A stretch of 64,000 bases of DNA from positions 3,580-67,579 of the forward strand of contig JAJYLD010000004.1 of assembly GCA_021788015.1 (NCBI GenBank), written 5' to 3'. The notes beneath the pieces were generated by a model. That model had not been told where the DNA came from. It did not search any database and saw nothing but the letters and a program-made list of their open reading frames with translations. Positions 1-64,000 of the stretch are shown piece by piece. The stretch's first letter is position 1; each line of letters opens with the position of its first letter. The position numbers were made by a program, and so were the translations under genes. Source of the stretch: a bacterium (GTDB taxonomy: Bacteria; Patescibacteriota; Patescibacteriia; Patescibacteriales; JAKAJF01).

Positions 1-141
1 AGAAACTGTGAATTAAATAAAATTTGGTTCACGATTCCTGGTTCTAAAAATCAGGAGAGGACTTTGACAATTGAAAATCAGCTAAACAAAATAAAAGGCA
101 ATTTTATATTAACGAGCACACTTTTGAAAACAAAAGTGTGG

Positions 142-3485
<3,344 letters not shown>

Positions 3486-3669
3486 TGATTTCAAAACATT
3501 TGGAAACTTTTTCAAAAAAAGTTTCCAATGCTTTCAAAAAATATAATGTGCTTGGTAAAAATTTTATAGCGTCCCGATAAAAATCGGGGCTACGGCCAAA
3601 AATTTTTACCAAACTGTGCCTAAAGTTGGTTAGCTAATTTCAATTGCTTAGTTTATAAAAAAGCATCAT

Positions 3670-3790
3670 TGTTCTGGTGGTTTGTGCGAAGGGGTCACAC
3701 CTGATCCCATCCCGAACTCAGAAGTTAAGCCCTTCAGCGCCAATGGTACTTGGGCCTGAGCCCTGGAAGAGTAGGTCGCCGCCAGAACAA
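3670..3790 (+). rRNA. rrf: 5S ribosomal RNA
   Basis: 'cctgatcccatcccgaactcagaagttaagc' core. Terminal helix 'tgttctggtgg' pairs with 'gccgccagaaca'. Lies directly downstream of the 23S. Confidence 0.9.
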
Positions 3791-3883
3791 TGGTGCTTTT
3801 TGATTGGAAAAAATAGAAAAAATTATTTATAATTTATTTATAAAATGTAATTTGCACGTTGCAAGAGAAAGGAGGACCCGTTA

Positions 3884-4021
3884 GTGATAAAAATACTTAA
3901 AAAAGTGGACTCAGTCTTATGCGCGGCGGATCCCGTGCTCCGGCCTATAGCCATAGGCTTATTCGTCTTGTGGGCAGTTGTGCTACCCATATTGGCTTCT
4001 GTTATTCATAGCCGTCCTTAA
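3884..4021 (+). CDS. small hydrophobic protein, 45 aa (GTG start; below the ORF-track cutoff)
   Basis: SD 'aaaggagga' sits 6 nt upstream of GTG. Translation VIKILKKVDSVLCAADPVLRPIAIGLFVLWAVVLPILASVIHSRP. Followed by hairpin 'ccgtcc..ggaacgg' plus T-run. Confidence 0.35.
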   Translation: MIKILKKVDSVLCAADPVLRPIAIGLFVLWAVVLPILASVIHSRP

Positions 4022-4130
4022 ATGGAACGGTTTTTTATTTGTAATTAATTTTTGTCAATTTGACTATTTTTATAAGCCATTATAGGATTAAACAAAACAA
4101 ACGACCTTTGAAAAAAGAAAGGAGACTGCC

Positions 4131-5288
4131 ATGGAAGGGATAAAGATGTCTTACCTTAACCTCTGTATTAATATTATTCTCAAGGTATACAAATCCTTGA
4201 TGAATATGTCTGTTACGGAGTTAAGGCTAAAAGGGGCATATGGAAAACCTGACACTCTGTTTCTGGATGCAAATCCGGAGATTTTAATCAAGGAAAGAAT
4301 CGGGAGGTTCAATCCTTTTGCCGTTTTCGTTACGGAGGAAACCGACAACACCAACAAACAGATTTGGCCTCGGGACAAAAACCCCGCTTCTCAACCGGTA
4401 ATGTTTTTCTCCGATCCGATGGACAGGTCGAAGTACCTTGCCAAATTTATCGACGGCAAAGAAGATAAAACCTTGCTAAAGGACATATTGGGCAAGAAAG
4501 GAATTGTTCAGTGCTGGGAGAAAATAGCCGGCAAACCCGCTATTGTTACCGGTTCAACCTGTTCGATCACGTGCGTTGATAAGGGATCGGCGGATTTTTC
4601 CGTAATACTGAACATCGTGACCGGTCACCTTTTCGTTTCCTGCGCGGGAGGAAACATTTTCTTCAAGCTGCCCGGTCCGGACAAAGACGAGGAGTTTTGC
4701 AAAATCAACATCGATTATCTTTTGAAGAAAGGACAGCCGGTTATTTTTCCCTCTTCAGCCGATTCTCATTCATCCTTGGAAAAGCAAAAACGATTCGTAA
4801 CCTATCTCGGCAAAGCGGGTTACGAGGAAAATTTCAGAGATAGTATGATTTTCCTTGATGATGCGGCGCAGCATCTGCATTATCAGGAGCCCGGAGGGCC
4901 ATCGCGGATTTTATATCTTTCCAATTTTTTAAAGCCGTCCCTTGGTTTCATTCTTGCCAATGGCGAAAAAATCGGAGAGTGGATTCATTGGTTGCCCTTC
5001 CTAAGGTTTTCCAAAAATGAGCAAGGCGACCGCGCGCTTAAAATCTTTGAGATCGCCATCGCCAGGCCTTGGACGAAAAACGGCATCTTAATGTCCACGT
5101 CTCCCCCTTATAGTCTTTTCTCAATGGGAGACGGAGAAGCCTTTCTGGACATGAGCAGGCTTCGCGATCTTGATACCCCGAGTCATTATCGTTCCATGAT
5201 TTTGATTACCCCTTACGATAATGATGCGATTATTCAAATCATGGTGAGAACGGGGTATCGAGAAGTCGGCGAGACTCTCGGAACATAA
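4131..5288 (+). CDS. hypothetical protein, 385 aa, with weak inositol-monophosphatase/FBPase-like motifs
   Basis: SD 'aaaggaga' upstream and a long ORF. 'FVTEE' and 'FFSDPMDRS' resemble the EE and DPxD[GS][TS] metal-binding motifs of the IMPase fold. The match is distant. Confidence 0.6.
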   Translation: MEGIKMSYLNLCINIILKVYKSLMNMSVTELRLKGAYGKPDTLFLDANPEILIKERIGRFNPFAVFVTEETDNTNKQIWPRDKNPASQPVMFFSDPMDRSKYLAKFIDGKEDKTLLKDILGKKGIVQCWEKIAGKPAIVTGSTCSITCVDKGSADFSVILNIVTGHLFVSCAGGNIFFKLPGPDKDEEFCKINIDYLLKKGQPVIFPSSADSHSSLEKQKRFVTYLGKAGYEENFRDSMIFLDDAAQHLHYQEPGGPSRILYLSNFLKPSLGFILANGEKIGEWIHWLPFLRFSKNEQGDRALKIFEIAIARPWTKNGILMSTSPPYSLFSMGDGEAFLDMSRLRDLDTPSHYRSMILITPYDNDAIIQIMVRTGYREVGETLGT

Positions 5289-5310
5289 ATCTCCTGCGGG
5301 AGATTTTTAT
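5289..5310 (+). terminator. rho-independent terminator
   Basis: 'atctcc tgcg ggagat' hairpin followed by 'ttttt', right after the stop at 5288. Confidence 0.7.
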
Positions 5311-5405
5311 TTGCCAAAGCTACTTCCAGGTGTTAAACTGAAATTGATAAAAATAGGGCTGGATTTTTGATAATCTGGCTTTTTTAAACTAATTGCCCTC
5401 CTTTT

Positions 5406-5467
5406 AAAGGAGGGTTTGGGAGATTAAAATCCCTTTCATCTCCCTTTCGAAGAGGGAACATAATTTT
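5406..5467. repeat. GC-rich palindromic mini-repeats upstream of glmS
   Basis: 'ccctccttttaaaggaggg' (5406-5424) and 'tccctttcgaagaggga' (5451-5467). Same family as the copies inside glmS at 5664-5710. Confidence 0.7.
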
Positions 5468-5468
5468 T

Positions 5469-7355
5469 ATGTGCGGAATTGTCGGCTACATCGGGGAAAA
5501 TGACGCCTTACCGATTTTAATAGACGGACTCAAAAGACTTGAATACCGGGGTTATGATTCTTCGGGAATTGCCGTTTGCGACGGGGATAAGGTTTTTTCC
5601 GTGAAAGCGGTTGGAAAAATTGCTGAGCTTGAAAAAAAAATTAATGAAAAAAATCCCCTTAATCCCCCCTTCGAAGGGGGACAAAAAATTACCCTCCTTC
5701 CAAAGGAGGGTGAGGGAGGTTTTAATATCGGAATCGCCCATACGCGCTGGGCGACGCACGGCGCGCCGACGGAAATCAACGCCCATCCTCATCATGATTG
5801 CACGGGAAAAATTTGGCTTGTGCATAATGGCATTATTGAAAATTATCAGCAGTTAAAAAATCATTTACTTGAAAAAGGACATAAATTTATTTCCGAAACC
5901 GATACCGAGGTGATTGCCCATCTTCTTGAAGATTTATACGATGACAATATAACCGAGACTTTAAAAAAAGTTTTGAAATTAGTTAAGGGTACTTATGGTC
6001 TGGTCGCCTTTCATAACGACGAACCCAATAAAATTTTGGTTGCCAAAGAAGGCTCTCCTTTGGTAATCGGTTTGGGTGAAAACGAAACAATTATCGCTTC
6101 CGATGTTTCCGCCATTTTAAGATATACGAAACAAGTCATTTACCTTGATGACGGTGAAATTGCGGAAATCAAGGGAGACGGAATAAAAATATATGATGCG
6201 AATGATTCCGAAGTCGATAAAAAAGTTAATGAAATAGAATGGGATATGACACAAGCGGAAAAACAAGGCTATCCGCATTTCATGCTCAAGGAAATTTTTG
6301 AACAGCCGGAGACGATTATTAATAGCATGCGCGGCCGTTATATAGTTGAAGAGGGAAAAGCGAAGTTGGGTGGTCTGGATAATATTGCCGATAAAATCAG
6401 GGACATAGAAAAAATAATTATTGTCGCTTGCGGAACGGCGAAGCATGCCGGTTTGGTTGGCGAATATATGCTTGAAGAATATGCCGGCATTCCGACCGAA
6501 ATCGAATACGCGAGCGAATTTCGTTACCGCCAACCCGTTATTGATAAAAAAACGGCGGTTTTGGTTTTAAGCCAATCCGGCGAAACTGCGGATACGCTTG
6601 CGGCCCTAAAAGAAGCGAAAGGAAAAGGCGTTTTGACTTTGGGTATCGTGAATGTTGTCGGTTCGTCAATCGCCCGGGAAACGGATGCCGGAGTTTACAA
6701 TCATATCGGCCCGGAAATTGCCGTCGCTTCGACAAAGGCGTTTACGTCCCAGCTTACGATTTTGGCTCTACTCACCGTGCTTTTGGGCAGGCAAAGAAAC
6801 ATGTCTTTAGTGACGGGCAAAAGAATTATTGAAGAACTGCAAGTATTGCCGGAAAAAATAAAAAAGATTTTAGATACCAACGAAAACATAAAAAAGATTT
6901 CGGAAAAATATTTTAGCATGAAAAATTTCGCCTATCTGGGAAGAAAATACAATAATCCGGTCGCTCAAGAAGGCGCTTTAAAATTAAAAGAAATATCATA
7001 CATTCACGCCGAGGGTTTTGCGGGAGGAGAAATGAAACATGGCCCGATCGCCATGATCGACGAAAATTTTCCTTCGTTTTTCATTTCACCCCGGGACAGC
7101 GTTTATGAAAAAAATATTTCGAACATGCAGGAAATAAAAGCGCGCAACGGAAAAATAATCGCGATTGCGACCGAAGGCGATGAAAAAATAAAAGAAACGG
7201 CCAATGATGTGATTTATATTCCGAAATCTTTGGAAATGCTCACGCCAATTTTGGCTTCCATTCCCCTGCAGCTTTTCGCTTACCATGTTGCGGTTTTAAA
7301 AGGATTGGACGTGGACAAGCCGCGTAATCTGGCGAAGAGCGTGACGGTGGAATAA
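5469..7355 (+). CDS. glmS: glutamine--fructose-6-phosphate aminotransferase (isomerizing)
   Basis: N-terminal 'MCGIVGY' (Cys nucleophile), 'HTRWATHG', two SIS-domain regions, C-terminal 'KSVTVE'. Confidence 0.95.
   Translation: MCGIVGYIGENDALPILIDGLKRLEYRGYDSSGIAVCDGDKVFSVKAVGKIAELEKKINEKNPLNPPFEGGQKITLLPKEGEGGFNIGIAHTRWATHGAPTEINAHPHHDCTGKIWLVHNGIIENYQQLKNHLLEKGHKFISETDTEVIAHLLEDLYDDNITETLKKVLKLVKGTYGLVAFHNDEPNKILVAKEGSPLVIGLGENETIIASDVSAILRYTKQVIYLDDGEIAEIKGDGIKIYDANDSEVDKKVNEIEWDMTQAEKQGYPHFMLKEIFEQPETIINSMRGRYIVEEGKAKLGGLDNIADKIRDIEKIIIVACGTAKHAGLVGEYMLEEYAGIPTEIEYASEFRYRQPVIDKKTAVLVLSQSGETADTLAALKEAKGKGVLTLGIVNVVGSSIARETDAGVYNHIGPEIAVASTKAFTSQLTILALLTVLLGRQRNMSLVTGKRIIEELQVLPEKIKKILDTNENIKKISEKYFSMKNFAYLGRKYNNPVAQEGALKLKEISYIHAEGFAGGEMKHGPIAMIDENFPSFFISPRDSVYEKNISNMQEIKARNGKIIAIATEGDEKIKETANDVIYIPKSLEMLTPILASIPLQLFAYHVAVLKGLDVDKPRNLAKSVTVE
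5650..5725. repeat. palindromic repeat insertion inside the glmS reading frame
   Basis: 'ccccccttcgaaggggg' (5664-5680) and 'ccctccttccaaaggaggg' (5692-5710) encode 'NPLNPPFEGGQKITLLPKEGEGGFN', placed just before the conserved 'IGIAHTRWATHG'. Confidence 0.7.
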
Positions 7356-7359
7356 TAAT

Positions 7360-7436
7360 AGCTTGTAGGAAGTGGCTTGTAGGATGTAGCTTGTAGAATT
7401 TAAAAGCTACCAACTACTTCCTACAAGCTACAAGCT
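7360..7436. repeat. long imperfect inverted repeat (hairpin/terminator) after glmS
   Basis: 'agcttgtaggaagtggcttgtaggatgtagcttgtag' faces 'ctaccaactacttcctacaagctacaagct'. Confidence 0.6.
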
Positions 7437-7445
7437 AAAAATCAT

Positions 7446-7790
7446 ATGCAATTTCAACAAAACGAATTTCCAACACGAGCGATTAAGTTTTCAGTTTCCG
7501 ATGAAAACGGCAAAGAAATAGGCCGAGCCTTTTTGTTTATTTTAAAAAATGATTTGCGCAATCGGGAATACGGTTTTATGGAAGACGTGATGGTCGACGA
7601 AGAATATCGCGGCCAAGGCATCGGCACCCAACTTTTGAACGAACTTATAAAAACGGCAAAAGAAACGAAACTATATAAAATCATCGGCACTTCGCGGCAC
7701 GAGAGAGAAAAAGTGCATGCTTTGTATAGAAAGCTCGGCTTTGAAGATTTTGGAAAAGAATTTAAAATGTATTTGGAAAAAATGGACTAA
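7446..7790 (+). CDS. GNAT family N-acetyltransferase (114 aa)
   Basis: Acetyl-CoA motif A 'RGQGIGTQLLNELIKTAK' and C-terminal 'LYRKLGF'. Confidence 0.8.
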   Translation: MQFQQNEFPTRAIKFSVSDENGKEIGRAFLFILKNDLRNREYGFMEDVMVDEEYRGQGIGTQLLNELIKTAKETKLYKIIGTSRHEREKVHALYRKLGFEDFGKEFKMYLEKMD

Positions 7791-7791
7791 T

Positions 7792-8445
7792 ATGGCTTTA
7801 GAAATTTCAACCTTGATTTTTGACATGGACGGAGTTATTGTCGATACCGAACCGATACATGTGGAGGCCGAACTTTTAACATGCAATAATTTCGGTATCG
7901 AAGCGCCATTAAGCGAATGGGAAAATTTTAAAGGCAGGACGGCGAAAGACATTTTTACTTATTTGCGCGACAATTTCGGAAACAAAGAAATCGATGTAAA
8001 TAAACTGATTGATTATAAATTAAAGATTTATTATCAGATTGCCAAAGAAAAAGCGCGGTTGATAGATGGCGCGTTTGGGTTTATTAAAAAAGCGGCGGAG
8101 AAATATGAGCTGGCCTTGACCACATCTTCTTTAAAAGTTCTCCAAGAGTTGATGTTTCAAAAATTCAGCCTGGATAAATTTTTCAATATCATTGAAACGG
8201 GCGATGAAATCATAAATGGCAAGCCCGACCCCGAACCGTATTTGAAAACGGTAGCAAAGTTAAAAATTCCGGCAGAAACGTGCTTAGTGATCGAGGATTC
8301 TGACAATGGTATAATTTCCGGGAAAAAGGCCGGATGCAAAGTGGCCGGAATCACAACCTCTTTTGAAAGAAAAAAATTGGAGAAAGCGGGAGCGGATTAT
8401 GTTGTTGACAGTTTTCAAGAATTGGCGAACATTTTAAATTTATGA
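7792..8445 (+). CDS. HAD-IA family hydrolase (beta-phosphoglucomutase/phosphatase-like)
   Basis: 'LIFDMDGVIVDTE' motif I, 'GKPDPEPY', 'VIEDSDNGI'. Start moved to the ATG at 7792, immediately after the GNAT stop; the ORF-track start at 7717 overlaps the GNAT gene. Confidence 0.8.
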   Translation: MALEISTLIFDMDGVIVDTEPIHVEAELLTCNNFGIEAPLSEWENFKGRTAKDIFTYLRDNFGNKEIDVNKLIDYKLKIYYQIAKEKARLIDGAFGFIKKAAEKYELALTTSSLKVLQELMFQKFSLDKFFNIIETGDEIINGKPDPEPYLKTVAKLKIPAETCLVIEDSDNGIISGKKAGCKVAGITTSFERKKLEKAGADYVVDSFQELANILNL

Positions 8446-9428
8446 ACAAAAAAATACAAAAAATCGTAACAATCGGCGGCGGGTCGGGAAGTTTTATGGT
8501 TCTCTCCGGTTTAAAAAAATACCCGGTTGATTTATCGGCAATTGTCAGCATGGCCGATGACGGCGGTTCCGCGGGGATATTGCGCGATGAACTGGGAGTG
8601 TTGCCGCCGGGAGACGCGAGACAATGCTTGGTCGCGCTTTCAAAATCAAGCCGAGTCTTAAGAGAACTTTTTAATTACCGTTACTCGAACGGCGGTTTGT
8701 CCGGTCACAGTTTCGGCAATATATTTTTATCGACGTTGGAAAAAATTACGGGCGGATTCGATACGGCCATAAAAGAAGCGAGTCAAATATTGAGAATAAA
8801 AGGCCGGGTTCTTCCCGTTACGTTAAAAAATACAAGGTTGGTGGCTGTTTTGAAAAATGGAAAAAAAATTGTTGGGGAAAAAAATATCTACACCAACAGT
8901 ACGGACCTGATAAATTTAAAAAAATTATATTTAAAACCGGCCGCCAGCCTGAATCCGGAAATAATAAAAGTAATAGAGGAAACTGACAAAATAATCATAA
9001 ATCCGGGCGATCTATATTCGAGTTTAATCGCGAATTTTTTGGTCAAAGGTCTTCCGGAAGCGATAAAAAAATCGAAAGCGAAAGTTATTTATATCGGCAA
9101 TTTAATGACTAAGCCGGGTCAGACTGAGGGTTTTACCTTGATCGATTATATAAAGTCTATAGAAAAATATCTCGGCAAGGGAGTGATAAGTCATGTTGTT
9201 TATAACACAGAAATTCCGGACGCCAAACTTTTAAAAAAATATTCAAGACAAGGAGAAAATCTTGTTTTGCCCGGGGATTTTAACGAAATGCCAAAAATTA
9301 AATTTTTCGGGCATGAGTTGTTAGGACATACATTTTACAAGGCCAAAAAAGGCGACGTGCTTGGGAACGTAAGATCGCTTATCAGGCATGATAGCGATAA
9401 ATTGGCCGAAGTGATATATAAATTATAA
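8442..9428 (+). CDS. YvcK/CofD-family (UPF0052) gluconeogenesis-factor-like protein
   Basis: 'IVTIGGGSGSFMVLSGLK', 'VSMADDGGSAGILRDELGVLPPGDARQCLVAL'. ATGA overlap with the upstream gene. Confidence 0.8.
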   Translation: MNKKIQKIVTIGGGSGSFMVLSGLKKYPVDLSAIVSMADDGGSAGILRDELGVLPPGDARQCLVALSKSSRVLRELFNYRYSNGGLSGHSFGNIFLSTLEKITGGFDTAIKEASQILRIKGRVLPVTLKNTRLVAVLKNGKKIVGEKNIYTNSTDLINLKKLYLKPAASLNPEIIKVIEETDKIIINPGDLYSSLIANFLVKGLPEAIKKSKAKVIYIGNLMTKPGQTEGFTLIDYIKSIEKYLGKGVISHVVYNTEIPDAKLLKKYSRQGENLVLPGDFNEMPKIKFFGHELLGHTFYKAKKGDVLGNVRSLIRHDSDKLAEVIYKL

Positions 9429-9431
9429 TTT

Positions 9432-10073
9432 ATGAAAGTAATTTTCGACTTGGATTACACATTATTGGATACCATAAAACTAAAAAAAGACTTGGCCAAA
9501 GTTCTCGGATTGAGCGCGGAAGAATATAATGAACAATACAAAAAATTTTTTAAAGACAGGGGCATAAATTGGAATTTGGAAAGGCATTTGGAAATTTTGC
9601 GAACGGAAAAAGGAATTTCCAAAGACGAGGAAGAGGCAATCAGACATAATTTTACGGAATTGCTAAAAAAAATGGATGAATATTTATTGCCCGGCGCCGA
9701 AGAAACGTTGCGCAAATACAAGAGAAAGGGCGACGAATTGATTTTGGCCACTTTCGGCGACATAGATTGGCATAAATTAAAAGTTGAAAATTCCAAGGTC
9801 CTGATGCGCAACCTTGATCACATCATCTACGAAGACAAAGATAAAACAAAAAATGCCTACTTGCGTTTTTTAAGAGATAGCGGCGAAAATATTTTAATTG
9901 TTAACGACAATGCCAAAGAAAGTTTCGAGCTTTTAAAGCTTTTGGGCAAAAATAGCGAACTGCGTCTTGTTGACGGTCCTTATGCTCGAAATGTCGAGCA
10001 TAATCATAAAATTGAGAATATAAGTGAATTGCCGGGGAAAAAAATAATTTCGCAAGAACATAAAATCAAATAG
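9432..10073 (+). CDS. HAD-like hydrolase
   Basis: N-terminal 'MKVIFDLDYTLLDT' (DxD motif I) and 'ILIVNDN' motif IV-like. Confidence 0.55.
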   Translation: MKVIFDLDYTLLDTIKLKKDLAKVLGLSAEEYNEQYKKFFKDRGINWNLERHLEILRTEKGISKDEEEAIRHNFTELLKKMDEYLLPGAEETLRKYKRKGDELILATFGDIDWHKLKVENSKVLMRNLDHIIYEDKDKTKNAYLRFLRDSGENILIVNDNAKESFELLKLLGKNSELRLVDGPYARNVEHNHKIENISELPGKKIISQEHKIK

Positions 10074-10074
10074 A

Positions 10075-10806
10075 ATGAAAACGAAAATTGTAATTTTGGC
10101 GGCGGGAAAGGGCACGCGGATGAAAACGAGCGTGCCCAAAGTTTTAATACCGGTAAATGGCGAGTCGATGATAAAACATTTGACCCGGTCCGCTTTGGAA
10201 TCCGAAATTGACGAAAAGCCGATTATTGTCGTTTCTCCGGAAAATGCGGAACCGATAAAGAAAGAATTGGGAGATAATTTTGAATACGCGATTCAAAAAG
10301 AGCAACTTGGCACGGGGCATGCTCTGGCCAGTGCCAAAGAAAATGTCGAGGAAAAAACTGAGCGAATAATTGTCTTAAATGGAGATCATCCGTTTATTAA
10401 GACGGAAACTTTAAAAAAACTGAACGAAACGCTTTTGGAAAATTTAGCCATGCTAACCGTGACTTTAAACGATTTCGACTCCTGGCGTAAAAATTTTTAT
10501 CATTGGGGAAGGATTATCCGCGAAAACGGGAAAATAAAAGCGATCAGAGAATTTAAAGACGCGAGCGAAGGGGAAAAAGAAATTAAGGAAGTGAATCCCG
10601 CCATTTATTCTTTTGATTCCGCCTGGCTTTGGGGAAATTTAAAAAAAATTAAGAAAGAAAACGCGCAAAAAGAATATTATTTAACCGATCTTGTAAGTTT
10701 AGCTTTCGCGCAAAATAAAAAAATAGACTCCTTGCCGATTGACGCGAAAGAAGCGATCGGGATAAACAGTCTGGAAGAATTGGAAACAGCGGAAAAAATA
10801 TATTAA
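10075..10806 (+). CDS. sugar-1-phosphate nucleotidyltransferase (GlmU N-terminal-domain-like, no LbH acetyltransferase domain)
   Basis: 'VILAAGKGTRMKTSVPKVL', 'QLGTGHAL', 'LNGDHP'. At 243 aa it covers only the pyrophosphorylase domain. Confidence 0.75.
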   Translation: MKTKIVILAAGKGTRMKTSVPKVLIPVNGESMIKHLTRSALESEIDEKPIIVVSPENAEPIKKELGDNFEYAIQKEQLGTGHALASAKENVEEKTERIIVLNGDHPFIKTETLKKLNETLLENLAMLTVTLNDFDSWRKNFYHWGRIIRENGKIKAIREFKDASEGEKEIKEVNPAIYSFDSAWLWGNLKKIKKENAQKEYYLTDLVSLAFAQNKKIDSLPIDAKEAIGINSLEELETAEKIY

Positions 10807-10872
10807 AATTGTTAAATGGTTAAATTGATAAATTATTAAAATGACCATTTAGCAATTTGGCAATTTAGTTTT

Positions 10873-12174
10873 ATGCAACAAATTCTCGATTTACATATCC
10901 ATTCCAAATATTCCCGCGCCTGTTCCTCGGCTTTAACTTTGCCGAATATCGAAGCGACATGCAGAATAAAAGGCGTGGACATTGTCGCGACCGGCGATTT
11001 TACTCATCCGGCTTGGTTTGCCAGCATTGAAAATGAGTTGGAAGAAATACCTCACCTCAACCCTCTCCTAAATAAGGAGAGGGAGACAGGATTGTATAAA
11101 TTAAAATCGGCCGAAGATTCAAGAATAAAATTCATTTTATCGACCGAGTTGGCTTTGATTTATAAAGACGGAGAAAAAGTCAGGCGTATTCATTTAATGG
11201 TGCACGCGCCCAGCTTGAAATCCGTGCGCGAGCTTAATCGCGAGCTTGGAAAAAAATACAATATTAAATCGGACGGACGACCAATTCTGGGCATGAAAGC
11301 GCCGGACTTGGTCAAACTTTGTTTAAACATTGATCCGCGTTTTTTAATTTATCCCGCGCATATTTGGACGCCTTGGTTTTCCGTTTTTGGATCGAAATCA
11401 GGGTTTGATTCTATGGAAGAATGTTTTCGCGAGCAAACGGAAAATATTTACGCTTTCGAAACCGGACTCTCGAGCGATCCTGAGATGAATTGGCGATTGT
11501 CGAGTTTGGATAAATTAACATTGCTTTCGAATTCGGACGCGCATTCTTTGCCGAATATCGGCAGAGAGGCAAATGTCTTTGCAATGGAGCGAATTTCCTA
11601 CAATGAAATTTACGACATTATAAAAAATAAAAAAGTTTATCAAAAAAATAAATCGGGTGTAAAATACACGATTGAATTTTATCCCGAAGAAGGCATGTAT
11701 CATTACGACGGGCACCGCAATTGCGGAATCGGGTTGAATCCGGAGGAAACAAAAAAAGAAAAAGGCATTTGCCCCGTTTGCAAAAAACCGTTGGTCATCG
11801 GCGTTTTGAACCGCGTCCAGGAATTGGCGGACCGCCCTTCCGGGTTTAAGCCGGAAGGAGCGCCGGGATTCAAAAAACTCATCGAGCTTGATAAAATTAT
11901 CGCCGAGGCTTTCGATATAAAGAGTCGGCATTCGCAAAAAGTGCAAAAAGAATACGATAGTTTAATTAAAAAGGCGGGAAGCGAACTTTTTATTTTGATT
12001 GACGCGGACTTGGAAACGGTAAAAGCCTATTTTCATCCGGCCGTCGCCGAAGGGATCAAAAGGATGCGCGCAGGCGATCTTTACATAAAACCCGGTTTTG
12101 ACGGCCAGTACGGCGAAATAAAAATTTTTAACGAGAAAGAAAAAGAAAAATACAGGCAACAATCGCTTTTTTAA
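10873..12174 (+). CDS. endonuclease Q (EndoQ)-family PHP-domain protein
   Basis: 'DLHIHSKYSRA', 'GDFTHP', 'LLSNSDAHSLPNIGREANVF', zinc ribbon 'CPVCKKPL', C-terminal 'KPGFDGQYGEIKIF'. All parallel the archaeal EndoQ motifs as I recall them. Confidence 0.75.
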   Translation: MQQILDLHIHSKYSRACSSALTLPNIEATCRIKGVDIVATGDFTHPAWFASIENELEEIPHLNPLLNKERETGLYKLKSAEDSRIKFILSTELALIYKDGEKVRRIHLMVHAPSLKSVRELNRELGKKYNIKSDGRPILGMKAPDLVKLCLNIDPRFLIYPAHIWTPWFSVFGSKSGFDSMEECFREQTENIYAFETGLSSDPEMNWRLSSLDKLTLLSNSDAHSLPNIGREANVFAMERISYNEIYDIIKNKKVYQKNKSGVKYTIEFYPEEGMYHYDGHRNCGIGLNPEETKKEKGICPVCKKPLVIGVLNRVQELADRPSGFKPEGAPGFKKLIELDKIIAEAFDIKSRHSQKVQKEYDSLIKKAGSELFILIDADLETVKAYFHPAVAEGIKRMRAGDLYIKPGFDGQYGEIKIFNEKEKEKYRQQSLF

Positions 12175-12190
12175 ATTTATTCTCAAAAAG

Positions 12191-12220
12191 AAAAACCCCT
12201 TTTAATCCAAAGGGGTTTTT
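12191..12220. terminator. bidirectional rho-independent terminator
   Basis: 'aaaaacccctttt aatcc aaaggggttttt' between the convergent 10873..12174 (+) and 12301..12372 (-). Confidence 0.7.
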
Positions 12221-12300
12221 CTTTTCCTCCCCTCATCAATTATCCAAGCGCTAAATGAATTTAACGCGCAAATAATTGACGAGGGTCAGAAAAAAGAAAT

Positions 12301-12372
12301 TTATTTCTTTTTCTTTTTTGCAGCCTTCTTTTTTTTAGGAGCGGCTTTTTTAGCTTTTTTCTTTGTTGCCAT
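12301..12372 (-). CDS. tiny lysine-rich peptide, 23 aa (MATKKKAKKAAPKKKKAAKKKKK)
   Basis: ATG preceded by a strong SD (rc of 'cacctcctttc' = 'gaaaggaggtg') at ~7 nt. Terminator lies downstream. Below the ORF-track cutoff. Confidence 0.4.
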   Translation of the reverse strand: MATKKKAKKAAPKKKKAAKKKKK

Positions 12373-12727
12373 TTTAATTCACCTCCTTTCAAGGATAAAC
12401 GAAACTCAAAACGCTTTTTACATTTTTTGAGTTTCGAAAAAAATTATTATCTATTTATATTATATAAGAAATTTTTTTAGATAACAATACCCGGGCGTTC
12501 TTTTTTTCGAGAAAATAATTTTATTTTTTAAAAAAATTTTTCTGAAAAAAATATTTTTTTCGCCCGACAATTTTTTCTTAAAAAATTTTTTATAGATCGT
12601 TTTTTAAGAAAAGAAAAGCGCGTTTCTTAAAGAATGATCGAACAAGGCGGGGGGGATGGTTTATTTTTTGCTTAGATTTAAAAAAAGGCTAATTTTAAAT
12701 AAAAATAATAAACAGAATTAAAATATC

Positions 12728-12756
12728 TTGACAATATTTTTCTCCCGTGCTAAGAT
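12728..12756 (+). promoter_or_regulatory. sigma70-like promoter (TTGACA-17-TAAGAT)
   Basis: 'ttgaca' 12728-12733, 17-nt spacer, 'taagat' 12751-12756. Points into the long hairpin at 12782. Confidence 0.4.
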
Positions 12757-12781
12757 AATTTGTTATTTAAAAATACAAAAT

Positions 12782-12911
12782 AAAAAGCCGGTTTAAGCGG
12801 GACAGGCACGACAAGCATGGGGATTTTCTTTGAGGGTATATTTGGTAACTTTTGTTACTAAATTTTTCCTTGTAGAAATTTTCTTGCCTGTCCGCTTAAA
12901 CCGGCTTTTTT
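12782..12911 (+). ncRNA. candidate small RNA / bidirectional terminator: 27-bp perfect stem with ~76-nt loop
   Basis: 'aaaaagccggtttaagcgggacaggca' (12782-12808) pairs perfectly with 'tgcctgtccgcttaaaccggcttttt' (12885-12911). T-runs on both strands and an inner 'gtaac tttt gttac' hairpin. Confidence 0.3.
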
Positions 12912-12969
12912 TATAAAAACAAGAAAGCTGTGGATAACTTAAGGACAAAATTTGAAGATTTTGTTCTTT

Positions 12970-14808
12970 TTAGTTTGAGGTGCTTGTCGCATTTTCGGGC
13001 GTACTGGTCGGGGTCGATAATTGTTTCACGCCCAAAAGACAAACTTTTTGCCACGGCACATAATGGGAATAAAATGTTCTCTTCTTAATATCGCCACCCG
13101 GATAGGCAACCGTATAATTAAAATAAGCGTCGGCGCCGTTATGCGCGAGTTCGGTGCATTTCATTTCCCCGGGAGGGAGATCGAGAGTCTCGGTGATTTT
13201 AGGCGGTTTCGGTTTTACGATATTGTAAATGGTCGGAGCGGTTTCCTCGACCTTGCGTCCGTCTTTTGTGCCCCACATGTCGAAATAAATCTTAGTTCCT
13301 TCTATGCGCGACTGAATCAAAATATAATTTCCGGTATCGTTTATAAAACGCAGATCCGGAGAAGGATCGTATATGGTCGCATCCGTGCCGGCTGGTTCGT
13401 AATAACTGACTCGGTAAGAATGATTTTGTCTTTCCGTAATCGGAAGGCCGGTATTTAAGGCGGCCCGGAACATGGTTGTGGCGATTTGGCACAATCCGCC
13501 GCCGTAATCGGGAACGGTTTTGTTGTCTTTTATGACAAGCTCCGGCAAATAGCCGGTTGCTTTATCGATTTCTCCCAGCGCTTTGACAAGAGAAAATTCT
13601 TCATTCGGTTTTATCAGCATCCCGTCAAGCGTGTTCGCTCCGACATTAATATTATGAATGCGGTTTTTGGGAGAGCCGGAGAAATTCGATTCCCCCGTGC
13701 CGATTATTTCTTTAATGCCCAAGTCGGTCAGTCGGGTGGGTCCGCCTATGCTTTTTGCGGTGTCGACCGCCAATTCAACTTGGTAGTTGCCGTCGAGCAC
13801 GCTTTTGCCGATTTCTTCCGAGCTGGAAGCGACATTCAATTCAAGACCGTCTTTGTTTGATTGGATGGCGATGATTTTTCCGGTCCCGTCAATTTGGAAT
13901 TTTGCGTTAATCGGTTCTTTGTTCAATATGGGCGCGATCGTATTATTAAGATAATCGCTTATGGCGTCCTGGTTTAAAAAAATTTCAACCTTGTTCTGAT
14001 CGTAATTTTTTTCAAGCGCAAGCCAGGAAGCGAGAACTTGTTTTTTTATTTTCCATTCTTGATCGCCGTATTTCAAAACAAGCGGATTTTTTAAAATTTG
14101 TTTGGCCTCTTCGGTCATTCCCCCGCAATCCTTTTCATAAACCCGGGGAGAACTAAGCACGGAATAAAGTTCTATTTCGGAATTGTCGAGATTTTCCAAA
14201 TTCAACTGGAGCGAGTTTATTCCCCGGGCGTAATCAATCACTTTGCCGGACTCTTCTCCTTGAATGGAAAATTTATCGGTTTCATGGTTATAAACCAATG
14301 AAGCGTCCTTAGCCGGTATTTCGTAATGGGAATATTCTTCGGCCAAATAAGTCCTCACCGCTTCAGTATCGATTTTTGTGAACATGGGGACGTTATGCCC
14401 GAAAATTAACGCGGTTAAAATGTCTTTAAGGTCGATAAATTCGTTTCCCTCCCTGCCGTAACCCAAAGCTTTTTTTATGGATTCGTCGGGATCGAAAGTG
14501 ATAATTTCGTAAGCCGAATCGTTTTTCGAGATTATGGGATAAACGGCGATTTGATCGCCGGCATAACTGAAGGGCACGCCGTCATTGTTTATGACTTTTA
14601 TTTTTTGGTTTAGGATATTCCAGGCGTCTCCGTAAGTTTTTCCCCCGAGATCGAATTCGGCCGCGTACACGCCGGGATAAATTCTGTCTCTGTAATAATA
14701 TTTAAAAAAGGAATAGACGCCTATCAAAAGAAAGAGATTGATAAAAAAAATGATTGCAAACTTAGGCAACCATCCGGAGAGCGTGTCTTTCTTTTTTTCT
14801 AAAAACAT
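12970..14808 (-). CDS. VanW family protein (N-terminal TM anchor)
   Basis: VanW core 'GGGLCQIATTMFRAALNTGLPITERQNHSYRVSYY' and N-terminal hydrophobic segment 'FAIIFFINLFLLIGVYSFF'. Confidence 0.85.
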   Translation of the reverse strand: MFLEKKKDTLSGWLPKFAIIFFINLFLLIGVYSFFKYYYRDRIYPGVYAAEFDLGGKTYGDAWNILNQKIKVINNDGVPFSYAGDQIAVYPIISKNDSAYEIITFDPDESIKKALGYGREGNEFIDLKDILTALIFGHNVPMFTKIDTEAVRTYLAEEYSHYEIPAKDASLVYNHETDKFSIQGEESGKVIDYARGINSLQLNLENLDNSEIELYSVLSSPRVYEKDCGGMTEEAKQILKNPLVLKYGDQEWKIKKQVLASWLALEKNYDQNKVEIFLNQDAISDYLNNTIAPILNKEPINAKFQIDGTGKIIAIQSNKDGLELNVASSSEEIGKSVLDGNYQVELAVDTAKSIGGPTRLTDLGIKEIIGTGESNFSGSPKNRIHNINVGANTLDGMLIKPNEEFSLVKALGEIDKATGYLPELVIKDNKTVPDYGGGLCQIATTMFRAALNTGLPITERQNHSYRVSYYEPAGTDATIYDPSPDLRFINDTGNYILIQSRIEGTKIYFDMWGTKDGRKVEETAPTIYNIVKPKPPKITETLDLPPGEMKCTELAHNGADAYFNYTVAYPGGDIKKRTFYSHYVPWQKVCLLGVKQLSTPTSTPENATSTSN

Positions 14809-14810
14809 AT

Positions 14811-15026
14811 TTAATCTTTCGGATTTAAAATTTCATTTAGAATTTTTTTCGCTTTTTCTTTTTCTTCTCGTTCGTATTCGTCCGAGTTTTTAATATCGAA
14901 GATCAAAACCGCCCCCTCCTTAACTTCGGGCAAATTGTTTTTCGGCCATTCGACGCTTTCCCCTTTTTCGGTTTTTAAAACGGCCGTTTTTCCTTCAAAG
15001 CGATCGATTGTCATTTTTATAACCAT
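14811..15026 (-). CDS. DUF3006-like small protein
   Basis: 'IDRFEGKTAVLKTEKGESVEWPKNNLPEVKEGAVLIFD' matches the DUF3006 pattern. The start could instead be the internal ATG at 15014. Confidence 0.6.
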   Translation of the reverse strand: MVIKMTIDRFEGKTAVLKTEKGESVEWPKNNLPEVKEGAVLIFDIKNSDEYEREEKEKAKKILNEILNPKD

Positions 15027-15036
15027 AGAAACGCAT

Positions 15037-15489
15037 TTATATTTCTTTGACTTTTATTGCCACTTGCTTCGGTTTCGCTTTCGGCAAGATTACGGTCAAA
15101 ACGCCGTTTTCCAAATAAGCGTCGACTTTTTTTTCCGCGCTGATTTCAATCGGTAAGATTATAGAACGGGAAAACGACCCCCAATAACATTCGCGGGCGA
15201 AATAATTGTCATCGGAAATTTCTTCTTCCATTTTTCGTTTTCCTTTTATGGTAAGCATGTCGTTGTGCAGAGAAATGTTTAAGTCTTCGGGCTTGACTCC
15301 GGCAATCGTGGATTTGACGATCAGTTTATCCTTCGTTTGAAAAACATCAACCGAAAGTTGCCCTTCTTCATAATCGTCTTCAAGCCAGTCATCGTCAAAA
15401 GACGAATCATTGCCGTAATATTCCTCCGATTTCACTTCGGGAATAATTTTTGTTTTTGTTTTGAATGGAATTAAATTTTTTAGCTCCAT
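15037..15489 (-). CDS. Hsp20/alpha-crystallin family small heat-shock protein
   Basis: 'LSVDVFQTKDKLIVKSTIAGVKPEDLNISLHNDMLTIKG...GSFSRSIILP...ENGVLTVILPK'. Start trimmed to 'MELKN' (cat at 15487-15489). Confidence 0.85.
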   Translation of the reverse strand: MELKNLIPFKTKTKIIPEVKSEEYYGNDSSFDDDWLEDDYEEGQLSVDVFQTKDKLIVKSTIAGVKPEDLNISLHNDMLTIKGKRKMEEEISDDNYFARECYWGSFSRSIILPIEISAEKKVDAYLENGVLTVILPKAKPKQVAIKVKEI

Positions 15490-15627
15490 AGAGAATTTTA
15501 TTTTTATGTTTCTATTATACAATAAAAAGAACATGAGAAGCAAATAGATTTTGGGATAATTGGGATTATTGTGATTTTTGAGATCATTGGGATTTTTTTC
15601 ATGTATCCCAACTCTCAAAAACAGGTG

Positions 15628-15700
15628 TGCTCGCAGATGGATTTGAACCGTCGACCCCCGCTTTATAAGAGCGGTGCTCTAACCGCTGAGCTATGCGAGC
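15628..15700 (-). tRNA. tRNA-Ile (anticodon UAU)
   Basis: Cloverleaf read by hand: GCTCGCA/TGCGAGC acceptor, GCTC-AGCGGTTA-GAGC D arm, CCGCT-CTTATAA-AGCGG anticodon arm, GACGG-TTCAAAT-CCATC T arm (one mismatch). No encoded CCA. Confidence 0.8.
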
Positions 15701-15726
15701 ATAAACATTTTAAATTTTGGAAACTT

Positions 15727-15813
15727 GGCTCATCGACCCAGCCGGTATAAACCGGCTTGCTCTAACCGACTGAGCTACCGGTGTATGCAGAACATATGGG
15801 AACTTTATGAGCC
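15727..15813 (-). other. aberrant tRNA-like element (canonical D arm, 6-bp stem with 6-nt 'TTTATA' loop, no T arm)
   Basis: Minus strand reads GGCTCAT-29 nt-TA GCTC AGTCGGTTA GAGC AA GCCGG TTTATA CCGGC TGGGTCG ATGAGCC. The 7-bp terminal helix is GGCTCAT/ATGAGCC. No 'GGTTCRANYCC' T arm. Confidence 0.35.
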
Positions 15814-15839
15814 GCCCGGGACGATGTTGTAAACTAAAA

Positions 15840-16394
15840 TTAAAGTTTGTTTATTTTATTAAACACCTCGCTATAATTCACCTTACGAAAATCTGTTGTA
15901 TCCACTTTAATTACCGGTCCCCCTACATCTAATGGCTTTGAGTATTTATCAAAAACCTCATCGAATTTATTAAAGTGCTTATTGTCTATATGTCCAGGGT
16001 GTCGTTTTCCTTTCTTCCATCTATTTTCAAATCGCTTTTTTAAAATATCAAACTCGCAATTAAAGTTTACCTGAATTAATGAATGGCCGTACTTTACTCC
16101 CAATTTTTTTAATTGGAGGTTAAATTCTTGGCCAAAATTTGACTCCATAATAAAGTTAAATCCGGTTGAAGCTAATCTTTCTGCAAAATCTAGTAATATT
16201 TTATTGCTCGCTACACTCAATTTTTTGCTCCACGCTATACTATTTTTCCACCCGACTGTTTCAAATAAATTTTCTTTAATGACATCTTTATTTAAAAAAG
16301 GCATTTTAAATTTTTCAGTCAATAACAAACCAAAAGTAGTTTTACCTGTGCATGGCGCACCGGTTATAATTATTATACTTTTCTTTTTCTTCAT
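15840..16394 (-). CDS. P-loop NTPase / small-molecule-kinase-like ATP-binding protein
   Basis: Walker A 'ITGAPCTGKTTFG'. Start trimmed to 'MKKKKSIIII' (16394) because the upstream ORF-track codons are read through a tRNA-like fragment. Visibly more AT-rich than its neighbours. Confidence 0.7.
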   Translation of the reverse strand: MKKKKSIIIITGAPCTGKTTFGLLLTEKFKMPFLNKDVIKENLFETVGWKNSIAWSKKLSVASNKILLDFAERLASTGFNFIMESNFGQEFNLQLKKLGVKYGHSLIQVNFNCEFDILKKRFENRWKKGKRHPGHIDNKHFNKFDEVFDKYSKPLDVGGPVIKVDTTDFRKVNYSEVFNKINKL

Positions 16395-16399
16395 ATATG

Positions 16400-16432
16400 T
16401 GGGCGACAGAGGAGTCGAACCTCTGACCTTTA
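16400..16432 (-). pseudogene. 3' portion of a tRNA-like gene (T arm plus acceptor 3' strand)
   Basis: Minus strand reads 'AAGGTC AGAGG TTCGACT CCTCT GTCGCCC A'. GTCGCCC is complementary to GGGCGAC at 16750-16756. Confidence 0.5.
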
Positions 16433-16512
16433 CAATAAAAAATAAGAGCGCTCCCCACCCCGCTTCGCCTCGCTGCCTTTTTAAATTTATTCCGCCTTTT
16501 ATATTTTTGTTG

Positions 16513-16586
16513 TGGGTGTACACCGATTTGAACGGTGGACCTTTACGATGTCAACGTAACGCTCTAACCAACTGAGCTATACACCC
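16513..16586 (-). tRNA. tRNA-Val (anticodon GAC)
   Basis: GGGTGTA TA GCTC AGTTGGTTA GAGC G TTACG TTGACAT CGTAA AGGTC CACCG TTCAAAT CGGTG TACACCC A, a fully canonical cloverleaf. Confidence 0.9.
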
Positions 16587-16737
16587 AAGTATTTTCGTTC
16601 CACAAAGGCGAAGCAAGGCGGGCGGGTAACTTCACCCCGTCACTTCTATCCGCTTCCAAAAAAATCAATTAGAAATTTTTCTTGTTTCTCGTTTTGACCC
16701 GTTCTTTAATAATAAAGCAGAAAGAAGTGACGGGGGC

Positions 16738-16756
16738 AAAACTGAGCTAGTCGCCC
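16738..16756 (-). pseudogene. 5' portion of a tRNA-like gene (acceptor 5' strand plus D-stem 5' strand)
   Basis: Minus strand reads 'GGGCGAC TA GCTC AGTTT'. Matches the 3' fragment at 16400-16432. Confidence 0.5.
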
Positions 16757-16822
16757 GAAAATAAAATAAAGGAACAAAATTCCTTTATTTCACTTTAACA
16801 CCTTTTTTCGGTTTTTTCAAGG

Positions 16823-17968
16823 CTATAAAGAAATTTTTTTAAGTTTTTCTTCGATAGCGTTTACAACCCGTTTTTCCGCTTCCTGGATGGATTCATTAAG
16901 AGTAAACTGGGCTGTGTTTTTCGTTCCGCTCGGGTTGAATTCTTTCGTCAATTCAAGGGCGTCAAGGCCTTTGATGGCGTGAATCATCGCTTTCGTGACC
17001 GGTCCGCCGTTCAGGCCTTCGTAAAACAAGGCGATCACTTTGACTTGAGGCATGTTTATAATCAGTTCATCGACAATATCGTCAACGTTTGATTCATTCG
17101 TTCCGGTTTCGACGAAATCGTAATGCGTAATCCGGGACCAGACAAATTTTTGTTCGAATGAACTGGAAAGTCGCGAAAGGATTCTTCCCCAGAGTTTCAA
17201 CGTGTTCAAAGCTCGGGAACGATATAAATTGTTGTTTATTTCTTCCCGCCTCGCCCCCATGGAAATAAGTTGAGCGGCGACAGAAAGAGATTGGGGAGTG
17301 ATGTTCGGAGTTTTAAAGCTTCGCGTTTTTGAAATCATGCCGGTTAAAAGGCAGGTGGCGATATCTTCGTCCAGGGCGTCGGGAGAATAATCTTTAAGCA
17401 AAGAAAAAACAATTTCCGAAGTGGCCACGGCGGTCAGATTAATCAGATTTATTTGTCCGAATTCTTCGTTTCCGGAATGGTGATCTATGTTTACAATCGG
17501 CAGCTTGTAAAAAAGCTCCGTGTTTTCTTCATAAATTTTGCCGAGCGATTCCAAATCGGATGTGTCCAAAACGAAAATCAAATCGTATTTGTAATCATGA
17601 ATATTGGTGTTGATATCTTCTTGCGTAAATTTGCCGTCGCGAACCGTGATGATGAATTTTAACGTGTTCTCGTCGATGCGGTATTTGATTTGGTTGATTT
17701 TTCGATCGGCTATGTCCAAAGAAATGATGAATTTATGCAAATTGTCTATCGAATATTTGATTTCGTTATGCGCGGGCAGGAAGGAAAAAGCTTCGCCCTG
17801 TTTGAATTGTTCGGCGGCGATTTCGACTTTTTTTCCGAGTTTTTTTAAAAATAAATAGAGAGCCAAAGCGGAAGATACGGAATCGCCGTTCCATGTTTTC
17901 CGGAAAGTTATTAGAATATCTTGAGCTTTTTTGATTTGTTCAAAAAATTGCTGCTTTTGGTTGAGCAT
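16823..17968 (-). CDS. DHH-family phosphoesterase (NrnA-like, DHH plus DHHA1)
   Basis: 'NIDHHSGN', 'GDSVSSALALYLFL', C-terminal 'GGPVTKAM..' DHHA1-like region. Start trimmed to 'MLNQKQQ' (17968), because upstream codons cover a palindromic repeat. Confidence 0.7.
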   Translation of the reverse strand: MLNQKQQFFEQIKKAQDILITFRKTWNGDSVSSALALYLFLKKLGKKVEIAAEQFKQGEAFSFLPAHNEIKYSIDNLHKFIISLDIADRKINQIKYRIDENTLKFIITVRDGKFTQEDINTNIHDYKYDLIFVLDTSDLESLGKIYEENTELFYKLPIVNIDHHSGNEEFGQINLINLTAVATSEIVFSLLKDYSPDALDEDIATCLLTGMISKTRSFKTPNITPQSLSVAAQLISMGARREEINNNLYRSRALNTLKLWGRILSRLSSSFEQKFVWSRITHYDFVETGTNESNVDDIVDELIINMPQVKVIALFYEGLNGGPVTKAMIHAIKGLDALELTKEFNPSGTKNTAQFTLNESIQEAEKRVVNAIEEKLKKISL

Positions 17969-18159
17969 CTTTAATATGCGGGCCACCGCCGACTTCCGCC
18001 CCCGATCATGGTTCCGGCGACACCTTTTCATTAAAAATTCCCCTTTTAATTCAAAGGGGATTAACAGCAAGGGGCGATAAAACACTTTACCGTAAAAAAT
18101 TTACAATGTCAAGCAAGGAGAAAGTCATTAATTTTAGCCTTTTTTCTTAGGTTTTAAAC

Positions 18160-18188
18160 TTGTCATGCCGGCCCTTATGCATTATAAT
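18160..18188 (+). promoter_or_regulatory. sigma70-like promoter (TTGTCA-17-TATAAT)
   Basis: 'ttgtca' 18160-18165, 17-nt spacer, perfect 'tataat' 18183-18188. Confidence 0.55.
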
Positions 18189-18225
18189 TATACTAAATAT
18201 GAATCCTTTTTGAAATTTTATGGAT

Positions 18226-18345
18226 CCCGTTAGAAGTTGCGATCGCTTCAATGGGGAAATGCGGTTACAAAAAATTTTTTTATATATACATAACATATAT
18301 AGATTGCGCAATCAAAATTTTTGATCGCGATCTGCTTCTAACGGG
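18226..18345 (+). promoter_or_regulatory. structured 5' leader: 11-bp helix 'cccgttagaag'/'cttctaacggg' closing on the start codon
   Basis: Arms at 18226-18236 and 18335-18345. Inner 'gcgatcgc'/'gatcgcgatc' helix. The ATG at 18346 follows immediately and no SD is visible. Confidence 0.5.
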
Positions 18346-19581
18346 ATGGAATTAGAAAATAAAAATGAAAAGAATGCAAAATTTTTGGCTTTTCCGAAAG
18401 GATTTTTTTGGGGCGCTTCGACCGCTTCGCATCAAATCGAGGGCGGGAACGTAAACGACTGGAGCGAATGGGAAAAATCGCCGAAAAGAATGGCGGAATT
18501 AAAAAAGAAAAATAAAAATCCGGAAGAATACATTTCCGGGAAAGCGTGCAATTCATATGAGCTTTTTGACGAAGATTTAAAACGCATAAAAGAATTTAAT
18601 TTGAACGCTTACCGTTTTTCCATCGAATGGTCGCGAGTGGAGCCGGAAGAAGGAAAATGGAACGAAGAGGCAATCGACCATTATAAAAATGTTGTAAAGA
18701 AATTAAAAGAGAACAATGTCGAGCCTTTTGTTACCGTTTGGCATTGGACAATTCCGCTTTGGGCGCGCGATCGGGGCGGCTGGTCGTCAAAAAAAATTCT
18801 TGATCCGTTTTCCCGTTTCGCGGAGAAAATGGCAAGCGAATTGAAAGATGTGAAATTTTGGATAACTTTGAACGAACCGGAAGTTTACGCCGGCCAGTCT
18901 TATCTGATTGGCATATGGCCGCCGCAAAAAAACAACCCCTTTGTTTATGTCAAAGTCATTCGAAATTTGATCAAAGCGCATAACAATATTTTTCACGTAA
19001 TCAAAAAAATCAATCTGGAAGCTAAAATAGGAATCGCCAATCCCAACATTTATTTTGAAGCCTACAAGAACAGATTTGTAAACATTGTTTTAAAAAAAAT
19101 TGTCGACTGGTGGTGGAATTTTTATTTTTTAGACAAAACGAAGAACGGGCTGGATTTTATCGGCCTTAATCATTACCACCACAGCCGGATAAATTACGGT
19201 TTCCATAAAAATGAAAATAAGATCGTTTCCGATTTCGGCTGGGAGCTTTATCCGGAGAGCATTTATCACGCTTTGATGGATTTAAAGAAATATAACAAAC
19301 CGATTTATGTCACCGAACACGGTTTGGCCGACGCGAAGGACAGATATCGAGAGTGGTTTATCGTCGAATCGTTAAAAAATGTCCATCGAGCCATTGACGA
19401 AGGGGCGAATGCGCGCGGGTATTTGCATTGGTCGCTTTTGGATAATTTCGAATGGGCGGAAGGATTCACGAAAAAATTCGGTTTGTGCGAAGTCGATTTT
19501 AAAACTTTCAAACGTGCGCCGCGGCCTAGCGCAAAAATTTACGCCGAGATTTGTAAAAATAACGGTTTTATGCTAAAATGA
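18346..19581 (+). CDS. glycoside hydrolase family 1 (beta-glucosidase-like)
   Basis: 'FPKGFFWGASTASHQIEG', acid/base 'TLNEP', nucleophile region 'YVTEHG', 'WSLLDNFEW'. Confidence 0.9.
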   Translation: MELENKNEKNAKFLAFPKGFFWGASTASHQIEGGNVNDWSEWEKSPKRMAELKKKNKNPEEYISGKACNSYELFDEDLKRIKEFNLNAYRFSIEWSRVEPEEGKWNEEAIDHYKNVVKKLKENNVEPFVTVWHWTIPLWARDRGGWSSKKILDPFSRFAEKMASELKDVKFWITLNEPEVYAGQSYLIGIWPPQKNNPFVYVKVIRNLIKAHNNIFHVIKKINLEAKIGIANPNIYFEAYKNRFVNIVLKKIVDWWWNFYFLDKTKNGLDFIGLNHYHHSRINYGFHKNENKIVSDFGWELYPESIYHALMDLKKYNKPIYVTEHGLADAKDRYREWFIVESLKNVHRAIDEGANARGYLHWSLLDNFEWAEGFTKKFGLCEVDFKTFKRAPRPSAKIYAEICKNNGFMLK

Positions 19582-19610
19582 TAACTCGATCATTCTTGTT
19601 GACCTCTATT

Positions 19611-19637
19611 AAACTCCGATTTAAAATCGGAGTTTTT
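19611..19637 (+). terminator. rho-independent terminator
   Basis: 'aaactccgat ttaaa atcggagttttt'. Confidence 0.7.
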
Positions 19638-19685
19638 CTTTTTAAGCGCATGTGATAAAATATAACTGTATATAACTGTACGAAT

Positions 19686-19995
19686 CCCGTTAGAAGCCCT
19701 GATGATAGGTAGGCGCGATCGCTTCAACGGAGACGTGAATATTTATTTTTAATGCAGATCGAAATTTTATTTGATCGCGATCCCGATACCACCAATTCTG
19801 TCGGAGTTGACTACGGGACAAGTATCATCGCAAAGAAATTATTATTAACTGCGTCTCGCCCCCGTAGTCACCGAGTTTACGAGGTGTACCCCGTTAGAAA
19901 TCTTTGGGATAAACCAAAGTAGAAATTTTTCAAGGACATATCAGTCCGGACGGAATTTCTAACGGGGCGTACTACCGGGGTCCGCTTCTAAGGGG
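19686..19995 (+). promoter_or_regulatory. structured 5' leader, expanded version of the 18226-18345 motif
   Basis: Outer arms 'cccgttagaag' (19686) and 'cttctaagggg' (19985) with one G-G mismatch. Shared 'gcgatcgcttcaayggrga' and 'ttgatcgcgatc'. Inner perfect 13-bp copy 'ccccgttagaaat' (19889) / 'atttctaacgggg' (19955). ATG at 19996. Confidence 0.45.
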
Positions 19996-20973
19996 ATGAA
20001 CTGGCTAACGGTTGCCGTAACTTCATATTTTATCAATGCCGGCGTTTATGTCGCCGATAAATTTTTATTGTCTAAAAAAATTCACTCTTCCATAGCTTAC
20101 GCTTTTTATGTGGGCATCTGGAGTATTTTTAACGCCGTTCTTCTTATCTTCGCCCCTTGGGTTCCGAATTTTAAATTTTTAATGATCGATCTTTTCGCTG
20201 GCGTTCTTTTTTTGTTGACTTTGATCTTTTGGTACAAAGCTTTGCATCAAAGCGAAGCGACCAGAGTCGTTCCGATCGTGGGCGCTCTTACTCCGATTTT
20301 CAGCTTTTTGTTGTCCAATCTTTTCTTGAATGAAAAGTTCAATATCGATCAACTGACCGCTTTTTTCATTTTGATCGCCGGCGGAGTTCTGATTTCAATC
20401 AAAGAGACCAAAGTTTATTTTTTAAAAAAAGTTTACGCGAGAGTTAAAAGCGTATGGGAAAATATGTTCGGCATAGTCAGCGCCGAACTTAGACCGACGC
20501 GGAGACTGATCGTTAATTCCGTCACTTCCGCCTTTTTTTTCGCTTTATATTATGTGCTCATGAAAAATATTTATTTGCATCAGCCTTTTATCGGCGGATT
20601 TGTCTGGTCGCGTTTCGGCACGTTTATCGGCGTGCTTTTCATTCTTTTGGTTCCCGAATGGAGGAAGCTGATCGGCGAACGCAAGGAAGAAGCGAAACAG
20701 CCGAAAAATTTGGGCTTCTTTTTGTTTGTGAGATTGATGGCCGCTTTGGCTTTTATTCTTTTGAACTGGGCGATCAGTCTTGGCAATGTGGCTATGGTGA
20801 ACGCTTTGCAGGGAGTGCAATATCTTTTTTTGATTCTTCTGGTTTTGCTTCTCTCGACCAAGTTTCCGAAAATTTTAAAGGAGGAATTGGGGGGCGGGGT
20901 TTTGATCCAAAAAATCATCGGTATCGTTTTGGTGACTCTGGGATTGTATTTATTAACCTTGCCAATTATTTAA
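19996..20973 (+). CDS. polytopic membrane protein, DMT/EamA-like
   Basis: About 10 hydrophobic segments in two halves. No catalytic motifs recognised. Confidence 0.5.
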   Translation: MNWLTVAVTSYFINAGVYVADKFLLSKKIHSSIAYAFYVGIWSIFNAVLLIFAPWVPNFKFLMIDLFAGVLFLLTLIFWYKALHQSEATRVVPIVGALTPIFSFLLSNLFLNEKFNIDQLTAFFILIAGGVLISIKETKVYFLKKVYARVKSVWENMFGIVSAELRPTRRLIVNSVTSAFFFALYYVLMKNIYLHQPFIGGFVWSRFGTFIGVLFILLVPEWRKLIGERKEEAKQPKNLGFFLFVRLMAALAFILLNWAISLGNVAMVNALQGVQYLFLILLVLLLSTKFPKILKEELGGGVLIQKIIGIVLVTLGLYLLTLPII

Positions 20974-20974
20974 A

Positions 20975-22477
20975 ATGTCGGTTTTTATTTTAATTTTTAC
21001 AATTCTCTTCGCCGTTTTCGCCGTGCGGCGACTCGACCTCGCGGTAGCTTTCTTGATTTTCGCTCTACCCGCCTATCTTATTCGTTTTAAAATTCACGGT
21101 TTGCCATCCACGCTTCTTGAAGTCATGATCTGGGTGGTTTTTTTGACGTGGTGCGTGGCAAATTTCAGCGAACTGAGAACGAATTTGGCGAATCGGTTTA
21201 AAAACAAAGACAGAAAAATAAAACGTTATCCGTTTGACGCAGAACTGATTTTGCTTTTAATTATTTCTTTTGTCGCCGCCGGAATTTCCGGTTTTACCGC
21301 GAGCGCTCTTGGTATTTGGAAAGCCTATTTTTTCGAACCGGCGTTGGTGTATATTGTGGTTTTTAATATTGCCGTTCAAAAATACCGACAAAATAAAAAA
21401 AAGAATTTGGAATTTGGAATTTGGAATTTGGAATTTATTCTATGGCCATTGTTGTTTTCCGTCATTGTTATTTCTCTATTCGCGATATATCAAAAAATTA
21501 CGGGGCAATTCATCGGTAATCCTCTTTGGGCCGCCGAGGCGACGAGACGGGTTGTTTCCTTTTTCGGCTATCCCAATGCCATTGGGTTGTATGTGGGGCC
21601 ATTGGTATTAGTTTTTATCGGGTGGTTGTTTGCTATAATTCTGAAGCGGAGAGCAAGTGAAGCGACAGAATTTCGCAATAAAATTTTAAATTTTAAATTT
21701 TTAATTTTTAAACAATTTTCTATTTTTCAATTTTTAAAAATTTTTTTGATTGCGATTGGAATAGTTCTGTCCATCCTATCCATCATCTTTGCGAAATCAA
21801 ATGGCGCCGGGATCGGCGTAGGCGCGGGGTTGATCGTTTTTGGAATTTTGGCGAACAAAAAATCGAGAAAAATAACCTCTCTGATTTTGTTGATTTTGAT
21901 TTTGGGCGCGGCAATTTTCGCGCCGGCAAGAAATTTGGCGTTAAAATATTTAACGTTGAGCGATTTTTCCGGGCAGGTCAGGCAGGCGCAGTGGCGGGAG
22001 ACTTTGACCATGCTCAAAGACGGCAGAATCGTTACCGGAGCCGGTCTCGACAATTATCAAAAAACGATCGCGCCTTACCATGTTCCCGGATTTTTTTACA
22101 ATAAGTTCAATGATCCCGATTTCCACCGCAAAACCGTCTTTAACGCCGCATATCGCAAGTTGGTCTGGCAGCCGTTGGAAATTTACATGTATCCTCACAA
22201 TATACTTTTAAATTTTTGGTCAGAACTGGGACTTGCGGGCATGCTTTTGTTCATTTGGATTATCGGAAAATATTTTGTTTTAGGGATTAGGAATTTGGAA
22301 TTAGGAATTAGGAGCAGAAGAAAAGAAGATTATTTAATTTCAGGGTTGATGGGGGCCATGGTTATGATCATTGTTCAGGGGATTGTCGACGTGCCTTATT
22401 TTAAAAATGATTTATCCGTGATGTTTTGGATTTTTGTCGCGATGTTAAGTTTGTTGAATATATATAAAGAAACATGA
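20975..22477 (+). CDS. O-antigen ligase/polymerase (Wzy_C)-family membrane protein
   Basis: Polytopic. 'TGAGLDNYQ' and 'PHNILLNFWSELGLAGMLLF' resemble the Wzy_C loop and helix. Contains in-frame heptamer repeats. Confidence 0.65.
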   Translation: MSVFILIFTILFAVFAVRRLDLAVAFLIFALPAYLIRFKIHGLPSTLLEVMIWVVFLTWCVANFSELRTNLANRFKNKDRKIKRYPFDAELILLLIISFVAAGISGFTASALGIWKAYFFEPALVYIVVFNIAVQKYRQNKKKNLEFGIWNLEFILWPLLFSVIVISLFAIYQKITGQFIGNPLWAAEATRRVVSFFGYPNAIGLYVGPLVLVFIGWLFAIILKRRASEATEFRNKILNFKFLIFKQFSIFQFLKIFLIAIGIVLSILSIIFAKSNGAGIGVGAGLIVFGILANKKSRKITSLILLILILGAAIFAPARNLALKYLTLSDFSGQVRQAQWRETLTMLKDGRIVTGAGLDNYQKTIAPYHVPGFFYNKFNDPDFHRKTVFNAAYRKLVWQPLEIYMYPHNILLNFWSELGLAGMLLFIWIIGKYFVLGIRNLELGIRSRRKEDYLISGLMGAMVMIIVQGIVDVPYFKNDLSVMFWIFVAMLSLLNIYKET

Positions 22478-23196
22478 AAATTATTTTGCAAAAATTCATT
22501 GCCGATTCGGGATTCTGCTCGAGGAGGAAAGCGGAAGATTTGATTAGAAGCGGCAAGATTTTTGTGAACGGGAAAAAGGCGGAATCGGGCATGAAGGCGG
22601 GCGAGGGGGACGAAGTAAAAATCAACGGAAAAAGGCTCACCTTGGCAAAAGAGAAAGTTTATATTAAACTGAATAAGCCAAAAGGTTATACCTCGACGGC
22701 AAAGAAATTTAAAAATGAAAAGAATGTTTTTGATCTGGTAGGGACGCAAAATTTTGCGTCTTTACGCGGAACGCGATTATTTATCGTCGGCCGGCTTGAC
22801 AAAGACAGTCGCGGCTTGATTCTTCTGACGAATGACGGCGGTTTTGCGCAAAAAATGACACATCCGAAATATGAGCATGAAAAAGAGTATATCGTGGAAA
22901 CCGGGAGATTGGGAAATTCGGAAATTAGGGAAAATGAAATAGTTAAAAAATTTAAGCAAGGAATTGCTATCGGCGAGGGCGACGGGATTGCGAAGGCGAA
23001 AGAAGTTAGATATTTAGGAAAGAATAAATTTAAAATCATTTTGACCGAGGGCAAGAAAAGACAAATCCGAAGGATGTTTAAAAAATTGGGATATGAAGTC
23101 GTTGATATTTTGCGCGTGAGGATCGGGAAAGCGAAATTGGGCGATTTAAAAGAAGGAAAGTGGGAATGCGTCCCTTTCCTTACCAAGGAGGATTAG
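22474..23196 (+). CDS. rRNA pseudouridine synthase (RsuA/RluB family, S4 domain)
   Basis: 'GFCSRRKAEDLIRSGKIFVNG' S4 domain, catalytic 'VGRLDKDSRGLILLTNDG', 'KRQIRRM'. Confidence 0.85.
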   Translation: MKIILQKFIADSGFCSRRKAEDLIRSGKIFVNGKKAESGMKAGEGDEVKINGKRLTLAKEKVYIKLNKPKGYTSTAKKFKNEKNVFDLVGTQNFASLRGTRLFIVGRLDKDSRGLILLTNDGGFAQKMTHPKYEHEKEYIVETGRLGNSEIRENEIVKKFKQGIAIGEGDGIAKAKEVRYLGKNKFKIILTEGKKRQIRRMFKKLGYEVVDILRVRIGKAKLGDLKEGKWECVPFLTKED

Positions 23197-23382
23197 GGAG
23201 GTTTCCTTAAACTCGCTTCGCTAGGAGTTACTTTCTTGCCCTCCAAAGGCGGGTAAATAACCAAGAAAGTAACCAAACCCGTCCGCAATGCTTCGCATAG
23301 CGATGCAGGCGGGAAAGTTTTGGGGGCTCCAATTTCCCGACATCTGTCGGGACTCAATTCCGCCTCCGAACCTCCGTGTTTT
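23197..23382 (+). ncRNA. candidate structured RNA (GC-rich multi-helix region), class unknown
   Basis: Closing helix 'ggaggtt'/'gaacctcc'. 12-bp helix 'gttactttcttg'/'caagaaagtaac'. 'cccgtccgca'/'tgcaggcggg' with a G-U pair only on the + strand. Hairpin 'tcccgaca tc tgtcggga'. Ends in 'gtgtttt'. Confidence 0.35.
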
Positions 23383-23468
23383 AAAAACTAAATTAATTCA
23401 GGTTTTAGAATTAAAAAATAATTAATGTAGATTCGAAATTTAATTTATCGAGATCTGCTGCTAAAGGG

Positions 23469-24494
23469 ATGAAAGACAAATATGATGTGATAATTGTTGG
23501 AGCCGGACCGGCTGGATTAGCTTGTGCGATCGAATTGCAAAAATCGGATAAATCGGTCTTGATTTTGGAAAAAAACTCGGAAATCGGTCTGAAGATTTGC
23601 GCGGGAGGTTTGACTGCCAAATTTGAAAATCTCGGTTTTTCTCTTAATGATGCGGATAAATTATTTTCTTCCGTAAGAGTAAGCATTTTTGAAAAAGAAA
23701 TACCGATTTTGCAGGACAAAGATTTTATTGCCACGATCGGTCGGTCGAAGCTTGGCAAAATTCTTTATGAGAAATTATCGGAAAAAGTCGAAGTGCATAT
23801 GGGCGTTAAGGTGGAGGTAGTGAGAGAGAATTACATTGAAACTGAGGGTAAAAAGATTTATTACGAATATTTGGTCGGTGCCGACGGAAGTAATTCAACG
23901 GTTAGAAAATTTTTAGGTCTGAAAAATAAAAAATTTGCGGTTGCCTTACAGTATGCGGTAAAAAATAATTTTCATGATCTTGAAATTTTTTTCGATTCCG
24001 TTTTGTTCGGGCCGGGTTACGCCTGGATATTTCCTCACGAAAATCAAACTTTAATTGGATGTGGTCGAGAAGGGACTGCGAGCGGATCAGAATTAAGAAA
24101 TAATTTTGAGAAATGGTTAAAAAAAGAAAACATCGATACGAGCGGATCGGAGTTAACCGGCTTTATCGTAAGTTATGATTATCAGGGTTTCGATTTTGGA
24201 AATAAATTTTTAATCGGTGATGCCGCCGGGTTCGCTTCCGGATTTACGGGCGAGGGAATTTATTTTGCCATGGTATCGGGGATGGAAGTGGCGAAAAAAA
24301 TATCGGATTCTTCTTATAAATGCGAGAAGATTGATGAAATATTGAAAATTAAAAAAAAGCACGAAAAACTTTTGAATTTCGAATTGGCGTTAATCAAATT
24401 TAATCCCGGATTATTAAAGTTTTTTTATCGATTTGTGTCTTTCTTTTTAAAATTTAAGTGGGTTACCAAAAAAGTTATTCAGGCCTATTTTTGA
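23469..24494 (+). CDS. FAD-dependent oxidoreductase, geranylgeranyl reductase family
   Basis: 'DVIIVGAGPAGLACAIEL' dinucleotide-binding motif, 'LVGADGSNSTVRK', 'LIGDAAGFASGFTGEGIYFA'. Confidence 0.75.
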   Translation: MKDKYDVIIVGAGPAGLACAIELQKSDKSVLILEKNSEIGLKICAGGLTAKFENLGFSLNDADKLFSSVRVSIFEKEIPILQDKDFIATIGRSKLGKILYEKLSEKVEVHMGVKVEVVRENYIETEGKKIYYEYLVGADGSNSTVRKFLGLKNKKFAVALQYAVKNNFHDLEIFFDSVLFGPGYAWIFPHENQTLIGCGREGTASGSELRNNFEKWLKKENIDTSGSELTGFIVSYDYQGFDFGNKFLIGDAAGFASGFTGEGIYFAMVSGMEVAKKISDSSYKCEKIDEILKIKKKHEKLLNFELALIKFNPGLLKFFYRFVSFFLKFKWVTKKVIQAYF

Positions 24495-24524
24495 AGATAG
24501 GTCTGGAAAGTGCAAAAAAAATTA

Positions 24525-24611
24525 GGTGGGATGGCCGAGTGGTTGAAGGCGCGGCTCTCGAAAAGCCGTATGGCAGAAATGTCATCTAGGGTTCAAATCC
24601 CTATCCCACCG
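24525..24611 (+). tRNA. tRNA-Ser (anticodon CGA), long variable arm
   Basis: GGTGGGA TG GCC GAGTGGTTGAA GGC G CGGCT CTCGAAA AGCCG + variable arm + TAGGG TTCAAAT CCCTA TCCCACC G. Confidence 0.9.
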
Positions 24612-24651
24612 CCCTCTATATCGTGAACCAATTAATAGTAAACCTAGTTTT

Positions 24652-25671
24652 ATGCAAAAAATTGATGTTATTGTTATAGGAGCCGGACCAGGCGGTTTGA
24701 GTTGCGCAAAAAGATTAGCAGAATTAAAAATCGATGTCGCCGTATTTGAAAAAAATTCTTCTATAAACAGGAAAATTTGCACAGGCCTTTGGGGGTTAAA
24801 CGGAAAAACAAAAAAGATAAATTTACCCGAAGAGGTATTCGAGCGTAAATTCAACAAAGTTATAGTTTCTACCCTCAAAAATTCAATGATTGTGGAAACA
24901 AAAAGTCCGTTTGTTGCTACTCTGGACAGAACAAGATTGGGTGAATGGATGCTGGAAGAAGCAGAGGAGGCAGGAGCACAAATTTTTTTTGATTCGCCCG
25001 TAATAGATATTGGAGATAATTTTATAAATGTAAATGGACAAAAATATTTTTTTAACAGCTTGGTCGGAGCCGATGGAAGTTTTTCATTAGTTAGGAGAAA
25101 ATTAGGGCTTCCCACCAAGGCAGGAATTGGAATACAATATTGGCTAGAAGACGGACCGAAAGAATTAGAAATTCATTTGGATTATAATAGATTCGGCCCG
25201 TGGTATAGCTGGATTGCTCCGCATAAAAATTTAATTTCTATCGGAACCGGAGGAGATTTGAATTTTAAGAAGGTTGATAAATTTAAAAACGCTTTGGATG
25301 GGTGGTTGAGCGAGAGGAAAATAAATTCTTTTAAAACACAATTGGAAGGATCGTACATATGCCACGAATATCACGGTTTTAAATTCGGAAATAAGTATTT
25401 AATTGGAGATGCTGCGGGCTTGCCATCCAGCCTCACCGGAGAAGGTATTTATCCGGCCATAGTTTCCGGGATTGATGTGGCAAACATAATTTTTAATAGT
25501 GAGCATTCTCCCAAATTTATTTTTGAAGTTTTAAAAATTAAACGTCTGCACAATGTAATTCTGCGACTTTTTAAAATAAACCCGATATTAACAAAAATTG
25601 AACATAAATTTTTTCTTTGGTTATTAAAAAATGAGCACTTTAAGAATAAAGTAATCGAATTTTTAGCTTAA
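24652..25671 (+). CDS. FAD-dependent oxidoreductase, geranylgeranyl reductase family (second paralog)
   Basis: 'DVIVIGAGPGGLSCAKRL', 'LVGADGSFSLVRR', 'LIGDAAGLPSSLTGEGIYPA'. Collinear with 23469..24494. Confidence 0.75.
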   Translation: MQKIDVIVIGAGPGGLSCAKRLAELKIDVAVFEKNSSINRKICTGLWGLNGKTKKINLPEEVFERKFNKVIVSTLKNSMIVETKSPFVATLDRTRLGEWMLEEAEEAGAQIFFDSPVIDIGDNFINVNGQKYFFNSLVGADGSFSLVRRKLGLPTKAGIGIQYWLEDGPKELEIHLDYNRFGPWYSWIAPHKNLISIGTGGDLNFKKVDKFKNALDGWLSERKINSFKTQLEGSYICHEYHGFKFGNKYLIGDAAGLPSSLTGEGIYPAIVSGIDVANIIFNSEHSPKFIFEVLKIKRLHNVILRLFKINPILTKIEHKFFLWLLKNEHFKNKVIEFLA

Positions 25672-25681
25672 ATATAAATGC

Positions 25682-25730
25682 AGCCGTATGGCAGAAATGT
25701 CATCCTATAACTCAAATTTATCCCATCGCC
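25682..25730 (+). repeat. degenerate partial copy of the tRNA-Ser 3' half
   Basis: 'agccgtatggcagaaatgtcatc' is identical to tRNA-Ser 24564-24586. It then decays to 'ctataactcaaatttatcccatcgcc'. Confidence 0.7.
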
Positions 25731-25826
25731 GTGCAAAAAAAGAATTTCGCTGAGAAAATATCCTAAATGGATTCTGGCAATTAAAAAGCTCGCAAATCCA
25801 GTTTAGATTTCACGAGCTATGGTGCA

Positions 25827-26024
25827 TCATTTAAGTTTATTTCTGGCGTCTCGGGCGTTCCGGATCAGTTTATAACAAGATAACCCTAATGCCAGAATGA
25901 AAAAATATACAGCAGCCCCTTTCATGTGTCCTACATGAAGAGAAGTTGTATTGCCTGCCAGATGGCATAGGCATATAAGGATTATTGTTAGACAAAATCC
26001 TGTTACCCATTTTTTAAAGTTCAC
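25827..26024 (-). CDS. small membrane protein (65 aa, GTG start)
   Basis: SD 'gaaggagg' sits 5 nt upstream of GTG. Two hydrophobic helices. Confidence 0.5.
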   Translation of the reverse strand: MNFKKWVTGFCLTIILICLCHLAGNTTSLHVGHMKGAAVYFFILALGLSCYKLIRNARDARNKLK

Positions 26025-26170
26025 AGCCCCTCCTTCTTTAAAGGTAAAATTTTAGGATTAATTAGAAAAAATTTTTCTAATTTTAAATTTTAACACAAAT
26101 ACAAAAAATGTCAATAGAGAAATAGTTTGTCACTTCAAATCTCGCCCTCTCCGCTTTCTTACGGGGTGAA

Positions 26171-26238
26171 AAGGCGCGGCTCTCGAAAAGCCGTATGGCA
26201 GAAATGTCATCTAGGGTTCAAATCCCTATCCCACCGCC
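26171..26238 (+). repeat. near-exact partial copy of tRNA-Ser (D-stem 3' side to the 3' end)
   Basis: 'aaggcgcggctctcgaaaagccgtatggcagaaatgtcatctagggttcaaatccctatcccaccgcc' matches 24544-24613 by eye. The 5' acceptor and D-loop are absent. Confidence 0.85.
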
Positions 26239-26440
26239 AGCAAAATGTTTGAATTTTTAGCGGTTTTAAGCTAAAATAAATATATGGTTACGCGAAGTTG
26301 TTCCGATGAGAATTGGACGATCTTTTGCCGGGGGATTGGATGCGACAATTACGGATTTAAATTAAAATCATTTTCATTATTACAAATATGACAAAAATTA
26401 AAGGTCGAAGTTGTATTTAATAAAACGTAAATAAAAACCT

Positions 26441-26692
26441 ATGCAAAAAATTAACACAAAAGCTTTTACCCTCGCCTGGGGGATTTCTTTTGGGATTTAT
26501 TTTCTCTTCATCGGTTGGGTGGCCGCGTTGGGCTGGGGAGTAAGAATTGTAGAGGCTGTTTCCTCTCTTTATATCGGTTACGCGCCCACTTTTTTGGGCG
26601 GAATTATCGGCGGCGTCTGGGCGTTTTTCGACGGAGCGATCGGCGGCTTAATCATCGCTTTGATTTACAACGCTTTAATTAAAGAAAAATAA
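26441..26692 (+). CDS. small glycine-rich membrane protein (83 aa)
   Basis: Three hydrophobic segments, 'GGIIGGVWAFFDGAIGGLIIALI'. Confidence 0.55.
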   Translation: MQKINTKAFTLAWGISFGIYFLFIGWVAALGWGVRIVEAVSSLYIGYAPTFLGGIIGGVWAFFDGAIGGLIIALIYNALIKEK

Positions 26693-26705
26693 TAAAAACA
26701 AATTT

Positions 26706-26885
26706 ATGAGCACAAAAGAATGGTTATATACCATCATATCCGAAGTTTCTTTTTTTGCCTTCCTCTATTACGTCCAACATTTATTAAGGGTCGGCGGCGA
26801 TCTTTGGGTCAGTTCGCTGATTCTTTGGGTATTGATAAATTTGTCCATAATATTTTGTCCGGTTTTGAGAAAGTATTCCAAATAA
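26706..26885 (+). CDS. small membrane protein (59 aa; not in the ORF track)
   Basis: 'MSTKEWLYTIISEVSFFAFLYYVQHLLRVGGDLWVSSLILWVLINLSIIFCPVLRKYSK'. Preferred over the overlapping low-complexity ORF 26720..26983. Confidence 0.35.
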   Translation: MSTKEWLYTIISEVSFFAFLYYVQHLLRVGGDLWVSSLILWVLINLSIIFCPVLRKYSK

Positions 26886-26999
26886 AAGAGGTATGGCAAA
26901 AAAATAAAAATTTTCCTTGTTTTAAAGGAAAATTTTTATTATACTGCCAAAATTTTCGCAATAATGGTATAATTTTTATATAACTCATAAGGTTAAATT

Positions 27000-27692
27000 A
27001 TGGCCAATGAAAAAAACATTTTAAAAATCTTGGAAATAACGAAAACGGATCAATATTCCACGGTAGAAGAACTGTTTGAAAAAAGCCGGCCCAATTCGAT
27101 TTATTATACGTTGTTAATTTTATCTTCTTTCATAGTGGCTTGCGGTTTATTACTTGACAATTCGACGATAGTGATAGGAGGCATGCTGGTGGCGCCGCTT
27201 TTGACGCCGATTTTAATCATGGCTTTGGGCATCGTCGTGGGTGAATTCAAAGCGTTGAAAGCGCCCACCATTTTAATATTAAAATCGGCTTTAACGGTTG
27301 TCGTTGTTTCTTTTCTGTTGGCGATTTTATTCGGCAGCCCCGAGACTATTTCGATTTTTGAAAATTCCTTGCGAGTGGCCATTTTGTATTTTATTGTGGC
27401 TATCGCTTCGGGTATGGCCGCCACTTTCGCCTGGGCGAGAAAAGATATTATGGACATTTTACCGGGAATAGCCATAGCCGTTTCTTTGGTTCCTCCGCTC
27501 TCCGCTTTGGGAATCAGTTTGGTTTCTCTAAATTTAGAAATTATTCGCACCGTATTCGCGATTTTTGTATTTAATTTGATTGGAATAGTTTTGGGCAGTT
27601 TGGTCGTTTTCTCGTTATTGAGATTCCAAAAGGCGCAAAAGATTGTCGCGAAAGAAGCCGATGCCCAGGAAACAAAAGAAAAAACGTCTTGA
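27000..27692 (+). CDS. DUF389-like polytopic membrane protein
   Basis: 'GGMLVAPLLTPILIMALG' resembles the DUF389 'MLISPLMGPI' motif. 5-6 TM segments. Confidence 0.5.
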   Translation: MANEKNILKILEITKTDQYSTVEELFEKSRPNSIYYTLLILSSFIVACGLLLDNSTIVIGGMLVAPLLTPILIMALGIVVGEFKALKAPTILILKSALTVVVVSFLLAILFGSPETISIFENSLRVAILYFIVAIASGMAATFAWARKDIMDILPGIAIAVSLVPPLSALGISLVSLNLEIIRTVFAIFVFNLIGIVLGSLVVFSLLRFQKAQKIVAKEADAQETKEKTS

Positions 27693-27711
27693 TTTTAATG
27701 TAATTGTGTTT

Positions 27712-28572
27712 ATGAAAAATTTTATTCAAGGGACGTTCCATAATATAACTCCTTGGCTTTTGAATCACGGGCTCAAAGTCGTCGCCATTGTCGTTGTCAC
27801 GCAGATTATTGGCAAGTTCGGCGGGATTTTCATAGAGAAGATTATAAAAAGGGTTGTCGTAACCGATCATTTTTTAAGCAAAGAAGCCAAGAAAAAGAGA
27901 GAAGATACTTTGATCAGAATTTTTTCGACTTCGTTAAGCATATTAATTTGGATTATCGCCGTTTTAATGATTTTACAGGAAGTAGGTTTTGCCATAGGAC
28001 CGCTTCTTGCGGCGGCCGGAATCGCCGGATTGGCTTTCGGTTTCGGCGGTCAGTATCTCATTCGCGACCTTATCAGCGGATTGTTCATTATTATGGAAAA
28101 CCAATATCGAATCGGCGATGTTGTCTGTTTTGACGGAACTTGCGGACTGGTCGAAGATATCAGTTTGCGTATGACCACGCTCAGAGATTTGGACGGAACC
28201 GTCCATCATATTCCGCACGGGGAAATCAAAAAGGTTTCCAATCTTTCAAAATACTTCGCGAGAGTGAACATAAATATCGGAGTGTCATATGACGCCAATC
28301 TCGAACATGTGATCTCCGTGGTCAATAAAGTAGGGCGAGAGCTTGCGGAAGACGCCGCCTGGGGAGATCAAATCATAAAAGCGCCGCAGTTTTTGCGAGT
28401 TGACGATTTTGCCGATTCGGCGGTTATTATTAAAATTCTCGGTGAAACCAAGCCGCTTTTGCAGTGGGATGTCGCCGGCGAATTTCGAAAAAGAATTAAA
28501 ATCGCGTTTGACGAAGAGGGAATCGAAATTCCGTTCCCGCAGAGAGTTGTTTATCAAAGAAAAAATGACTAA
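27712..28572 (+). CDS. mechanosensitive ion channel (MscS family)
   Basis: 'GFGGQYLIRDLISGLFIIMENQYRIGDVV...GLVEDISLRMTTLRDLDGTVHHIPHGEI'. Start trimmed to 'MKNFIQG'. Confidence 0.85.
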   Translation: MKNFIQGTFHNITPWLLNHGLKVVAIVVVTQIIGKFGGIFIEKIIKRVVVTDHFLSKEAKKKREDTLIRIFSTSLSILIWIIAVLMILQEVGFAIGPLLAAAGIAGLAFGFGGQYLIRDLISGLFIIMENQYRIGDVVCFDGTCGLVEDISLRMTTLRDLDGTVHHIPHGEIKKVSNLSKYFARVNINIGVSYDANLEHVISVVNKVGRELAEDAAWGDQIIKAPQFLRVDDFADSAVIIKILGETKPLLQWDVAGEFRKRIKIAFDEEGIEIPFPQRVVYQRKND

Positions 28573-29149
28573 ATACATCCTTAATTCGGGAGGTTTGAAA
28601 AATAATTCGGACAAAGCGGTTTTGTTTTTTAACGAGATTTTAAAAGACTTGGGTGATGTTCCGAAAATTTTGTTTTGTCTTTTTGCGCAACCGCGAGAAG
28701 ATTGGGAAAATAAATTTGAAGAATATAAAAAAGATTTTTCGGAGAAAGCGAATGTCGAACCCATAGTTGAATTGGCGTATCCGGATAAATTTATTGAGCA
28801 GATGAAAAATAATGACGCAATTATTTTGTTCGGAGGCGATGACCATCTGATTCAGTATTGGTTAAAACAATTTGACCTGCCAAAAATTTGGAAAGATAAA
28901 GCTGTCGCCGGCAGTTCCGCCGGATCAGATGTCTTGGTAAAACATTTTTGGACTTGCGATTGGCGGCAATGCATGGACGGGCTCGGAATTCTGCCAATTA
29001 AATTTATTCCGCATTATGAATCAGATTATGGCAAAAATGATCCGCGGGGGTCGATCGATTGGAAGAAAGCGCATGACGAACTTGCTGAATACGGCGACAA
29101 GTCATTACCGATCCACGCGCTCGAAGAAGGTGAGTTTATTATTTTTTAA
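28565..29149 (+). CDS. peptidase S51 / class I glutamine-amidotransferase-like protein
   Basis: 'ILFGGDDHLI', 'AGSSAGSDVL' nucleophile-elbow-like. Start 'MTKYILNSGG' overlaps the mscS stop. Confidence 0.55.
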   Translation: MTKYILNSGGLKNNSDKAVLFFNEILKDLGDVPKILFCLFAQPREDWENKFEEYKKDFSEKANVEPIVELAYPDKFIEQMKNNDAIILFGGDDHLIQYWLKQFDLPKIWKDKAVAGSSAGSDVLVKHFWTCDWRQCMDGLGILPIKFIPHYESDYGKNDPRGSIDWKKAHDELAEYGDKSLPIHALEEGEFIIF

Positions 29150-29213
29150 AAATAAAAATGTTATTTTAGTCGGCAGATTCTTTTTAAGAGATTTTGTCAC
29201 AAAAAATAAAAGT

Positions 29214-29368
29214 TGTCATCCTGAACTTGATTCAGGATCCAGGAGTGAGCCACAAAAATATTTTTTTGAATCTAAGAATTTTAAAAAGGTTTTATCCGCA
29301 ACATCTATTTTAAAAAAATATCCGTGCGTTTTTAACATGGATCCCGGCTCGTAGGCCGGGATGACAGT
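29214..29368. repeat. pair of REP-like hairpins in inverted orientation
   Basis: 'gtcatcctgaacttgattcaggatcc' (29216-29241) and 'ggatcccggctcgtaggccgggatgac' (29339-29365). A related degenerate copy lies at 49150-49179. Confidence 0.55.
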
Positions 29369-29379
29369 TAAATCAAAAT

Positions 29380-29790
29380 ATGGAAAAAGAAGTTGTCCTC
29401 GTTCATGTGGTCGCCGGGGCTGTTATTAAAAAAGATAACAAATATCTTTTGGTCCAGGAAAAATGGGAAAAGGTTTACGGTCTTTGGAATTTTCCCGCCG
29501 GCCGCGTCGATGTCGGCGATACGATTGAAGAAACCGCGATTAAGGAAGCGCGAGAAGAGACCGGTTTCGAAGTCGAGCTCATACGAAAAATAGGAATTCA
29601 CCAAGAAACGGCGACTGAAGCCGTAAAGCACGCTTTCGAAGTGAGAATTATCGGCGGTGAATTGAAATTTTCTCCCGAAGAATTGTTGGATGCCAAATGG
29701 TTTACATTCGAGGAAATAAAAAACATGAAAGACAAACTTAGGAGTAATTGGATTTTGGCAACGATTAAAATTTTAGAAGGGGAAATTTAA
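29380..29790 (+). CDS. NUDIX hydrolase
   Basis: Nudix box 'GRVDVGDTIEETAIKEAREETG'. Confidence 0.85.
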   Translation: MEKEVVLVHVVAGAVIKKDNKYLLVQEKWEKVYGLWNFPAGRVDVGDTIEETAIKEAREETGFEVELIRKIGIHQETATEAVKHAFEVRIIGGELKFSPEELLDAKWFTFEEIKNMKDKLRSNWILATIKILEGEI

Positions 29791-29838
29791 AACCAACGAT
29801 CGCAGAATTAAAATGCGGTTCGCAGTTTTAGGAAAATA

Positions 29839-30492
29839 ATGTTAAAAATAAAAGATTTTACCATAAAGAATTTAAAAAGCGGCAAACTAAAAAAAGCGTT
29901 TCCTGAATTTTATGAATTGAAAAACGTCATCGAAAGAGATCCGGTTTGGCATAACAACGAATCGACATTCGACCACACCCTTTCAGTTTTAAAAAATTTG
30001 GAAAAAATTATAAAGAGGAATAAAAAATTAAAAAAATATTTGGAAAAAAAAGTAATTGAAAATAAAAAGAAGGACCTGTTATTTCTGGCAACGGTTTTTC
30101 ATGACCTGGGCAAAAAAGAAACATTGACTAGAATAGGCGAAAAGTTTTCTTTTCCAAGACATGAATTAGTCAGCGCAAAAAAAGCGTTAAGAATTTTGCA
30201 TGGTCTTAATTTAAAAAAGGAAGAGAAAAAAATTATTTTGGGCATAGTCAAAAATCATTCAAAGCCATATTCCATTGTTTCGGAAAATAATGATAATTTG
30301 GAAAAAGAGTTTAAATCTTTCGGCAGAAAAAATAAAGATTACATAATCGAACTTATTACGATGATTATGGCGGACATGTCTGATTCGCCTTTACGAAAAA
30401 ACGATCCCGAAAAATTCAAATTCAGAATAAAATTTTATTTAAAAACATTAAATAAAGCATATGAAAATTCCCAAACTTTTAAAACTCGATAA
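29839..30492 (+). CDS. HD-domain protein
   Basis: 'FDHTLSV' and 'VFHDLGK' (H...HD metal site). Confidence 0.6.
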   Translation: MLKIKDFTIKNLKSGKLKKAFPEFYELKNVIERDPVWHNNESTFDHTLSVLKNLEKIIKRNKKLKKYLEKKVIENKKKDLLFLATVFHDLGKKETLTRIGEKFSFPRHELVSAKKALRILHGLNLKKEEKKIILGIVKNHSKPYSIVSENNDNLEKEFKSFGRKNKDYIIELITMIMADMSDSPLRKNDPEKFKFRIKFYLKTLNKAYENSQTFKTR

Positions 30493-31264
30493 ACCTTTGG
30501 TTGTGTTCGACGTGGAAACAACCGGCTTGTCTTTAAGCGTGGATCGGATTATCGAAATCGCTTATCTAAAAATTTTTCCGGACGGACGGATGTTAAAAGA
30601 CGACATATTTTTGAATCCGGAAATAAAAATTTCCGAAGAAGCCGTCGCCGTGCACGGCATTACGGACGAGCAAGTCGCGGGCGAGGCGACTTTTAAAGAC
30701 GTGGCGCGTGACCTGTGGGGCATTTTTGAAAATTCCTATTATTCCGGATTCAATATTATCGGTTTCGATTTGCCCATTTTAAAACGAGAGTTCTTGCGCG
30801 CGGGCATGAATTTCGAATATCATAGCTCGGATGTCGTAGATTCAAAGGTGATTTACAACTATATGGAGCCGCGCACTCTTTCCGCAGCTTACAAAAATTA
30901 CTGCGGCAAAGATCATTATGACGCTCATAGCGCCTTGGCCGATGTCGAGGCGACCGCGGAAGTGCTCGAAGCCCAGCTTGAAAAATACGAAGAAATCCGC
31001 GACTGGGATTTCATAAAAAAAATCCATTATGCCCGGGACGAACGTTTTGTCGACAACGATCGCAAATTTTATTGGCGAAACGGCGAGGCGCATTTTTCTT
31101 TCTCGAAATACCGCGATGTGTCCTTGGCAAAGGTGGTGCGGATTGATCCCGGATTCTTGGAATGGATTTTGAATTCCGATTTTTCCGAAGAAACAAAAAA
31201 TATCGTTGCCCGCGCCCTTGACGGAAAATTTCCGGAGAAGCCTTCCTTGACTGGGAGGACGTAA
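30461..31264 (+). CDS. DEDDh 3'-5' exonuclease (DnaQ/epsilon-like) with C-terminal extension
   Basis: ExoI 'VVFDVETTGL', ExoII 'GFNIIGFDLPIL', ExoIII 'HSALADVEAT'. Confidence 0.8.
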   Translation: MKIPKLLKLDKPLVVFDVETTGLSLSVDRIIEIAYLKIFPDGRMLKDDIFLNPEIKISEEAVAVHGITDEQVAGEATFKDVARDLWGIFENSYYSGFNIIGFDLPILKREFLRAGMNFEYHSSDVVDSKVIYNYMEPRTLSAAYKNYCGKDHYDAHSALADVEATAEVLEAQLEKYEEIRDWDFIKKIHYARDERFVDNDRKFYWRNGEAHFSFSKYRDVSLAKVVRIDPGFLEWILNSDFSEETKNIVARALDGKFPEKPSLTGRT

Positions 31265-31367
31265 GATGTTACGATTAAACTGTTAAATTTAAAAGTTAAA
31301 AAATATTTCAAAAAAGCAATTTGGGAAGATATCAAGGAGAGGATCGAGCGGTAATATAAAGAGAATT

Positions 31368-32780
31368 TTGCTTTCCGGAGGAACGAGCCTGCTGATATTC
31401 TTGTTAAAATTGTTGTTACTTTTAAAGAGGTTCATTACCGCTTTTTTTGTTAGACCGATTTACAAAATCGGAAGAATTATTTTACGTTTTGTTTTTTACA
31501 AATTTGTCGTGAAGGGTTATCAGTTTTATTTGTCGGCGGTAAAAAAATTAGGCTGGGAAGATTTTCGCGACAGCCCCTTTCTTTTTTTACTCCGGCAAAA
31601 AATGGTGCACATAACGGTGGTTGTTCTGACTTTGCTCATTGTTTTTTCGAATTTAACCGCCAAGGCGCAAACGGAAGGAAGCACGAACGTGGCGAACAAA
31701 ACGATTTTAGCCGGCCTCATCCAAAGCGAGTTTGACAATACCGATGTGCCCATAACCGAAGAAGGCGCCGCGGGAGACCTGACAGGCGTACAAACTTATT
31801 CGGGCAACAACACAGAACCGAATTCTCTCTCCGGCACGAATAATGAAAATACGGGGCTTATGGTCAATCAAAACGGGACCGCCTTGCTCAAGCCGGACAT
31901 TTTTTCGACTTCCACCGAAAATATTCAATCCAGGACCGGGATTGTTTACTATACCGTACAGCCCGGAGATGTTATCGGCAAAATCGCGCATGATTTCGGT
32001 TTGAAAATCAATACGATTTTATGGGAAAATAATTTGACCGCGAACAGCCTTATCAGACCGGGAGACAAGCTCGCCATTTTACCCATGGACGGAATCAGCT
32101 ATACGGTTGGAAGCGGCGACAGTTTAAACAAAATCGCATCGACATACAATGTAAACGCGGACAGCATTGCCGAAGCCAACAATTTAAATTCCAATCAAGG
32201 TTTGCAAGTCGGGCAGAAGTTGTTCATTCCGGGAGGAAGAAAAATTGTCAGTCTGGCCAACAATGATAATAGTGGCGGCAACAATGGCAACAGCGGCGGC
32301 AGTTCCGACAATTCCGGCAATAGCGGCAACAACAATGACAACGGACAAAGCTATTCCGGTTTGCAGATTTTGAAAAATTTAATCAGCTCAAAAAAGCCCG
32401 CCGCCCATTCCGTTTCCGCGGGCGGGAAATTGGCCTGGCCGACCGTCGGTTACACGATTACCCAATATTATTCCTGGAGACACCAGGCGATTGATATCGC
32501 CAATCATATCGGCACGCCCATTTACGCCGCCGATGACGGCACGATTATCAAGGCGGGATGGAGCACGGGGTACGGAAACAACATAGTTATCGATCACGGC
32601 AACGGTATGGAAACGAGATACGCCCATCTTTCCAAATTCGATGTTTCCGTGGGCGACCAAGTCGTAAAAGGGCAACAGATCGGGGAAATGGGTTCGACCG
32701 GCTGGAGCACGGGACCGCATGTCCATTTTGAAGTCATTATCAACGGAGTCAAATATAACCCGTTAAATTATTTACGTTAG
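31368..32780 (+). CDS. LysM-domain M23 family metallopeptidase (start uncertain)
   Basis: Two LysM repeats ('YTVQPGDVIGKIAHDFG', 'YTVGSGDSLNKIASTYN'), a GN/S-rich linker, and M23 'HQAIDI...GYGNNIVIDHGNGMETRYAHL...STGPHVHFEV'. Confidence 0.85.
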   Translation: MLSGGTSLLIFLLKLLLLLKRFITAFFVRPIYKIGRIILRFVFYKFVVKGYQFYLSAVKKLGWEDFRDSPFLFLLRQKMVHITVVVLTLLIVFSNLTAKAQTEGSTNVANKTILAGLIQSEFDNTDVPITEEGAAGDLTGVQTYSGNNTEPNSLSGTNNENTGLMVNQNGTALLKPDIFSTSTENIQSRTGIVYYTVQPGDVIGKIAHDFGLKINTILWENNLTANSLIRPGDKLAILPMDGISYTVGSGDSLNKIASTYNVNADSIAEANNLNSNQGLQVGQKLFIPGGRKIVSLANNDNSGGNNGNSGGSSDNSGNSGNNNDNGQSYSGLQILKNLISSKKPAAHSVSAGGKLAWPTVGYTITQYYSWRHQAIDIANHIGTPIYAADDGTIIKAGWSTGYGNNIVIDHGNGMETRYAHLSKFDVSVGDQVVKGQQIGEMGSTGWSTGPHVHFEVIINGVKYNPLNYLR

Positions 32781-32864
32781 TTAATCGGTTAGTTGGTTAA
32801 TCATTTGCGTGGTTTAAAATTTAAATAGCAACAAATTAACCGATTAACTAATCAACTAACTAAC
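32776..32864. repeat. inverted repeat built from 'ttaa(t/c)c/ggtta' units (hairpin/terminator)
   Basis: 'gttagttaatcggttagttggttaatc' faces 'attaaccgattaactaatcaactaactaac'. Confidence 0.6.
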
Positions 32865-32884
32865 TATTTATTAACTAAAAAAAT

Positions 32885-33139
32885 ATGACAATTATTTTGG
32901 GATTAATCATTATTGTCGTCGGCGCCTTGCTTGTGATAAAATCGGAAGCGATATTCAATGCGTTCGGCCGGATCGCGTTTTTTGACAAGTATTTAGGCAC
33001 CGAAGGCGGGTCTCGTCTCGGCTATAAGCTGATCGGAATTTTGTTTATTTTTATAGGGACATTGATGGTGACGGGTCTGATTAACGGGTTTATGGAATGG
33101 CTTTTGTCGCCATTGATCATGGCCGGCAGACCGCAATAA
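32885..33139 (+). CDS. small membrane protein (84 aa)
   Basis: Two or three hydrophobic helices. No motif recognised. Confidence 0.5.
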   Translation: MTIILGLIIIVVGALLVIKSEAIFNAFGRIAFFDKYLGTEGGSRLGYKLIGILFIFIGTLMVTGLINGFMEWLLSPLIMAGRPQ

Positions 33140-33177
33140 ACTAAGTTGATTTATTGTTAATTGTTAACTGTTAAAAG

Positions 33178-34797
33178 TTAATGGTTTTTTTGGGCCCTTA
33201 GCTCATTTGGTAGAGTACCTGCTTTGCACGCAGGGGGTGAGGAGTTCGAGCCTCCTAGGGTCCACCATAAGATACTTTCAGAATTTTTTGAGCCAGACGG
33301 AAGGATTGCCTCGCGGCTTCGCCGCTCGGCTAAGCCGCTTTGCGCAAGGCGCAAAGCGGCAAAATCCCACGGCTCGCCAAACAAAACGGAAACGGATTTG
33401 TCCAAAAGCAAGGGGTTCGTTCCAATCTTTTGGACAAATGCCTTAATTTCTCCGAAACTCTCGCTCTGCGAGAGTTTTTCGGCTTTATTCGCGTCTAAAA
33501 TCCACGCCCGCAAGGGTTGGAGCCAATTCTTTCCCGTTCGTCCAAAATCCTCCAAATCGTTCGCAAGAGAAACTTTTTGCTTCAAAAGTTCCTCCTTTTT
33601 CGCCAAATAGTTTTCTTTGGGAATATCGCCGTCAATGTAGGCGGAAACTAACTTGTCCAGTTTCTCTTGCGTATCCGCTAATTTGGATTTCAGATTTTGG
33701 ACGAACGATTGCGATGAGCGGACATTTTCTTTTTGCCATTCATCTACTTGCCTCAACATTTTTCCTGTCCACTCATCGCAAATGGCAACGCTTTTGAGCC
33801 GTGCCTTAAGTTGCGCGACAAGATTGCTTTCTTGCACATACTTTTGCGAACATACACCTTTCTTTTTGGTGCAACGATAGTAGCGATATATGCCGCCGCA
33901 CTTGCCGCGCGAAAATTGCGCCGTGATCGCCGAGCCGCACTCTCCGCAAGAAAGTAATCCGGTAAATGGGAAGTCATGGCGTTGCTTGCTCTTGCGGGGT
34001 TTGGCACGGCGCAATAAGACATTCTGCACGGCTTCAAAAAGCGTTGCGGAAAGAATTGGCTCAAAGCGTCCTTCGTGATACTCGCCCTTGTGCTTCACCA
34101 AACCTAGATATGCTTGGTTGGTGAGCATTCGCGATATGGACGCTTTGGCAAGTGGCGTTCGGTGCCGCGTTTCCAAACCAAGTTCAGCCAAAAACTCCGC
34201 CATAGTTTCCAGCGTATGCGTCCCTTTGGCGTATTCCTCAAACGCGCGGACGATAACTTTGGATAATGTCGGGTGCGGCTCAATCGTACGCGTTTTCGGA
34301 TTATTCACATAGCCAAAGGGCGCTTTGGTCAGCCACTCTCCGCGGCGGAGTTTTTGGCGGATACCGCGATTGATATTTTCAACGAGGTTATCGCTGTAAT
34401 ACTTGGATTGACCGAACGCCACTTGCAACATAAACAACCCTTGCGGCGTGGGCTCAAACCAAAATGTCGGAAAGCGCAAAGAAACGATTTTTTGCGTGTC
34501 CACGAGATAAATGACTTTGCCGCCGTCCACCGAATTACGCGCCAACCTGTCGGGGTGCCACGCGAGTATGCCCACACCGTCCATTTTCTCAATTTCGTTC
34601 ATCATAGCGGCAAACATTTCTCGTCCGGGTTTCTTTGCGCTTTTCGCCTCTTGAAATTCTTGGATAATTTCAAGATTTTCTCTACGCGCATATTCGCGCA
34701 ATTCAAAGAGTTGAGCTTCAATACTCATAATTTGGTGGTCGTCATCTTCCGTTGATTTGCGAGCGTAGAGAAAATATTTTGGTTTGAGCATATTCAT
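33178..34797 (-). CDS. large serine recombinase (resolvase domain, recombinase domain, zinc ribbon)
   Basis: 'YARKSTEDDD' catalytic Ser, 'AWHPDRLARN', zinc ribbon 'CGECGSAITAQ...YYRCTKKKGVC', coiled-coil tail. The last ~70 codons run through IR-A and antisense tRNA-Ala, so the true C-terminus is uncertain. Confidence 0.85.
   Translation of the reverse strand: MNMLKPKYFLYARKSTEDDDHQIMSIEAQLFELREYARRENLEIIQEFQEAKSAKKPGREMFAAMMNEIEKMDGVGILAWHPDRLARNSVDGGKVIYLVDTQKIVSLRFPTFWFEPTPQGLFMLQVAFGQSKYYSDNLVENINRGIRQKLRRGEWLTKAPFGYVNNPKTRTIEPHPTLSKVIVRAFEEYAKGTHTLETMAEFLAELGLETRHRTPLAKASISRMLTNQAYLGLVKHKGEYHEGRFEPILSATLFEAVQNVLLRRAKPRKSKQRHDFPFTGLLSCGECGSAITAQFSRGKCGGIYRYYRCTKKKGVCSQKYVQESNLVAQLKARLKSVAICDEWTGKMLRQVDEWQKENVRSSQSFVQNLKSKLADTQEKLDKLVSAYIDGDIPKENYLAKKEELLKQKVSLANDLEDFGRTGKNWLQPLRAWILDANKAEKLSQSESFGEIKAFVQKIGTNPLLLDKSVSVLFGEPWDFAALRLAQSGLAERRSREAILPSGSKNSESILWWTLGGSNSSPPACKAGTLPNELRAQKNH
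33192..33267 (+). tRNA. tRNA-Ala (anticodon UGC), CCA encoded
   Basis: GGGCCCT TA GCTC ATTTGGTA GAGT A CCTGC TTTGCAC GCAGG GGGTG AGGAG TTCGAGC CTCCT AGGGTCC A CCA. G3-U70 alanine identity pair present. Confidence 0.9.
33262..33393 (+). repeat. IR-A, left copy (132 bp)
   Basis: Reverse complement of 34820-34951 with no mismatch seen by eye. Also visible as identical peptide 'IRYFQNFLSQTEGLPRGFAARLSRFAQGAKRQNPTARQTKRK' in ORFs 33207..33446 (+) and 34794..35183 (-). Confidence 0.9.
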
Positions 34798-34819
34798 ATT
34801 ATTTTAGACGCGAATAAAG

Positions 34820-34951
34820 GTTTCCGTTTTGTTTGGCGAGCCGTGGGATTTTGCCGCTTTGCGCCTTGCGCAAAGCGGCTTAGCCGAGCGGCGAAGCCGC
34901 GAGGCAATCCTTCCGTCTGGCTCAAAAAATTCTGAAAGTATCTTATGGTGG
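34820..34951 (-). repeat. IR-A, right (inverted) copy
   Basis: Reverse complement of 33262-33393. Lies immediately upstream of the recombinase start codon. Confidence 0.9.
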
Positions 34952-35104
34952 GATATTCTAAACTTTGCGCGAAACTATTTTGAGGGAAACTGACCCGCCT
35001 CCGCTTCGCTCCGGCGGAACGCTCGGGCGCGGCGGAATTCCCCCCACACCCCCCTTCCGCCGCGCCCTCGCTTCTGGCATTTCGGCGAAAAAATCCGGCG
35101 GCTA
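34947..35104 (+). repeat. IR-B, left copy (158 bp)
   Basis: Reverse complement of 36695-36852. Shares the 'ggtgg' core with IR-A. Mirrored ORF peptides 'MRETILRETDPPPLRSGGTLGRGGIPPTPPFRRALASGISAKKSGGY' appear in 34965..35162 (+) and 36538..36834 (-). Confidence 0.9.
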
Positions 35105-35211
35105 CAAAATCAGAAACCACACATTGAAAAAATCTACGATTTTTGCTATGATTGTTTTGTGAGCAAAGAAAGTAATGGCTCATATTTCTATACTATCAAA
35201 AGTAGCATACT

Positions 35212-35409
35212 ATGGCAACTATATCACAGAACATAAAACGAGTGCGAACAAAACAGGGTTTGACGCAGGACGACTTGGCGAAGAAAGCCAATATTAAATA
35301 CTCTACTCTTACGAAAATTGAGGGCGGTGTCGTTACCAAACCGAGCGTTCAAACAATTCAAAAAATCGCCAAGTCGTTAGGCGTTCCGATTGAGGAATTA
35401 TTAAAATAA
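35212..35409 (+). CDS. XRE-family helix-turn-helix transcriptional regulator (65 aa)
   Basis: 'IKRVRTKQGLTQDDLAKKANIKYSTLTKIEGG...PSVQTIQKIAKSLGVPIEELL'. Confidence 0.85.
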   Translation: MATISQNIKRVRTKQGLTQDDLAKKANIKYSTLTKIEGGVVTKPSVQTIQKIAKSLGVPIEELLK

Positions 35410-35419
35410 CTTTCAAAAT

Positions 35420-36259
35420 ATGGAAATAATCATCTTTATTGTAATAGTGGTTCTCGCGGGTCTTATTTTCCGTGGTCTTTTTGATAGAAGCTGGCGAGCA
35501 AAAGCACAAGATAATATTGACGCTATTAGAAATTCAAAGAATTTTTGGTATTTGATGAGCCAAAAAATTAACGCGGAAAAAGTATTTTCTGCTTATTTAA
35601 GAACAAGAAATCAAAAAGACTATATTAGAGTTGGTGATTGTGTTATGGATATATACTCCAACAAAGAAGAAATCAATAAAAATGATTTTGATATCAAGAC
35701 TATTACAAAGGGAGATAGTATCAAAATCGTCAATTCTGTTTTGAATCCAAAAATACAAGAAAAAGAAAAAACAATAAGCGATATTCTATCAGAAAACAAA
35801 ATCAGTTTTACTGAAGATGAAATCCGTAAAGGTTTCAAAGAATATTTTGATGAACATTTTTGGAATATCGACGAGGTGCAAAAACACTACAATCGGTTTA
35901 TGACTGCTCATCTTGATTCCTTAGTGAAAAGCAATAAAACCGGAGCGGATATATGGAAAGTGCTTAAGGATTTTGCAGATAAGGACCATGAATTTGAATT
36001 CGATCGCTCCGGTGAAAAGCATGTGGAATTTTTGGAATCGCTTAAACTACTACAAAACGATGTTAAAAACTTCGTGATAGATTTGCTTTGCGGAAAAATC
36101 GACAATAAAGAAAAATCGCAAAAACTAAAAAAGGCATTTACAGAGTGGCAACAGCTTCATATGTTGCGGTGGTGTGTTGTCGATTTTAGTGTTTGGGAAA
36201 TTGGCAAGAACAAAATACAAACAGGTTTGTGGCGCATGGCTACAGCGATTTTTCTTTAG
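35420..36259 (+). CDS. hypothetical protein, N-terminal TM anchor (279 aa)
   Basis: 'MEIIIFIVIVVLAGLIF' anchor followed by a K/E/D-rich soluble region. No motif recognised. Confidence 0.6.
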   Translation: MEIIIFIVIVVLAGLIFRGLFDRSWRAKAQDNIDAIRNSKNFWYLMSQKINAEKVFSAYLRTRNQKDYIRVGDCVMDIYSNKEEINKNDFDIKTITKGDSIKIVNSVLNPKIQEKEKTISDILSENKISFTEDEIRKGFKEYFDEHFWNIDEVQKHYNRFMTAHLDSLVKSNKTGADIWKVLKDFADKDHEFEFDRSGEKHVEFLESLKLLQNDVKNFVIDLLCGKIDNKEKSQKLKKAFTEWQQLHMLRWCVVDFSVWEIGKNKIQTGLWRMATAIFL

Positions 36260-36262
36260 CAA

Positions 36263-36697
36263 ATGACCGACCCAATCCAAACAATTTTATCTGCTCTAAC
36301 ACTTCTTGGCTTGGGTGGAATACTCGGCGGATATGTGAGTTATCTTTTGGACAAGAAAAAGGAACGAGAGTTCAAGGTGTTAGAGCAGAAAGAAAAAAGG
36401 TACAAATCCTGCCTATTGTACATGGACGCATATTTTGAACCGAAAAATATAAAGTATCTTTCGAGCCGTCAACCCGATATTGATAATGCGCAAGATGTAA
36501 TTGAGTATCTGAAAATGGAGTTTTACGAGATGATGCTTTACGCCTCGAAAGATGTTATTCTTTCGGTGAAATCGTTTATCGAAAATCCTGTGCGTGAGAA
36601 TTTTCTCAAAACGATTTTGTCCATGAGGCAGGATTTGTCCAATAAAAATGATTTGGATTTGGGCAATATGATTTTAGAGGTCAAATCCAAATCATAG
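36263..36697 (+). CDS. hypothetical protein, N-terminal TM anchor (144 aa)
   Basis: 'ILSALTLLGLGGILGGYVSYLL' anchor followed by a helical region. The stop codon is the first triplet of IR-B right. Confidence 0.6.
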   Translation: MTDPIQTILSALTLLGLGGILGGYVSYLLDKKKEREFKVLEQKEKRYKSCLLYMDAYFEPKNIKYLSSRQPDIDNAQDVIEYLKMEFYEMMLYASKDVILSVKSFIENPVRENFLKTILSMRQDLSNKNDLDLGNMILEVKSKS

Positions 36698-36852
36698 CCG
36701 CCGGATTTTTTCGCCGAAATGCCAGAAGCGAGGGCGCGGCGGAAGGGGGGTGTGGGGGGAATTCCGCCGCGCCCGAGCGTTCCGCCGGAGCGAAGCGGAG
36801 GCGGGTCAGTTTCCCTCAAAATAGTTTCGCGCAAAGTTTAGAATATCCCACC
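36695..36852 (-). repeat. IR-B, right (inverted) copy, ending in core 'cccacc'
   Basis: Reverse complement of 34947-35104. Confidence 0.9.
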
Positions 36853-36886
36853 AAACAAAAAATTCGATTCATTCGGATTTTTTTGT

Positions 36887-36915
36887 TTGCCCCTATTTTT
36901 CTTTTTTGATATAAT
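36887..36915 (+). promoter_or_regulatory. sigma70-like promoter (TTGCCC-17-TATAAT, with TG extension)
   Basis: 'ttgccc' 36887-36892, 17-nt spacer ending in 'tga', 'tataat' 36910-36915. Lies outside IR-B. Confidence 0.5.
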
Positions 36916-36944
36916 ATTAGATAAATAATACATGAAATAAAAAT

Positions 36945-39900
36945 ATGGGATTTTTGTTCCCAAAATCATCAGTAAGATTTTTGACCACTATGTCAATAGC
37001 GCTTTTCATTGCGGGCGTTTTTTTGATTTTAAATATTCCAAAAGCGGAGGCGGCGACGATTTACGCCAATTCTGCAACCGGCAACGATGCCAATGCTTGC
37101 ACTTCAAACGCACCGTGTCAAACTTTTACTCGAGCTTATGCCGTCGCATCTAGCGGCGACACTATTGATTTGACCGGAACATTTGACTGGACCAATGGAA
37201 GCGGCGGCGCATCTGAAACAACTTCGGCGACAACCGGTTTTACTATTGCCAAAAATTTGACAATTCAGGGTCAGGGATCCGACCAAACTTTCATCCAGGC
37301 GGCGTCATCCGCGGGCGTGGCCGGCAGAAGAATATTTACTATCAGTTCGTCATATACCGTGACTTTTAAAAATCTCGATTTGCGTTACGGGAATGTCAGT
37401 AATTCCAATAATGGCGGCGGAGCCGTCTATGTCGGTTCTTTGGCCACCTCGGCCAATGTTACATTTGACAGTTGTATCCTGGAAAACAACACTGTCTCTT
37501 CCTCAAGTTATAACTACTGGTTCGGCGGCGGAGCTATTTATTATATGAATAACGGCAGTAACACGTCCGGTCAAGTTATAATTGAAAACAGTATTATAAG
37601 GAATAATTCGGTATCCAACGGCTGGGGCGGGGCAATCTGGCATTATAACGGAGGGTCCAATAGCAGCATAGTCGTCATTAACAATAGCACAATAAACAAC
37701 AATTCCGCCACTTACTTCGGAATGGCGCTAGCGGCGTATTATGGCTCGTTCAACATCAGCAATTCCACCATTACCGGAAACACCGGCGGTACGACGATCG
37801 AAATGGGAAATTGGGGTTACGGAGTACTATATCTTACCAATGTAACATTGGCGTACAATTCCATAGGCAACAGTTCGTCTTATTACGGCCTTGATTTGGA
37901 TCAAGTCGGAAATGTTTACGTAAAAAATACGATCATCGCCCAAAATAAAACGACCAGCGGCGTTCAGCAAGATTATAATGAGTCAAACAGCGCTTTGCAC
38001 AACAACGGACATAACATAGTTGAAACCCAAAGCGGTTCTGATTTCATAAATGGCGTCAACGGGTGCATCGTGGGCGTGCAGGCTGGCTTGAATTTAAGCA
38101 ACGCTCTGGCTTCAAACAATTCATTAAATATTACACAAACCTTGGCCTTGAGTTCCGGAAGTGTTGCCATTAACGCCGGAAGCACGGGAACCAATGGAAC
38201 GGTAAGCGTTCCCTTGACAGATCAGCGCGGTTTGAGTAGAGACGCCAATCCGGACATAGGCGCTTATGAATACGGGGGCAGCGTACCCGCTACGGCTCCT
38301 ACCACCCAAGCGACCAACGTCAGTTTCTCATCCGTCGGCGCAACTTCGACTACTATTTCCTGGACCAACGGCAACGGCGCGGACAGAGTAGTTTTTATCG
38401 CGCAGGCAAACTCCGGCACAACGACTCCTATCGATCATACAACTTACACGGCCAGCACGACATTTGGTTCCGGGACTTCGCTGGGAAGCTCGCCAACATG
38501 GTACGCCGTGTACAACGGTACGGGGAACAGCGTTTCTGTCGCCGGATTGGCAACCAACACAGCCTACATTGTCCAGGTTTTTGAGTACAATGGATCCGCG
38601 GGCGGAGAAGTTTACAATACGGCCTCAACAACCGACAATCCTAAAACCCAAACAACCCTGCAGACCCACACGTTAAACTACGCGGCCGGATCGCATGGAT
38701 CCATTTCCGGCGCAGATCCTCAAACTGTTGCATCCGGCTCTGACGGCTCGGCTGTTACAGCCGTGCCAGACACGGGCTATCATTTTGTTCAGTGGTCGGA
38801 CGGATCAATCGACAATCCAAGAACCGACACTAATGTGACGGCGGATGTTTCTGTAACGGCAAATTTTGCTTTAACAGACGTCACTCCACCCACTTTTTCT
38901 TCGATTTCTTCTTCCTCGACTTCAACCGGCGCCACCATAACATGGGCGACAGATGAAGACAGTTCCACGCAAGTTAACTACGGTCTCACTTCTTCTTACG
39001 GATCGTCAACAACAGAAACGGATATATCTCCGCGTACCACCAGCCACTCGGCAACAATTACGGGACTGTTGTCTTGTACTCGGTATTATTATCAGGTAGA
39101 AGGAGCTGATGCGTCCGCCAACACGGGCACAAGTACCGATGAAATATTTACGACCGCGGGTTGTGTCGGGGACGCCTCAATATCCGCCACAGGCCAGGCA
39201 AGCGTTACGGCAGCGTCGGGAGGAAGCTGGGTCCAGGGCGATTTGGCTTTGACAGTTCCGGCCTCTTTTACGTCCGACGCTTCATCGGCGGTCTTCCAAG
39301 CGAATCAACTGGATGATACGGCCTTTTCCGCGACAGCCGGCGCGCCTTCGAGCTATACGCAAGTCGGCACAGACGTTTATAACCTGAAATCTTTGTCAGG
39401 ACCAGCAACAGCCATTTCAATTTTCAATCATCCGATAACGATAAAGATGACTTACTCTTCCGGCGACATAGGAGTATTAGACGAATCAACGTTTTGGATT
39501 TATCGTTATGACAGTCCTACGTGGGCGCCGTTGGATGATTGCGTTGTTGATACATCGGCCAAAACAGTTACCTGCACCACTAAAAATTTTTCTAATTTTG
39601 CTATTTTTGGTCAAGAAGGAAGTTGTCCAACGGTTGAACATGCCGCGACCTACAATTCTTATCCGACCTGCGGTCCGGCAACCTGCGATTCTGGTTATAC
39701 ATTATTAAACGGTTCTTGTGTAGCCGCAGGCGGCGGTTTATTGCCCGGCATGTATCGCGCGCCCGTTGCGCCGGCAGGCGGTTTTAGCGTAATTGTCGAT
39801 AACGGATCGGCTACGACGACAAACAGAATCGTAACTTTGAATTTTAATGCCGGCTCCGATGTTAAAAAAATGGCAATTTCTTTGACAAGCGATTTTAGCG

Positions 39901-40697
39901 ATGCAAGCCAAGAAAACTATTCCGCGAGCGAGCAATTTGATCTCTGTTCAAAATTGGGAGGATTGATAAAGAGTACGACTTGTCCCGACGGGCAATATAC
40001 GGTCTACGTAAAATTTTATACGCAATACGGCAAAGCGTCCGATGCGGTTTCCACAAAAATCAATTTGGCAAGCGCCTCGCAATTTTCTAATCATACTTTG
40101 ATAACCACTCCGCAATTTTCCAACCCCGCCGCAAATTTTACAAAAAATTTATACCTCGGCTCAAAAGATAACCAGGTCAAAGCGCTGCAGCAGTTCTTAA
40201 ATCAAAACGGATACAAACTGGCTGATACTGGTTGGGGTTCTCTCGGAAGCGAGACCGATTATTTCGGCGTCCTGACCTCAAGCGCTCTTGCGAAATTTCA
40301 AGAAGCAAACAGAAACAAAGCCTCCGGAATGATAAATGAAAAGGGATATTTGGGACCGATAACTCGCCAATTCATCAATTCATCGACGAGCGCGACAGTT
40401 TCAAAACCGTTACACCCGCAAATCCAAAATTCAACTCCCGCAATTTTTACGGCCTCCCTTTATGAGGGGTTACAATCCGAAGATGTCCGCAGATTGCAAA
40501 CACTGCTTGCGACAAGACCCAAAATTTACCCCGATGGGTTGATAACCGGATATTTCGGACCGCTCACGGAAAAAGCCGTTCAAACTTTTCAATTGAGTTA
40601 CGGCGTTGTTGCTTCAAGTTTTGATCCGGGCTTTGGTTATGTCGGGCCAAAGACAAGAGCAAAACTGGAAGAGATATTTGGCAAAAGGGAAAGATAA
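36945..40697 (+). CDS. large secreted/cell-surface protein: parallel beta-helix repeats, Fn3-like, InlB-B-repeat-like, two C-terminal peptidoglycan-binding domains
   Basis: N-terminal anchor 'MSIALFIAGVFLILNIPKAEA'. Repeated 'GGGAIY..NNS..' beta-helix turns. 'GYHFVQWSDGS' B-repeat. 'ITWATDEDSSTQVNYG' Fn3-like. Two 'VKALQQFLN...GYFGPLT..AV..FQ' PG_binding_1-like units. Confidence 0.8.
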   Translation: MGFLFPKSSVRFLTTMSIALFIAGVFLILNIPKAEAATIYANSATGNDANACTSNAPCQTFTRAYAVASSGDTIDLTGTFDWTNGSGGASETTSATTGFTIAKNLTIQGQGSDQTFIQAASSAGVAGRRIFTISSSYTVTFKNLDLRYGNVSNSNNGGGAVYVGSLATSANVTFDSCILENNTVSSSSYNYWFGGGAIYYMNNGSNTSGQVIIENSIIRNNSVSNGWGGAIWHYNGGSNSSIVVINNSTINNNSATYFGMALAAYYGSFNISNSTITGNTGGTTIEMGNWGYGVLYLTNVTLAYNSIGNSSSYYGLDLDQVGNVYVKNTIIAQNKTTSGVQQDYNESNSALHNNGHNIVETQSGSDFINGVNGCIVGVQAGLNLSNALASNNSLNITQTLALSSGSVAINAGSTGTNGTVSVPLTDQRGLSRDANPDIGAYEYGGSVPATAPTTQATNVSFSSVGATSTTISWTNGNGADRVVFIAQANSGTTTPIDHTTYTASTTFGSGTSLGSSPTWYAVYNGTGNSVSVAGLATNTAYIVQVFEYNGSAGGEVYNTASTTDNPKTQTTLQTHTLNYAAGSHGSISGADPQTVASGSDGSAVTAVPDTGYHFVQWSDGSIDNPRTDTNVTADVSVTANFALTDVTPPTFSSISSSSTSTGATITWATDEDSSTQVNYGLTSSYGSSTTETDISPRTTSHSATITGLLSCTRYYYQVEGADASANTGTSTDEIFTTAGCVGDASISATGQASVTAASGGSWVQGDLALTVPASFTSDASSAVFQANQLDDTAFSATAGAPSSYTQVGTDVYNLKSLSGPATAISIFNHPITIKMTYSSGDIGVLDESTFWIYRYDSPTWAPLDDCVVDTSAKTVTCTTKNFSNFAIFGQEGSCPTVEHAATYNSYPTCGPATCDSGYTLLNGSCVAAGGGLLPGMYRAPVAPAGGFSVIVDNGSATTTNRIVTLNFNAGSDVKKMAISLTSDFSDASQENYSASEQFDLCSKLGGLIKSTTCPDGQYTVYVKFYTQYGKASDAVSTKINLASASQFSNHTLITTPQFSNPAANFTKNLYLGSKDNQVKALQQFLNQNGYKLADTGWGSLGSETDYFGVLTSSALAKFQEANRNKASGMINEKGYLGPITRQFINSSTSATVSKPLHPQIQNSTPAIFTASLYEGLQSEDVRRLQTLLATRPKIYPDGLITGYFGPLTEKAVQTFQLSYGVVASSFDPGFGYVGPKTRAKLEEIFGKRER

Positions 40698-40778
40698 TCA
40701 GTCGGGGTAAAAGTTGACCATCCTTTTTTTCTTTGGTATAAATTATTTAAATCCATGTTTTTTAAAAAAGGGGGGTAT

Positions 40779-41021
40779 ATGGCCAATTACAAAGATTTGG
40801 TAGTATTGGAACGCTCTAGGTCGGGACTTGAAATGTATGCAAGATACTTGGGTGATGTTTGTGAAGTGTGTGGCACTACTTCTCCTGAAAGATGCGAGCG
40901 CGGAAACCATTGTATGATTTGCGTTGGACGGTCCACTTCGGGAGATGGAAAATGTTATTGCGGGAACTGTTTGAAGTGCTATGGGCACGCTGGTGGGAAC
41001 GAGTGTAACACCTGCGGTTAG
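40779..41021 (+). CDS. cysteine-rich small protein (80 aa, 11 Cys in the C-terminal 54 aa)
   Basis: SD 'aagggggg' upstream of 'MANYKDL'. 'CEVCG...RCERGNHCMICVG...KCYCGNCLKCYG...ECNTCG'. Confidence 0.6.
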   Translation: MANYKDLVVLERSRSGLEMYARYLGDVCEVCGTTSPERCERGNHCMICVGRSTSGDGKCYCGNCLKCYGHAGGNECNTCG

Positions 41022-41213
41022 TGCCTTGTCATTGGCCCGGGTTTGTGATTTACTTAGGAACAGAGTCTCTTTTAAAGGAGGCTCTTTTATTATTCCCCTT
41101 CCCTTGCATTTTTAAAATTTTTATCTTATATTAAAATTATTGTTTTGGAAGTGCGTTTTTTGCACAAAAGATCCAAAAAATAAATTGAGAGAAAAAAAGG
41201 AGGGTTATGCGAG

Positions 41214-41621
41214 TTGAAAAAATCAGAAGAGCTGTATTTTGGCAGGAAGGTGGATCTTATGTTCGTCGGGTGCCGGAAAAAGGTCCTCGGGGATGTAAAA
41301 ACGCTCAATGACATTTTCGACCAGGCCTGCGAAATAGCAATGGCCACGGTTGAAAAAACCTGTCACCACGAATTCTGGAATGAGGGTGATATCAACGGAT
41401 ACACCATTGTAAAAATCCTTTCCGAGTCTGATCTCGCCAGCCACACCTTTCCCAGAAAAATCGAGGGAAGGAGTGTTACAATCTCGATTTACACCTGTGG
41501 CTATCGCGCCGATCCCGAAGCTCCGATCAAGTTTCTTAAAAAAGCTCTCGGAGCAAAAGAGGCTTATAAGACTCCGCTTCTGGAGTTCAGGCCGGGCGGC
41601 GATGGCTGGATCAAGGTCTAA
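41214..41621 (+). CDS. S-adenosylmethionine decarboxylase-family (SpeH-like, pyruvoyl) protein, TTG start
   Basis: SD 'aaaggaggg' 8 nt upstream of TTG. 'ILSESDLASHTFP' parallels the self-processing 'ESH(I/L)xxHTWPE' site. 'ISIYTCG' parallels 'D(V/I)FTCG'. Confidence 0.65.
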   Translation: MKKSEELYFGRKVDLMFVGCRKKVLGDVKTLNDIFDQACEIAMATVEKTCHHEFWNEGDINGYTIVKILSESDLASHTFPRKIEGRSVTISIYTCGYRADPEAPIKFLKKALGAKEAYKTPLLEFRPGGDGWIKV

Positions 41622-41740
41622 AGGAGGCTTTATGCCATCAAACCGACTTAAGCCGGGCACCTGATGAAAGAACATCGGGGGCCCGGCTTTCTGCTTTTTA
41701 GAGTTGATTTGAGCGCTGTATTGTGTTGTAATGCTATTAT

Positions 41741-44590
41741 ATGAGCACGAAAAAAGAACGATTAATGATTATAGACGGAAACGCGCTGATTCATCGCAGT
41801 TTCCATGCCCTCCCGCCAACTTTAGCAACAAAAGACGGAAGGATGGTGAACGCGGTTTATGGATTTACTGCCGTATTATTAAAAGCTTTGCGCGAATTAA
41901 AGCCGGAATACGTGGTTTTGACTTTGGATAAAAAAGAACCGACATTCAGACATAAAGAATACAAAGAATATAAAGCGACCAGAGTAAAAGCGCCGGATGA
42001 ACTTTATGAACAGATTCCGTTAGTAAAAGAAGTTGCGCGCGCTTTCAATATTGAGATTTTTGAAAAAGAGGGTTTTGAAGCGGACGATTTGATCGGCACA
42101 ATCGTTTGTAGAACCGATCACGGAGTTGAAAAAATAATTTTGACCGGAGACATGGACACTTTGCAGCTAGTTGATGCTGACACAAAAGTTTATACCATGA
42201 GCCGGGGCGTTACCGAAAGCGCGACTTACGACGAAAAAGCGGTGCGTGAACGGTACGGACTTGCGCCGAAACAGATGGTCGATTACAAGGCTTTGCGCGG
42301 CGATCCGAGCGACAATATCCCGGGCGTGAAAGGCGTTGGCGAAAAAACCGCGGTTGAACTTTTAAAAGAATTTAAAACTTTGGAAAATCTTTATGAAAAC
42401 CTGGATTCGAAAAAAACCAAAATTAAGCCGCGCATATTGGAGTTGTTGAAAGAATTTAAAGACGACGCTTTTTTAAGCAAGCGTCTCGCCACTATAGAAT
42501 GCAACGTTGGCATTGATTTCGATTTGGAAAAAGCGCGCTTCGGAAAATTCGACCAAAGCGAAGTGATAAAACTTTTTAGCGATTTTGAATTCAAGTCGCT
42601 TTTGCCGAGAATACGAGATTTAACAATTAACAATTCACAGCTAACAATTAATAAAAAAGAGGGAGGAAGGTCTAAATTTGAAAATAAATTTGAGCGCAAT
42701 CAAAAATTGTTTAATTATATATTGGTTGATGATGAAAAAAGTTTTAATGCTTTTTTGAAAAAACTGGGAAAACAAAAAGAATTTGTTATCGATACAGAAA
42801 CGTCTTCTCTCGATCCGTTAACCGCGAGTTTGCTCGGAATCAGTTTTTCCTGGAAAGAAGGGGAAGCATATTATGTAAATTTCCAATTCCCAATTTCCAA
42901 TTTCCAATCAGGTTCAAAAAACAAAATTCCAAAAATGCAGGCAAGTTTATTTGGTAAAAAAGAGGATGATAAAAATGAAAAGATGAATCGGAACGAATGG
43001 TTAAAAAGACTGAGACCCGTTTTAGAGAATGAAAGGGTTAAAATTTTTGGCCATAATTCAAAATTCGACATGCGCGTTTTGCGGAATTACGGCCTGAACA
43101 TGAATGTCTTTTTCGATTCCATGATCGCTTCTTATCTTTTAAATCCGGGATCGCGCCAGCACAATCTTGATGCCGTAACTTTTGCCGAATTCGGTTTTGA
43201 AAAAATCAGTGTCGACGATCTTTTGGGCAAGGGAAAAGAAAAAATTACTTTTTCGGAAATTCCCTTGGAAAAAATTTTTATTTATTCTTGCGAAGACGCA
43301 GATTTTACGTTGCGCTTGGCGAAAAAACTCGCTCCGGAATTGAGGAAGAATAAACTTGAAAATCTCTTCCGGAATATAGAAATGCCGCTTGTGTCGGTTT
43401 TGGCGGAAATGGAAAATAATGGAATCAAACTTGATGATAAATTTCTGCGCAGGTTAAGTCAAGAAATCGGAAAAAAAATCGGCCGGCTCGAGAAAAAGAT
43501 CAAAGATTTGGCCGGAATGAATTTCAATATCAATTCCACGCAGCAGCTTCGCGAAGTTCTTTTTGAAAAACTGGAAATCCCGACTTTGCTTGTCGGGAAA
43601 ACAAAAACCGGCTTATCGACTTCGGCCGACGAGCTTATGAAATTAAGAGATTATCATCCTATTATCAGACTGATTCAGGATTATCGCGAATTGACGAAAC
43701 TGGCCAATACTTACGTCGATGCTCTGACTGAACTCGTGAATAAAAAAACCGGACGCCTCCACACTTCTTTTAATCAAACCGTCACGGCGACCGGTCGACT
43801 TTCTTCAACCGAACCGAATTTGCAAAATATTCCCATTCGCACGGAAATCGGGCGAGAAATCCGCAAAGCTTTCATCGCCGACAAGGGGTTTAGACTTTTA
43901 AGCTTGGATTATTCGCAAATCGAATTGCGGCTCGCCGCCCATATGTCCGGCGATCCGGCCATGATCAAGGCTTTTCAAAAAAATGAAGACATCCACGCGG
44001 CTACGGCCGCGGCCATAAATGGCGTAATTCTCGATAAAGTGACGCCGGAAATGCGCCGAGAAGCGAAAGCGGTGAACTTCGGCATTTTATACGGCCAGGG
44101 GCCGCACGGTCTTTCCCAATCCGCCGATATTCCTTATATAAAAGCGAAAGAATTTATCGATGAATATTTTAAATTGTACAAAAAAGTGAAAATTTTCGTC
44201 GATAAATCGATCGAAAACGCGCGCGAAAAAGGTTATGCCGAAACATTGCTCGGACGCAGGCGTTTTTTGCCGGAAATAAATTCTTCGGTCATGACGGTAA
44301 GAAAAACCGCGGAAAGAATGGCGATCAATACGCCCCTTCAGGGTACGGCCGCCGACATGATCAAGGCGGCCATGATTGAAATTTATAAAAACAGAAGATC
44401 CTTGAACGACGCTAAAATGCTTTTGCAAGTGCATGACGAGTTGCTATTCGAAGTGGCGGATGAAAAATCGCTTGATGTTTCCAAAAAAATTGAATATATA
44501 ATGGAGAATGTTTTAAAATTAAAAATTCCGATCGTGGTCGAGGCGAAATTCGGCCGCAATTGGAGTGAAATGGAAAAATTTAATAATTAG
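41741..44590 (+). CDS. polA: DNA polymerase I
   Basis: 5'-nuclease 'LMIIDGNALIHRSFHA', 'GDPSDNIPGVKGVGEKTA', 3'-5' exo 'VIDTETSSL', pol motifs 'LLSLDYSQIELRLAAH', 'RREAKAVNFGILYG', 'QVHDELLFE'. Confidence 0.95.
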   Translation: MSTKKERLMIIDGNALIHRSFHALPPTLATKDGRMVNAVYGFTAVLLKALRELKPEYVVLTLDKKEPTFRHKEYKEYKATRVKAPDELYEQIPLVKEVARAFNIEIFEKEGFEADDLIGTIVCRTDHGVEKIILTGDMDTLQLVDADTKVYTMSRGVTESATYDEKAVRERYGLAPKQMVDYKALRGDPSDNIPGVKGVGEKTAVELLKEFKTLENLYENLDSKKTKIKPRILELLKEFKDDAFLSKRLATIECNVGIDFDLEKARFGKFDQSEVIKLFSDFEFKSLLPRIRDLTINNSQLTINKKEGGRSKFENKFERNQKLFNYILVDDEKSFNAFLKKLGKQKEFVIDTETSSLDPLTASLLGISFSWKEGEAYYVNFQFPISNFQSGSKNKIPKMQASLFGKKEDDKNEKMNRNEWLKRLRPVLENERVKIFGHNSKFDMRVLRNYGLNMNVFFDSMIASYLLNPGSRQHNLDAVTFAEFGFEKISVDDLLGKGKEKITFSEIPLEKIFIYSCEDADFTLRLAKKLAPELRKNKLENLFRNIEMPLVSVLAEMENNGIKLDDKFLRRLSQEIGKKIGRLEKKIKDLAGMNFNINSTQQLREVLFEKLEIPTLLVGKTKTGLSTSADELMKLRDYHPIIRLIQDYRELTKLANTYVDALTELVNKKTGRLHTSFNQTVTATGRLSSTEPNLQNIPIRTEIGREIRKAFIADKGFRLLSLDYSQIELRLAAHMSGDPAMIKAFQKNEDIHAATAAAINGVILDKVTPEMRREAKAVNFGILYGQGPHGLSQSADIPYIKAKEFIDEYFKLYKKVKIFVDKSIENAREKGYAETLLGRRRFLPEINSSVMTVRKTAERMAINTPLQGTAADMIKAAMIEIYKNRRSLNDAKMLLQVHDELLFEVADEKSLDVSKKIEYIMENVLKLKIPIVVEAKFGRNWSEMEKFNN

Positions 44591-44601
44591 AGAATCAAGA
44601 C

Positions 44602-45990
44602 ATGACTTTAAGCGGTTTAAAAAACAAAAAGATCGCCATTCTCGGATTGGGTATTGAAAATCACGCCTTGATTAAGTATTTGTTGAAAAAGAAACTGAAG
44701 ACGGAAATCACGATTTGCGACGCGAGAAGCAAAGAACAACTGGGAGAAAAATATCTCGAATTCGAGAAAGAAAAAAATATAAACTGGAGACTGGGCGAAG
44801 AATTCAATCATGGTTTGTATGAATTTGACATTCTTTTTCGCTCGCCGGGCTGGCCGATTTTTTGTCCGGGAATCAGGGAAGCTTTGATGAAGCCGAAAGT
44901 AATTTTATCAAGTCCGATGAAATTATTTTTCGATCTTTGCCCTTCAAAAATTATCGGCGTGACCGGCACAAAGGGGAAAGGAACAACCGCCAGTTTGATT
45001 TACGCAATTTTAAAAACGGCAAAAAAGAGAGTTTGGCTCGGCGGCAATATCGGAGTGGCGCCGTTCACTTTTTTAAATAAAATTAAAAAGGGCGATTGGG
45101 TCGTGCTTGAAATTTCCAGTTTTCAGCTCGAAGACATGGAAGCGAGCCCGCATATCGCGGTAATCACCAATTTTTATCCGGAGCATCTTCGCCCCGCCGA
45201 TCCGATCAATCCGAATTATCACGAGTCGTTAAGAGTTTATTGGGAAGCGAAGATGAATGTAATTAGATACCAGAAAAAAGGAGATTATGCGATTTTAAAT
45301 TCAAAATTCAGAAGGCAAAAATCAAAATTATCACCGCCCTGGCGGGATCCCGCCTTCAATAATAAAAATAAAGTGGCGGGACAATTCAAAATTCAAAATT
45401 TAAGAAGTAAAATTATTTATTTTGATAAATCCGAATCGAAGTCAAATTTAATCGGTGAACATAATAAGGAAAATGTCGCGGCGGCTCAAGTCGTGGCGGA
45501 AATTGTGGGAGCGAAAAAGACGGATATCATTCGCGGAGTTTTAAAATTCAAAGGCTTGGAGCATAGACTGGAACATGTCCGCGCCTTAAACGGAGTTGAT
45601 TACTTCAACGATACTTTCGCCACCACTCCGGAATCGAGTATCATCGCTTTGAAAGCTTTTGCGAGGCCGATAATTTTACTCGCCGGAGGAGCGGATAAGG
45701 GATCGAATTTTCATGAATTTGCGAAAGAAATAAAAAAGAGAGCGAAGTTTGTAATTTTACTTGACGGCAAAGCGACGCCGAGAATTAAAAAAGAATTGTC
45801 GCGGTCGCATTTTGAAAAAAAGAAAATGAAAACCGTTTTTGGCATGGAAGAAGCGGTCAAGGTCGCTTTCGAGAACGCGCAAAAAAACGATATCGTCCTT
45901 CTTTCCACCGCCTGCGCCAGTTTCGGCATGTTTAAAAATTACAAAGAAAGAGGAAAATTGTTTAAACGAGAGGTGAATTTGTTAAAATAA
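44602..45990 (+). CDS. murD: UDP-N-acetylmuramoylalanine--D-glutamate ligase
   Basis: 'GVTGTKGKGTT' P-loop, 'EISSFQLE', 'GLEHRLE'. N-terminal Rossmann 'IAILGLGIEN'. Confidence 0.85.
   Translation: MTLSGLKNKKIAILGLGIENHALIKYLLKKKLKTEITICDARSKEQLGEKYLEFEKEKNINWRLGEEFNHGLYEFDILFRSPGWPIFCPGIREALMKPKVILSSPMKLFFDLCPSKIIGVTGTKGKGTTASLIYAILKTAKKRVWLGGNIGVAPFTFLNKIKKGDWVVLEISSFQLEDMEASPHIAVITNFYPEHLRPADPINPNYHESLRVYWEAKMNVIRYQKKGDYAILNSKFRRQKSKLSPPWRDPAFNNKNKVAGQFKIQNLRSKIIYFDKSESKSNLIGEHNKENVAAAQVVAEIVGAKKTDIIRGVLKFKGLEHRLEHVRALNGVDYFNDTFATTPESSIIALKAFARPIILLAGGADKGSNFHEFAKEIKKRAKFVILLDGKATPRIKKELSRSHFEKKKMKTVFGMEEAVKVAFENAQKNDIVLLSTACASFGMFKNYKERGKLFKREVNLLK
45297..45401. repeat. ~100-bp interspersed repeat inside murD (copy 1)
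   Basis: About 90% identical by eye to 57753-57857. Core 'aaatcaaaattatcaccgcc(c/t)tggcgggatcccgcct..ataaaaataaagtgg(c/t)gggacaattcaaaattcaaaa'. Confidence 0.85.
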
Positions 45991-46052
45991 AACAAAGTCA
46001 TCACCGACTTTGTTACAAGTATTTAGTTTTGTTTTAAAATTTTTATTCGGTT

Positions 46053-46226
46053 TTATTCTTCCTCTTTTCCTTTGGGGCCTTCCTCGACCAGATTCAGGGT
46101 AGCCGGATTCAGGGAAACGATTTCGGATATGGAATTACAGATGGCGCATTCCACAATATCCCCTTCGAAAGCATCGTCATTAATTACGACATCGCTTCCG
46201 CAAACGGGACACTTAGATTTTTGCAT
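46053..46226 (-). CDS. LysW/ArgW-like zinc-ribbon protein (57 aa; not in the ORF track)
   Basis: 'MQKSKCPVCGSDVVINDDAFEGDIVECAICNSISEIVSLNPATLNLVEEGPKGKEEE'. CPxCG...GE..xC..C...E...L.P..L plus acidic tail, as in amino-group carrier LysW. Confidence 0.5.
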   Translation of the reverse strand: MQKSKCPVCGSDVVINDDAFEGDIVECAICNSISEIVSLNPATLNLVEEGPKGKEEE

Positions 46227-46286
46227 AATTTGAAACTATTAATATTCTGTTTATATTTTAGCAAAATTTATTAAACATTTCAACCT

Positions 46287-47273
46287 ATGATAATTTTTTT
46301 ATACGGCGAGGACACGTTTCGCAGCCGGCAAAAATTAAACGAATTAAAAGACAAATTTTTGCGTGAAGTCGACGCGAGCGGCAACGATTTGTCCGTCATC
46401 GAAGGGGAAACGACGAGCATCGAAAAAATAAACGAGAGAGTAGGCCCCGCTTCTTTATTTTCTCGCGCGCGCATGATTGTTATTGAAAATCTGTTTTTGA
46501 ACAAAAACCAAAATTTGTTTAAACAGGTTTCTGATTTTTTAAAAAAATCGGCAAGGAACGAAAATATTTTGATTTTTTACGAAAGCTTCGGCGGTTCGGA
46601 AAAATTAAACAAAGACAAAGAAGAATTGTTTAAATTTTTGCTGAAACAAAAATACTCCTTGCCCGAATTCAAGCCTTTGACGCAAGCCGGCGTTTCGGCC
46701 TGGGCGAAAAAGGAAGTCGAAAAAAGGGGCGGAAAAATCACGCAAGGGGCTCTTTCGGCCCTGACCGGAATTTTAAGAAACGATTTGTGGCAGATAGAAA
46801 TTGAAATAGAAAAGTTGATTAATTTTAAGGCCGGACAAAAATTGAATTTGCCCGGAGAAATAGAAATCGGGCTCGCCGATGTCGAGAATATGGTCAAAGG
46901 GCGGTTTGATGAAAATATTTTCGCTTTAACCGACGCGATCAGCGCGAAGAACAAGGCTTCGGCCGTAAAGTTGTTGGAAGAGCAGTTTGACGCGGGGGCG
47001 GCCGATATGTATTTGCTTAGCATGATTACGCGGCAATTTCGGATACTCTTGGAAATAAGACAGGCCCTGGACGCCGGTTACAGTTCTAAAAAAATAATAA
47101 GCGTTTTAAAATTGCATCCGTTTATCGTGCAAAAAGGAATCAATCAGGTCAGAAATTTTTCTTTGGAAAGATTGAAAAAGATTTTTAACAAATTGGTCGA
47201 GTGCGATTATTTTTTAAAGAGCGGAAAAGGAGATTTGAAAACCGGTTTGGATTTGTTGATTACGAAAATGTAA
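46287..47273 (+). CDS. holA: DNA polymerase III subunit delta
   Basis: 'MIIFLYGEDTFRSRQKL' start typical of HolA. Length and helical C-terminal domain fit, and 'FALTDAI' is present. Confidence 0.7.
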   Translation: MIIFLYGEDTFRSRQKLNELKDKFLREVDASGNDLSVIEGETTSIEKINERVGPASLFSRARMIVIENLFLNKNQNLFKQVSDFLKKSARNENILIFYESFGGSEKLNKDKEELFKFLLKQKYSLPEFKPLTQAGVSAWAKKEVEKRGGKITQGALSALTGILRNDLWQIEIEIEKLINFKAGQKLNLPGEIEIGLADVENMVKGRFDENIFALTDAISAKNKASAVKLLEEQFDAGAADMYLLSMITRQFRILLEIRQALDAGYSSKKIISVLKLHPFIVQKGINQVRNFSLERLKKIFNKLVECDYFLKSGKGDLKTGLDLLITKM

Positions 47274-47327
47274 ATGATAGAATTAAAAAAATTAAAGTTT
47301 TCTCGAGAGAACTTGATACTTAGTTTC

Positions 47328-47362
47328 AAAAAACACCTCGACTTTCGGCCGAGGTGTTTTTT
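47328..47362. terminator. bidirectional terminator between holA and rpsT
   Basis: 'aaaaaacacctcg actttcggc cgaggtgtttttt'. Confidence 0.75.
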
Positions 47363-47370
47363 AAATAAAT

Positions 47371-47634
47371 TTACTTTGAACTTTTATTTAAGGCTTGATG
47401 CAATCTCGATTTTTTTCGGTCGCGCGTGTTCTTTTTTATGACTCCTTTTTGCGCCGCCTTATCAAGGACTTTTAAGGTTTGCGCCACAAGATCTTTGGCG
47501 GTCGCGTCTTTTCCCGCTATGGCCTTTTTGCTTTTTTTGATCAAATTTTTCAATTCGGTTTTGACCTTGGTGTTGTAAGCCTGTCTTTTTTTGCCTTTGC
47601 GCAATTCTTTTTTCGCTGATTTGATATTTGGCAT
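47371..47634 (-). CDS. rpsT: 30S ribosomal protein S20
   Basis: 'MPNIKSAKKELRKGKKRQAYNTKVKTELKNLIKK'. Confidence 0.9.
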   Translation of the reverse strand: MPNIKSAKKELRKGKKRQAYNTKVKTELKNLIKKSKKAIAGKDATAKDLVAQTLKVLDKAAQKGVIKKNTRDRKKSRLHQALNKSSK

Positions 47635-47881
47635 AATTGTTAACCACTTCCGTTTTTGCGGAATTTTGTTTAGAATAAAAGATAATGAAGCATGTTGTCG
47701 AAAACCGAAGTTTTCTTTGAGACAAAATCACTATAACATTAAATTTTAAATTAAGCAAGAATGAGAGAAAGTTTGCTTTTTTTATTGATTTATGTTAGAA
47801 AAGAGAGTTGTAGTAATTTTAAGGAATGGCTTAAGCTTCCAAAATCAAATTAAACACGATAAGATAGAAGTATATTTATGA

Positions 47882-48599
47882 ATGGGTCTTGTCTAGCAAA
47901 TTTTTGGTATAATGCTAGATATGCCCGTAAAATATAGTAAATTAAGCAATTACAAAATAAAAAAGATTTTAAGGAAATTCTGCATAGAATTAACCGCCGT
48001 GCAAGCATCTAAAGATTTGGATTTAAACCGCCATACTATCGATCGGTATTATCAATTATTTAGAATTAAAATTGAAGAATATCAGGAGCAACAGAAGCGG
48101 AAATTCAGGGGTGAAATCGAAATAGACGAAAGCTGTTTCGGATCAAGGCATTTCGGCGATCCCAGAGGTAGAAGCACGGCAACCAAAATTCCAGTAATCG
48201 GACTATTGAAACGCAATGGCAGGGTATAATACTGAAATAATCCCAAATGCCTCCAGAAACGCAATAATGCCCATAATTGCTAGGTTAATTCAGAAATCAA
48301 AGAGCAATATCTATACGGATAGGTGGCGCAGTTACGACGGGTTGGTGGTATCTGGATACAAGCATCAGAGGATAAACCATTCCAAGGAATTTGCCAAGCA
48401 CCATAATCACATTAACGGCATCGAATCATTCTGGTCTTATGTGAAACGGAAAATGAGAAAACATAATGGCATACCAAAAAAGAATTTTTACCTTTACCTG
48501 AAAGAAGCGGAATTCAGATTCAATAATCGCAACCAAGATTTATTTAAAATATTGTCAAAAATTGTCTTTAAGAGCTAAAATCTTCTAGACAAGACCCAT
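47882..48599 (+). mobile_element. IS1595-family (IS1016-like) insertion sequence, 718 bp
   Basis: 15-bp terminal IRs 'atgggtcttgtctag' (47882-47896) and 'ctagacaagacccat' (48585-48599). Internal ISXO2-like transposase. Confidence 0.75.
47912..48578 (+). pseudogene. IS1595-family transposase split into two overlapping frames (47912..48229 and 48216..48578)
   Basis: ORF1 ends '...IPVIGLLKRNGRV*'. ORF2 continues '..YNTEIIPNASRNAIMPII...YTDRWRSYDGL...HINGIESFWSYVKRKM'. One-nucleotide frame change around 48216-48229. Confidence 0.65.
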
Positions 48600-48770
48600 A
48601 AAATATAAGTTCTTTTGAAGCTAAAAAGCGGAAACAAGGACAATAATAAGGGATTGCGACAAGATTAATCTGGCTGCAAATCTTAACTTGTCAAAATCTT
48701 TTTCAGAGAAGCTCAAATATATCTGAAAAAGATCCCTAAAGTTCTTGTTTACGAGAGCCCGCTTTCAAAT

Positions 48771-48890
48771 ATTTCCGCAGGAAGGGACTGAAACGATCCT
48801 TTTCTCACATTCTCCGACTTTTAATCCAACGGGTTAAAATGTTGGAGAGCGCTCGAAAGAGCATCCTTTCCTGCGGAAATGGTTTTTGGG
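48771..48890 (+). ncRNA. candidate structured RNA (three-way junction plus T-run), class unknown
   Basis: 17-bp closing helix 'atttccgcaggaaggga'/'tcctttcctgcggaaat' (one G-U pair valid only on +). Inner hairpins 'tctccgactttta..taaaatgttggaga' and 'gctc gaaa gagc' (GNRA loop). Followed by 'ggttttt'. Confidence 0.35.
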
Positions 48891-49155
48891 GATCCTGCTT
48901 TGGTTAGCTGTGATCCCCTTCTGTTTTTAAAAAATAATTTTATTATTTTTTAAAAACAGAATACAAAATTCCCTCTCCAATCCTGTAAGCGACATGTTGA
49001 GATCTTTTGCCAGAACGTCTCTCTCCTGGCCGGATCTTTTTCGCTTACAGAATTGGGAAGAAAAAAACGGGATGAATTTTTCATCCCGTTTTGTGTTATT
49101 CCGGAGGGAGTGTGAGCGACTGATAGAATCTCATTTTTACTGTGCGCACGGGATC

Positions 49156-50001
49156 CTATCGCTTCGCTCCGGGATGACAATCTGATGGGGCGGTCTGTTT
49201 CGGAATAAATTTTATGAGCAGGATTATGGAAATGAAAATAATTAACAGGCTCACGTCTTGCGGAACTCTCAGGCCGAAAATTACCGGAGCAAAATCAATG
49301 CGAATGAATTCGGTGACAAATCTTAATAAGGAATAAAGAATGGCGTAGGTGGCGATTATTTTTACATAATCGTAATCGGCGGTTTTTTGTTTTTTAATCA
49401 GGCGTACATGAAGAATTATCAGGACCAGAAAAATTAGAAAATTGCCGATGGATTCGTATAAAAATGACGGATGAAAATAATTGTAAGAAACATATTGCAA
49501 GGGGCGGTTGGCGATATCTATCGGTATTCCCCAAGGCAAACTTGTCGGCTTGCCGAATATTTCCTGGTTAAAATAATTGCCCCATCTTCCGATCGCCTGG
49601 GCAAGGGCGAGACCGGGGGTTAAAACGCTCGCGAGAAGCCAAAAATTAACCTTTTCTTTTTTGGAAAAGTAAAACAAGACCAAAATACCGGCGACAATGC
49701 CGCCATGAATTGCCAGGCCGCCGTTCCAAACTTTAAAGACGTCGAGAGGATGATATTTATAATAATTGAATTCCAAAAGCGAATCGTAAATCCTGGCGCC
49801 AATCAAGCCGAAGATAACCAACAGAAAAGCCAGATCGATAATTTTTTCTTTGTCGATTTTATAATAGGAAGCGATTTTTATGGTGATGAAGATGGCTGAG
49901 ATCACGCCCGCGACGACAAAAAGTCCGTACCAATGGATTTTTACAATGCCGAAGGAAAAAAGGATGGGATCGGGATGGAATGTATGAAGGAAATGAATCA
50001 T
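49156..50001 (-). CDS. lgt: prolipoprotein diacylglyceryl transferase
   Basis: 'HWYGLF', 'GARIYD', 'GGLAIHGG', 'GRWGNYFNQEIFGKPT', 'FHPSFLYES'. Confidence 0.9.
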   Translation of the reverse strand: MIHFLHTFHPDPILFSFGIVKIHWYGLFVVAGVISAIFITIKIASYYKIDKEKIIDLAFLLVIFGLIGARIYDSLLEFNYYKYHPLDVFKVWNGGLAIHGGIVAGILVLFYFSKKEKVNFWLLASVLTPGLALAQAIGRWGNYFNQEIFGKPTSLPWGIPIDIANRPLQYVSYNYFHPSFLYESIGNFLIFLVLIILHVRLIKKQKTADYDYVKIIATYAILYSLLRFVTEFIRIDFAPVIFGLRVPQDVSLLIIFISIILLIKFIPKQTAPSDCHPGAKR

Positions 50002-50153
50002 AATTTTCGAAGCGCCGATTGCGCCGATTTTTGCAATTATGTTATGAGTGGCTGGATAAAGTATAACAGAAAAAGGGTTGAATCATCAAAGGTTTTTATA
50101 CACTTGACCTAATATTAGGAAAACATAAAATAAAAGAAAAAAGGAGGTGGAGC

Positions 50154-50306
50154 ATGTACAAACATAGTCTATGGCATGATAAGAAATTTCTTGGTCTTTT
50201 GTTTTTAGGCGTTATCTCATTTTTCTTTGCGTATATATGGCCTCTTGCAAAAATAGCATTTAAAAATGCCAAGCCTCCTAAAGAAAACCAAAAACCGTCG
50301 GATTAA
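50154..50306 (+). CDS. small membrane protein (50 aa; not in the ORF track)
   Basis: SD 'aaggaggtg' 5 nt upstream. 'MYKHSLWHDKKFLGLLFLGVISFFFAYIWPLAKIAFKNAKPPKENQKPSD'. Terminator 'accgtcgg atta aaccgacggt atttttt' follows. Confidence 0.5.
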   Translation: MYKHSLWHDKKFLGLLFLGVISFFFAYIWPLAKIAFKNAKPPKENQKPSD

Positions 50307-50601
50307 ACCGACGGTATTTTTTATCGATTTTTTGCTCCGCAGGGCCCTCCGCGGGCAGCGGCCCCTTTTTTTTAGAAAAAAGGGACGCAAAAAAGCGCTC
50401 CCTTTGAAAAATTGCTAAATTTTTCCGGTATGCCTGACAAAATTTCAAACTCGCTCCTAACGTCGCTCAAACAGTGAAATTTTGTAACGGCATTTCGAAA
50501 AAATTCTTAACGTAATTTTTCAGAGGTCGCAAATTTTCAATTTTAATTTATATAAAAAGACGCTAATTTTATATTGTCTTAGCGTCTTTGAGTGCCCTGT
50601 T

Positions 50602-53004
50602 TTATTTTGTCACCGGAGCGGAAATTTTAATTTTGCCGAGTTCTTTTTCTTTTTCGGCGACGGCCATGGTTGTTTTAATTACCGTATCCGGATTTAAAGA
50701 GATGCTGTCGATTCCGAGTTCGACCAAGAACTGGGCGAAATCGGGAAAGTCGCTCGGCGCCTGGCCGCAAATCCCAACTTTGGTTTTTGTTTTCTTCGCG
50801 ACCTCGATCAAATGTTTGATCAGCCATTTTACCGATTCGTTTTTTTCATTCGATACGCCCGCCACGTGAAGCTGGCCTGCGTCGCGATCGATGCCCAGAG
50901 TAAGTTGGGTCAAGTCGTTTGAGCCGATGGAAAAGCCGTCGAATTCTTTCGCGAATTTTTCGGCCAAAACGATGTTGGTCGGAATTTCGGCCATGACATA
51001 AATTTCAAGTCCGTTTCTGCCTTGGACAAGTCCGTTTTGCGCCATGATTTCTTTCACCTTTTTTCCTTCTTCGACCGTGCGGCAGAAAGGAATCATGATT
51101 TTTAAATTGGTCAGACCCATATCGTCTCTGACCTTTTTTAAAGCTTGGCATTCGAGATCAAAGGCCGGTTTGTATTTCGGATCATAGTAGCGGGAAGCGC
51201 CGCGCCAGCCGATCATCGGATTCGATTCGACCGGTTCGTATTCCTTGCCGCCGATCAGATTGGCGTATTCGTTAGATTTAAAATCGGAGAGGCGGACAAT
51301 CACGTCTTTGGGCGAAAAAGCGGCGGCGATCACGGCCACGCCTTCGGCCAATTTGTCGATAAAATATTGTTTTTTGTTTTTGTAAGCGGCGGTCAAACGT
51401 TCGATTTCTCTTTTCGCTTTTTGGTCTTTGAGTTTCGGATAATTGATCAAGGCCAAAGGATGAATTTTGATAGCTTCATTAATGATAAATTCTTCGCGGG
51501 CCAAACCGACGCCTTCGTTCGGGATGAAGGAGCTCGGGAACGCCAAATCGGGCGCGCCGATATTCATCATGATTTTTGTTTTCGGCTTTTCCAAATTTTT
51601 AATATCGTTCTTGTAAACTTTGAACGGAATGATGCCGTCATAAACAAATCCCTTGTCGCCCTGGGCGCAGTCAACCGTGATTTTATTGCCGGTTTTTATT
51701 TTCCCGCTCGCGTATTCCGTGCCGACGACGCAAGGAATGCCGAGTTCGCGGGAAACGATGGCGGCGTGGCAGGTGCGACCACCCTTGTCCGTAACGATGG
51801 CGGAAGCGATTTTCATAATCGGTTCCCAATCGGGATCGGTCATGTCGGTCACCAAGACTTGTCCCGGCTTGAATTTGGCGATGTCTTTGACGTCCATAAT
51901 GCGATTGGCGACACCGGAGCCGATTTTATTGCCCACGCTTTGACCCGTAACAATGGTTTTCGCCGGAGTTTTTTCCAGTTTGTATTCTTCAAGAATGGTA
52001 TAATCGCGAACGCTATGAATCGTTTCCGGGCGCGCCTGGATAATAAACAATTCTTTTTTGGCGCCGTCCAAGGCCCATTCGATATCCATCGGCCGTTTGT
52101 AATGTTTCTCGATAAGCATGCCCCATTCCGCCAATTTCAAAACTTGTTCATCCGTAATCGATTGCTTATGCTGGTCGGCCAGACTGACCGGAACGTCTTT
52201 AGTCGGCTTTACGCCTTTGTTGTAAATCATTTTTATTTTTTTCTGACCGATCGAACGGGAAATGATTTTCTTTGTCGGCTTGAACACAAAGAATTCATCA
52301 GGATTAACCTTCCCCTGAACAATATTTTCGCCCAAGCCGTAAATGGAATTTATTAAAACGACATTCGAAAATCCCGATTCCGTATCGATCGTGAACATGA
52401 CTCCGGAAGCGGCCAAATCGCTTCTTATCATTTTTTGCACGCCGACCGACAAAGCGATTTTGAAATGATCAAATTTTTTGTCGACGCGATAAGAAATGGC
52501 GCGGTTGGTAAAAAGGGAAGCGATGCATTTTTTAACGGCGACGAGAAGTTGTTCTTTGCCCTTGATGTTCAGATAAGTTTCCTGCTGGCCGGCGAAAGAA
52601 GCGTCCGGCAAATCTTCGGCCGTTGCCGAAGAGCGAACGGCGACATGGAGATCTCGCGTGTTATATTCTTTTGAGAGTCGATCGTAGGCCGCGAAAATTT
52701 CATTTTTTAAATCATTGGGAAATTTTGCCTTGACAATCGTGTCGCGTACCTTGGCGCCGCGTTTGGCGAGATCGGAGACGTTGCGCGTATTCAATCCGTC
52801 TAAAATTTTTTCAATTTTTTTTCTTAATCCGGCTTCTTTCAAAAAATAATTGTAAGCTTCGGCCGTTGTCGCGAATCCGTTCGGAACCTTTACCCCTTCT
52901 TCGGCCAAATTGCCGTACATCTCTCCGAGAGACGCGTTTTTCCCGCCCACCATCGGCACATCTTTTATGCCGAGTTCGTTAAAAAATTTGATGAAATTGG
53001 ACAT
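50602..53004 (-). CDS. ppsA: phosphoenolpyruvate synthase (pyruvate, water dikinase)
   Basis: 'VGGKNASLGEM', phosphohistidine 'GGRTCHAAIVSRELGIPCVVG', C-terminal PEP-utilizer 'FSIGSNDLTQLTLG'. Confidence 0.95.
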   Translation of the reverse strand: MSNFIKFFNELGIKDVPMVGGKNASLGEMYGNLAEEGVKVPNGFATTAEAYNYFLKEAGLRKKIEKILDGLNTRNVSDLAKRGAKVRDTIVKAKFPNDLKNEIFAAYDRLSKEYNTRDLHVAVRSSATAEDLPDASFAGQQETYLNIKGKEQLLVAVKKCIASLFTNRAISYRVDKKFDHFKIALSVGVQKMIRSDLAASGVMFTIDTESGFSNVVLINSIYGLGENIVQGKVNPDEFFVFKPTKKIISRSIGQKKIKMIYNKGVKPTKDVPVSLADQHKQSITDEQVLKLAEWGMLIEKHYKRPMDIEWALDGAKKELFIIQARPETIHSVRDYTILEEYKLEKTPAKTIVTGQSVGNKIGSGVANRIMDVKDIAKFKPGQVLVTDMTDPDWEPIMKIASAIVTDKGGRTCHAAIVSRELGIPCVVGTEYASGKIKTGNKITVDCAQGDKGFVYDGIIPFKVYKNDIKNLEKPKTKIMMNIGAPDLAFPSSFIPNEGVGLAREEFIINEAIKIHPLALINYPKLKDQKAKREIERLTAAYKNKKQYFIDKLAEGVAVIAAAFSPKDVIVRLSDFKSNEYANLIGGKEYEPVESNPMIGWRGASRYYDPKYKPAFDLECQALKKVRDDMGLTNLKIMIPFCRTVEEGKKVKEIMAQNGLVQGRNGLEIYVMAEIPTNIVLAEKFAKEFDGFSIGSNDLTQLTLGIDRDAGQLHVAGVSNEKNESVKWLIKHLIEVAKKTKTKVGICGQAPSDFPDFAQFLVELGIDSISLNPDTVIKTTMAVAEKEKELGKIKISAPVTK

Positions 53005-53100
53005 GGGTTATAAAAGAAAAAATAAGAGAAATAAGAGAAATAAGATAAATGGAATAAATCTTATTTTTCTTCTTGGTCTTATTTTTCTTATTTTTATTTT

Positions 53101-53430
53101 TTAAAGATTTATTTTTTTACTCCATTTGTAAATATAAGGCATTTCCCAATATTCGCCTTTTAAAGTTTTTAAAATTCCGGCGATCGAAGCGATAACGAAA
53201 ATAATGCTCGCGAAAAACCAGATAACCTGACCCAAAAACGGAATAATATTTATAAATGAAACAACCACTTCGATTATGAACAATATCAAGCCTTGTTTGG
53301 CGTGGAATTGAACGAATTTCGAATCCCTTTTTAAAAACAGAGGGATTAAAAAAAGAATCCAAAAATAAGATAGGGCCGCGACCAAATTGTTTTTTTCCGC
53401 GTCGCGATCCGTGTTTTTTGCTTCGGCCAT
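53101..53430 (-). CDS. DUF4870-like membrane protein
   Basis: 'LVAALSYFWILFLIPLFLKRDSKFVQFHAKQGLILF'. Confidence 0.65.
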   Translation of the reverse strand: MAEAKNTDRDAEKNNLVAALSYFWILFLIPLFLKRDSKFVQFHAKQGLILFIIEVVVSFINIIPFLGQVIWFFASIIFVIASIAGILKTLKGEYWEMPYIYKWSKKINL

Positions 53431-53528
53431 AGAATTAAATTAAAAAATAATTTAAATTTTAAACTGATTATATTATAACATACAATTGACAGAAGCGCCA
53501 TTTAAAATTAAAATTAAAGGAAGTTTTT

Positions 53529-53556
53529 GCAGGCGTGGTGAAATTGGCATATTCAC
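53529..53556 (+). pseudogene. tRNA 5' fragment (acceptor strand plus D arm), tRNA-Leu-like
   Basis: 'GCAGGCG TG GTGA AATTGGCATA TTCAC' parallels 'GTCGGAG TG GTGA AATTGGCAGA CAC' of the tRNA-Leu 40 nt downstream. No anticodon or T arm follows. Confidence 0.5.
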
Positions 53557-53595
53557 CCCGTTATTCATTTGTATGTTACTATATCATGATTATAA

Positions 53596-53677
53596 GTCGG
53601 AGTGGTGAAATTGGCAGACACGCATGCCTTAGGAGCATGTGGGGCAACCCGTGAGAGTTCAAGTCTCTCCTCCGACA
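53596..53677 (+). tRNA. tRNA-Leu (anticodon UAG)
   Basis: GTCGGAG TG GTG AAATTGGCAGA CAC G CATGC CTTAGGA GCATG + variable arm + GAGAG TTCAAGT CTCTC CTCCGAC A. Confidence 0.9.
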
Positions 53678-53856
53678 CAAAAACAAAGAAATGAGTAACG
53701 AGGCAGGCGCATATCTTACCCTCCCGCCTTGCTTCGCAAGGCGAATCGGGGGGGGTATGCGGAGAAACCCTTATACTGTCTGTCGGCAAGCGGGAGTCTC
53801 GCCACCCGCATAAGGAGAAAATAAAAAATCGATTTTTGAAAATAAGGAGGAGGGTC

Positions 53857-55248
53857 ATGCGCATAGCATTTATCGAAGTGGGGAATGGCAGGCGGTTCGA
53901 TGTTTTTAAAGAGTTTACGATTTTCAGGTTGGGAGCACCTCTTTTGGCGACCATACTTCATGAGCGCGGATATAAAGTTCGGGTTTTTGTCGAAGACATC
54001 GGCGGAGTGGACTGGAAATGGGTGAGAAGCGCGGATATAATCTGCGTTTCAACCCTTACATCAACCGCTCCTCGCGCTTATAAAATCGTCAAGGAACTTC
54101 GGGAATCGGGAATATCTGTGATTATGGGGGGTGTTCATCCCACATTTCTTCCCGAAGAATCCTTGCGGTTTTGCGATTACGTTGTCCGCGGCGAGGCCGA
54201 CGAAACGCTTCCTATGCTTATCGACCTTTTGGAATCGAAAGGAAAAGTATATCCAATCGATATCCCCGGAGTGTCCTACATGAATAATCTAGGACAGACG
54301 ATTAACAATCCTCTTCTTCCCGATCATTTCGTCGATCTGGACGAATTGCCGGCTCCCGATTTTGAGCTCATTTACAATCAAAAAAACATACCCATCTATC
54401 CTCTTTCCACCAGTCGGGGCTGTCCTTTCAACTGCAGTTTTTGTTCGGTTGTGCCCATGTTCGGGCATAAGTACCGTTTTAGATCGGTTGAAAAAACCGT
54501 CAGCGATATCAAGGGAATTCCTCCGAACGCCAAAATATTTTTTGTCGATGATAACATCGGCGGAAATAAAGCTCGTTTAAGGGAGCTTTGCAGATGGATC
54601 GGGATAGTGGGGACGGGACGAAAATGGTCGGCCCAAGTCCGCACGGATGTGGCGAAAGAACCGGGGCTGATGGCGGCCATGAAAGAGGCGGGATGCACCA
54701 CTCTTTATGTCGGGCTTGAATCTATAAATCCGTCATCCCTTATCGAGGGGAATAAAAAGCAAAAACGCGAAGATATCGTGAATTTCCTTGAAGAGGCCGA
54801 AAGAAACAAAATCAACGTACACGGCATGTTTGTTGTAGGCTTCGATTCGGACGCGAGGGATGAAGCGAAAAAAATCGCCAAGTTCGCTCGTGAACACGGG
54901 AGCATAGGCACCATTCAGATCATGGTTTTAACGCCTCTTCCCGGGACTCCTTTTTATGAGGAGATGGTAAAAGAAAAAAGAATTATCCATAAGGAATGGA
55001 AATTTTATAATGGCCATCGGGTCGTGTTTACGCCAAAAAACACTTCTGTCTCCCGACTTCAGACGGACACTCTCAAGGGAATGCTTTCGTTTTATAATTT
55101 AAGCTATCTCTTGAAGGGCCTAAAAAGGGGCTGGCGCGAAAACAATTGGTTTTACGCTTTAAAGGTTTGGCCTTATGCGCAAGTTGCGCTTAGGACAAAT
55201 ATCATGGAAGCGCGCCGGTATCTTAAAGATATTAACAAGCAAAGTTGA
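53857..55248 (+). CDS. B12-binding-domain radical SAM protein
   Basis: SD 'aaggaggaggg' before 'MRIAFIEVG'. N-terminal Rossmann-like B12-binding region. 'STSRGCPFNCSFCSV' CxxxCxxC cluster. 'GLESINPSSL'. Confidence 0.85.
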   Translation: MRIAFIEVGNGRRFDVFKEFTIFRLGAPLLATILHERGYKVRVFVEDIGGVDWKWVRSADIICVSTLTSTAPRAYKIVKELRESGISVIMGGVHPTFLPEESLRFCDYVVRGEADETLPMLIDLLESKGKVYPIDIPGVSYMNNLGQTINNPLLPDHFVDLDELPAPDFELIYNQKNIPIYPLSTSRGCPFNCSFCSVVPMFGHKYRFRSVEKTVSDIKGIPPNAKIFFVDDNIGGNKARLRELCRWIGIVGTGRKWSAQVRTDVAKEPGLMAAMKEAGCTTLYVGLESINPSSLIEGNKKQKREDIVNFLEEAERNKINVHGMFVVGFDSDARDEAKKIAKFAREHGSIGTIQIMVLTPLPGTPFYEEMVKEKRIIHKEWKFYNGHRVVFTPKNTSVSRLQTDTLKGMLSFYNLSYLLKGLKRGWRENNWFYALKVWPYAQVALRTNIMEARRYLKDINKQS

Positions 55249-55386
55249 AACTTTGCTTTTTTTATTGATTTTTTTTCGATTTTATGCTAGAATTATCAAA
55301 TCAAAGCAGAAGAAGGGAATAAAAATTCAGCATAGGCCGGAGGATGATCTATAGATAGAAATTAGATGAAAATTCGGAGGGCGGAA

Positions 55387-55743
55387 ATGAGCAGAAAAGA
55401 ACAAGGCGGTGTTTCAGATGCAATTTTGCGAGCCGTCCTAACGGAACGGCTTAGAAAAAAAATGGAAATACCGAAGCTGGTAAGGGAAATCGAAAAAATT
55501 GCCAGAGCAGCTAAGGTAGAAGCGGATCCGCTTATCATTAAGAGTTTTGATAATGCTTTTAGGGATTTGAACAAGGAAGTAAAGGAAGAGCTTGAAAAAA
55601 TAAAAAAAAGCCATCAGGCTCGAAGCAAAGGAGCCAAGCGGGCGCATGAAAAAAGGAGAAAGAAACAAAAGCCAGAGAAGGTTTTTAAGAAAAAGCCGGG
55701 CAGAAAACCGCGCAAAAGCGAAAAAGAGAACATTCCAACTTGA
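55387..55743 (+). CDS. highly basic K/R/E-rich protein (118 aa)
   Basis: SD 'ggaggg' 5 nt upstream of the ATG at 55387. C-terminal tail 'KGAKRAHEKRRKKQKPEKVFKKKPGRKPRKSEK'. Confidence 0.5.
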   Translation: MSRKEQGGVSDAILRAVLTERLRKKMEIPKLVREIEKIARAAKVEADPLIIKSFDNAFRDLNKEVKEELEKIKKSHQARSKGAKRAHEKRRKKQKPEKVFKKKPGRKPRKSEKENIPT

Positions 55744-55778
55744 ATCCCCCAAATCTTTCCATAGGAGTTTAATCTTCT

Positions 55779-56258
55779 ATGGATTTTTCTATGATAAATT
55801 TGTCACAAATCAATTGGCTGGATTTTATCGGGCTCTATATTTATATCGCCGGTTTGATTTTTGCCATGGGCGCTTTGGTTATAATCGAAACGCACGGTTT
55901 TTTCGGACGCAAATCTCCGTATTGGAACGAGGCGACTATTCGGACGCATAAAATTACAAAGCCGTGGATTTGGATCGGCTTGTTTACGGCCTTGCTCGGA
56001 GCCTTAATTTTTTATCGCCATAATTACCGCTCGACGATTGTCATTATCCAAGGCGCGCTTTTAATTCCGTTGATTTTAAACGGATTCTTTCTGTCTTTTT
56101 GGGTAAGTCCGCGTTTGATTGAACGGGAAAAAGAAGGAAGAGCGAGAGAACTGTTGCCGAAAGAATGGCGGAAAAAAATTACAATCAGCTTTTTCGTGTC
56201 TATTATCGGTTGGTGGAGCGAATTATTTTTGCTGGTTTTGTACTTGTTTAAAAAATAA
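55779..56258 (+). CDS. membrane protein (4 TM, 159 aa)
   Basis: Four hydrophobic segments. No motif recognised. Confidence 0.55.
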   Translation: MDFSMINLSQINWLDFIGLYIYIAGLIFAMGALVIIETHGFFGRKSPYWNEATIRTHKITKPWIWIGLFTALLGALIFYRHNYRSTIVIIQGALLIPLILNGFFLSFWVSPRLIEREKEGRARELLPKEWRKKITISFFVSIIGWWSELFLLVLYLFKK

Positions 56259-56338
56259 AAAATAATTTTTGCATTTGCGTTTTTAATGTAAAAATTTTAT
56301 TCTAAAGATATAAATCGTACTGTAAAAAGGAGGCCCGA

Positions 56339-56548
56339 ATGGAAGTTCTCCGTGTCATGATTCTGCCATCCGGCCAGTGCGACAAGTGCGGGAATACAGT
56401 CTCTGTATTACTGTCGTGTCCGGATTGCAAAAAGAAATTCTGCGCCGGTTGTCTTATCTACAATCCGGCGGGCAAAGGCGATTATGTTATCTGTCCGGAT
56501 TGCGGAATGAAATTGTATTTTCCGGAAAAGGTAAACACCGCAGCTTAA
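56339..56548 (+). CDS. double zinc-ribbon small protein (69 aa)
   Basis: SD 'aaaggagg'. 'CDKCG...CPDCKKKFCAGC...CPDCG'. Terminator hairpin follows. Confidence 0.6.
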   Translation: MEVLRVMILPSGQCDKCGNTVSVLLSCPDCKKKFCAGCLIYNPAGKGDYVICPDCGMKLYFPEKVNTAA

Positions 56549-56654
56549 ATAAGCCGCGGTTTTTTATTTGCTTTTTCTTAAGGAAAATTGTATTCTTCAT
56601 GTATAAAAATCAGAATTATTAGCGTCGCAAGAAATAATAATAACGAAATAAATA

Positions 56655-58082
56655 ATGAACAAAACAAAACCCCCCGAACCATCTTTGCGCGAAGGGGGTA
56701 TTAAAAAACCCGAGCTCCTTGCCCCGGCGGGCAATTTGGAAAAAATGAAAACCGCGTTTGCGTTCGGTGCCGACGCGGTTTATGCGGGTATTCCCGATTT
56801 TTCGTTGCGTGTCCGCATCAATGATTTTACGGTCGAATCGCTTAAAGAGGCGGTCGCATACGCTCATAAACTCGGAAAAAATTTTTATGTGACAGCCAAT
56901 ATTTTTGCGCATAACCGCCATATCGAAAAACTGGGAAAGCATATTCGCGAATTAAAAAAGATTAAGCCGGACGGCATTTTCGTTTCCGATCCGGGAGCGA
57001 TTCGGGAAATAAGAAGGATTTGGCCGAAAGCGAATATTATTTTGAGCACGCAGGCGAATTGCACGAATTGGCAGGCGGTAAAATTTTGGAGCGAACAAGG
57101 AATAAAAAGAGTGATTTTGGATCGGGAGGTTTCTCTCGATGAAATTAGAGAGATAAAAAAGAAAGCGCCAAAGGTCGAGCTGGAATCGTTCGTGCACGGC
57201 GCTTTATGCATGGCCTATTCCGGAAGATGTTTCCTTTCCAAATATTTGACGGGCCGCTCGGCAAATCTTGGTGATTGCGCTCAACCGTGCAGATGGCCAT
57301 ACGCGCGGACAAATTCGGACTTGGACGCGGACTCATGCGGACAGGAAGGCGGAATTATGATTAAACCGGTAGGACGAAATGAAGTTTTGGAAATAGTTGA
57401 AGAGGAACACGGTTCTTATATTTTGAATTCAAACGATCTCTGTTTGATAAAAAAGATACCGGAACTGACCGAAGCCGGACTGAACGCGTTCAAAATCGAG
57501 GGCCGGGCGAAAAGCGTTTATTATTTGGCGACCGTGGTCGGCGCCTATCGAAAGGCGATTGACGTTTCGCATAACGTGAAACGCATAACGCATAACGCAA
57601 GAAAAGAATTAAATTTTTTATATAAAGAGCTTGAAGAAAAGTTGAATCACCGCGGCTATACGGAAGGGTTTATGTTTGAGACGGGAAAGTTGGCGCAAAA
57701 CCTGAAAAATTCGCATAACGGTTCGAATTGGGAATTTTGCGGACAAGCGATAAAAGTTCAAAATTCAAAAACAAAAAATCAAAATTATCACCGCCTTGGC
57801 GGGATCCCGCCTGCAATGATAAAAATAAAGTGGTGGGACAATTCAAAATTCAAAAACAAAAAATTTATCAGTTTTATAAAAATACACAACAGTTTGCATA
57901 TTGGAGACAGTATTGAGATAATTATGCCGGGATATGATATAATAAAGATGAAAGTTAAAAAAATGGTCGATGCGATGACCGGCGAAACTTTGACCGAGGC
58001 GCACGGCGGCCAGAATAGCATAATTAAATTAGAAACAAAAGCCAAAATTCCCGAATTTAGCGTTTTGAGAAGAAAATTATGA
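56655..58082 (+). CDS. peptidase U32 family protein
   Basis: 'PELLAPAGNLEKMKTAFAFGADAVY', 'ESFVHGALCMAYSGRCFLS', 'KIEGRAKSVYYLATVVGAYR'. Confidence 0.85.
   Translation: MNKTKPPEPSLREGGIKKPELLAPAGNLEKMKTAFAFGADAVYAGIPDFSLRVRINDFTVESLKEAVAYAHKLGKNFYVTANIFAHNRHIEKLGKHIRELKKIKPDGIFVSDPGAIREIRRIWPKANIILSTQANCTNWQAVKFWSEQGIKRVILDREVSLDEIREIKKKAPKVELESFVHGALCMAYSGRCFLSKYLTGRSANLGDCAQPCRWPYARTNSDLDADSCGQEGGIMIKPVGRNEVLEIVEEEHGSYILNSNDLCLIKKIPELTEAGLNAFKIEGRAKSVYYLATVVGAYRKAIDVSHNVKRITHNARKELNFLYKELEEKLNHRGYTEGFMFETGKLAQNLKNSHNGSNWEFCGQAIKVQNSKTKNQNYHRLGGIPPAMIKIKWWDNSKFKNKKFISFIKIHNSLHIGDSIEIIMPGYDIIKMKVKKMVDAMTGETLTEAHGGQNSIIKLETKAKIPEFSVLRRKL
57753..57857. repeat. ~100-bp interspersed repeat inside the U32 peptidase gene (copy 2)
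   Basis: Homologous to 45297-45401 but translated in a different frame ('NYHRLGGIPPAMIKIKWW' versus 'LSPPWRDPAFNNKNKVAG'). Confidence 0.85.
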
Positions 58083-58696
58083 AGCCGCATCTTGAAGAAA
58101 GAGGCCTGCTTAAAAAAGTAAAAAAGAAAAAAATAAAAATTTCACCTCTTCTTAAACAGGCCTTGCGACAGGCAAAGAGTTCTCATAAAAATCAAAAGCG
58201 GGACGACGGTTCTTCTTATCTTTTAGAATATATTTATCCTGTCGCTTGCGATATTTTAAATTGCGGAAAAAATTGCAACGAGAAAATGTTGGCCACGGCT
58301 TTGCTGCACGATGTCTTGGAAGATGATCCGAAAATGGATGCGAAAAAATTTAAAAATTTGTTCGGAATTAAAATTTACAATTGCGTAAAAATTTTAACAA
58401 AAAATAAAAAAGACAATTCTCCCGGTTCAAGTGAAAAAAGAAAAAGGGAAATCAATCGTAATTTAATCAAAAAATTGGAAAAGAAAAATAGATGTACGAA
58501 ATTGGTAAAGCTGGCCGATCGCACCAATAATCTCGCCTCTTTTTCTTTGCCCGCCGTAAATAAAAAGAAATTGGAAAGATATCTCAAAGAAACAAAAGAA
58601 TTTATCATACCTTTCGCCAAAAGAGAAAATGAGTATTCTTATAAAAAATTAACGGAAACTTATGATCGCCTATCTCGAGGGGAAGATTTTAAATAA
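58079..58696 (+). CDS. HD-domain (p)ppGpp-hydrolase-like protein
   Basis: 'ATALLHDVLEDD' and 'KLADRTNNL', as in the RelA/SpoT hydrolase domain. Confidence 0.6.
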   Translation: MKPHLEERGLLKKVKKKKIKISPLLKQALRQAKSSHKNQKRDDGSSYLLEYIYPVACDILNCGKNCNEKMLATALLHDVLEDDPKMDAKKFKNLFGIKIYNCVKILTKNKKDNSPGSSEKRKREINRNLIKKLEKKNRCTKLVKLADRTNNLASFSLPAVNKKKLERYLKETKEFIIPFAKRENEYSYKKLTETYDRLSRGEDFK

Positions 58697-59237
58697 AGGG
58701 AACGGATTTATTATTTTGCGAGCCGGCAATATCGGTTATAAGATTTTTGTTAATGCGAATTTGTACTCGAATTTGGCCGCTGGTCAGGAAACGGAAATTT
58801 ATACCCATCAATACGTCCGCGAAGACGCGTTGGATTTATACGGCTTCAGAAACATGGAGGAGCTGGAAATGTTTGAATTGCTTTTGTCCATTTCCGGAAT
58901 CGGGCCGAAAACCGCGTTGGGGGTTTTGGCGACCGGCAGTGTTGCCGATGTTCGCGAATCGATCGCTCGCGGCGATTCGTCTCTTCTTACAAAAGTTTCC
59001 GGAATCGGAAAAAAGACGGCGGAACGAGTCGTACTTGAATTAAGAGAAAAGGTGGGCAAGTCGGAAATAGGATCCGGGGGCAAGGAAACGGGAAGCGCGA
59101 GCGGAGACGAGATTGACGCCTTGATGGCTTTGGGCTATTCGCTTTCGGACGCGCGGGAAGCGTTGCGCCGGGTGGACGCGAATGTAAAGGATAGCGGGGC
59201 AAGAATTAAAGAAGCATTAAGGAGATTGGGAAAATAA
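58662..59237 (+). CDS. ruvA: Holliday junction branch-migration complex subunit RuvA
   Basis: 'MIAYLEGKI', 'LYGF', HhH 'ISGIGPKTAL' and 'VSGIGKKTAERVVLEL', C-terminal 'LGYS..EA'. Confidence 0.9.
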   Translation: MIAYLEGKILNKGNGFIILRAGNIGYKIFVNANLYSNLAAGQETEIYTHQYVREDALDLYGFRNMEELEMFELLLSISGIGPKTALGVLATGSVADVRESIARGDSSLLTKVSGIGKKTAERVVLELREKVGKSEIGSGGKETGSASGDEIDALMALGYSLSDAREALRRVDANVKDSGARIKEALRRLGK

Positions 59238-59303
59238 TTTAGTATTTTCTGTTAACGTGTTAATGCGTTTTTTCAACTCGTTAATAAATAAGCCTTTAGA
59301 ATA

Positions 59304-60290
59304 ATGAAAATAATCGAAATAACAAATAAAGAACAGTTGGATGGTTTCGTCGGTTCCCAGCCGCACAGTCAGTTTTTGCAGTCCTGGGAATGGGGAGAAT
59401 TTCAAAAAAAAGTGAGTGGAAAAGTTTGGCGCCTGGGCGTGGAAGACGGCGACGGGCTTGCGGCAACCGCAAAAATAATCAAAAAATCTTTGCCCATGGG
59501 TAAAAATTACTTTTACTGCGGTCGCGGTCCGGTTTTGGATGAATTAAGAATTAAGGATTACGAATTGAGAATTGAAATTTTGAAAATATTGTTTCAAGAA
59601 ATAGAAAAAATTGCAAAAGAAGAAAAGGTAATGTTTTTGCGCTTCGATCCTTTATTCAAAATTGAAAACTTAAATTTTAAAATCAATCAAACCATCGACG
59701 TTCAGCCCGGTCAAACTTTGGTTTTGGATTTGACCAAAAACGAAAAGGATCTTTTAAAAGAAATGCATACGAAAACAAGATATAATATTCGTTTGGCTGA
59801 AAAGAAAGGCGTGAAAATTATCGAAGGAAATTCTTTGCGCTTTGAAGAGTTTTGGAGCCTACTCGATCAGACGAGCGGCAGAGACAAATTTAGTCCGCAC
59901 GGAAGAAATTATTACAAATCCATGCTCGAGCTGTCTTCGGATTTTATCAAATTGTTCTTTGCCGAATACGAAGGCAAGGCGATTGCCGCCGGCATTTTTT
60001 CTTTTTTTGGCGACTCGGTTACCTATCTTCACGGCGGATCCGCCAATGAACTTCGAAATGTAATGGCGCCGTTTTTACTGCAATGGCATCTTATCAAACT
60101 GGCGAAAGAGAGCGGATTCAAATATTACGATTTTCACGGGGTCAGCGAAGAAAAGTGGCCGGGAGTAACGAGATTTAAAAAAGGTTTTGGCGGCGAAGAG
60201 ATAAATTATCCCGGCACTTTTGATTTGACTTATGACGAAGGTTGGTACGGGATTTATAAGATGGTCAGGAAGGTACGCAGGACATTCTAA
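59304..60290 (+). CDS. FemAB-family peptidoglycan bridge-formation aminoacyltransferase
   Basis: 'FLQSWEWGEF', 'TRYNIRLAEKKGV', 'YLHGGSA', 'YDFHGV...GVTRFKKGFGG'. Confidence 0.8.
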   Translation: MKIIEITNKEQLDGFVGSQPHSQFLQSWEWGEFQKKVSGKVWRLGVEDGDGLAATAKIIKKSLPMGKNYFYCGRGPVLDELRIKDYELRIEILKILFQEIEKIAKEEKVMFLRFDPLFKIENLNFKINQTIDVQPGQTLVLDLTKNEKDLLKEMHTKTRYNIRLAEKKGVKIIEGNSLRFEEFWSLLDQTSGRDKFSPHGRNYYKSMLELSSDFIKLFFAEYEGKAIAAGIFSFFGDSVTYLHGGSANELRNVMAPFLLQWHLIKLAKESGFKYYDFHGVSEEKWPGVTRFKKGFGGEEINYPGTFDLTYDEGWYGIYKMVRKVRRTF

Positions 60291-60308
60291 TTTTAAACTT
60301 AAAATTAC

Positions 60309-61724
60309 ATGGATAAGTTTCTGTTAAAAATCAAAAAATTAATTCCTTCTAAAATATTTAAAATCCTTCAGCCCACTTACCATTATTTATTGAGCGCTTT
60401 TTCCGCTTTTTGGTATGGCAGGCCTTCGGAGAAATTGATCGTTATCGGCATAACCGGCACGACCGGAAAGACAACATCCGTTTATATGATGGCAAAGACC
60501 CTGGAAGCGGCCGGATATAAAGTCGGTTATACCTCGACCGCCATGTTTGGCGACGGCGAAAGGGAATGGCTGAACGACAAAAAAATGACCATGGTCGGGC
60601 GATTTTTCACGCAAAGAATGCTTAGAGACATGGTCAAAAACAAATGCCAATACGCCGTAATCGAAACCACTTCCGAAGGGGTGAGGCAATTTCGTCATAA
60701 ATTCATCAATTATGACATTTTGATTTTTACCGGTCTTTATCCCGAGCATATCGAATCGCACGGCGGATTTGAAAATTACAAAATCGCCAAAGGCAAATTG
60801 TTCGAGCATCTCAAGTCATGTAAAACAAAATACGCCGATGAAAAAAAATTTGTTTACGCGGGGGCGAGCGAGTTAAAGAAAACCGATTTAAATAAGGTTA
60901 AAAAAACAACCATTGTTAATTTGGACGATGAGTACGCTTTTTATTTCACCGAATTTTGGGCGGAGGAAAAGTGGGGGTACGCTGAACAAAACTCAAAACG
61001 CAAAACTCAAAACGCAAAACTCAATTTGATTACGTATGGCGAGATCAAGGTGAGCCAATCGGGAACAAGTTTTAAAGTGGAAAAGGCAAGAATCAACCTC
61101 CAGCTTCTCGGCGCTTTTAACGCGACCAACGCCATGAACGCGGTTTGTGTCGGCCTTTCCCAAAACATAAATTTGGATTCGATTAAGAACGGACTGGAGA
61201 AAATAAAAGGCATCCCGGGCAGGCTTGAAAAAATTGATTCGGGCCAGCCCTTTACTGTGATTGTCGATTACGCTTTCGAGCCGAACGCCGTCAAAAAATT
61301 ATATGACGCGGTTAAAATAATCCCGCATAATAAAATCATCCATGTTTTGGGAGCGACCGGCGGAGGCAGAGACGCTTCGCGCAGACCGGCTTTGGGGAGA
61401 TTGGCCGGAGAAAACGCGGAAATAGTGATTGTCACAAACGAAGATCCTTACGACGACGACCCCAAATTGATAATCGATCAGGTCGCGTTTGGCGCGGAAT
61501 ACAAAGGCAAAGAAGAAGAAAAGGATTTATTCAAGATATTGGATCGCGGGCAGGCCATTAAAAAGGCTTTAGCTTTAGCCGACGAAAACGATGTTGTATT
61601 GATTACCGGCAAGGGTAGCGAGCAGGCGATTTGCGCGGCTCGAGGCGAAAAAATACCCTGGGACGATCGAAGGGTTACCGAAAGATTTTTAAAGGAATCA
61701 TTCGCAACGGAGATGTCAGGATAA
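60309..61724 (+). CDS. Mur ligase family protein (MurE-like UDP-MurNAc-tripeptide synthetase)
   Basis: 'GITGTTGKTT' P-loop, 'ETTSEG', 'FTGLYPEHIESHG', 'DYAFEP', 'ITGKGSE'. Confidence 0.75.
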   Translation: MDKFLLKIKKLIPSKIFKILQPTYHYLLSAFSAFWYGRPSEKLIVIGITGTTGKTTSVYMMAKTLEAAGYKVGYTSTAMFGDGEREWLNDKKMTMVGRFFTQRMLRDMVKNKCQYAVIETTSEGVRQFRHKFINYDILIFTGLYPEHIESHGGFENYKIAKGKLFEHLKSCKTKYADEKKFVYAGASELKKTDLNKVKKTTIVNLDDEYAFYFTEFWAEEKWGYAEQNSKRKTQNAKLNLITYGEIKVSQSGTSFKVEKARINLQLLGAFNATNAMNAVCVGLSQNINLDSIKNGLEKIKGIPGRLEKIDSGQPFTVIVDYAFEPNAVKKLYDAVKIIPHNKIIHVLGATGGGRDASRRPALGRLAGENAEIVIVTNEDPYDDDPKLIIDQVAFGAEYKGKEEEKDLFKILDRGQAIKKALALADENDVVLITGKGSEQAICAARGEKIPWDDRRVTERFLKESFATEMSG

Positions 61725-61854
61725 AAAATATAAAAAAAGATTGTGGATAAGTTTTCCCTCTTTTTTTATTTTGTCCGTATTTTTTTAAATTTAAAGCTAA
61801 AATTAAATAAAATTTTTTTCATTTTTCATTTTTAAGAAAAATCAAAAAATTCTC

Positions 61855-61883
61855 TTGACAAAGAGGAAGGAAATTGCTAGGAT
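61855..61883 (+). promoter_or_regulatory. sigma70-like promoter (TTGACA-17-TAGGAT) ~450 nt upstream of rpoB
   Basis: 'ttgaca' 61855-61860, 17-nt spacer, 'taggat' 61878-61883. Confidence 0.4.
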
Positions 61884-62332
61884 AAAAAACAGCATTCAAA
61901 CTAAAGCTTCAGGAATATATTTCAAAAATTCGGAAAACGGAAATAAACGGAAAATTCGCGCACAAGCTGCGAAAAATAGCCGTTTTTTTGTTTTTAAAGC
62001 CACAAATACCCCCAAAACCAAATTTATATAAACCCGTGCTTTTTAAATATTTTTCTAAAATAGAGGTGGCCAGGACTTCGTCTAATTAAATTGAATATCA
62101 TTTTTATCGTGTTCTTAATAAAAGAGAGCATTTTTTTAGTCTGAAAAAACAAAATTTAACGATTTCCCAAGACAGAGAGAAATTTCGGGGACGCGAATGT
62201 AAAATAAAAAATCGAAAATATCTAAATTATAATTTCCAATTTCTAATAAAACGCCCAATGTCAAAAATCAAATCAGAAGTCGGCTTATTAGAAATTATGA
62301 TTTAAAAATTAGAAATTTATTTTCAAATATTT

Positions 62333-64000
62333 ATGCCCACTCAAATTCAAGAACGAAAAAGCTTTAACGCAATCAAAGAAGCCATGCCCTTGCCGGATTT
62401 AATTGAAATCCAAAAAAATTCATATAATTGGTTTTTGAAGGAAGGGTTGGCCGATTTGTTCGATGAGATTTCTCCGATTACCGATTTCATCGGACGCGAT
62501 TTGGAATTGTATTTTGAAGAATACTATCTTGACGAACCCAAATTTACGGAAGCTGAAAGCAAGGCGAAAAATATCACTTATGAGGCGCCTCTCCGCGTTA
62601 ATGTCCGCTTGGTAAACAAGAGAACGGGACAAACCTCCACACAGGAAGTTTTCTTGGGCGATTTTCCGATCATGACCAAAAACGGAACCTTTATCGTTAA
62701 CGGTATCGAAAGAGTCGTTGTTTCCCAGTTGATCAGAAGCGCCGGCGTCATCTTCACTTCCGAATTTATCAAAGGTAAGAAATATTACGGGGCGAAAATT
62801 ATTCCGAATCGCGGCGCCTGGCTTGAAATTGAAACCGACGCCAATAAAGTCATTTGGGTGAGAATCGACCGCAAAAGAAAGGTCGCGGTAACTTCGCTTT
62901 TGCGCGCTTTCGGTTACTCGACCGACGAAGAAATTAAAGAGTTGTTCAAGGGTTCTGATGAAGAATATGTTGACGCCACCATCGCCAAGGACGTGGCGAA
63001 AAACGAAGCGGAGGGCTTGAAAGAAGTTTACAAAAGAATTCGTCCGGGCGATTTGGCGACGACAGATAACGCCCGTCAGCTTATCCATTCTATGTTCTTT
63101 CGTTTCGATCGTTACGACTTCGACCGCGTCGGCCGTTACAAATTAAACAAGAGATTCAATTTTGACATTCCCGTCAATAAAGAAACGAGAATTTTCAGGC
63201 GCGAAGATTTGGTTTCCATTTTAAAAGAAGTCATCCGTTTGAATATCACTCAAGAACAGGAGGACGATATCGACCATCTCGGTAACCGCAGAGTAAGGGC
63301 CATCGGCGAACTTATTCAAAATAAATTCAGAGTCGGCTTGGCCCGCATGGAAAGAATCATCAAAGACAGAATGAGCACGGCCGATTTAACAACCCTGACC
63401 CCGAACAAATTGATTAACGCCCGTCCGGTCATAGGCGTAGTGAAAGAATTTTTTATGTCTTCACAACTTTCGCAATTCATGGACCAGACCAATCCTTTGG
63501 CCGAACTCGAACATAAGCGCCGTTTGTCAGCCATGGGCCCGGGCGGCTTGACTCGGGAAAGAGCCGGATTCGATGTTCGCGACGTGCATACGACCCATTA
63601 CGGCCGCATTTGTCCGATCGCCACTCCGGAAGGACCGAATATCGGCTTGGTCGGCCATATGGCCAGCTACGCCAAATTAAACGATTACGGTTTTTTGGAA
63701 GCGCCTTACCTACGCGTGCTTCACGATGTCGTTAATGATCCTAAAATTACAGTCGGCAGAATCGCCCGCGAAGACCTGCATGAAATAAAGGAAAGCGGCA
63801 AAGAAGGAAAATTGATCGTTAAAGCCGGAGAAAAAATTTCCGACGCTAAAGCGAAAGAGTTAAAAGAAAAATTGGGTCACATAACCATTCCGATCAAACC
63901 GGTCGTTACGGACGAGATCGTTTATCTCGACGCTTTTGAAGAAGAAAGATACATCACCGCCTCCGCCACCACTCCGATTGACGAAAACGGATATTTTCTC
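62333..64000 (+). CDS. rpoB: DNA-directed RNA polymerase subunit beta (5' partial, runs off the window)
   Basis: Hand translation gives 'MPTQIQERKSFNAIKEAMPLPDLIEIQKNSYNWFL...FPIMTKNGTFIVNGIERVVVSQL...'. No stop before 64000, which is why it is absent from the ORF track. Confidence 0.95.
   Translation, partial: MPTQIQERKSFNAIKEAMPLPDLIEIQKNSYNWFLKEGLADLFDEISPITDFIGRDLELYFEEYYLDEPKFTEAESKAKNITYEAPLRVNVRLVNKRTGQTSTQEVFLGDFPIMTKNGTFIVNGIERVVVSQLIRSAGVIFTSEFIKGKKYYGAKIIPNRGAWLEIETDANKVIWVRIDRKRKVAVTSLLRAFGYSTDEEIKELFKGSDEEYVDATIAKDVAKNEAEGLKEVYKRIRPGDLATTDNARQLIHSMFFRFDRYDFDRVGRYKLNKRFNFDIPVNKETRIFRREDLVSILKEVIRLNITQEQEDDIDHLGNRRVRAIGELIQNKFRVGLARMERIIKDRMSTADLTTLTPNKLINARPVIGVVKEFFMSSQLSQFMDQTNPLAELEHKRRLSAMGPGGLTRERAGFDVRDVHTTHYGRICPIATPEGPNIGLVGHMASYAKLNDYGFLEAPYLRVLHDVVNDPKITVGRIAREDLHEIKESGKEGKLIVKAGEKISDAKAKELKEKLGHITIPIKPVVTDEIVYLDAFEEERYITASATTPIDENGYFL

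Follow-up and report, generated by a model that had tools for sequence, protein, structure and literature searches.

A relic tRNA-Val(GAC) gene enclosing palindrome-bounded DNA and a second tRNA-Val(GAC) in a Falkowbacteria-like patescibacterium

The broken gene and its contents

At one place in the window (the whole stretch of DNA analysed here, 64 kb long), the two ends of a tRNA gene lie apart on the minus strand with a complete tRNA gene between them. The outer pieces, the hairpin, the tRNA-Val and the clamping helix described in an earlier note were all relocated in the sequence. The locus and its neighbours are as follows.

16740..16756, minus strand: 5′ fragment of the outer tRNA-Val(GAC) relic, GGGCGACTAGCTCAGTT, tRNA positions 1-17
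16635..16735, minus strand: hairpin 1, a palindromic, tRNA-free element of 101 nt with an AT-rich interior and termini CCCCGTCA...TGACGGGG
~16606..16626, minus strand: left arm of clamp B, CCCGCCCGCCTTGCTTCGCC, in the minimum-free-energy fold
16513..16586, minus strand: inner intact tRNA-Val(GAC), called by ARAGORN; Rfam tRNA 70.2 bits, E=2.8e-13
~16454..16470, minus strand: right arm of clamp B, GGCGAAGCGGGGTGGG, in the minimum-free-energy fold
16437..16453, minus strand: T-rich filler, GAGCGCTCTTATTTTTT, without tRNA homology, in place of the outer anticodon arm
16400..16436, minus strand: 3′ fragment of the outer tRNA-Val(GAC) relic, ATTGTAAAGGTCAGAGGTTCGACTCCTCTGTCGCCCA, tRNA positions 37-73
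15840..16394, minus strand: P-loop kinase gene, 184 aa, starting 6 nt past the relic
15724..15780, minus strand: 5′ fragment of a second tRNA-Ile(UAU)-like gene, with D arm and anticodon arm, T arm missing
15627-15700: intact tRNA-Ile, the fragment at 15724..15780 lying just upstream

The 5′ fragment (16756-16740) spans the 5′ strand of the acceptor stem, U8 and A9, the 5′ strand of the D stem and the start of the D loop. The 3′ fragment (16436-16400) comprises A37 and U38, the 3′ strand of the anticodon stem, the variable loop, the T arm, the 3′ strand of the acceptor stem and the discriminator A. In acceptor stem, T arm and discriminator the outer molecule conforms to a canonical tRNA, as had been claimed: the acceptor strands are complementary at 7/7 positions, A73 is present, and the T arm (AGAGG/TTCGACT/CCTCT) is identical to that of intact tRNA-Val genes. 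What has been lost is positions 18-36, anticodon included, and with them the 5-bp anticodon stem, the 7-nt loop and the continuity of the cloverleaf; the earlier remark that no anticodon arm could be drawn agrees with this. The D stem proposed at the same time is secure for one strand only. Its 5′ strand lies within tRNA homology, whereas ‘GAGC’ (16453-16450), read as the 3′ strand, falls outside detectable homology and may be part of the insert.

The origin of the fragments can be read from their matches. A tRNA-Val profile finds the 3′ fragment at model positions 38-75 (nhmmer, E=6e-8) and aligns the 5′ fragment to positions 1-17. Among the related sequences, to which our L numbers refer, the intact tRNA-Val gene of L004 matches all 17 + 38 retained nucleotides (38/38 for the 3′ fragment), and the 5′ fragment equals positions 1-17 of the L003 gene as well. 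A 25-mer covering the T arm and acceptor strand of the 3′ fragment recurs at the 3′ terminus of an intact tRNA-Val(GAC) in each of 15 other genomes. ARAGORN and Rfam call the inner gene and leave the outer molecule uncalled, except for a weak Rfam tRNA match at 16401-16469 (17 bits against a gathering score of 29). On these comparisons we regard the identity of the relic and the loss of its anticodon region as established at the level of sequence. The retained parts carry no substitution, and outer acceptor and T stems are fully paired in several of the nested arrangements described below; this is compatible with very recent events and would also suit selection on the outer structure.

The block between the fragments is 303 nt long (an estimate of about 305 had been given) and consists of a 101-nt palindromic element followed by a GC-rich inverted repeat around the inner tRNA-Val(GAC). 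The arms of hairpin 1 (16735-16715 and 16655-16635) are 21 nt long and 90% complementary, and the 13-bp hairpin seen before is their perfect core. Those of clamp B (16622-16606 and 16470-16454) are 17 nt long and 82% complementary, in keeping with the long helix said to clamp the tRNA. The minimum-free-energy fold holds both helices, with z = -7.8 against shuffles. The inner tRNA, whose position and identity had been correctly given, sits in the centre of clamp B with a short leader and trailer and no promoter. Relative to L018 and L019 it shows compensatory changes in the anticodon stem, and it is presumably the functional gene. The filler that follows resembles a terminator tail behind the GC-rich clamp (a terminator-like call at 16461-16445 plus a T tract). 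Upstream, the relic is preceded by the terminator-like hairpin of the DHH gene, with a promoter-like site before that hairpin. No target duplication was found at the window's own Val junctions. L020, a Logan contig assembled independently, matches 16550-18337 at 100% identity.

The kinase gene beside the relic has no DNA match in any of the syntenic relatives; it is an insertion specific to this lineage, placed between the genes for tRNA-Val and tRNA-Ile. Its product has the Pfam domains AAA_18, AAA_33 and KTI12, a match to a ‘putative kinase’ in the PDB (2rhm), and a weak similarity to PSTK far under the cut-off. The tRNA-Ile(UAU)-like fragment was recognized by nhmmer over positions 5-53 of the Ile model (E=4e-7).

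Repeat families and recurrent nests

Both palindromes of the insert have counterparts elsewhere, some of them within the window, where a recombinase gene is also found:

18226..18345, plus strand: A-type MITE-like element, tRNA-free, CCCGTTAGAAG...CTTCTAACGGG, flanked by ATGGAT/ATGGAA
19686..19994, plus strand: A-type element with a second A-type copy nested at 19890-19966
~53716..53755, plus strand: ‘empty’ B-type palindrome, TTACCCTCCCGCCTTGCTTCGC|AAGGCGAATCGGGGGGGGTA, 40 nt downstream of tRNA-Leu(TAG)
33178-34797: large serine recombinase, adjoining tRNA-Ala

The A-type termini, CCCCGTTAGAA...TTCTAACGGGG, define a repeat family of at least six copies, with tRNA-free members at 18226, 19686 and 19890 of the window and in L043 and L046. 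They are flanked by direct repeats of 5-6 bp: GTTGAC/GTTGAC in L032, and 5/6 matches in L043, in L046 and at 18226 and 19890 of the window. The GTTGAC duplicated in L032 is positions 31-36 of the tRNA-Val anticodon loop. The A-type ends might belong to an IS1380-like family, with ‘CC’ ends and 4-5-bp duplications. Judged by its ends and copies, the A-type repeat is a genuine MITE-like element. The termini of hairpin 1 resemble those of this family, the common part being the terminal 7-8 nt only.

Clamp B belongs to another type. Its left arm is 18/20 identical to 53719-53738 beside tRNA-Leu, where a homologue of the right arm is fused directly onto the left arm, and it is similar to the middle clamp of L032, ACCTGCCCGCC. 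B-type arms thus have two copies in the window and a resemblance in L032, where the B-type junction has no target duplication. No transposase for either type of end was found within the window, the large serine recombinase being the sole recombinase there.

The same locus in relatives, from the DHH gene to the HSP20 gene, yielded further nests, in which a tRNA gene encloses another:

L018: Val-in-Val nest
L021: Ile-in-Ile nest with an 11-bp perfect clamp
L032: triple Val nest

L022 and L033 are independent assemblies that reproduce L021 and L032, respectively. In every nest the inner tRNA has the anticodon and the strand of the outer one (strand in 5/5 nests), and inverted repeats bound the insert. 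Among 57 tRNA contexts tested, flanking inverted repeats above chance occur at nested tRNAs only. Hairpins also lie within the D loop, variable loop or T loop of relics in L021, L032 and L035. That nesting recurs in related Patescibacteria suggests small cassettes with palindromic ends that write over tRNA genes. Three points we count as settled so far as sequence comparison can settle them: nests recur, their ends belong to repeat families, and the A-type ends bear the hallmarks of a transposon.

The direction of change can also be approached. The closest syntenic relative retrieved, L021/L022 (72% nucleotide identity over the DHH gene; among the relatives retrieved, none above 90% identity lacks the insert), has an intact, uninterrupted tRNA-Val of the outer type without the 303-nt block. 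This is the finding that the earlier note had named as refuting its more exotic readings, and it bears out the earlier suggestion that a tRNA gene was destroyed by insertion, as do the tRNA-Val(GAC) derivation of the halves and the missing 18-36. The inner type is shared with L018 and L019, which are further removed (about 66% identity). Since the outer type is found in the closer relative and the inner type in the farther ones, the outer gene would appear to be ancestral and the inner one acquired. The inner tRNA with its leader and trailer lies between B-type arms in the window and between A-like arms in L018; clamp and cargo are therefore not one fixed unit. Beyond the earlier note are the outer gene's identity as tRNA-Val(GAC), the recurrence of nesting in relatives and the ties of hairpin and clamp to repeat families.

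How the nest may have arisen

We favour, with a probability of roughly 0.65, the view that the outer “tRNA” is what survives of the resident tRNA-Val(GAC) gene, its positions 18-36 replaced by the 303 nt of palindrome-bounded DNA, and that promoter-less tRNA cassettes of this kind replace resident tRNA genes. The insert that broke the resident gene consists of an empty hairpin element followed along the strand by clamp B with its complete, promoter-less tRNA-Val(GAC). The new gene would be transcribed from the resident tRNA promoter in a precursor of relic, clamp, tRNA, clamp and relic, from which RNase P and 3′ processing would free the inner tRNA and leave the relic halves and clamps as by-products. 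A hit in a needed, apparently single-copy tRNA gene would survive only if the insert brought a tRNA of the same anticodon and orientation, and repeated insertion into the current working copy would build nests like Russian dolls. We infer the enzyme, the transcription and the processing in this scheme, and also that the tRNA travels as cargo of the element, as opposed to being captured later at the centre of a palindrome. Counting against the scheme are the missing target duplication at the window junctions, the sharing of only 7-8 terminal nucleotides between hairpin 1 and the A-type, the clamp and cargo combination that differs between the window and L018, the unsubstituted outer parts with their paired stems, and the result that no transposase for these ends was found in the window. 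More tentatively, at what we would put somewhat short of an even bet, Patescibacteria may carry tRNA cassettes of a kind not described before: tiny, promoter-less and bounded by palindromes, they would enter the cognate tRNA gene, take its promoter and become indispensable by replacing it. At least the A-type would then target GTTGAC, in the tRNA-Val(GAC) anticodon loop itself. In a still bolder variant, processing of the inner tRNA would leave the clamp-held outer halves serving as a two-piece tRNA-like RNA. No published description of palindrome-bounded tRNA cassettes replacing tRNA genes was found in the searchable literature.

Could the outer halves instead be a working RNA, an intron-containing or two-piece tRNA-like molecule held by the GC-rich clamp after cutting by RNase P and RNase Z, like the split tRNAs of Nanoarchaeum, and then ligated or used? 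The perfect outer acceptor and T arm, a possible D stem, exon ends that adjoin the clamps and outer stems that vary among genomes with pairing kept would all suit such a molecule. So would the PSTK/KTI12-like kinase gene next door and the middle insert of L032, which lies exactly at 37/38, the canonical archaeal and eukaryal intron site; its precise removal, our positive control for splicing, restores a 75-nt tRNA-Val(GAC). In the window, however, positions 18-36 and the anticodon are gone. ARAGORN in intron mode (-i), a check proposed earlier, finds no outer tRNA. Of the 1,050 ways of joining the halves that were tried, none gave a Val anticodon; the calls were poor Lys(UUU)-like, 4-nt-anticodon or undetermined ones. 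The anticodon stems of the joined products have 2-4 A/U or G-U pairs plus mismatches, and the best ‘spliced’ ones a 2-4-bp A/U stem. With no intron match in Rfam either, the earlier suggestion of an intron-containing or split tRNA is not supported, and that of a novel tRNA-like RNA found no positive support. Insert removal cannot reconstitute the outermost relics of L018, L021 and L032, and these relics carry inactivating changes (G18A, an A1-C72 mismatch, T-loop hairpins). A same-anticodon inner tRNA would be pointless were the outer one working, and the gene is uninterrupted in the closest relative retrieved. We know of no bacterial machinery for splicing such an insert. No splicing endonuclease or ligase was found among the ORFs scanned within the 64-kb window. 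The kinase was rejected as an RNA-repair or splicing enzyme, its PSTK and KTI12 similarity being far under the cut-offs and its gene missing in relatives. An archaeal-type bulge-helix-bulge intron or split tRNA was likewise set aside, as the exons are without 18-36 and the clamp is built from insert sequence alone; nor was an anticodon-complementary segment seen in the ends of the L032 insert. We consider a functional outer RNA improbable.

Recombination without a dedicated cassette is a possible but rather unlikely source of the nest. Incoming foreign DNA would cross over at tRNA genes, either once taken up, through homologous recombination or homology-facilitated illegitimate recombination, or through site-specific recombination of the integrase type; integration followed by deletion would leave the nest, and the palindromes would have inserted independently. 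In its favour, L028 and L030 encode the same DHH protein and are identical to about position 50 of tRNA-Val but diverged beyond it, the inner tRNA is phylogenetically incongruent, and a large serine recombinase lies beside tRNA-Ala. Intact tRNAs at these loci often have 3′ fragments downstream and 5′ fragments upstream, and L009 has an att-like displaced 3′ fragment that starts at the anticodon loop. Such a history leaves unexplained why inverted repeats stand at both junctions in all nests and in nests only, and why the repeat families have tRNA-free copies and target duplications. Integrase integration, moreover, yields hybrid tRNAs and one displaced 3′ fragment, a pattern seen in L009; in the window, by contrast, 5′ and 3′ relics flank a complete foreign tRNA, with 303 nt between them. 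As for assembly, contigs of relatives often break in or beside these tRNAs (L031, L047, L048), so the region is evidently hard to assemble, and two strains with different tRNA-Val alleles might have been joined. A chimera is nevertheless very improbable: L020 agrees at 100% identity across the 5′ junction, hairpin 1, the left arm of clamp B and the first part of the inner tRNA, the insert sequence is unique, and analogous nests were independently assembled in L021/L022 and L032/L033.

Other candidates were tried and dropped. Intron_gpI was unmatched at E<=10 in 16250-16900 and had no match at the gathering score across the window, which speaks against a group I intron. A tmRNA was found by neither ARAGORN nor Rfam, and the pair concerned is G3-C70, not G3-U70; other Rfam families were unmatched on the outer region at E<=10. 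The 3′ ends of both tRNAs lack exact matches in viral contigs, which speaks against phage origin. The clamps cannot be the ordinary leader-trailer stem of tRNA genes in the lineage, because flanking repeats above chance are confined to nests. Simple local tandem duplication was rejected for the window, L018, L021 and L032, as outer and inner genes differ strongly in acceptor and T stems. The 100%-identical tRNA fragments of L035 and L008 are compatible with it.

Comparison with known systems

By itself the locus amounts to a disrupted tRNA gene that contains a spare copy. One consequence concerns annotation: tRNA finders and split-tRNA searches can be misled by relic halves whose acceptor and T arms are perfect; ARAGORN calls false Lys-like tRNAs from the joined halves. 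In these minimal genomes a tRNA gene that is apparently single-copy seems to have been overwritten again and again by foreign copies with the same anticodon. If the cassette reading is true, tRNA genes would be replaced horizontally in this way, and a selfish element would gain an ‘addictive’ strategy.

MITEs and mobile insertion cassettes, such as the IS231-derived MICs of Bacillus cereus, are non-autonomous, inverted-repeat-bounded elements, some with passenger genes. The elements here share with them a size of 77-300 nt, the lack of a transposase gene, conserved terminal inverted repeats, several copies per genome, nesting, a variable interior and, in the A-type, short target duplications. 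They differ in that the passenger is a tRNA gene with the anticodon of the interrupted gene and the target lies inside a tRNA gene; the B-type has no target duplication, and no partner transposase was found in the window.

Work by Williams in 2002 is said to describe partial tRNA duplications left by integrative elements and their att sublocations in tRNA genes. That such elements use att sites in tRNA genes, with sublocations at the anticodon loop and T loop, goes back to Reiter et al. (1989, as cited in PMC3218864). Common to both cases are tRNA genes as hot spots and displaced 3′ fragments downstream of a working gene (L009, L028, L035). Integrative elements, however, rebuild a hybrid tRNA and displace one fragment, whereas here a complete foreign tRNA lies between 5′ and 3′ relics and the insert is inverted-repeat-bounded and only 100-300 nt long. 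Insertions in tRNA genes of the same phylum, at 35/36 in the anticodon loop and missed by standard tRNA finders, appear in a 2026 report (PMC13011429). The phylum and the location inside tRNA genes are the same, but in the present case group I models find no match, parts of the exons are missing and the insert holds a whole tRNA.

The GC-rich hairpins, in an AT-rich genome and landing inside structured RNA genes, are also like other gene-invading palindromes. Rickettsia palindromic elements, REP/BIME and the GC clusters of yeast mitochondria are examples of these. They are usually tolerated in the product of the host gene, whereas inactivation and replacement accompany them here.

Finally, archaea have split, permuted and multi-intron tRNAs, as in Nanoarchaeum, Caldivirga and Desulfurococcales, for which mobile elements hitting tRNA genes have been proposed as the origin (PMC3218864). 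There, too, a GC-rich helix beside the break joins the halves, and breaks lie at or near 37/38. In contrast to the archaeal cases, with complete halves, a bulge-helix-bulge and an archaeal endonuclease, the host here is bacterial, the exons have been cut short and there is a replacement gene with the same anticodon. The nests, one with a precise insertion at 37/38, would give the mobile-element origin proposed for split and intron-containing tRNAs of archaea a counterpart in bacteria, and would thus make that idea testable in metagenomic populations.

Layout and identity of the outer molecule

The outer tRNA-Val(GAC) gene is disrupted, and its insert provides a canonical tRNA-Val(GAC):

16756-16740, minus strand: outer 5' piece, GGGCGAC TA GCTC AGTT (sequence reading)
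16739-16437, minus strand: insert, 303 nt (sequence reading)
16586-16513, minus strand: inner canonical tRNA-Val(GAC) (ARAGORN and Rfam, 70.2 bits)
16436-16400, minus strand: outer 3' piece, AT TGTAA AGGTC AGAGG TTCGACT CCTCT GTCGCCC A (sequence reading)

The split, tRNA-like layout described in an earlier note is confirmed. The outer acceptor strands form 7/7 pairs, and the insert contains a hairpin (hairpin 1; 21-nt arms, 90% complementary, with a perfect 13-bp core) and the inner gene, its sole canonical tRNA by ARAGORN and Rfam, within a GC-rich clamp (17-nt arms, 82% complementary). The 358-nt RNA folds much more stably than shuffled sequences (z = -7.8). An assembly artefact at the 5' junction is excluded by an independent Logan contig (L020), which matches the window at 100% identity over 16550-18337.

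The 25-mer comprising the outer T arm and acceptor strand was found in 17 genome contigs, mostly of Patescibacteria. In 15 of them an intact tRNA-Val(GAC) ends with it; in L009 it sits in a displaced 3' fragment, and in L001 the match is truncated at the edge of the stored sequence. A tRNA-Val profile built from the genes bearing the 25-mer places the outer 5' piece at model positions 1-17 and the 3' piece at 38-75 (E=6e-8 for the latter), and the 17 + 38 nt that remain match an intact tRNA-Val gene (contig L004) without a difference. Because of this placement, this identity and the presence of the 25-mer in intact genes, the outer molecule is, judged from its sequence, a tRNA-Val(GAC) without positions 18-36, that is, without most of the D loop, the 3' D-stem strand, the 5' strand of the anticodon stem and the anticodon. 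In their place stands GAGCGCTCTTATTTTTT, for which no tRNA homology was found and which looks like a T-rich tail behind the GC-rich clamp.

The DHH phosphoesterase gene flanking the locus has ~1,900 homologues, under names including Falkowbacteria and Parcubacteria, and contigs encoding them share the order GH1 - DHH - tRNAs - HSP20 - DUF3006 - VanW. In the closest relative retrieved (L021, reproduced by L022; 72% nucleotide identity across the DHH gene), an intact outer-type tRNA-Val (GGGCGAT...AGAGGTTCGA...ATCGCCCA) lies at the same site and the 303-nt block is absent. The inner type (GGGTGTA...), with ~10 nt of trailer, is common to the more distant L018 and L019 (~66% identity). From this distribution we regard the outer gene as ancestral and the inner gene as acquired. 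Anticodon-stem differences between the inner tRNA and those of L018/L019 are compensatory, which fits a working gene.

Two further features adjoin the locus. A 184-aa P-loop kinase gene (15840-16394, minus strand), which none of the syntenic relatives has, begins 6 nt past the discriminator base of the outer molecule; it is weakly similar to KTI12 and PSTK (L-seryl-tRNA(Sec) kinase), and its nearest solved structure is 2rhm, a 'putative kinase'. On the other side, the DHH stop is followed by a promoter-like site (TTGAAA/TTGATT, 17 nt, TAAAGT/TATAAT/TAAGTT), a terminator-like hairpin with a T run, and the first tRNA or relic. This arrangement is conserved (window 16764-16820, minus strand; L018 ~3085-3145; L023 and L046 upstream of tRNA-Ile), and the predicted promoter would fire into the hairpin.

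Alternative readings of the split gene

The earlier note had weighed a tRNA gene destroyed by insertion, an intron-containing or split tRNA, and a novel tRNA-like RNA. The first is supported by the loss of positions 18-36 and by the uninterrupted tRNA-Val of L021/L022, which also counts against the more exotic readings and is the outcome that the note had set as their refutation. For an intron or split gene, the intron mode of ARAGORN found no outer gene in the locus or in related nests (relic halves enclosing another tRNA). When the halves were joined artificially at 1,050 junction combinations, ARAGORN found a Val anticodon in none; it returned only low-quality 'Lys(UUU)' or 4-base-anticodon calls, which arise from the strong acceptor and T arms; in these calls the anticodon stem consists of two to four A/U or G-U pairs and contains mismatches. 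The same procedure, applied to the middle relic of L032 as a positive control, yielded a 75-nt tRNA-Val(GAC). Group I introns in patescibacterial tRNA genes restore a working tRNA and possess a ribozyme core (PMC13011429); the window insert does neither. Archaeal split tRNAs likewise have a GC-rich helix beside the break, and a mobile-element origin has been proposed for these tRNAs, but they consist of complete exons spliced at bulge-helix-bulge motifs (PMC3218864), whereas the outer molecule here is truncated. Nor is a novel tRNA-like RNA supported: Rfam at E<=10 matched no plausible family at the locus, group I introns and tmRNA included. The perfect preservation of its retained parts is the main argument left for an RNA-level role of the halves, and it fits a recent event as well. 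The outer molecule is very probably a non-decoding relic, and to the account as a whole, a relic plus a replacement tRNA gene, we give a probability of about 0.65.

Elsewhere in the window, the 23S rRNA match (141-3479) is 3,339 nt long where the model has 2,925 nt, implying insertion(s) of ~400 nt; no group I intron was found at the Rfam gathering score.

Recurrent nests, their ends and other tRNA fragments

Nests recur for two tRNA species at the corresponding locus of other genomes:

L018: GGACATA TA GCTC AG / ...TCCCGTA... / intact tRNA-Val / ...TACGGGA / TTGACAT CGTGG ... TATGTCC A
L021/L022: tRNA-Ile(UAU) relic, model positions 1-35 + 41-74, around intact tRNA-Ile(UAU)
L032/L033 (independent assemblies): three tRNA-Val(GAC) genes, one within another

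The Ile relic, orthologous to the intact tRNA-Ile of the window, is adjoined on both halves by a perfect 11-bp inverted repeat (CCCTGTTAAAT/ATTTAACAGGG). In L032 the outermost relic has an A1-C72 mismatch and two small hairpins within its T loop, the middle one has complete exons, a G18A change and its insert exactly at 37/38, and the innermost gene is intact. In 5/5 nests the inner tRNA matches the relic in anticodon and strand. Among 57 distinct tRNA contexts, inverted repeats flanking a tRNA beyond chance occur only around nested tRNAs, which rules out clamps as an ordinary leader-trailer feature.

The insert ends belong to repeat families, one of which has transposon hallmarks. A-type ends (CCCCGTTAGAA...TTCTAACGGGG) also bound tRNA-free intergenic copies of 77-120 nt, each flanked by 5-6-bp direct repeats:

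Window 18226-18345: tRNA-free A-type copy
Window 19890-19966: tRNA-free A-type copy, nested inside another copy at 19686-~19994
L043 2309-2418: tRNA-free A-type copy
L046 4344-4430: tRNA-free A-type copy

By sequence the family is MITE-like, with CCCCGTTAGAA as its terminal inverted repeat; no transposase gene was seen for it within the window. The outermost L032 nest has A-type ends with GTTGAC, positions 31-36 of the tRNA-Val(GAC) anticodon stem-loop, on both sides, and the L043 copy, which does not lie in a tRNA, is flanked on either side by TTGAC. The Ile clamp of L021 differs from the A-type consensus once within the first eight nt; the L018 clamp and hairpin 1 of the window have only the terminal CCC(C)GT.A / T.AC(G)GGG in common with it. 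The window clamp is of the second family, B (TTACCCGCCCGCCTTGCTTCGCC ... GCGAGGCGAAGCGGGGTGGGGA), and resembles the middle clamp of L032 (ACCTGCCCGCC/GGCAGGCGGGT). A second copy with directly fused arms, an 'empty' palindrome, lies at 53716-53755, 40 nt downstream of tRNA-Leu. No target duplication was found at B-type junctions.

That tRNA-Leu region (53531-53760, plus strand) consists of a tRNA-Leu 5' fragment (GCAGGCGTGGTGAAATTGGCA), an A-like left terminus (CCCCGTTATTC), intact tRNA-Leu(TAG) at 53596-53678, the 'empty' palindrome and then AATCGGGGGGGG, which may be a right terminus. A 3' relic was not found there; the region may be a third nest of the window that has partly decayed.

Partial copies are common in relatives: an intact gene may be preceded by a 5' fragment, or followed by a 3' fragment, of the same tRNA. 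In L035-L039 (e.g., L035 3690-3875, minus strand), a tRNA-Val copy of positions ~20-75 lies downstream of the intact gene and its terminator. The tRNA segments of this copy match the working gene at 100% identity, and GC-rich hairpins (TCCGCC...GGCGGA type) interrupt the anticodon-loop, variable-loop and T-loop positions; in L037 the interrupted unit is tandemly duplicated. Other relics have similar hairpins in the D loop, as in L021, or in the T loop, as in L028, L030 and L032. Tandem units of ~120 nt upstream of tRNA-Val (L008 4870-5087, L009 5790-6040, also L005 4255-4315) join the first 13 nt of the tRNA (GGGCGGCTAGCTC) to a CCCGCC...GGCGGGCAGGCAG hairpin. The displaced 3' fragment of L009 begins at the anticodon loop and resembles an att site. 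Two strains, L028 and L030 (3843-3917), encode an identical DHH protein and are identical to ~position 50 of tRNA-Val, diverging from the T arm on, so a recombination breakpoint lies within the tRNA gene.

In the window, a second tRNA-Ile(UAU)-like gene is represented by a 5' fragment at 15724-15780 (minus strand), upstream of tRNA-Ile (15627-15700); the fragment has a D arm and an anticodon stem of 6 bp capped by a TTTATA loop, and it lacks a T arm. A comparable unusual Ile-like gene, whose stem changes are compensatory, directly follows the DHH gene at a contig end (L047 3229-3287). Within 33178-34879 of the window, a large serine recombinase gene (minus strand; Resolvase, Recombinase and Zn-ribbon domains; XisF/Ccr-like) overlaps tRNA-Ala(TGC) (33192-33267) with its 3' end and is flanked by two copies of a 27-nt palindrome, GCCGCTTTGCGC(AAG/CTT)GCGCAAAGCGGC (33334-33360 and 34853-34879); the region is likely an element integrated at tRNA-Ala.

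Origin of nests and comparison with mobile elements

We propose, tentatively, that nests are made by dedicated tRNA-carrying cassettes. The tRNA would travel between inverted repeats as a promoter-less passenger, as its uniform orientation suggests, and the promoter of the resident tRNA would drive its transcription; the relic is preceded by a promoter-like site and by the terminator hairpin of the DHH gene. RNase P and 3' processing would free the inner tRNA, leaving the relic halves as by-products. As the tRNA-Val(GAC) loop contains the A-type target, each new working copy would be a target again, giving Russian-doll nests. Alternatively, a foreign tRNA fragment may have been captured at the centre of a palindrome that had earlier broken the gene. 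The inner tRNA shared with L018 is bounded by A-like arms there but by B-type arms in the window, which argues against a fixed clamp-plus-cargo unit.

In the literature searched, no description of same-anticodon nested tRNA genes was found, and lineage-wide, palindrome-bounded replacement of a tRNA by one of the same anticodon merits a systematic survey. Relics of integrase att sites account for the 3' fragments displaced in L009 and L028; they do not explain how a complete foreign tRNA came to lie between the two halves of a relic. Among known kinds, MITEs and mobile insertion cassettes that carry a passenger gene come closest, and relative to these a tRNA as passenger and insertion into its cognate tRNA gene are new.

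Follow-up and report, generated by a model that had tools for sequence, protein, structure and literature searches.

The window, i.e. the whole 64,000-nt stretch of DNA that was analysed, carries a GH1 beta-glucosidase gene (18346-19581) followed by an EamA/DMT transporter gene (19996-20973, + strand; Pfam EamA) and then by genes for a Wzy_C protein and a pseudouridine synthase; the gene order from GH1 onwards is kept in relatives. To judge by the names of close EamA homologues, the source is a Candidatus Falkowbacteria-like member of the Patescibacteria (Candidate Phyla Radiation). Each of the first two genes is directly preceded by a segment bounded by inverted repeats. The segment in front of GH1, hereafter copy 1 (18225-18346, + strand), has perfect inverted-repeat arms which span 18226-18345 and abut the ATG at 18346; a good sigma-70-like promoter lies upstream of it, and a terminator is found after GH1. 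The segment in front of EamA, hereafter copy 2 (19685-19996, + strand), is an expanded version of the same structure. Its 5' terminal inverted repeat, CCCGTTAGAAG (cccgttagaag, 19686-19696, found by arm search), pairs with the 3' terminal inverted repeat, CTTCTAAGGGG (cttctaagggg, 19985-19995), save for a single G-G mismatch, the 3' repeat having one substitution relative to the consensus CTTCTAACGGG. The 3' arm abuts the ATG at 19996. Since the N-terminus of the EamA protein, M-x-W-L, is conserved in the orthologues, this ATG is the native start of the gene. The outer element runs from a terminal T (19685) to a terminal A (19996), and with this A the EamA start codon begins.

Copies of the element in the window

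Pairwise alignment showed that the outer element of copy 2 matches copy 1 from end to end except for two insertions, one of 16 nt near the 5' arm and one of about 200 nt just before the 3' arm. The blocks gcgatcgcttcaacggaga at 19715 and ttgatcgcgatc at 19771, which a first-pass annotation of the sequence had described as shared by the two copies, are indeed common to both. At these positions lie the two strands of a second helix, which is that of subfamily A: the 5' strand together with a purine-rich block (GCGATCGCTTCAACGGAGA, 19715-19733, + strand; 89% identity to 18239-18257) and, as deduced from the alignment with copy 1, the 3' strand (TTGATCGCGATC, 19771-19782, + strand). Both the helix (GCGATCGC/GATCGCGATC) and the purine-rich block recur in loci of other genomes (L063, L080, L081, L096 and others).

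The larger insertion (~19783-19980, + strand), visible as a gap in the alignment with copy 1, has ends that resemble decayed family repeats (CCCGATACCA at 19783 and TACTACCGGG at 19970; arm search with up to 2 mismatches), but shows no clear target-site duplication, which makes it no more than a probable separate element. It contains the helix gactacggg (19809)/cccgtagtc (19861) and, further downstream, an inner element of 79 nt (19889-19967, + strand) with perfect 13-bp arms, ccccgttagaaat (19889) and atttctaacgggg (19955), flanked by TGTA (19885-19888) and CGTA (19968-19971). The inner element is a clean member of another subfamily than the outer one. On direct reading of the sequence and in the arm search, every sequence feature that the annotation had reported for copy 2 was found where it had been placed; its structural reading, a second and expanded copy of the element with an insertion holding a further, inner copy of the helix, was borne out by the alignment with copy 1.

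On its left side, copy 2 is preceded by ACGAA (19680-19684, + strand), that is an A followed by CGAA (19681-19684). We read it as what is left of the original start, decayed from ATGAA, its last four bases being the left copy of a target-site duplication, the right copy of which, TGAA (19997-20000, + strand), lies within EamA codons 1-2; the complete left and right hexamers are ACGAAT and ATGAAC. For copy 1 the corresponding duplication, TGGA, is perfect (18221-18224 and 18347-18350). Upstream of copy 2, a 10-nt sequence, ATATAACTGT, occurs twice in tandem (19660-19679, + strand) between the element and an extended -10-like box, TG-n-TAAAAT (tgataaaat, 19653-19661, + strand). That box, already picked out as a possible promoter in the annotation, is present and plausible, because in the orthologues the ATG follows a -10 box at a distance of 6-8 nt; it was probably the promoter of an originally leaderless EamA gene. 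Removal of one unit of the 10-nt repeat restores a spacing of 8 nt between the -10 box and the left hexamer A(T)GAA.

The composite formed by copy 2 is 312 nt long and does not contain any ORF reaching 60 aa. The paired-arm pattern gave 0 matches in 100 shuffles of the window and is not due to chance; the two segments also fold far more stably than shuffled sequence, 19680-20000 with z = -5.4 and copy 1 with z = -6.4. Copy 1 is predicted to form a hairpin of about -40 kcal/mol and the composite one of about -110 kcal/mol, with the start codon at the 3' foot. Within 18100-20100, no Rfam match overlapped either element, at the gathering threshold or with E values up to 10.

A third subfamily-A copy is represented by a decayed 3' end (TTATCGAGATCTGCTGCTAAAGGG, 23445-23468, + strand), which matches the end of copy 1 at 20 of 24 positions and abuts the ATG (23469) of a gene for an FAD-dependent oxidoreductase; no convincing 5' arm is left. 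This copy was spotted by eye, and a search of the window with up to 2 mismatches returned no further ones. Three gene starts of the 64-kb window are occupied by the family, and, given the decayed state of the third copy, the family has been resident in the lineage for some time.

The window has several other features. The intergenic region in front of the oxidoreductase gene (23197-23468) also has a GC-rich structured stretch around 23290-23380 (fold z = -2.4). Between the GH1 promoter and the left hexamer of copy 1, the sequence ATGAATCC followed by 13 nt (18199-18219) looks like a left hexamer to which the beginning of an element is attached, possibly left behind by an earlier insertion at the original leaderless start; an intact tandem case, ATGAAC-E-ATGAAT-E-ATGAAC (E standing for the element), is seen in L041. 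Logan short-read contigs of the source sample (L001, L002) break in copy 1 (18319) and in the inner element (around 19901-19915), so that the elements may fragment assemblies or be polymorphic in the population. Finally, the 23S rRNA match at 141-3479 spans 3339 nt against 2925 nt for the Rfam model, which corresponds to about 400 nt of insertion(s); rRNA genes of bacteria of the Candidate Phyla Radiation (CPR) often carry insertions or introns.

Distribution and anatomy of the family

Species-representative genomes were scanned for CCCGTTAGAAR and YTTCTAACGGG separated by a spacer of 50-110 nt, i.e. for exact 11 + 11-nt arms, and at least 120 genome blocks were found to carry the arm pair. 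The family sample consists of the blocks listed and is not a random one, its members all have exact 11-nt arms, and the taxon labels are those of the deposited bins. Among the matches listed, all major Patescibacteria (CPR) lineages are represented, with Saccharibacteria, many Parcubacteria lineages, Microgenomates, Berkelbacteria, Kazan and Kerfeldbacteria, and about 27 of the listed blocks are labelled Deltaproteobacteria, Planctomycetota, Omnitrophota and others; viral contigs gave 3 matches only. Several of the blocks listed hold two or three copies, and nesting of the kind observed in copy 2 was also seen in L045, L073, L090 and L112. The neighbours are unrelated housekeeping genes (pilB/pilC, murD-like, PBP, YidC, dnaN, tyrS, ABC transporters and others). 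The first-pass annotation had taken the two copies for regulatory leaders and had named a mobile hairpin present at many unrelated sites as the observation that would speak against this; the genome scan, with its at least 120 blocks, brought up precisely such a hairpin.

Clustering of 1638 ORFs from 120 loci yielded ordinary families only, and no transposase or integrase recurring near the copies. Nor was an autonomous element, or a transposase gene flanked by the family ends, found by this neighbour clustering or by searches which reached repeats up to 600 nt apart. Two kinds of candidates were rejected: unpaired arms, considered as the ends of long elements, proved to be decayed short copies, and paired inverted copies, considered as transposon ends (L028, L114), enclose genes for a Big_5 protein or pilins and no transposase. 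Literature searches of incomplete coverage, which leave an earlier description possible, returned no description of the family, and it is apparently undescribed.

The arrangement in L028 (2167-5033) deserves a word of its own: two identical 92-nt inverted copies with matching flanks bracket a 2.7-kb segment encoding the Big_5-domain protein. This segment could be a composite or an invertible one. Bracketing of the same type is also present in L022, L052 and L098.

The ends of the family read Y-CCCGTTAGAAR ... YTTCTAACGGG-R. Members are 72-131 nt long in the sample, a range set by the search pattern, and their arms of 11-13 bp pair without a mismatch in copy 1 and the inner element and with one mismatch in copy 2. 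Most copies share just the arms and a short, subfamily-specific second helix, the interiors being mostly unalignable. The base outside the 5' arm pairs with the base outside the 3' arm in 133 out of 133 copies (T:A in 68, C:G in 63).

The flanks of the elements are duplicated. In the 133 non-redundant copies among the matches listed, the hexamer to the left of the element returns on its right, as a direct repeat at offset 6 with per-position identities of 0.55, 0.81, 0.74, 0.75, 0.78 and 0.45; any other offset gives about 0.25. Both sides have the same middle dinucleotide in 91 of the 133 copies, versus 16.8 after shuffling of the partners; away from start codons the figures are 31 of 41 versus 7.2. 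A left ATGAAC recurs together with a right GTGAAN, and the simplest reading is therefore a 4-bp TNNA duplication plus a terminal Y:R pair which belongs to the element itself; we prefer it to a 6-bp duplication. The copies of the window fit this reading, with TGGA-T...A-TGGA for copy 1, CGAA-T...A-TGAA for copy 2 and TGTA-C...G-CGTA for the inner element. A recurrent variant is at odds with the simple duplication model: in L039, L056, L061, L110 and L111 the duplicated hexamer is replaced on the left by ACYTGT, placed right after a TATAAT box. The TGT of this variant can pair with the downstream ATG, which would put the whole start codon in the helix.

Empty sites and insertion at gene starts

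Loci devoid of the element were found in relatives. A family element is carried at the EamA or GH1 start by 0 of 80 metagenome loci with EamA orthologues (60-76% identity); one of these loci has a paired copy, located elsewhere. Already in the first orthologous loci fetched, the GH1-EamA spacers were short (~80-140 nt) and the motif was absent. In the EamA and GH1 orthologues (L131-L210, Falkowbacteria-like genomes) a TATAAT-like box, in many cases preceded by TG, lies 6-8 nt upstream of the ATG, which is the arrangement of leaderless mRNAs. At the pilB-pilC junction both states are observed: the site is free in L130 and L114 and occupied by the element in L060, L096 and L057. The empty L130 reads TAAccATGAAA and the filled L060 reads TAGgataaATGAAT[element]ATGAAA. 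All these comparisons of empty and filled sites are between species (45-76% amino-acid identity at the GH1 and EamA loci) and not between strains.

Many copies of the sample sit at gene starts. Of 135 copies among the matches listed, 93 have ATG or GTG at the right flank, and in 74 of them an ORF of at least 60 aa begins there, which sets the start-codon share at 55% overall; by origin, it is 60 out of 91 (66%) for the CPR-named loci against 4 out of 27 for the others. A naive model, in which every intergenic TNNA and every gene-start TGNA are equally available, gives an expectation of 2.3%; in all these figures, gene starts come from ORFs rather than from the output of a gene caller. The orientation relative to the gene is fixed in three subfamilies (15/15 for A, 8/8 for B and 5/5 for C, i.e. 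28/28), the downstream genes being unrelated. The second helices of the same-orientation subfamilies are of the types CGCGATCGC, CGCGGACGC and GGCAGAAAAA..., and a fourth subfamily is found in both orientations (L011-L130).

We conclude that the region 19685-19996 is very probably a nested insertion of non-autonomous elements with terminal inverted repeats, MITE-like in type and belonging to a large family. Their mobility is supported by the dispersal of the copies, the flanking duplications, the nesting and the empty orthologous sites. Against the mobile-element reading count the failure to find an autonomous element or transposase in the searches described above, interiors that have in common just the arms and the second helix, which are unusual for a young MITE family, a start-codon share far above the naive expectation, and the fixed orientation of three subfamilies.

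The following course of events would account for the observations. A cut-and-paste transposase acting in trans would make a 4-bp staggered cut at TNNA. If the target is the TGNA of A/TGNA at a gene start (the slash marking the left edge of the target), the upstream copy would retain the old A, giving ATGNA-Y, while the terminal purine of the element, together with the downstream copy of the duplication, would rebuild a start codon: ATG in the case of T...A elements and GTG in the case of C...G elements. The reading frame would be left untouched, and with this geometry the gene would survive the insertion. As to copy 2, insertion would have taken place at the TGAA of ATGAA, the terminal purine regenerating the EamA start codon. 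The ancestral EamA and GH1 genes would both have been leaderless, with the order -10 box, 6-8 nt, ATG. In agreement with the leaderless orthologues, TANNNT peaks 6-7 nt before the left hexamer (21 of 73 copies). Later changes in copy 2 would comprise the mutation of the upstream ATG to ACG, the 10-nt tandem duplication, the single substitution of the 3' repeat and the insertion of the segment of about 200 nt carrying a further, 79-nt element.

After insertion, the mRNA would carry at its 5' end a highly stable hairpin whose final two base pairs take in the first two bases of the start codon. CPR bacteria mostly do without Shine-Dalgarno (SD)-led initiation and often use leaderless mRNAs. An SD-like motif is found in just 6 of the 40 long ORFs of the window, from which we infer SD-independent initiation at the regenerated ATG; leaderless or SD-independent initiation seems to be the norm in this lineage. 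Translation would probably start at that ATG without an SD sequence, the A-U-rich end of the helix breathing beside an A-rich, unstructured coding start.

Known systems and alternative explanations

Bacterial MITEs are defined, with examples, in PMC3184786, and the element has the features listed there except an autonomous partner: a size below about 500 bp without a transposase gene, terminal inverted repeats, a target duplication, presence at many unrelated loci, and empty as well as filled sites. It resembles in particular the Correia/NEMIS elements of Neisseria, Nezha, RUP and ERIC, which are short, non-coding and dispersed, have terminal inverted repeats and a duplication, occur as empty and filled sites and form a long, stable RNA stem-loop (PMC3184786). 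Copies of bacterial MITEs are, moreover, often co-transcribed with neighbouring genes (PMC3184786). Whereas the known bacterial MITE families are confined to a genus or a family, the present one has identical 11-nt ends across many phyla. It differs from them also in its largely unrelated interiors, in a duplication which is TNNA and not TA, and in that two thirds of the CPR copies among the matches listed sit on a start codon, of which the element gives the first base.

Partial likenesses to other elements were noted. The target duplication of piggyBac is TTAA and its ends read TTAA-CCCTAGAAAGATA (PMC7351741); piggyBac has been paired with bacterial IS1380-like elements (PMC5718144). The family has in common with them a 4-bp T..A duplication and ends starting with CCC: members read TNNA-Y-CCCGTTAGAAAGAT (e.g. 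L081), and the family CCC...TAGAAAG recalls the piggyBac end. Unlike piggyBac, it has an additional Y, its repeat contains a GT, and its target is TNNA, not strictly TTAA; kinship with piggyBac/IS1380 is only suggested by this resemblance, which we regard as a lead. Like the Rickettsia palindromic elements (RPEs), the family consists of palindromic mobile repeats that survive in, or at the edge of, coding regions and leave the gene intact (PMC3184786); RPEs, however, are translated in frame within the protein, whereas the family elements are not in frame (element length modulo 3: 22, 31 and 20 copies for remainders 0, 1 and 2) and lie upstream of a rebuilt start codon. As with the Neisseria REP2 repeats and the Borrelia inverted repeats (promoter, RBS, ATG), the repeat gives start signals to the downstream gene (PMC3184786). 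In contrast to these, the family element gives a single base of the start codon, and no RBS or directional promoter was detected in it.

The excess of start codons and the 28/28 orientation are a hint of targeting or selection beyond simple parasitism, of a kind that known bacterial MITEs do not show. They raise the possibility, which we consider unlikely, that elements of mobile origin have been domesticated and are kept at CPR gene starts as 5' modules in which the hairpin aids expression. Such a module might protect formerly leaderless mRNAs from 5'-end-dependent decay. It might also permit a shunt-like skipping of the hairpin, by which the original 5' end, or an upstream stop codon, would be brought beside the regenerated start, with leaderless or coupled initiation as the outcome. 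The start-codon excess, about 24-fold over the naive expectation, is specific to the CPR-named loci, and the orientation bias extends over three subfamilies and unrelated genes. Transcription starting at the left A would leave only 4 nt unpaired before a helix whose terminal pair is always formed. In addition, elements lie between the pilB stop and the pilC start, where coupling would otherwise apply.

Most tests for such an active role turned out negative. Selection at the level of the RNA was rejected, as sense and antisense strands differ significantly neither in folding energy nor in G-U pairs (39 versus 33, p = 0.08). Leader-peptide coupling from the upstream ATG was likewise rejected: the frame opened by that ATG ends at scattered positions, and the TAA in the 3' arm is used by just 10. 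Retention of the left ATG in leaderless contexts showed no association with the presence of a -10 box. An outward promoter inside the element was discarded as well, the -10-like sites being 88 on the sense and 81 on the antisense strand, i.e. without directional excess; given the fixed sequence of the 3' arm, there is no room for a -10 box at leaderless distance. No RBS was detected inside the elements. The extension of the helix into the start codon follows automatically from a TNNA target and Y:R termini.

The skipping of an mRNA segment is documented elsewhere, with the gap of phage T4 gene 60, the mobile 'byp' elements of Magnusiomyces mitochondria and the CaMV shunt as examples. Like these, the family places a stable mRNA hairpin between matching codons (ATGRA ... 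RTGRA), and could in principle be skipped; in the family, however, target duplication accounts for the codon match, and testing gave no sign of selection on the upstream ATG. The strongest form of such a proposal, that CPR ribosomes initiate across the hairpin in a prokaryotic shunt or bypass, or that the element has been recruited radiation-wide as a 5' stabiliser or translation module which actively targets promoter-proximal starts in one orientation, appears to us quite improbable.

A single-strand hairpin recombination site, either integron attC-like or of the REPIN or IS200-IS605 type, moved by a tyrosine (HUH or integrase) enzyme acting on folded single-stranded DNA, is very improbable. 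In an attC hairpin, RYYYAAC is the 5' and GTTRRRY the 3' motif. The family resembles them in size range (72-131 nt, a range fixed by the search pattern and hence not independent evidence), in its imperfect hairpin with a conserved base, an internal loop, a second helix and a variable tip, and in a core, GTTAGAA/TTCTAAC, similar to GTTRRRY/RYYYAAC; the orientation bias is as in single-strand transposition, and copies occur in Deltaproteobacteria and Planctomycetota. The polarity of the core is nevertheless reversed relative to attC, the 5' arm containing GTTAGAA and the 3' arm TTCTAAC, and the variable flanking duplications are not made by such enzymes. Among the loci listed, no integrase, RAYT or TnpA gene recurs in the neighbourhoods, and the elements are not arranged in cassette arrays. 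REPIN and IS200-IS605-type elements were ruled against on the same grounds, variable and duplicated flanks and no recurrent neighbouring enzyme gene.

The weakest explanation is the one put forward by the annotation, together with covariation and ligand-binding tests: a cis-regulatory leader RNA (riboswitch, thermosensor or protein-binding) that would control GH1 and EamA by sequestering the start codon is in keeping with the strong predicted structure, the inclusion of the first two ATG bases in the helix and the promoter-like site upstream, but is highly improbable for an element which is absent from 80 out of 80 orthologous EamA/GH1 loci, precedes functionally unrelated genes in many phyla, lacks a conserved core beyond the arms and the second helix, is bordered by flanking duplications and has no Rfam match.

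To conclude, the finding made on copy 2 is real and the leader function proposed for it is wrong; copy 2 is a nested copy of a widespread hairpin transposon associated with start codons. If this is true, a single family of hairpin transposons of about 100 nt has spread through the whole CPR and several other phyla, and occupies start codons of essential genes for the pilus, the cell wall, replication and tRNA synthetases. It would probably be responsible for assembly breaks and for wrongly called starts in CPR genomes, where the upstream ATG, or a GTG created by the element, can mislead gene callers, and it would call for caution before such structured 5' regions are described as riboswitches. 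The family would also provide a natural experiment on initiation beside a very stable helix in bacteria that are poor in SD sequences and prone to leaderless expression.

Follow-up and report, generated by a model that had tools for sequence, protein, structure and literature searches.

The element and its genes

The 64,000-nucleotide stretch of DNA analysed here (the window) contains a compact element at the 3' end of a tRNA-Ala(TGC) gene, built around the gene of a large serine recombinase, Int (Table 1). A sequence-only reading of the window had proposed a mini integrative element at this site, which the tRNA assignments by ARAGORN and Rfam and the integrase assignments by Pfam and PHROG support. 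The order of parts is tRNA-A ... A'-B' ... B-chromosome, with int lying between inverted A arms and an XRE regulator and cargo genes between inverted B arms. Counting one core, the element measures 3,586 bp and spans 33262-36853; the left limit is the one proposed earlier, while the right limit, placed then at 36852, has to be moved since the third core occupies 36848-36853.

Table 1. Features of the integrated element and its target, in window coordinates
Feature	Position	Strand	Evidence
Large serine recombinase Int, 539 aa as integrated	33178-34797	-	Pfam Resolvase, Recombinase, Zn_ribbon_recom; PHROG 95 integrase
tRNA-Ala(TGC), integration target	33192-33267	+	ARAGORN; Rfam tRNA, 59 bits
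Core copy 1, CCACCA, inside attL, tRNA 3' end	33262-33267	+	Shared by all junctions
Arm A, terminal copy, attL side	33268-33393	+	Inverted repeat I2
Int codons ILDANK, half of 19-nt repeat I7	33483-33501		100%, reverse complement at 34801-34819
Second I7 segment, adjoining internal copy, 4-22 nt upstream of int ATG	34801-34819		19-nt inverted repeat
Intact internal attP-like site, B-core-A on minus strand (A' 34820-34945, core' 34946-34951, B' 34952-35104)	34820-35104	-	I1/I2 overlap
Promoter-like site for XRE/cargo, TTGAAA-17-TATGAT with TG	35124-35152	+	Consensus scan, 10/12 matches
XRE/Cro-type HTH regulator, 65 aa	35212-35409	+	Pfam HTH_3 3.6e-17; PADLOC HTH_VI / Control_protein
Cargo ORF, 279 aa, N-terminal hydrophobic helix	35420-36259	+	ORF list
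Cargo ORF, 144 aa, N-terminal hydrophobic helix	36263-36697	+	ORF list
Arm B, terminal copy, attR side	36695-36847	+	Inverted repeat I1
Core copy 3, CCACCA, inside attR, then original tRNA 3' flank	36848-36853	+	Inverted repeat, string comparison

The conserved body of Int comprises residues 1-468 (33394-34797). Its disordered C-terminal tail is translated from the minus strand of arm A, then from the core and finally from the antisense strand of the tRNA gene, and shows a weak codon-position bias and pLDDT values below 50. XRE, the first gene of the cargo arc, diverges from int and may act as a controller (C-protein-like) or as a directionality factor; the promoter-like site upstream of it sits just outside B'. 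The 279-aa cargo ORF has no Pfam, PADLOC or significant PHROG match and is missing from the other 173 loci, and the same searches and comparison with other loci gave no assignment for the 144-aa ORF, whose stop codon runs into the beginning of arm B. In related elements, the cargo consists mostly of restriction-modification systems. Searches with Pfam, PADLOC and PHROG revealed neither a directionality factor or transfer gene nor a replication initiator or origin-like feature in the 3.6 kb.

Inverted repeats and attachment sites

Repeat search and direct string comparison identified two perfect inverted repeats, I2 (33262-33393 / 34820-34951, 132 nt, 100% complementary) and I1 (34946-35104 / 36695-36853, 159 nt, 100%), lengths that cannot be due to chance. 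They overlap at 34946-34951 (TGGTGG), thus delimiting an internal copy of 285 nt between the divergent int and XRE genes. The intact 285-bp copy described earlier, and its homology to the element ends, are therefore borne out by exact comparison.

The tRNA-A junction reads TAGGGTCCACCATAAGATAC and the B-chromosome junction GAATATCCCACCAAACAAAA by string comparison, while the internal B-A junction, as reverse complement, reads GAATATCCCACCATAAGATAC. The junctions behave as attL, intact inverted attP and attR, a pattern that the sequence-only reading had seen and that recurs in all related loci with enough flank. CCACCA is the sole sequence common to all three junctions, and the crossover must therefore fall within it. 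This core comprises the final two bases of the acceptor stem, the discriminator A and CCA. The tRNA supplies the B-type left half-site of attB/attL with its T-arm and acceptor end.

Arm A contains a hairpin, GCCGCTTTGCGC-AAG-GCGCAAAGCGGC, at 33334-33360, with compensatory stem variants among relatives, and arm B holds a G-rich hairpin, GGGCGCGGCGGAA...TTCCGCCGCGCCC. Arm B also carries a mimic of the tRNA T-arm, AAATAGTTTCGCGCAAAG, at 36819-36836, and in the window this motif is found solely there and at 34963-34980. Measured from the repeat boundary, the tRNA T-loop motif GTTCRA stands at 18 nt in 60 of 65 related loci and the GTTCG of arm B at 23-24 nt; in 60/65 loci the motif of arm B is thus 5-6 nt farther from the crossover than that of the tRNA. 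This offset matches the 5-bp shift of the ZD motif between attP and attB of large serine integrases (PMC3783163) and is the attP/attB signature of such enzymes. Across 94 unique sites, the family consensus is TCaAAAtAgGTTCGcGCAAAG.. followed by the core and AAaa.GaaACTTc; a sigma-70-like promoter is recognisable in arm B of only 25 of these 94.

The repeats had been taken as foreign on account of their high GC content in an AT-rich genome. This argument is not supported: the window is only moderately AT-rich (41% GC), the GC content of the repeats (58%) comes from the conserved hairpins in the arms, and the cargo arc (35%) is more AT-rich than its surroundings.

A family of related elements in Patescibacteria

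Int has 6232 homologues at E<=1e-20, and about 170 related loci in Patescibacteria genomes and metagenomes follow the same plan, with int between inverted A arms, cargo between inverted B arms and a tRNA gene directly after A'. Inverted repeat pairs flank int in almost all of the 80 genome loci and 80 metagenome loci; about 115 loci have the A'-tRNA junction, and 26 have both repeat pairs complete. In relatives, the tRNA-A, B-A and B-C junctions have only a core of 4-7 nt in common, whose sequence tracks the target tRNA (CCAC, TCAC, CCGC, GCAC, GGAC, CGAC), and the targets cover 12 amino-acid types. The layout is kept even where the recombinase is only 43% identical (L001). The literature searched contained no published description of this organisation, in agreement with the earlier claim. 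The window segment is one integrated copy from a family of mini mobile elements of Patescibacteria (CPR) that is very large and apparently undescribed.

Perfect repeats longer than typical k-mers invite mis-joins, and the window is metagenome-derived; the sequence-only reading had raised the concern of fold-back chimeras, and a mis-joined mixture of integrated form and circle may also be considered. Many contigs stop 50-450 nt upstream of int, as expected where a repeat longer than k breaks the assembly. However, the layout recurs in the ~170 loci across many studies, assemblers and habitats, and twice in the single-contig chromosome CP060229.1 (L020, L076). A second assembly record (L081, ENA ERZ27233565 k141_21474), identical to the window across int, begins 21 nt inside B and continues as B-core-A-int-A'-tRNA; assembled at k=141, it reads through both copies of the 132-nt A repeat. 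L081 and L082 both have the same B-core-A upstream of int. Moreover, the orientation of the arcs is non-random, and a mixture of integrated and circular forms would yield a direct, not an inverted, junction. An assembly or amplification artefact is effectively refuted by these observations, and we assign it a negligible probability.

Maintenance of the internal copy

Among relatives, the arms are 115-460 nt long. Within one element the A arms are nearly identical (median 99.2%), whereas between elements arms diverge faster than int does. Mismatches on the sense strand comprise 53 of G:U type, 72 of A:C type and 82 others; the lack of a G:U bias points to homogenisation at the level of DNA rather than RNA, and we infer with moderate confidence that gene conversion at the DNA level keeps both copies identical. 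Homogenisation is not universal, since int-flanking arms of the P0006/P0137 lineage remain at 89% identity in several samples. As to length, a 50-bp operator would not require 285-400 bp of identity, and the extra length is explained only by gene-conversion hitch-hiking.

The surroundings of the internal copy are conserved as a module. In 21 of 30 arcs, an XRE-like ORF of 65-89 aa occupies the same position, next to int and pointing away from it, and the promoter region and XRE show 88-93% nucleotide identity in two loci (L030, L035) where int is only 65% identical. The B arm of the window recurs at 92-97% identity in elements with different integrases and targets. With moderate confidence, the internal copy appears to be kept as the leader or control region of int (an operator for Int and/or XRE) and as a spare attP.

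The int frame is open across the core and crossover in all 104 unique loci (the other two frames in 70 and 53), so that integration always rewrites the C-terminus of Int. In the predicted circle form, the tail ends in a conserved ILxFARTxFE, 13-18 codons past the core. This arrangement also bears on a possible RNA panhandle, in which the 5' leader of the int mRNA (A, reaching or covering the start codon) would pair with the last part of the ORF (A') and limit translation until ribosomes passing through A' reopened the pairing, the B duplication being incidental. The gap between the upstream arm and the ATG is 0-60 nt, or the arm runs over the start codon (L023, L065, L078), the second repeat segment abuts the ATG, and the whole A' arm stays inside the int frame at every one of these loci despite the disordered, weakly constrained tail. 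Nevertheless, we regard such a panhandle as rather unlikely, as there is no excess of G:U-type mismatches, a promoter upstream of A is weakly supported, and the equally conserved B/B' pair, with the XRE promoter outside B', is unaccounted for.

The I7 repeat offers a clue to the origin of the internal copy. A bipartite repeat of this kind, with a gap of 80-105 nt, is present in most relatives, and the upstream segment is the remnant of a duplication, in inverted orientation, of the end of int, with an 89-nt deletion. The internal site could then be a functionless relic, of this duplication or of a fusion of two elements, persisting through linkage and gene conversion only, and the upstream ILDxxK fragment of int with its 80-105-nt deletion would be the footprint of a single ancestral event. 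Such a frozen by-product seems improbable, because more than 100 elements, with Int identities of 43-100% and 12 tRNA targets, retain the copy complete and ~99% identical to their ends, and because useless repeats of 285-400 bp able to invert the recombinase gene should decay or disappear in genomes of ~1 Mb.

Alternatively, the internal A'-core'-B' might act as a splint that pairs with both element ends in single-stranded DNA, for example after natural transformation. The resulting dumbbell would align the ends for flap trimming and ligation, giving one strand of a circle with neither recombinase nor directionality factor, and second-strand synthesis would make it integration-competent. The copy is inverted, complete and spans the joint exactly, as intramolecular pairing requires; the arms far exceed a serine-integrase site; identity is strong within elements despite rapid divergence between them, with a signal at the DNA, not RNA, level; directionality factor and transfer gene are both absent from the element; and reliance on DNA uptake has been reported for CPR bacteria, to which the hosts belong. 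This scheme is entirely inferential, as single-stranded or dumbbell molecules have never been observed, and to our knowledge it has no precedent. It also leaves unexplained the fixed position between int and XRE and the int ORF crossing the core, while gene conversion by itself suffices for the identity; we consider it hardly probable.

Use of the sites

The int arc is flipped in three loci (L075, L087, L165) against about 115 unflipped ones, and where the arm of the flipped isomer is measurable its identity is 92% (L075) or 81% (L087), which fits dead ends that are separated from the region upstream of int. The cargo arc is flipped in one lineage (L085 and L091) and constant elsewhere. In tandem arrays (L090, L085, L173, L157), hybrid junctions switch partner exactly at the core. 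Together with the B arms and XRE modules shared across integrases, these isomers and arrays demonstrate use of the sites and reassortment of modules. The earlier proposal that the element could integrate through either copy and flip its arcs is weakly supported, flipped int arcs being rare. Equivalent attP copies would give equal isomers, and the observed ~115:3 ratio requires a preference for one copy or counter-selection.

A recombinase gene enclosed by its own inverted sites recalls an invertible switch like the H segment of Hin. Int would flip its own arc, now towards the tRNA and now behind the tRNA promoter, toggling its level, its C-terminus or cargo expression; the int arc, possibly with the cargo arc, would be phase-variable and integration secondary. 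Both arcs are known in both orientations, and inversion exchanges the tRNA-antisense type of Int tail for the conserved ILxFARTxFE type. We judge this unlikely, however: the isomers are skewed rather than mixed, the same element is never found in both states within any one sample, the arms have diverged in two of the three flipped loci, and the cargo arc almost always points the same way. The enzyme is a large serine integrase, and its tRNA-specific junctions at 12 tRNA types indicate integration as the main activity.

An empty attB, which the earlier reading had proposed to look for, was found neither for the window element nor for any relative; nor was a proven circle, so that mobility is deduced from comparative anatomy. 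The best candidate for a free circle form is a relative on a 3,923-bp contig (L084), which has a 399-nt perfect inverted repeat on the two sides of int and no terminal overlap to establish it as circular. According to the canonical rules for large serine integrases, attP x attL, attP x attR and excision free of a recombination directionality factor (RDF) should not occur (PMC3783163), so that the arrays need non-canonical events or an additional factor.

A proposed twin-attP integrase element

The best explanation, to which we give somewhat better than even chances, is a serine-integrase mini-element with twin attP sites, the internal copy serving as control region and spare attP. Its free form would be a 3.59-kb circle, as proposed earlier, with two identical inverted attP sites (B-core-A), one overlapping the int 3' end, with the int frame running over the crossover point, and the other in the divergent int/XRE intergenic region. 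Two inverted repeats between two arcs had suggested a likeness to the yeast 2-micron plasmid. On such a reading, inversion by Int during replication of the free circle would raise copy number as FLP/FRT does. This analogy is not supported: the element encodes a serine, not a tyrosine, recombinase and has neither replication initiator nor origin-like feature, its family is met with in integrated form at tRNA genes, and the two isomers occur in very unequal numbers. Amplification of this kind is very improbable.

In the twin-attP model, Int would use the attP that overlaps the 3' end of int for recombination with the tRNA gene, reading the T-arm and acceptor end as a B-type half-site, of which arm B would be a P-type mimic with GTTCG 5-6 bp farther out. 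The crossover would fall in the core, probably at the two bases with which the acceptor stem ends, and arm A would restore the tRNA end. Integration would split the int-overlapping copy into attL and attR, leave the internal copy intact, and swap the last 13-18 codons of Int for tRNA-antisense codons.

As all arcs are bounded by inverted sites, recombination of one site with the next can do no more than invert an arc and never deletes int or cargo alone. By the same geometry, excision between direct sites would take exactly one int arc and one cargo arc, in a circle with a ready attP. New circles could add beside a resident element to form alternating int/cargo arrays, from which new int-cargo combinations may leave.

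Architecture of the element and its integrase

The element inserted at tRNA-Ala(TGC) is best read as an integrated member of a family of serine-integrase elements that carry two copies of attP. Its frame consists of two perfect inverted repeats, I1 and I2, located with a repeat finder and confirmed by string comparison. Because these repeats overlap by six bases, the internal segment at 34820-35104 (285 nt) is the exact reverse complement of terminal arm B (36695-36847), CCACCA and terminal arm A (33268-33393), joined in this order. Since the tRNA gene ends at 33267, the first CCACCA is its 3' end. The three junction strings given by the sequence-only reading (tRNA-A, internal inverted B-A, and B-chromosome) proved correct on string comparison, as did its left end at 33262 and the 285-nt internal copy, while its right end shifts from 36852 to 36853, giving a unit of 3,586 bp. 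Two features had been missed. The int frame passes through arm A and the core and stops only within the tRNA antisense strand, and the 19 nt that directly precede the int ATG (34801-34819) repeat the int codons for ILDANK (33483-33501) in reverse complement.

Features of the element and its target (window coordinates)
Feature	Coordinates	Strand	Remarks
tRNA-Ala(TGC)	33192-33267		ARAGORN, Rfam
Inverted repeat I2	33262-33393 / 34820-34951		132 nt, perfect
Large serine recombinase (int)	33178-34797	-	Resolvase, Recombinase, Zn_ribbon_recom domains
Inverted repeat I1	34946-35104 / 36695-36853		159 nt, perfect
XRE-type HTH protein	35212-35409
ORF	35420-36259		N-terminal hydrophobic helix, no assigned function
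Second ORF	36263-36697		N-terminal hydrophobic helix, no assigned function

The window Int (539 aa; 525-540 aa in the family) matches PF00239, PF07508 and PF13408 above the Pfam cut-offs as well as PHROG 95 integrase (2.8e-78), and its AlphaFold2 model places long helices at 341-421, after the Zn ribbon. It has the catalytic resolvase, recombinase, zinc-ribbon and coiled-coil domains of serine integrases. Among 8,000 candidates scored, 6,232 homologues were found at E<=1e-20, whereas identity to annotated phage and plasmid integrase collections is at most 28%. The nearest solved structures, SPbeta SprA and the A118 integrase, are distant relatives. Exact look-up of the 539-aa ORF returned no record, and a 537-aa form led to a metagenomic contig identical to the window (L081).

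The 279-aa and 144-aa cargo proteins of the window received no Pfam, PADLOC or PHROG assignment and have no homologue among the other fetched loci. A weak Rfam match to PhrS at the start of the 279-aa ORF (35401-35548; 19 bits against a gathering score of 37, E=0.09) is almost certainly due to chance. The first gene past attR (36945-40697) encodes a 1,250-aa surface protein with InlB-type repeats and PG_binding_1, and in one relative a 792-aa beta-helix/PKD/PG_binding_1 protein is carried as cargo within the element (L020:4925-7303). Cell-surface proteins may move with these elements or adjoin them.

The layout is conserved across the family

Related loci were fetched from species-representative genomes (80), from metagenomes (80) and by exact protein look-up (14). 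Self-comparison of almost every locus revealed a 115-150-nt inverted repeat pair around int, with the upstream A arm ending 0-60 nt ahead of the int ATG and the downstream arm (A' when a locus is read along int) beginning at about residue 468. Wherever the upstream sequence suffices, a second inverted pair (150-460 nt) surrounds a directly adjoining cargo arc of 1.2-7 kb. In ~115 loci, the A' arm is immediately followed by a tRNA gene on the opposite strand, for Ala (28), Ser (26), Glu (24), Arg (17), Pro (5), Leu (4), Lys (3), Val (3), Gly (2), or Tyr, Met and Ile (1 each).

Very many contigs end 50-450 nt upstream of int, the kind of break that a repeat longer than the assembler k-mer gives. 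An assembly artefact as the source of the layout was rejected: the arrangement is family-wide, occurs twice in the one-contig chromosome CP060229.1 (L020, L076), and is present in L081, a k=141 contig that starts 21 nt inside B and continues as B-core-A-int-A'-tRNA. Neither a fold-back chimera nor a mixture of integrated and circular forms can account for its family-wide occurrence.

Several loci depart from or extend this picture. At 33 loci (e.g. L008, L032, L051, L052, L062, L073), ARAGORN made no tRNA call after the A' arm, and a T-arm-like GGTTCGA(A/T)TCC is visible in the flanks. CPR tRNA genes that are unusual or contain introns, or fragments of tRNA genes, may lie here, in which case the target count is an underestimate. 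In L063, int lies beside tRNA-Glu between 190-nt direct repeats (91% identity; 7341-7525, 10700-10887) rather than inverted arms; it may represent a relative that is arranged differently or has been rearranged. In L019 (412-536) and L040 (5143-5269), the upstream A copy is 2.1-2.9 kb from int instead of adjoining it, so the int arc of this subgroup contains one or more extra genes. The locus L001 (JAKAHD010000005.1) contains a further large serine recombinase at 4402-6126, which shares 43% identity with the main one and has the same layout, with its own 122-nt inverted arms (4402-4523 / 5923-6044) at tRNA-Ser(tga). The main element is at the neighboring tRNA-Ala, its far end only ~50 nt away, so that both of the adjacent tRNA genes are taken by family members.

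Junctions combine a target-following core with tRNA mimicry

The tRNA-A, B-A and B-chromosome junctions of each locus have only 4-7 nt in common. In the 26 loci where all three are visible, the junctions of the integrated element share with attP just this short core, as hybrid attL and attR sites do. The cores (CCACCA, TCAC, CCGC, GCAC, GGAC, CGAC) are taken from the targeted tRNA, whichever it is, and comprise the final two bases of its acceptor stem, the discriminator and the base that follows. Palindromic mini-circle and target-site-duplication models were rejected, as the middle core stands in reverse complement to the outer ones, and CCACCA and TGGTGG have no common dinucleotide.

The 94 unique internal sites give the consensus TCaAAAtAgGTTCGcGCAAAGgttAg.Atttcac|CACAAaa.GaaACTTc. 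In arm B, the GTTCG block is a copy of the universal tRNA T-loop. It lies 23-24 nt from the repeat boundary, whereas the T-loop of the tRNA itself is 18 nt away, and in 60 of 65 loci the two distances differ by 5-6 nt. The zinc-ribbon-domain motif of large serine integrases lies 5 bp nearer the center in attB than in attP (Rutherford et al., PMC3783163); by this rule, the features of B-A are those of attP, and the features of the tRNA end match an attB half-site. Judging from half-site symmetry, the first two core bases would form the crossover dinucleotide.

Nearly the same B arm is found in tRNA-Ala and tRNA-Pro elements. Arm B of the window (36819-36853) is ~95% identical to that of the tRNA-Pro element L118, except for a few core-adjacent bases (GAATATC|CCAC in the window, GAATCGT|CGAC in L118), and retargeting between tRNAs would seem to need very few changes in attP. 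In another locus, L087 (JGI Ga0209542_10017363), several direct repeats of tRNA-like pieces at 9275-9847 (9275-9349/9491-9562, 9388-9430/9540-9582, 9686-9717/9778-9809), together with an ARAGORN "tRNA-Stop(tta)" call, lie upstream of the element and may be scars of earlier integrations.

The int frame crosses the attachment site

In all 104 unique loci, the int frame is open through the entire A' arm to the core, compared to 70 and 53 for the other two frames; integration therefore always rewrites the Int C-terminus. Homologues display two types of tail, one derived from the tRNA antisense strand (...WW|T.GESNP...) and one from B' (...WW|DILNFARNYFEGN). The latter ends 13-18 codons past the core in 59 of 66 reconstructions, and its motif ILxFARTxFE is the reverse complement of the conserved B block. 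For the window Int, the native tail reads ...WWDILNFARNYFEGN, as distinct from its tRNA-antisense tail.

The tail is weakly constrained, with a weak codon bias: differences fall on codon positions 1/2/3 in proportions of 31/28/41%, against 24/16/60% in the int body. The AlphaFold pLDDT is below 50 at residues 459-476 and 478-539, and the part exchanged by integration is only the disordered tail beyond residue 512. On account of this weak codon bias and the disordered model, we rejected A' as a conserved protein tail. In the relative P0028, encoded on a 3840 bp contig, tRNA-antisense codons are followed by the B'-like peptide SILKIVRTNF, which suggests either the B arm of another element beyond the tRNA or a tRNA fragment within an array.

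Arms are homogenized within elements

Within elements, the identity of the A arms has a median of 99.2%; the arms are identical in 43 and at least 97% identical in 75 of 106 elements. Between elements, they diverge faster than int (e.g. 58-72% for the arms against 80-85% for int, nucleotide level). On the sense strand, 53 mismatches are G:U-compatible, compared to 72 of the A:C type and 82 others. Given the lack of a G:U excess, the homogenizing force acts on DNA, and we infer that the arms are homogenized by gene conversion. The same count speaks against a rival reading in which the arms would form an mRNA panhandle. The hairpin of arm A varies as whole compensatory stem "alleles"; pairing of the arms at the RNA level was rejected, as the mismatches show no G:U bias and Rfam found the tRNA alone.

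The short second repeat segment by the int ATG is also family-wide: of 107 loci, 56 have an exact match of at least 12 nt, separated from the arm by 80-105 nt. Its covariation (13.6 versus 12.0 matches of 21) is too modest to serve as proof of pairing. The segment may instead be read as the footprint of a single ancestral event that duplicated the 3' end of int in inverted orientation, with some internal sequence deleted. Such a footprint might suit another rival, in which the internal copy would be a functionless relic; the near-identity of arms that differ widely between elements points the other way. A chimeric element, on the metagenomic contig L082 (ENA ERZ27283008 k141_18175), has a tRNA-side A arm of the L001 type (CCACCAACAGGAATTTTGC...) and an internal B-A junction of the window type (CCACCATAAGATAC...), and its arms are just 84% identical.

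Arc orientation, arrays and reassortment of cargo

The int arc is flipped, in the order tRNA(+)-A-int-A'-B', at three loci (L075, L087, L165), against ~115 in the standard orientation, and both were never seen for the same element in one sample. A phase-variable switch would be expected to yield flipped arcs, as these three loci do; the strong excess of one isomer fits it poorly. This 115:3 bias also counts against our preferred twin-attP reading, which needs an extra assumption to accommodate it.

Several loci contain a further cargo module after int. The locus L090 (JGI Ga0438287_001263; 1846-15211) comprises at least five alternating cargo/int modules and a B-like remnant at 1846-1934. Its cargo arms are 100% identical and both int-arm pairs 89.5%, with mismatches limited to the hairpin "allele" in intB and located mainly at the inner end of the arm in intA. 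In L090 and in L173, another fetched locus, the sequence changes partner exactly at the core, which is the mark of site-specific exchange between different elements. The hybrid junctions of arrays would imply attP x attL or attP x attR exchanges, and that canonical rules forbid these counts against the twin-attP reading. The canonical scheme of one attP, strict attP x attB recombination and RDF-dependent excision does not describe these elements, which, as judged from their sequences, possess two attP copies and hybrid array junctions.

Arms 92-97% identical to the window B arm are present in elements that differ in integrase and target (e.g. L118, int 69% identical, tRNA-Pro, core CGAC). The tRNA-Ser elements L030 and L035, with an int 65% identical to that of the window, share its XRE gene and promoter at 88-93% nucleotide identity. 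Modules therefore reassort. An XRE-like ORF lies by the int-proximal B arm in 21 of 30 arcs, and the orientation of the cargo is nearly constant, being flipped in one lineage (L085, L091). The cargo is largely defensive, with type II, IIG and III restriction-modification systems, a caspase-domain protein and an ART-PolyVal protein. It also includes a symporter, a lyase, a GTP cyclohydrolase-methyltransferase and a beta-helix surface protein.

Proposed mode of integration and excision

In the twin-attP reading, the attP copy overlapping the int 3' end would be used for integration, while the second copy would stay between int and XRE. Since neighboring sites are always inverted, exchange between them would only flip an arc, whereas excision between direct sites would release a single int arc together with a single cargo arc and an intact attP. 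If elements accreted and were then excised in alternative ways, int and cargo modules could be shuffled. We infer that the internal copy is kept as an int leader or control region and as a spare attP. A promoter-like -35/-10 pair in arm B, firing across the core, is present at 25 of 94 sites compared to 4.7 in shuffles; in the window, only 8 of 12 positions match and the pair was not called in the scan. This promoter evidence is weak and is counted against the reading.

The window junctions imply a two-arc circle with identical inverted repeats. Terminal overlap, a sign of circularity, was absent from L082, L084 (a candidate circle), L098, L128, L131, L155, L157, L164, L170, L171 and L173, and a 3,619-bp contig encoding the homologue P0122, considered as a circle, is an ordinary tRNA-Ala locus. 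When 32 chromosomal flanks were compared by BLAST with all fetched loci, no unoccupied orthologous site was found. That neither an empty site nor a proven circle was found among the fetched loci counts against the twin-attP reading.

We also considered, as very unlikely, that the internal inverted attP (A'-core'-B') acts as a single-strand splint, pairing with both element ends of one strand and aligning them for trimming and ligation. The single strand would be exposed by natural transformation or otherwise, excision and circularization would proceed without recombinase or RDF, and Int would then insert the circle into a tRNA gene of the new host. No RDF candidate is recognizable in the element besides XRE, as a splint would allow. 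If true, the splint would define a mobile element built for transfer by transformation, and would account for the frequency of the layout among CPR bacteria.

Relation to known systems

Like phiC31, Bxb1, A118/LI and SPbeta SprA elements, the family combines Resolvase, Recombinase and Zn-ribbon domains and a long coiled-coil with a short core, hybrid attL/attR and a putative attP/attB half-site motif shifted by ~5 bp (following the PMC3783163 rule). Unlike these large serine integrase elements, it has a second intact inverted attP inside, an int ORF running over the crossover and no recognizable RDF; its arms, 115-460 bp overall, are kept identical, and 12 tRNA amino-acid types are targeted across the clade.

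The Tn4451/Tn4453 and Tn5397 elements (TnpX/TndX) are likewise small, with a large serine recombinase, a circular form (putative here) and no separate RDF. In Tn4451, the promoter of tnpX is reported to arise at the circle joint (Lyras and Rood 2000, as cited in PMC13023037), which is conceptually close to the joint-like sequence upstream of int. However, Tn4451-type elements have a single joint, a target that resembles it, no internal inverted copy and no tRNA targeting, whereas here a second inverted joint is present, tRNA 3' ends are targeted, and the joint-like sequence is permanently upstream of int, with weak promoter evidence.

The division of the implied circle into two arcs, with sites in the repeats and the recombinase in one arc, resembles the yeast 2-micron plasmid (FLP/FRT, 599-bp inverted repeats) and raises 2-micron-like amplification as a rival explanation. 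That plasmid, however, is an autonomous replicon with a tyrosine recombinase, origin and partition genes, amplification and equimolar isomers, whereas the element encodes a serine integrase, lacks replicon genes, is found integrated at a chromosomal tRNA gene and belongs to a family in which one isomer dominates. In the Hin/Gin/Cin systems, a serine recombinase gene is also tied to the segment between inverted sites (inside it for Hin), but these small invertases (~190 aa) have a C-terminal HTH, an enhancer/Fis requirement, 26-34-bp sites (such as hix and gix) and no integration, in contrast to a 525-540-aa integrase with tRNA junctions.

The nearest precedent for an attachment site within the integrase ORF is provided by the SSV-type "suicidal" tyrosine integrases, in which integration alters the gene and which are described as exclusive to archaea (PMC8371274). 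There, a tyrosine recombinase gene is split into halves and so inactivated; here, a bacterial serine Int swaps its last 13-18 codons for tRNA-antisense ones. As in SCCmec composites, ICE/CIME accretion and integron arrays, modules are joined at recombination sites and cargo reassorts between recombinase lineages, but site orientation and int/cargo alternate, the cargo has its own perfect inverted arms, and no outside platform integrase is involved. Compact mobile restriction-modification units with inverted repeats or tRNA integration, as separate cases, have been reported (Furuta, Abe, Kobayashi 2010, PMC2853133), and the frequent restriction-modification cargo with C-protein-like XRE recalls the units presented there. 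The tRNA-integrated case in Figure 3c of that survey has a tyrosine-type integrase, and no twin inverted att layout is described.

The sequence-only reading knew of no described bacterial serine-integrase element with such an organization, and none was found in the full-text literature searched, nor was any description of the layout or the integrase clade. The element is thus of a known kind, a serine-integrase integrative element, with a conserved architecture that is undescribed as far as found.

Implications for Patescibacteria

CPR/Patescibacteria have tiny genomes and few known mobile elements. The Int clade represents a very abundant, uncharacterized group of large serine integrases with thousands of homologues, and the architecture breaks three textbook expectations: one attP per element, att outside the int ORF, and inert attL/attR. 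The conserved reading of int through its own crossover site provides a testable model of how directionality might be controlled without an RDF, and the strictly alternating site orientation one of cassette shuffling. T-arm mimicry and a target-following core suggest that integrase and att sites form a naturally retargetable platform, which is of interest to genome engineering. In these bacteria, the elements appear to be a main vehicle for restriction-modification and other accessory genes.
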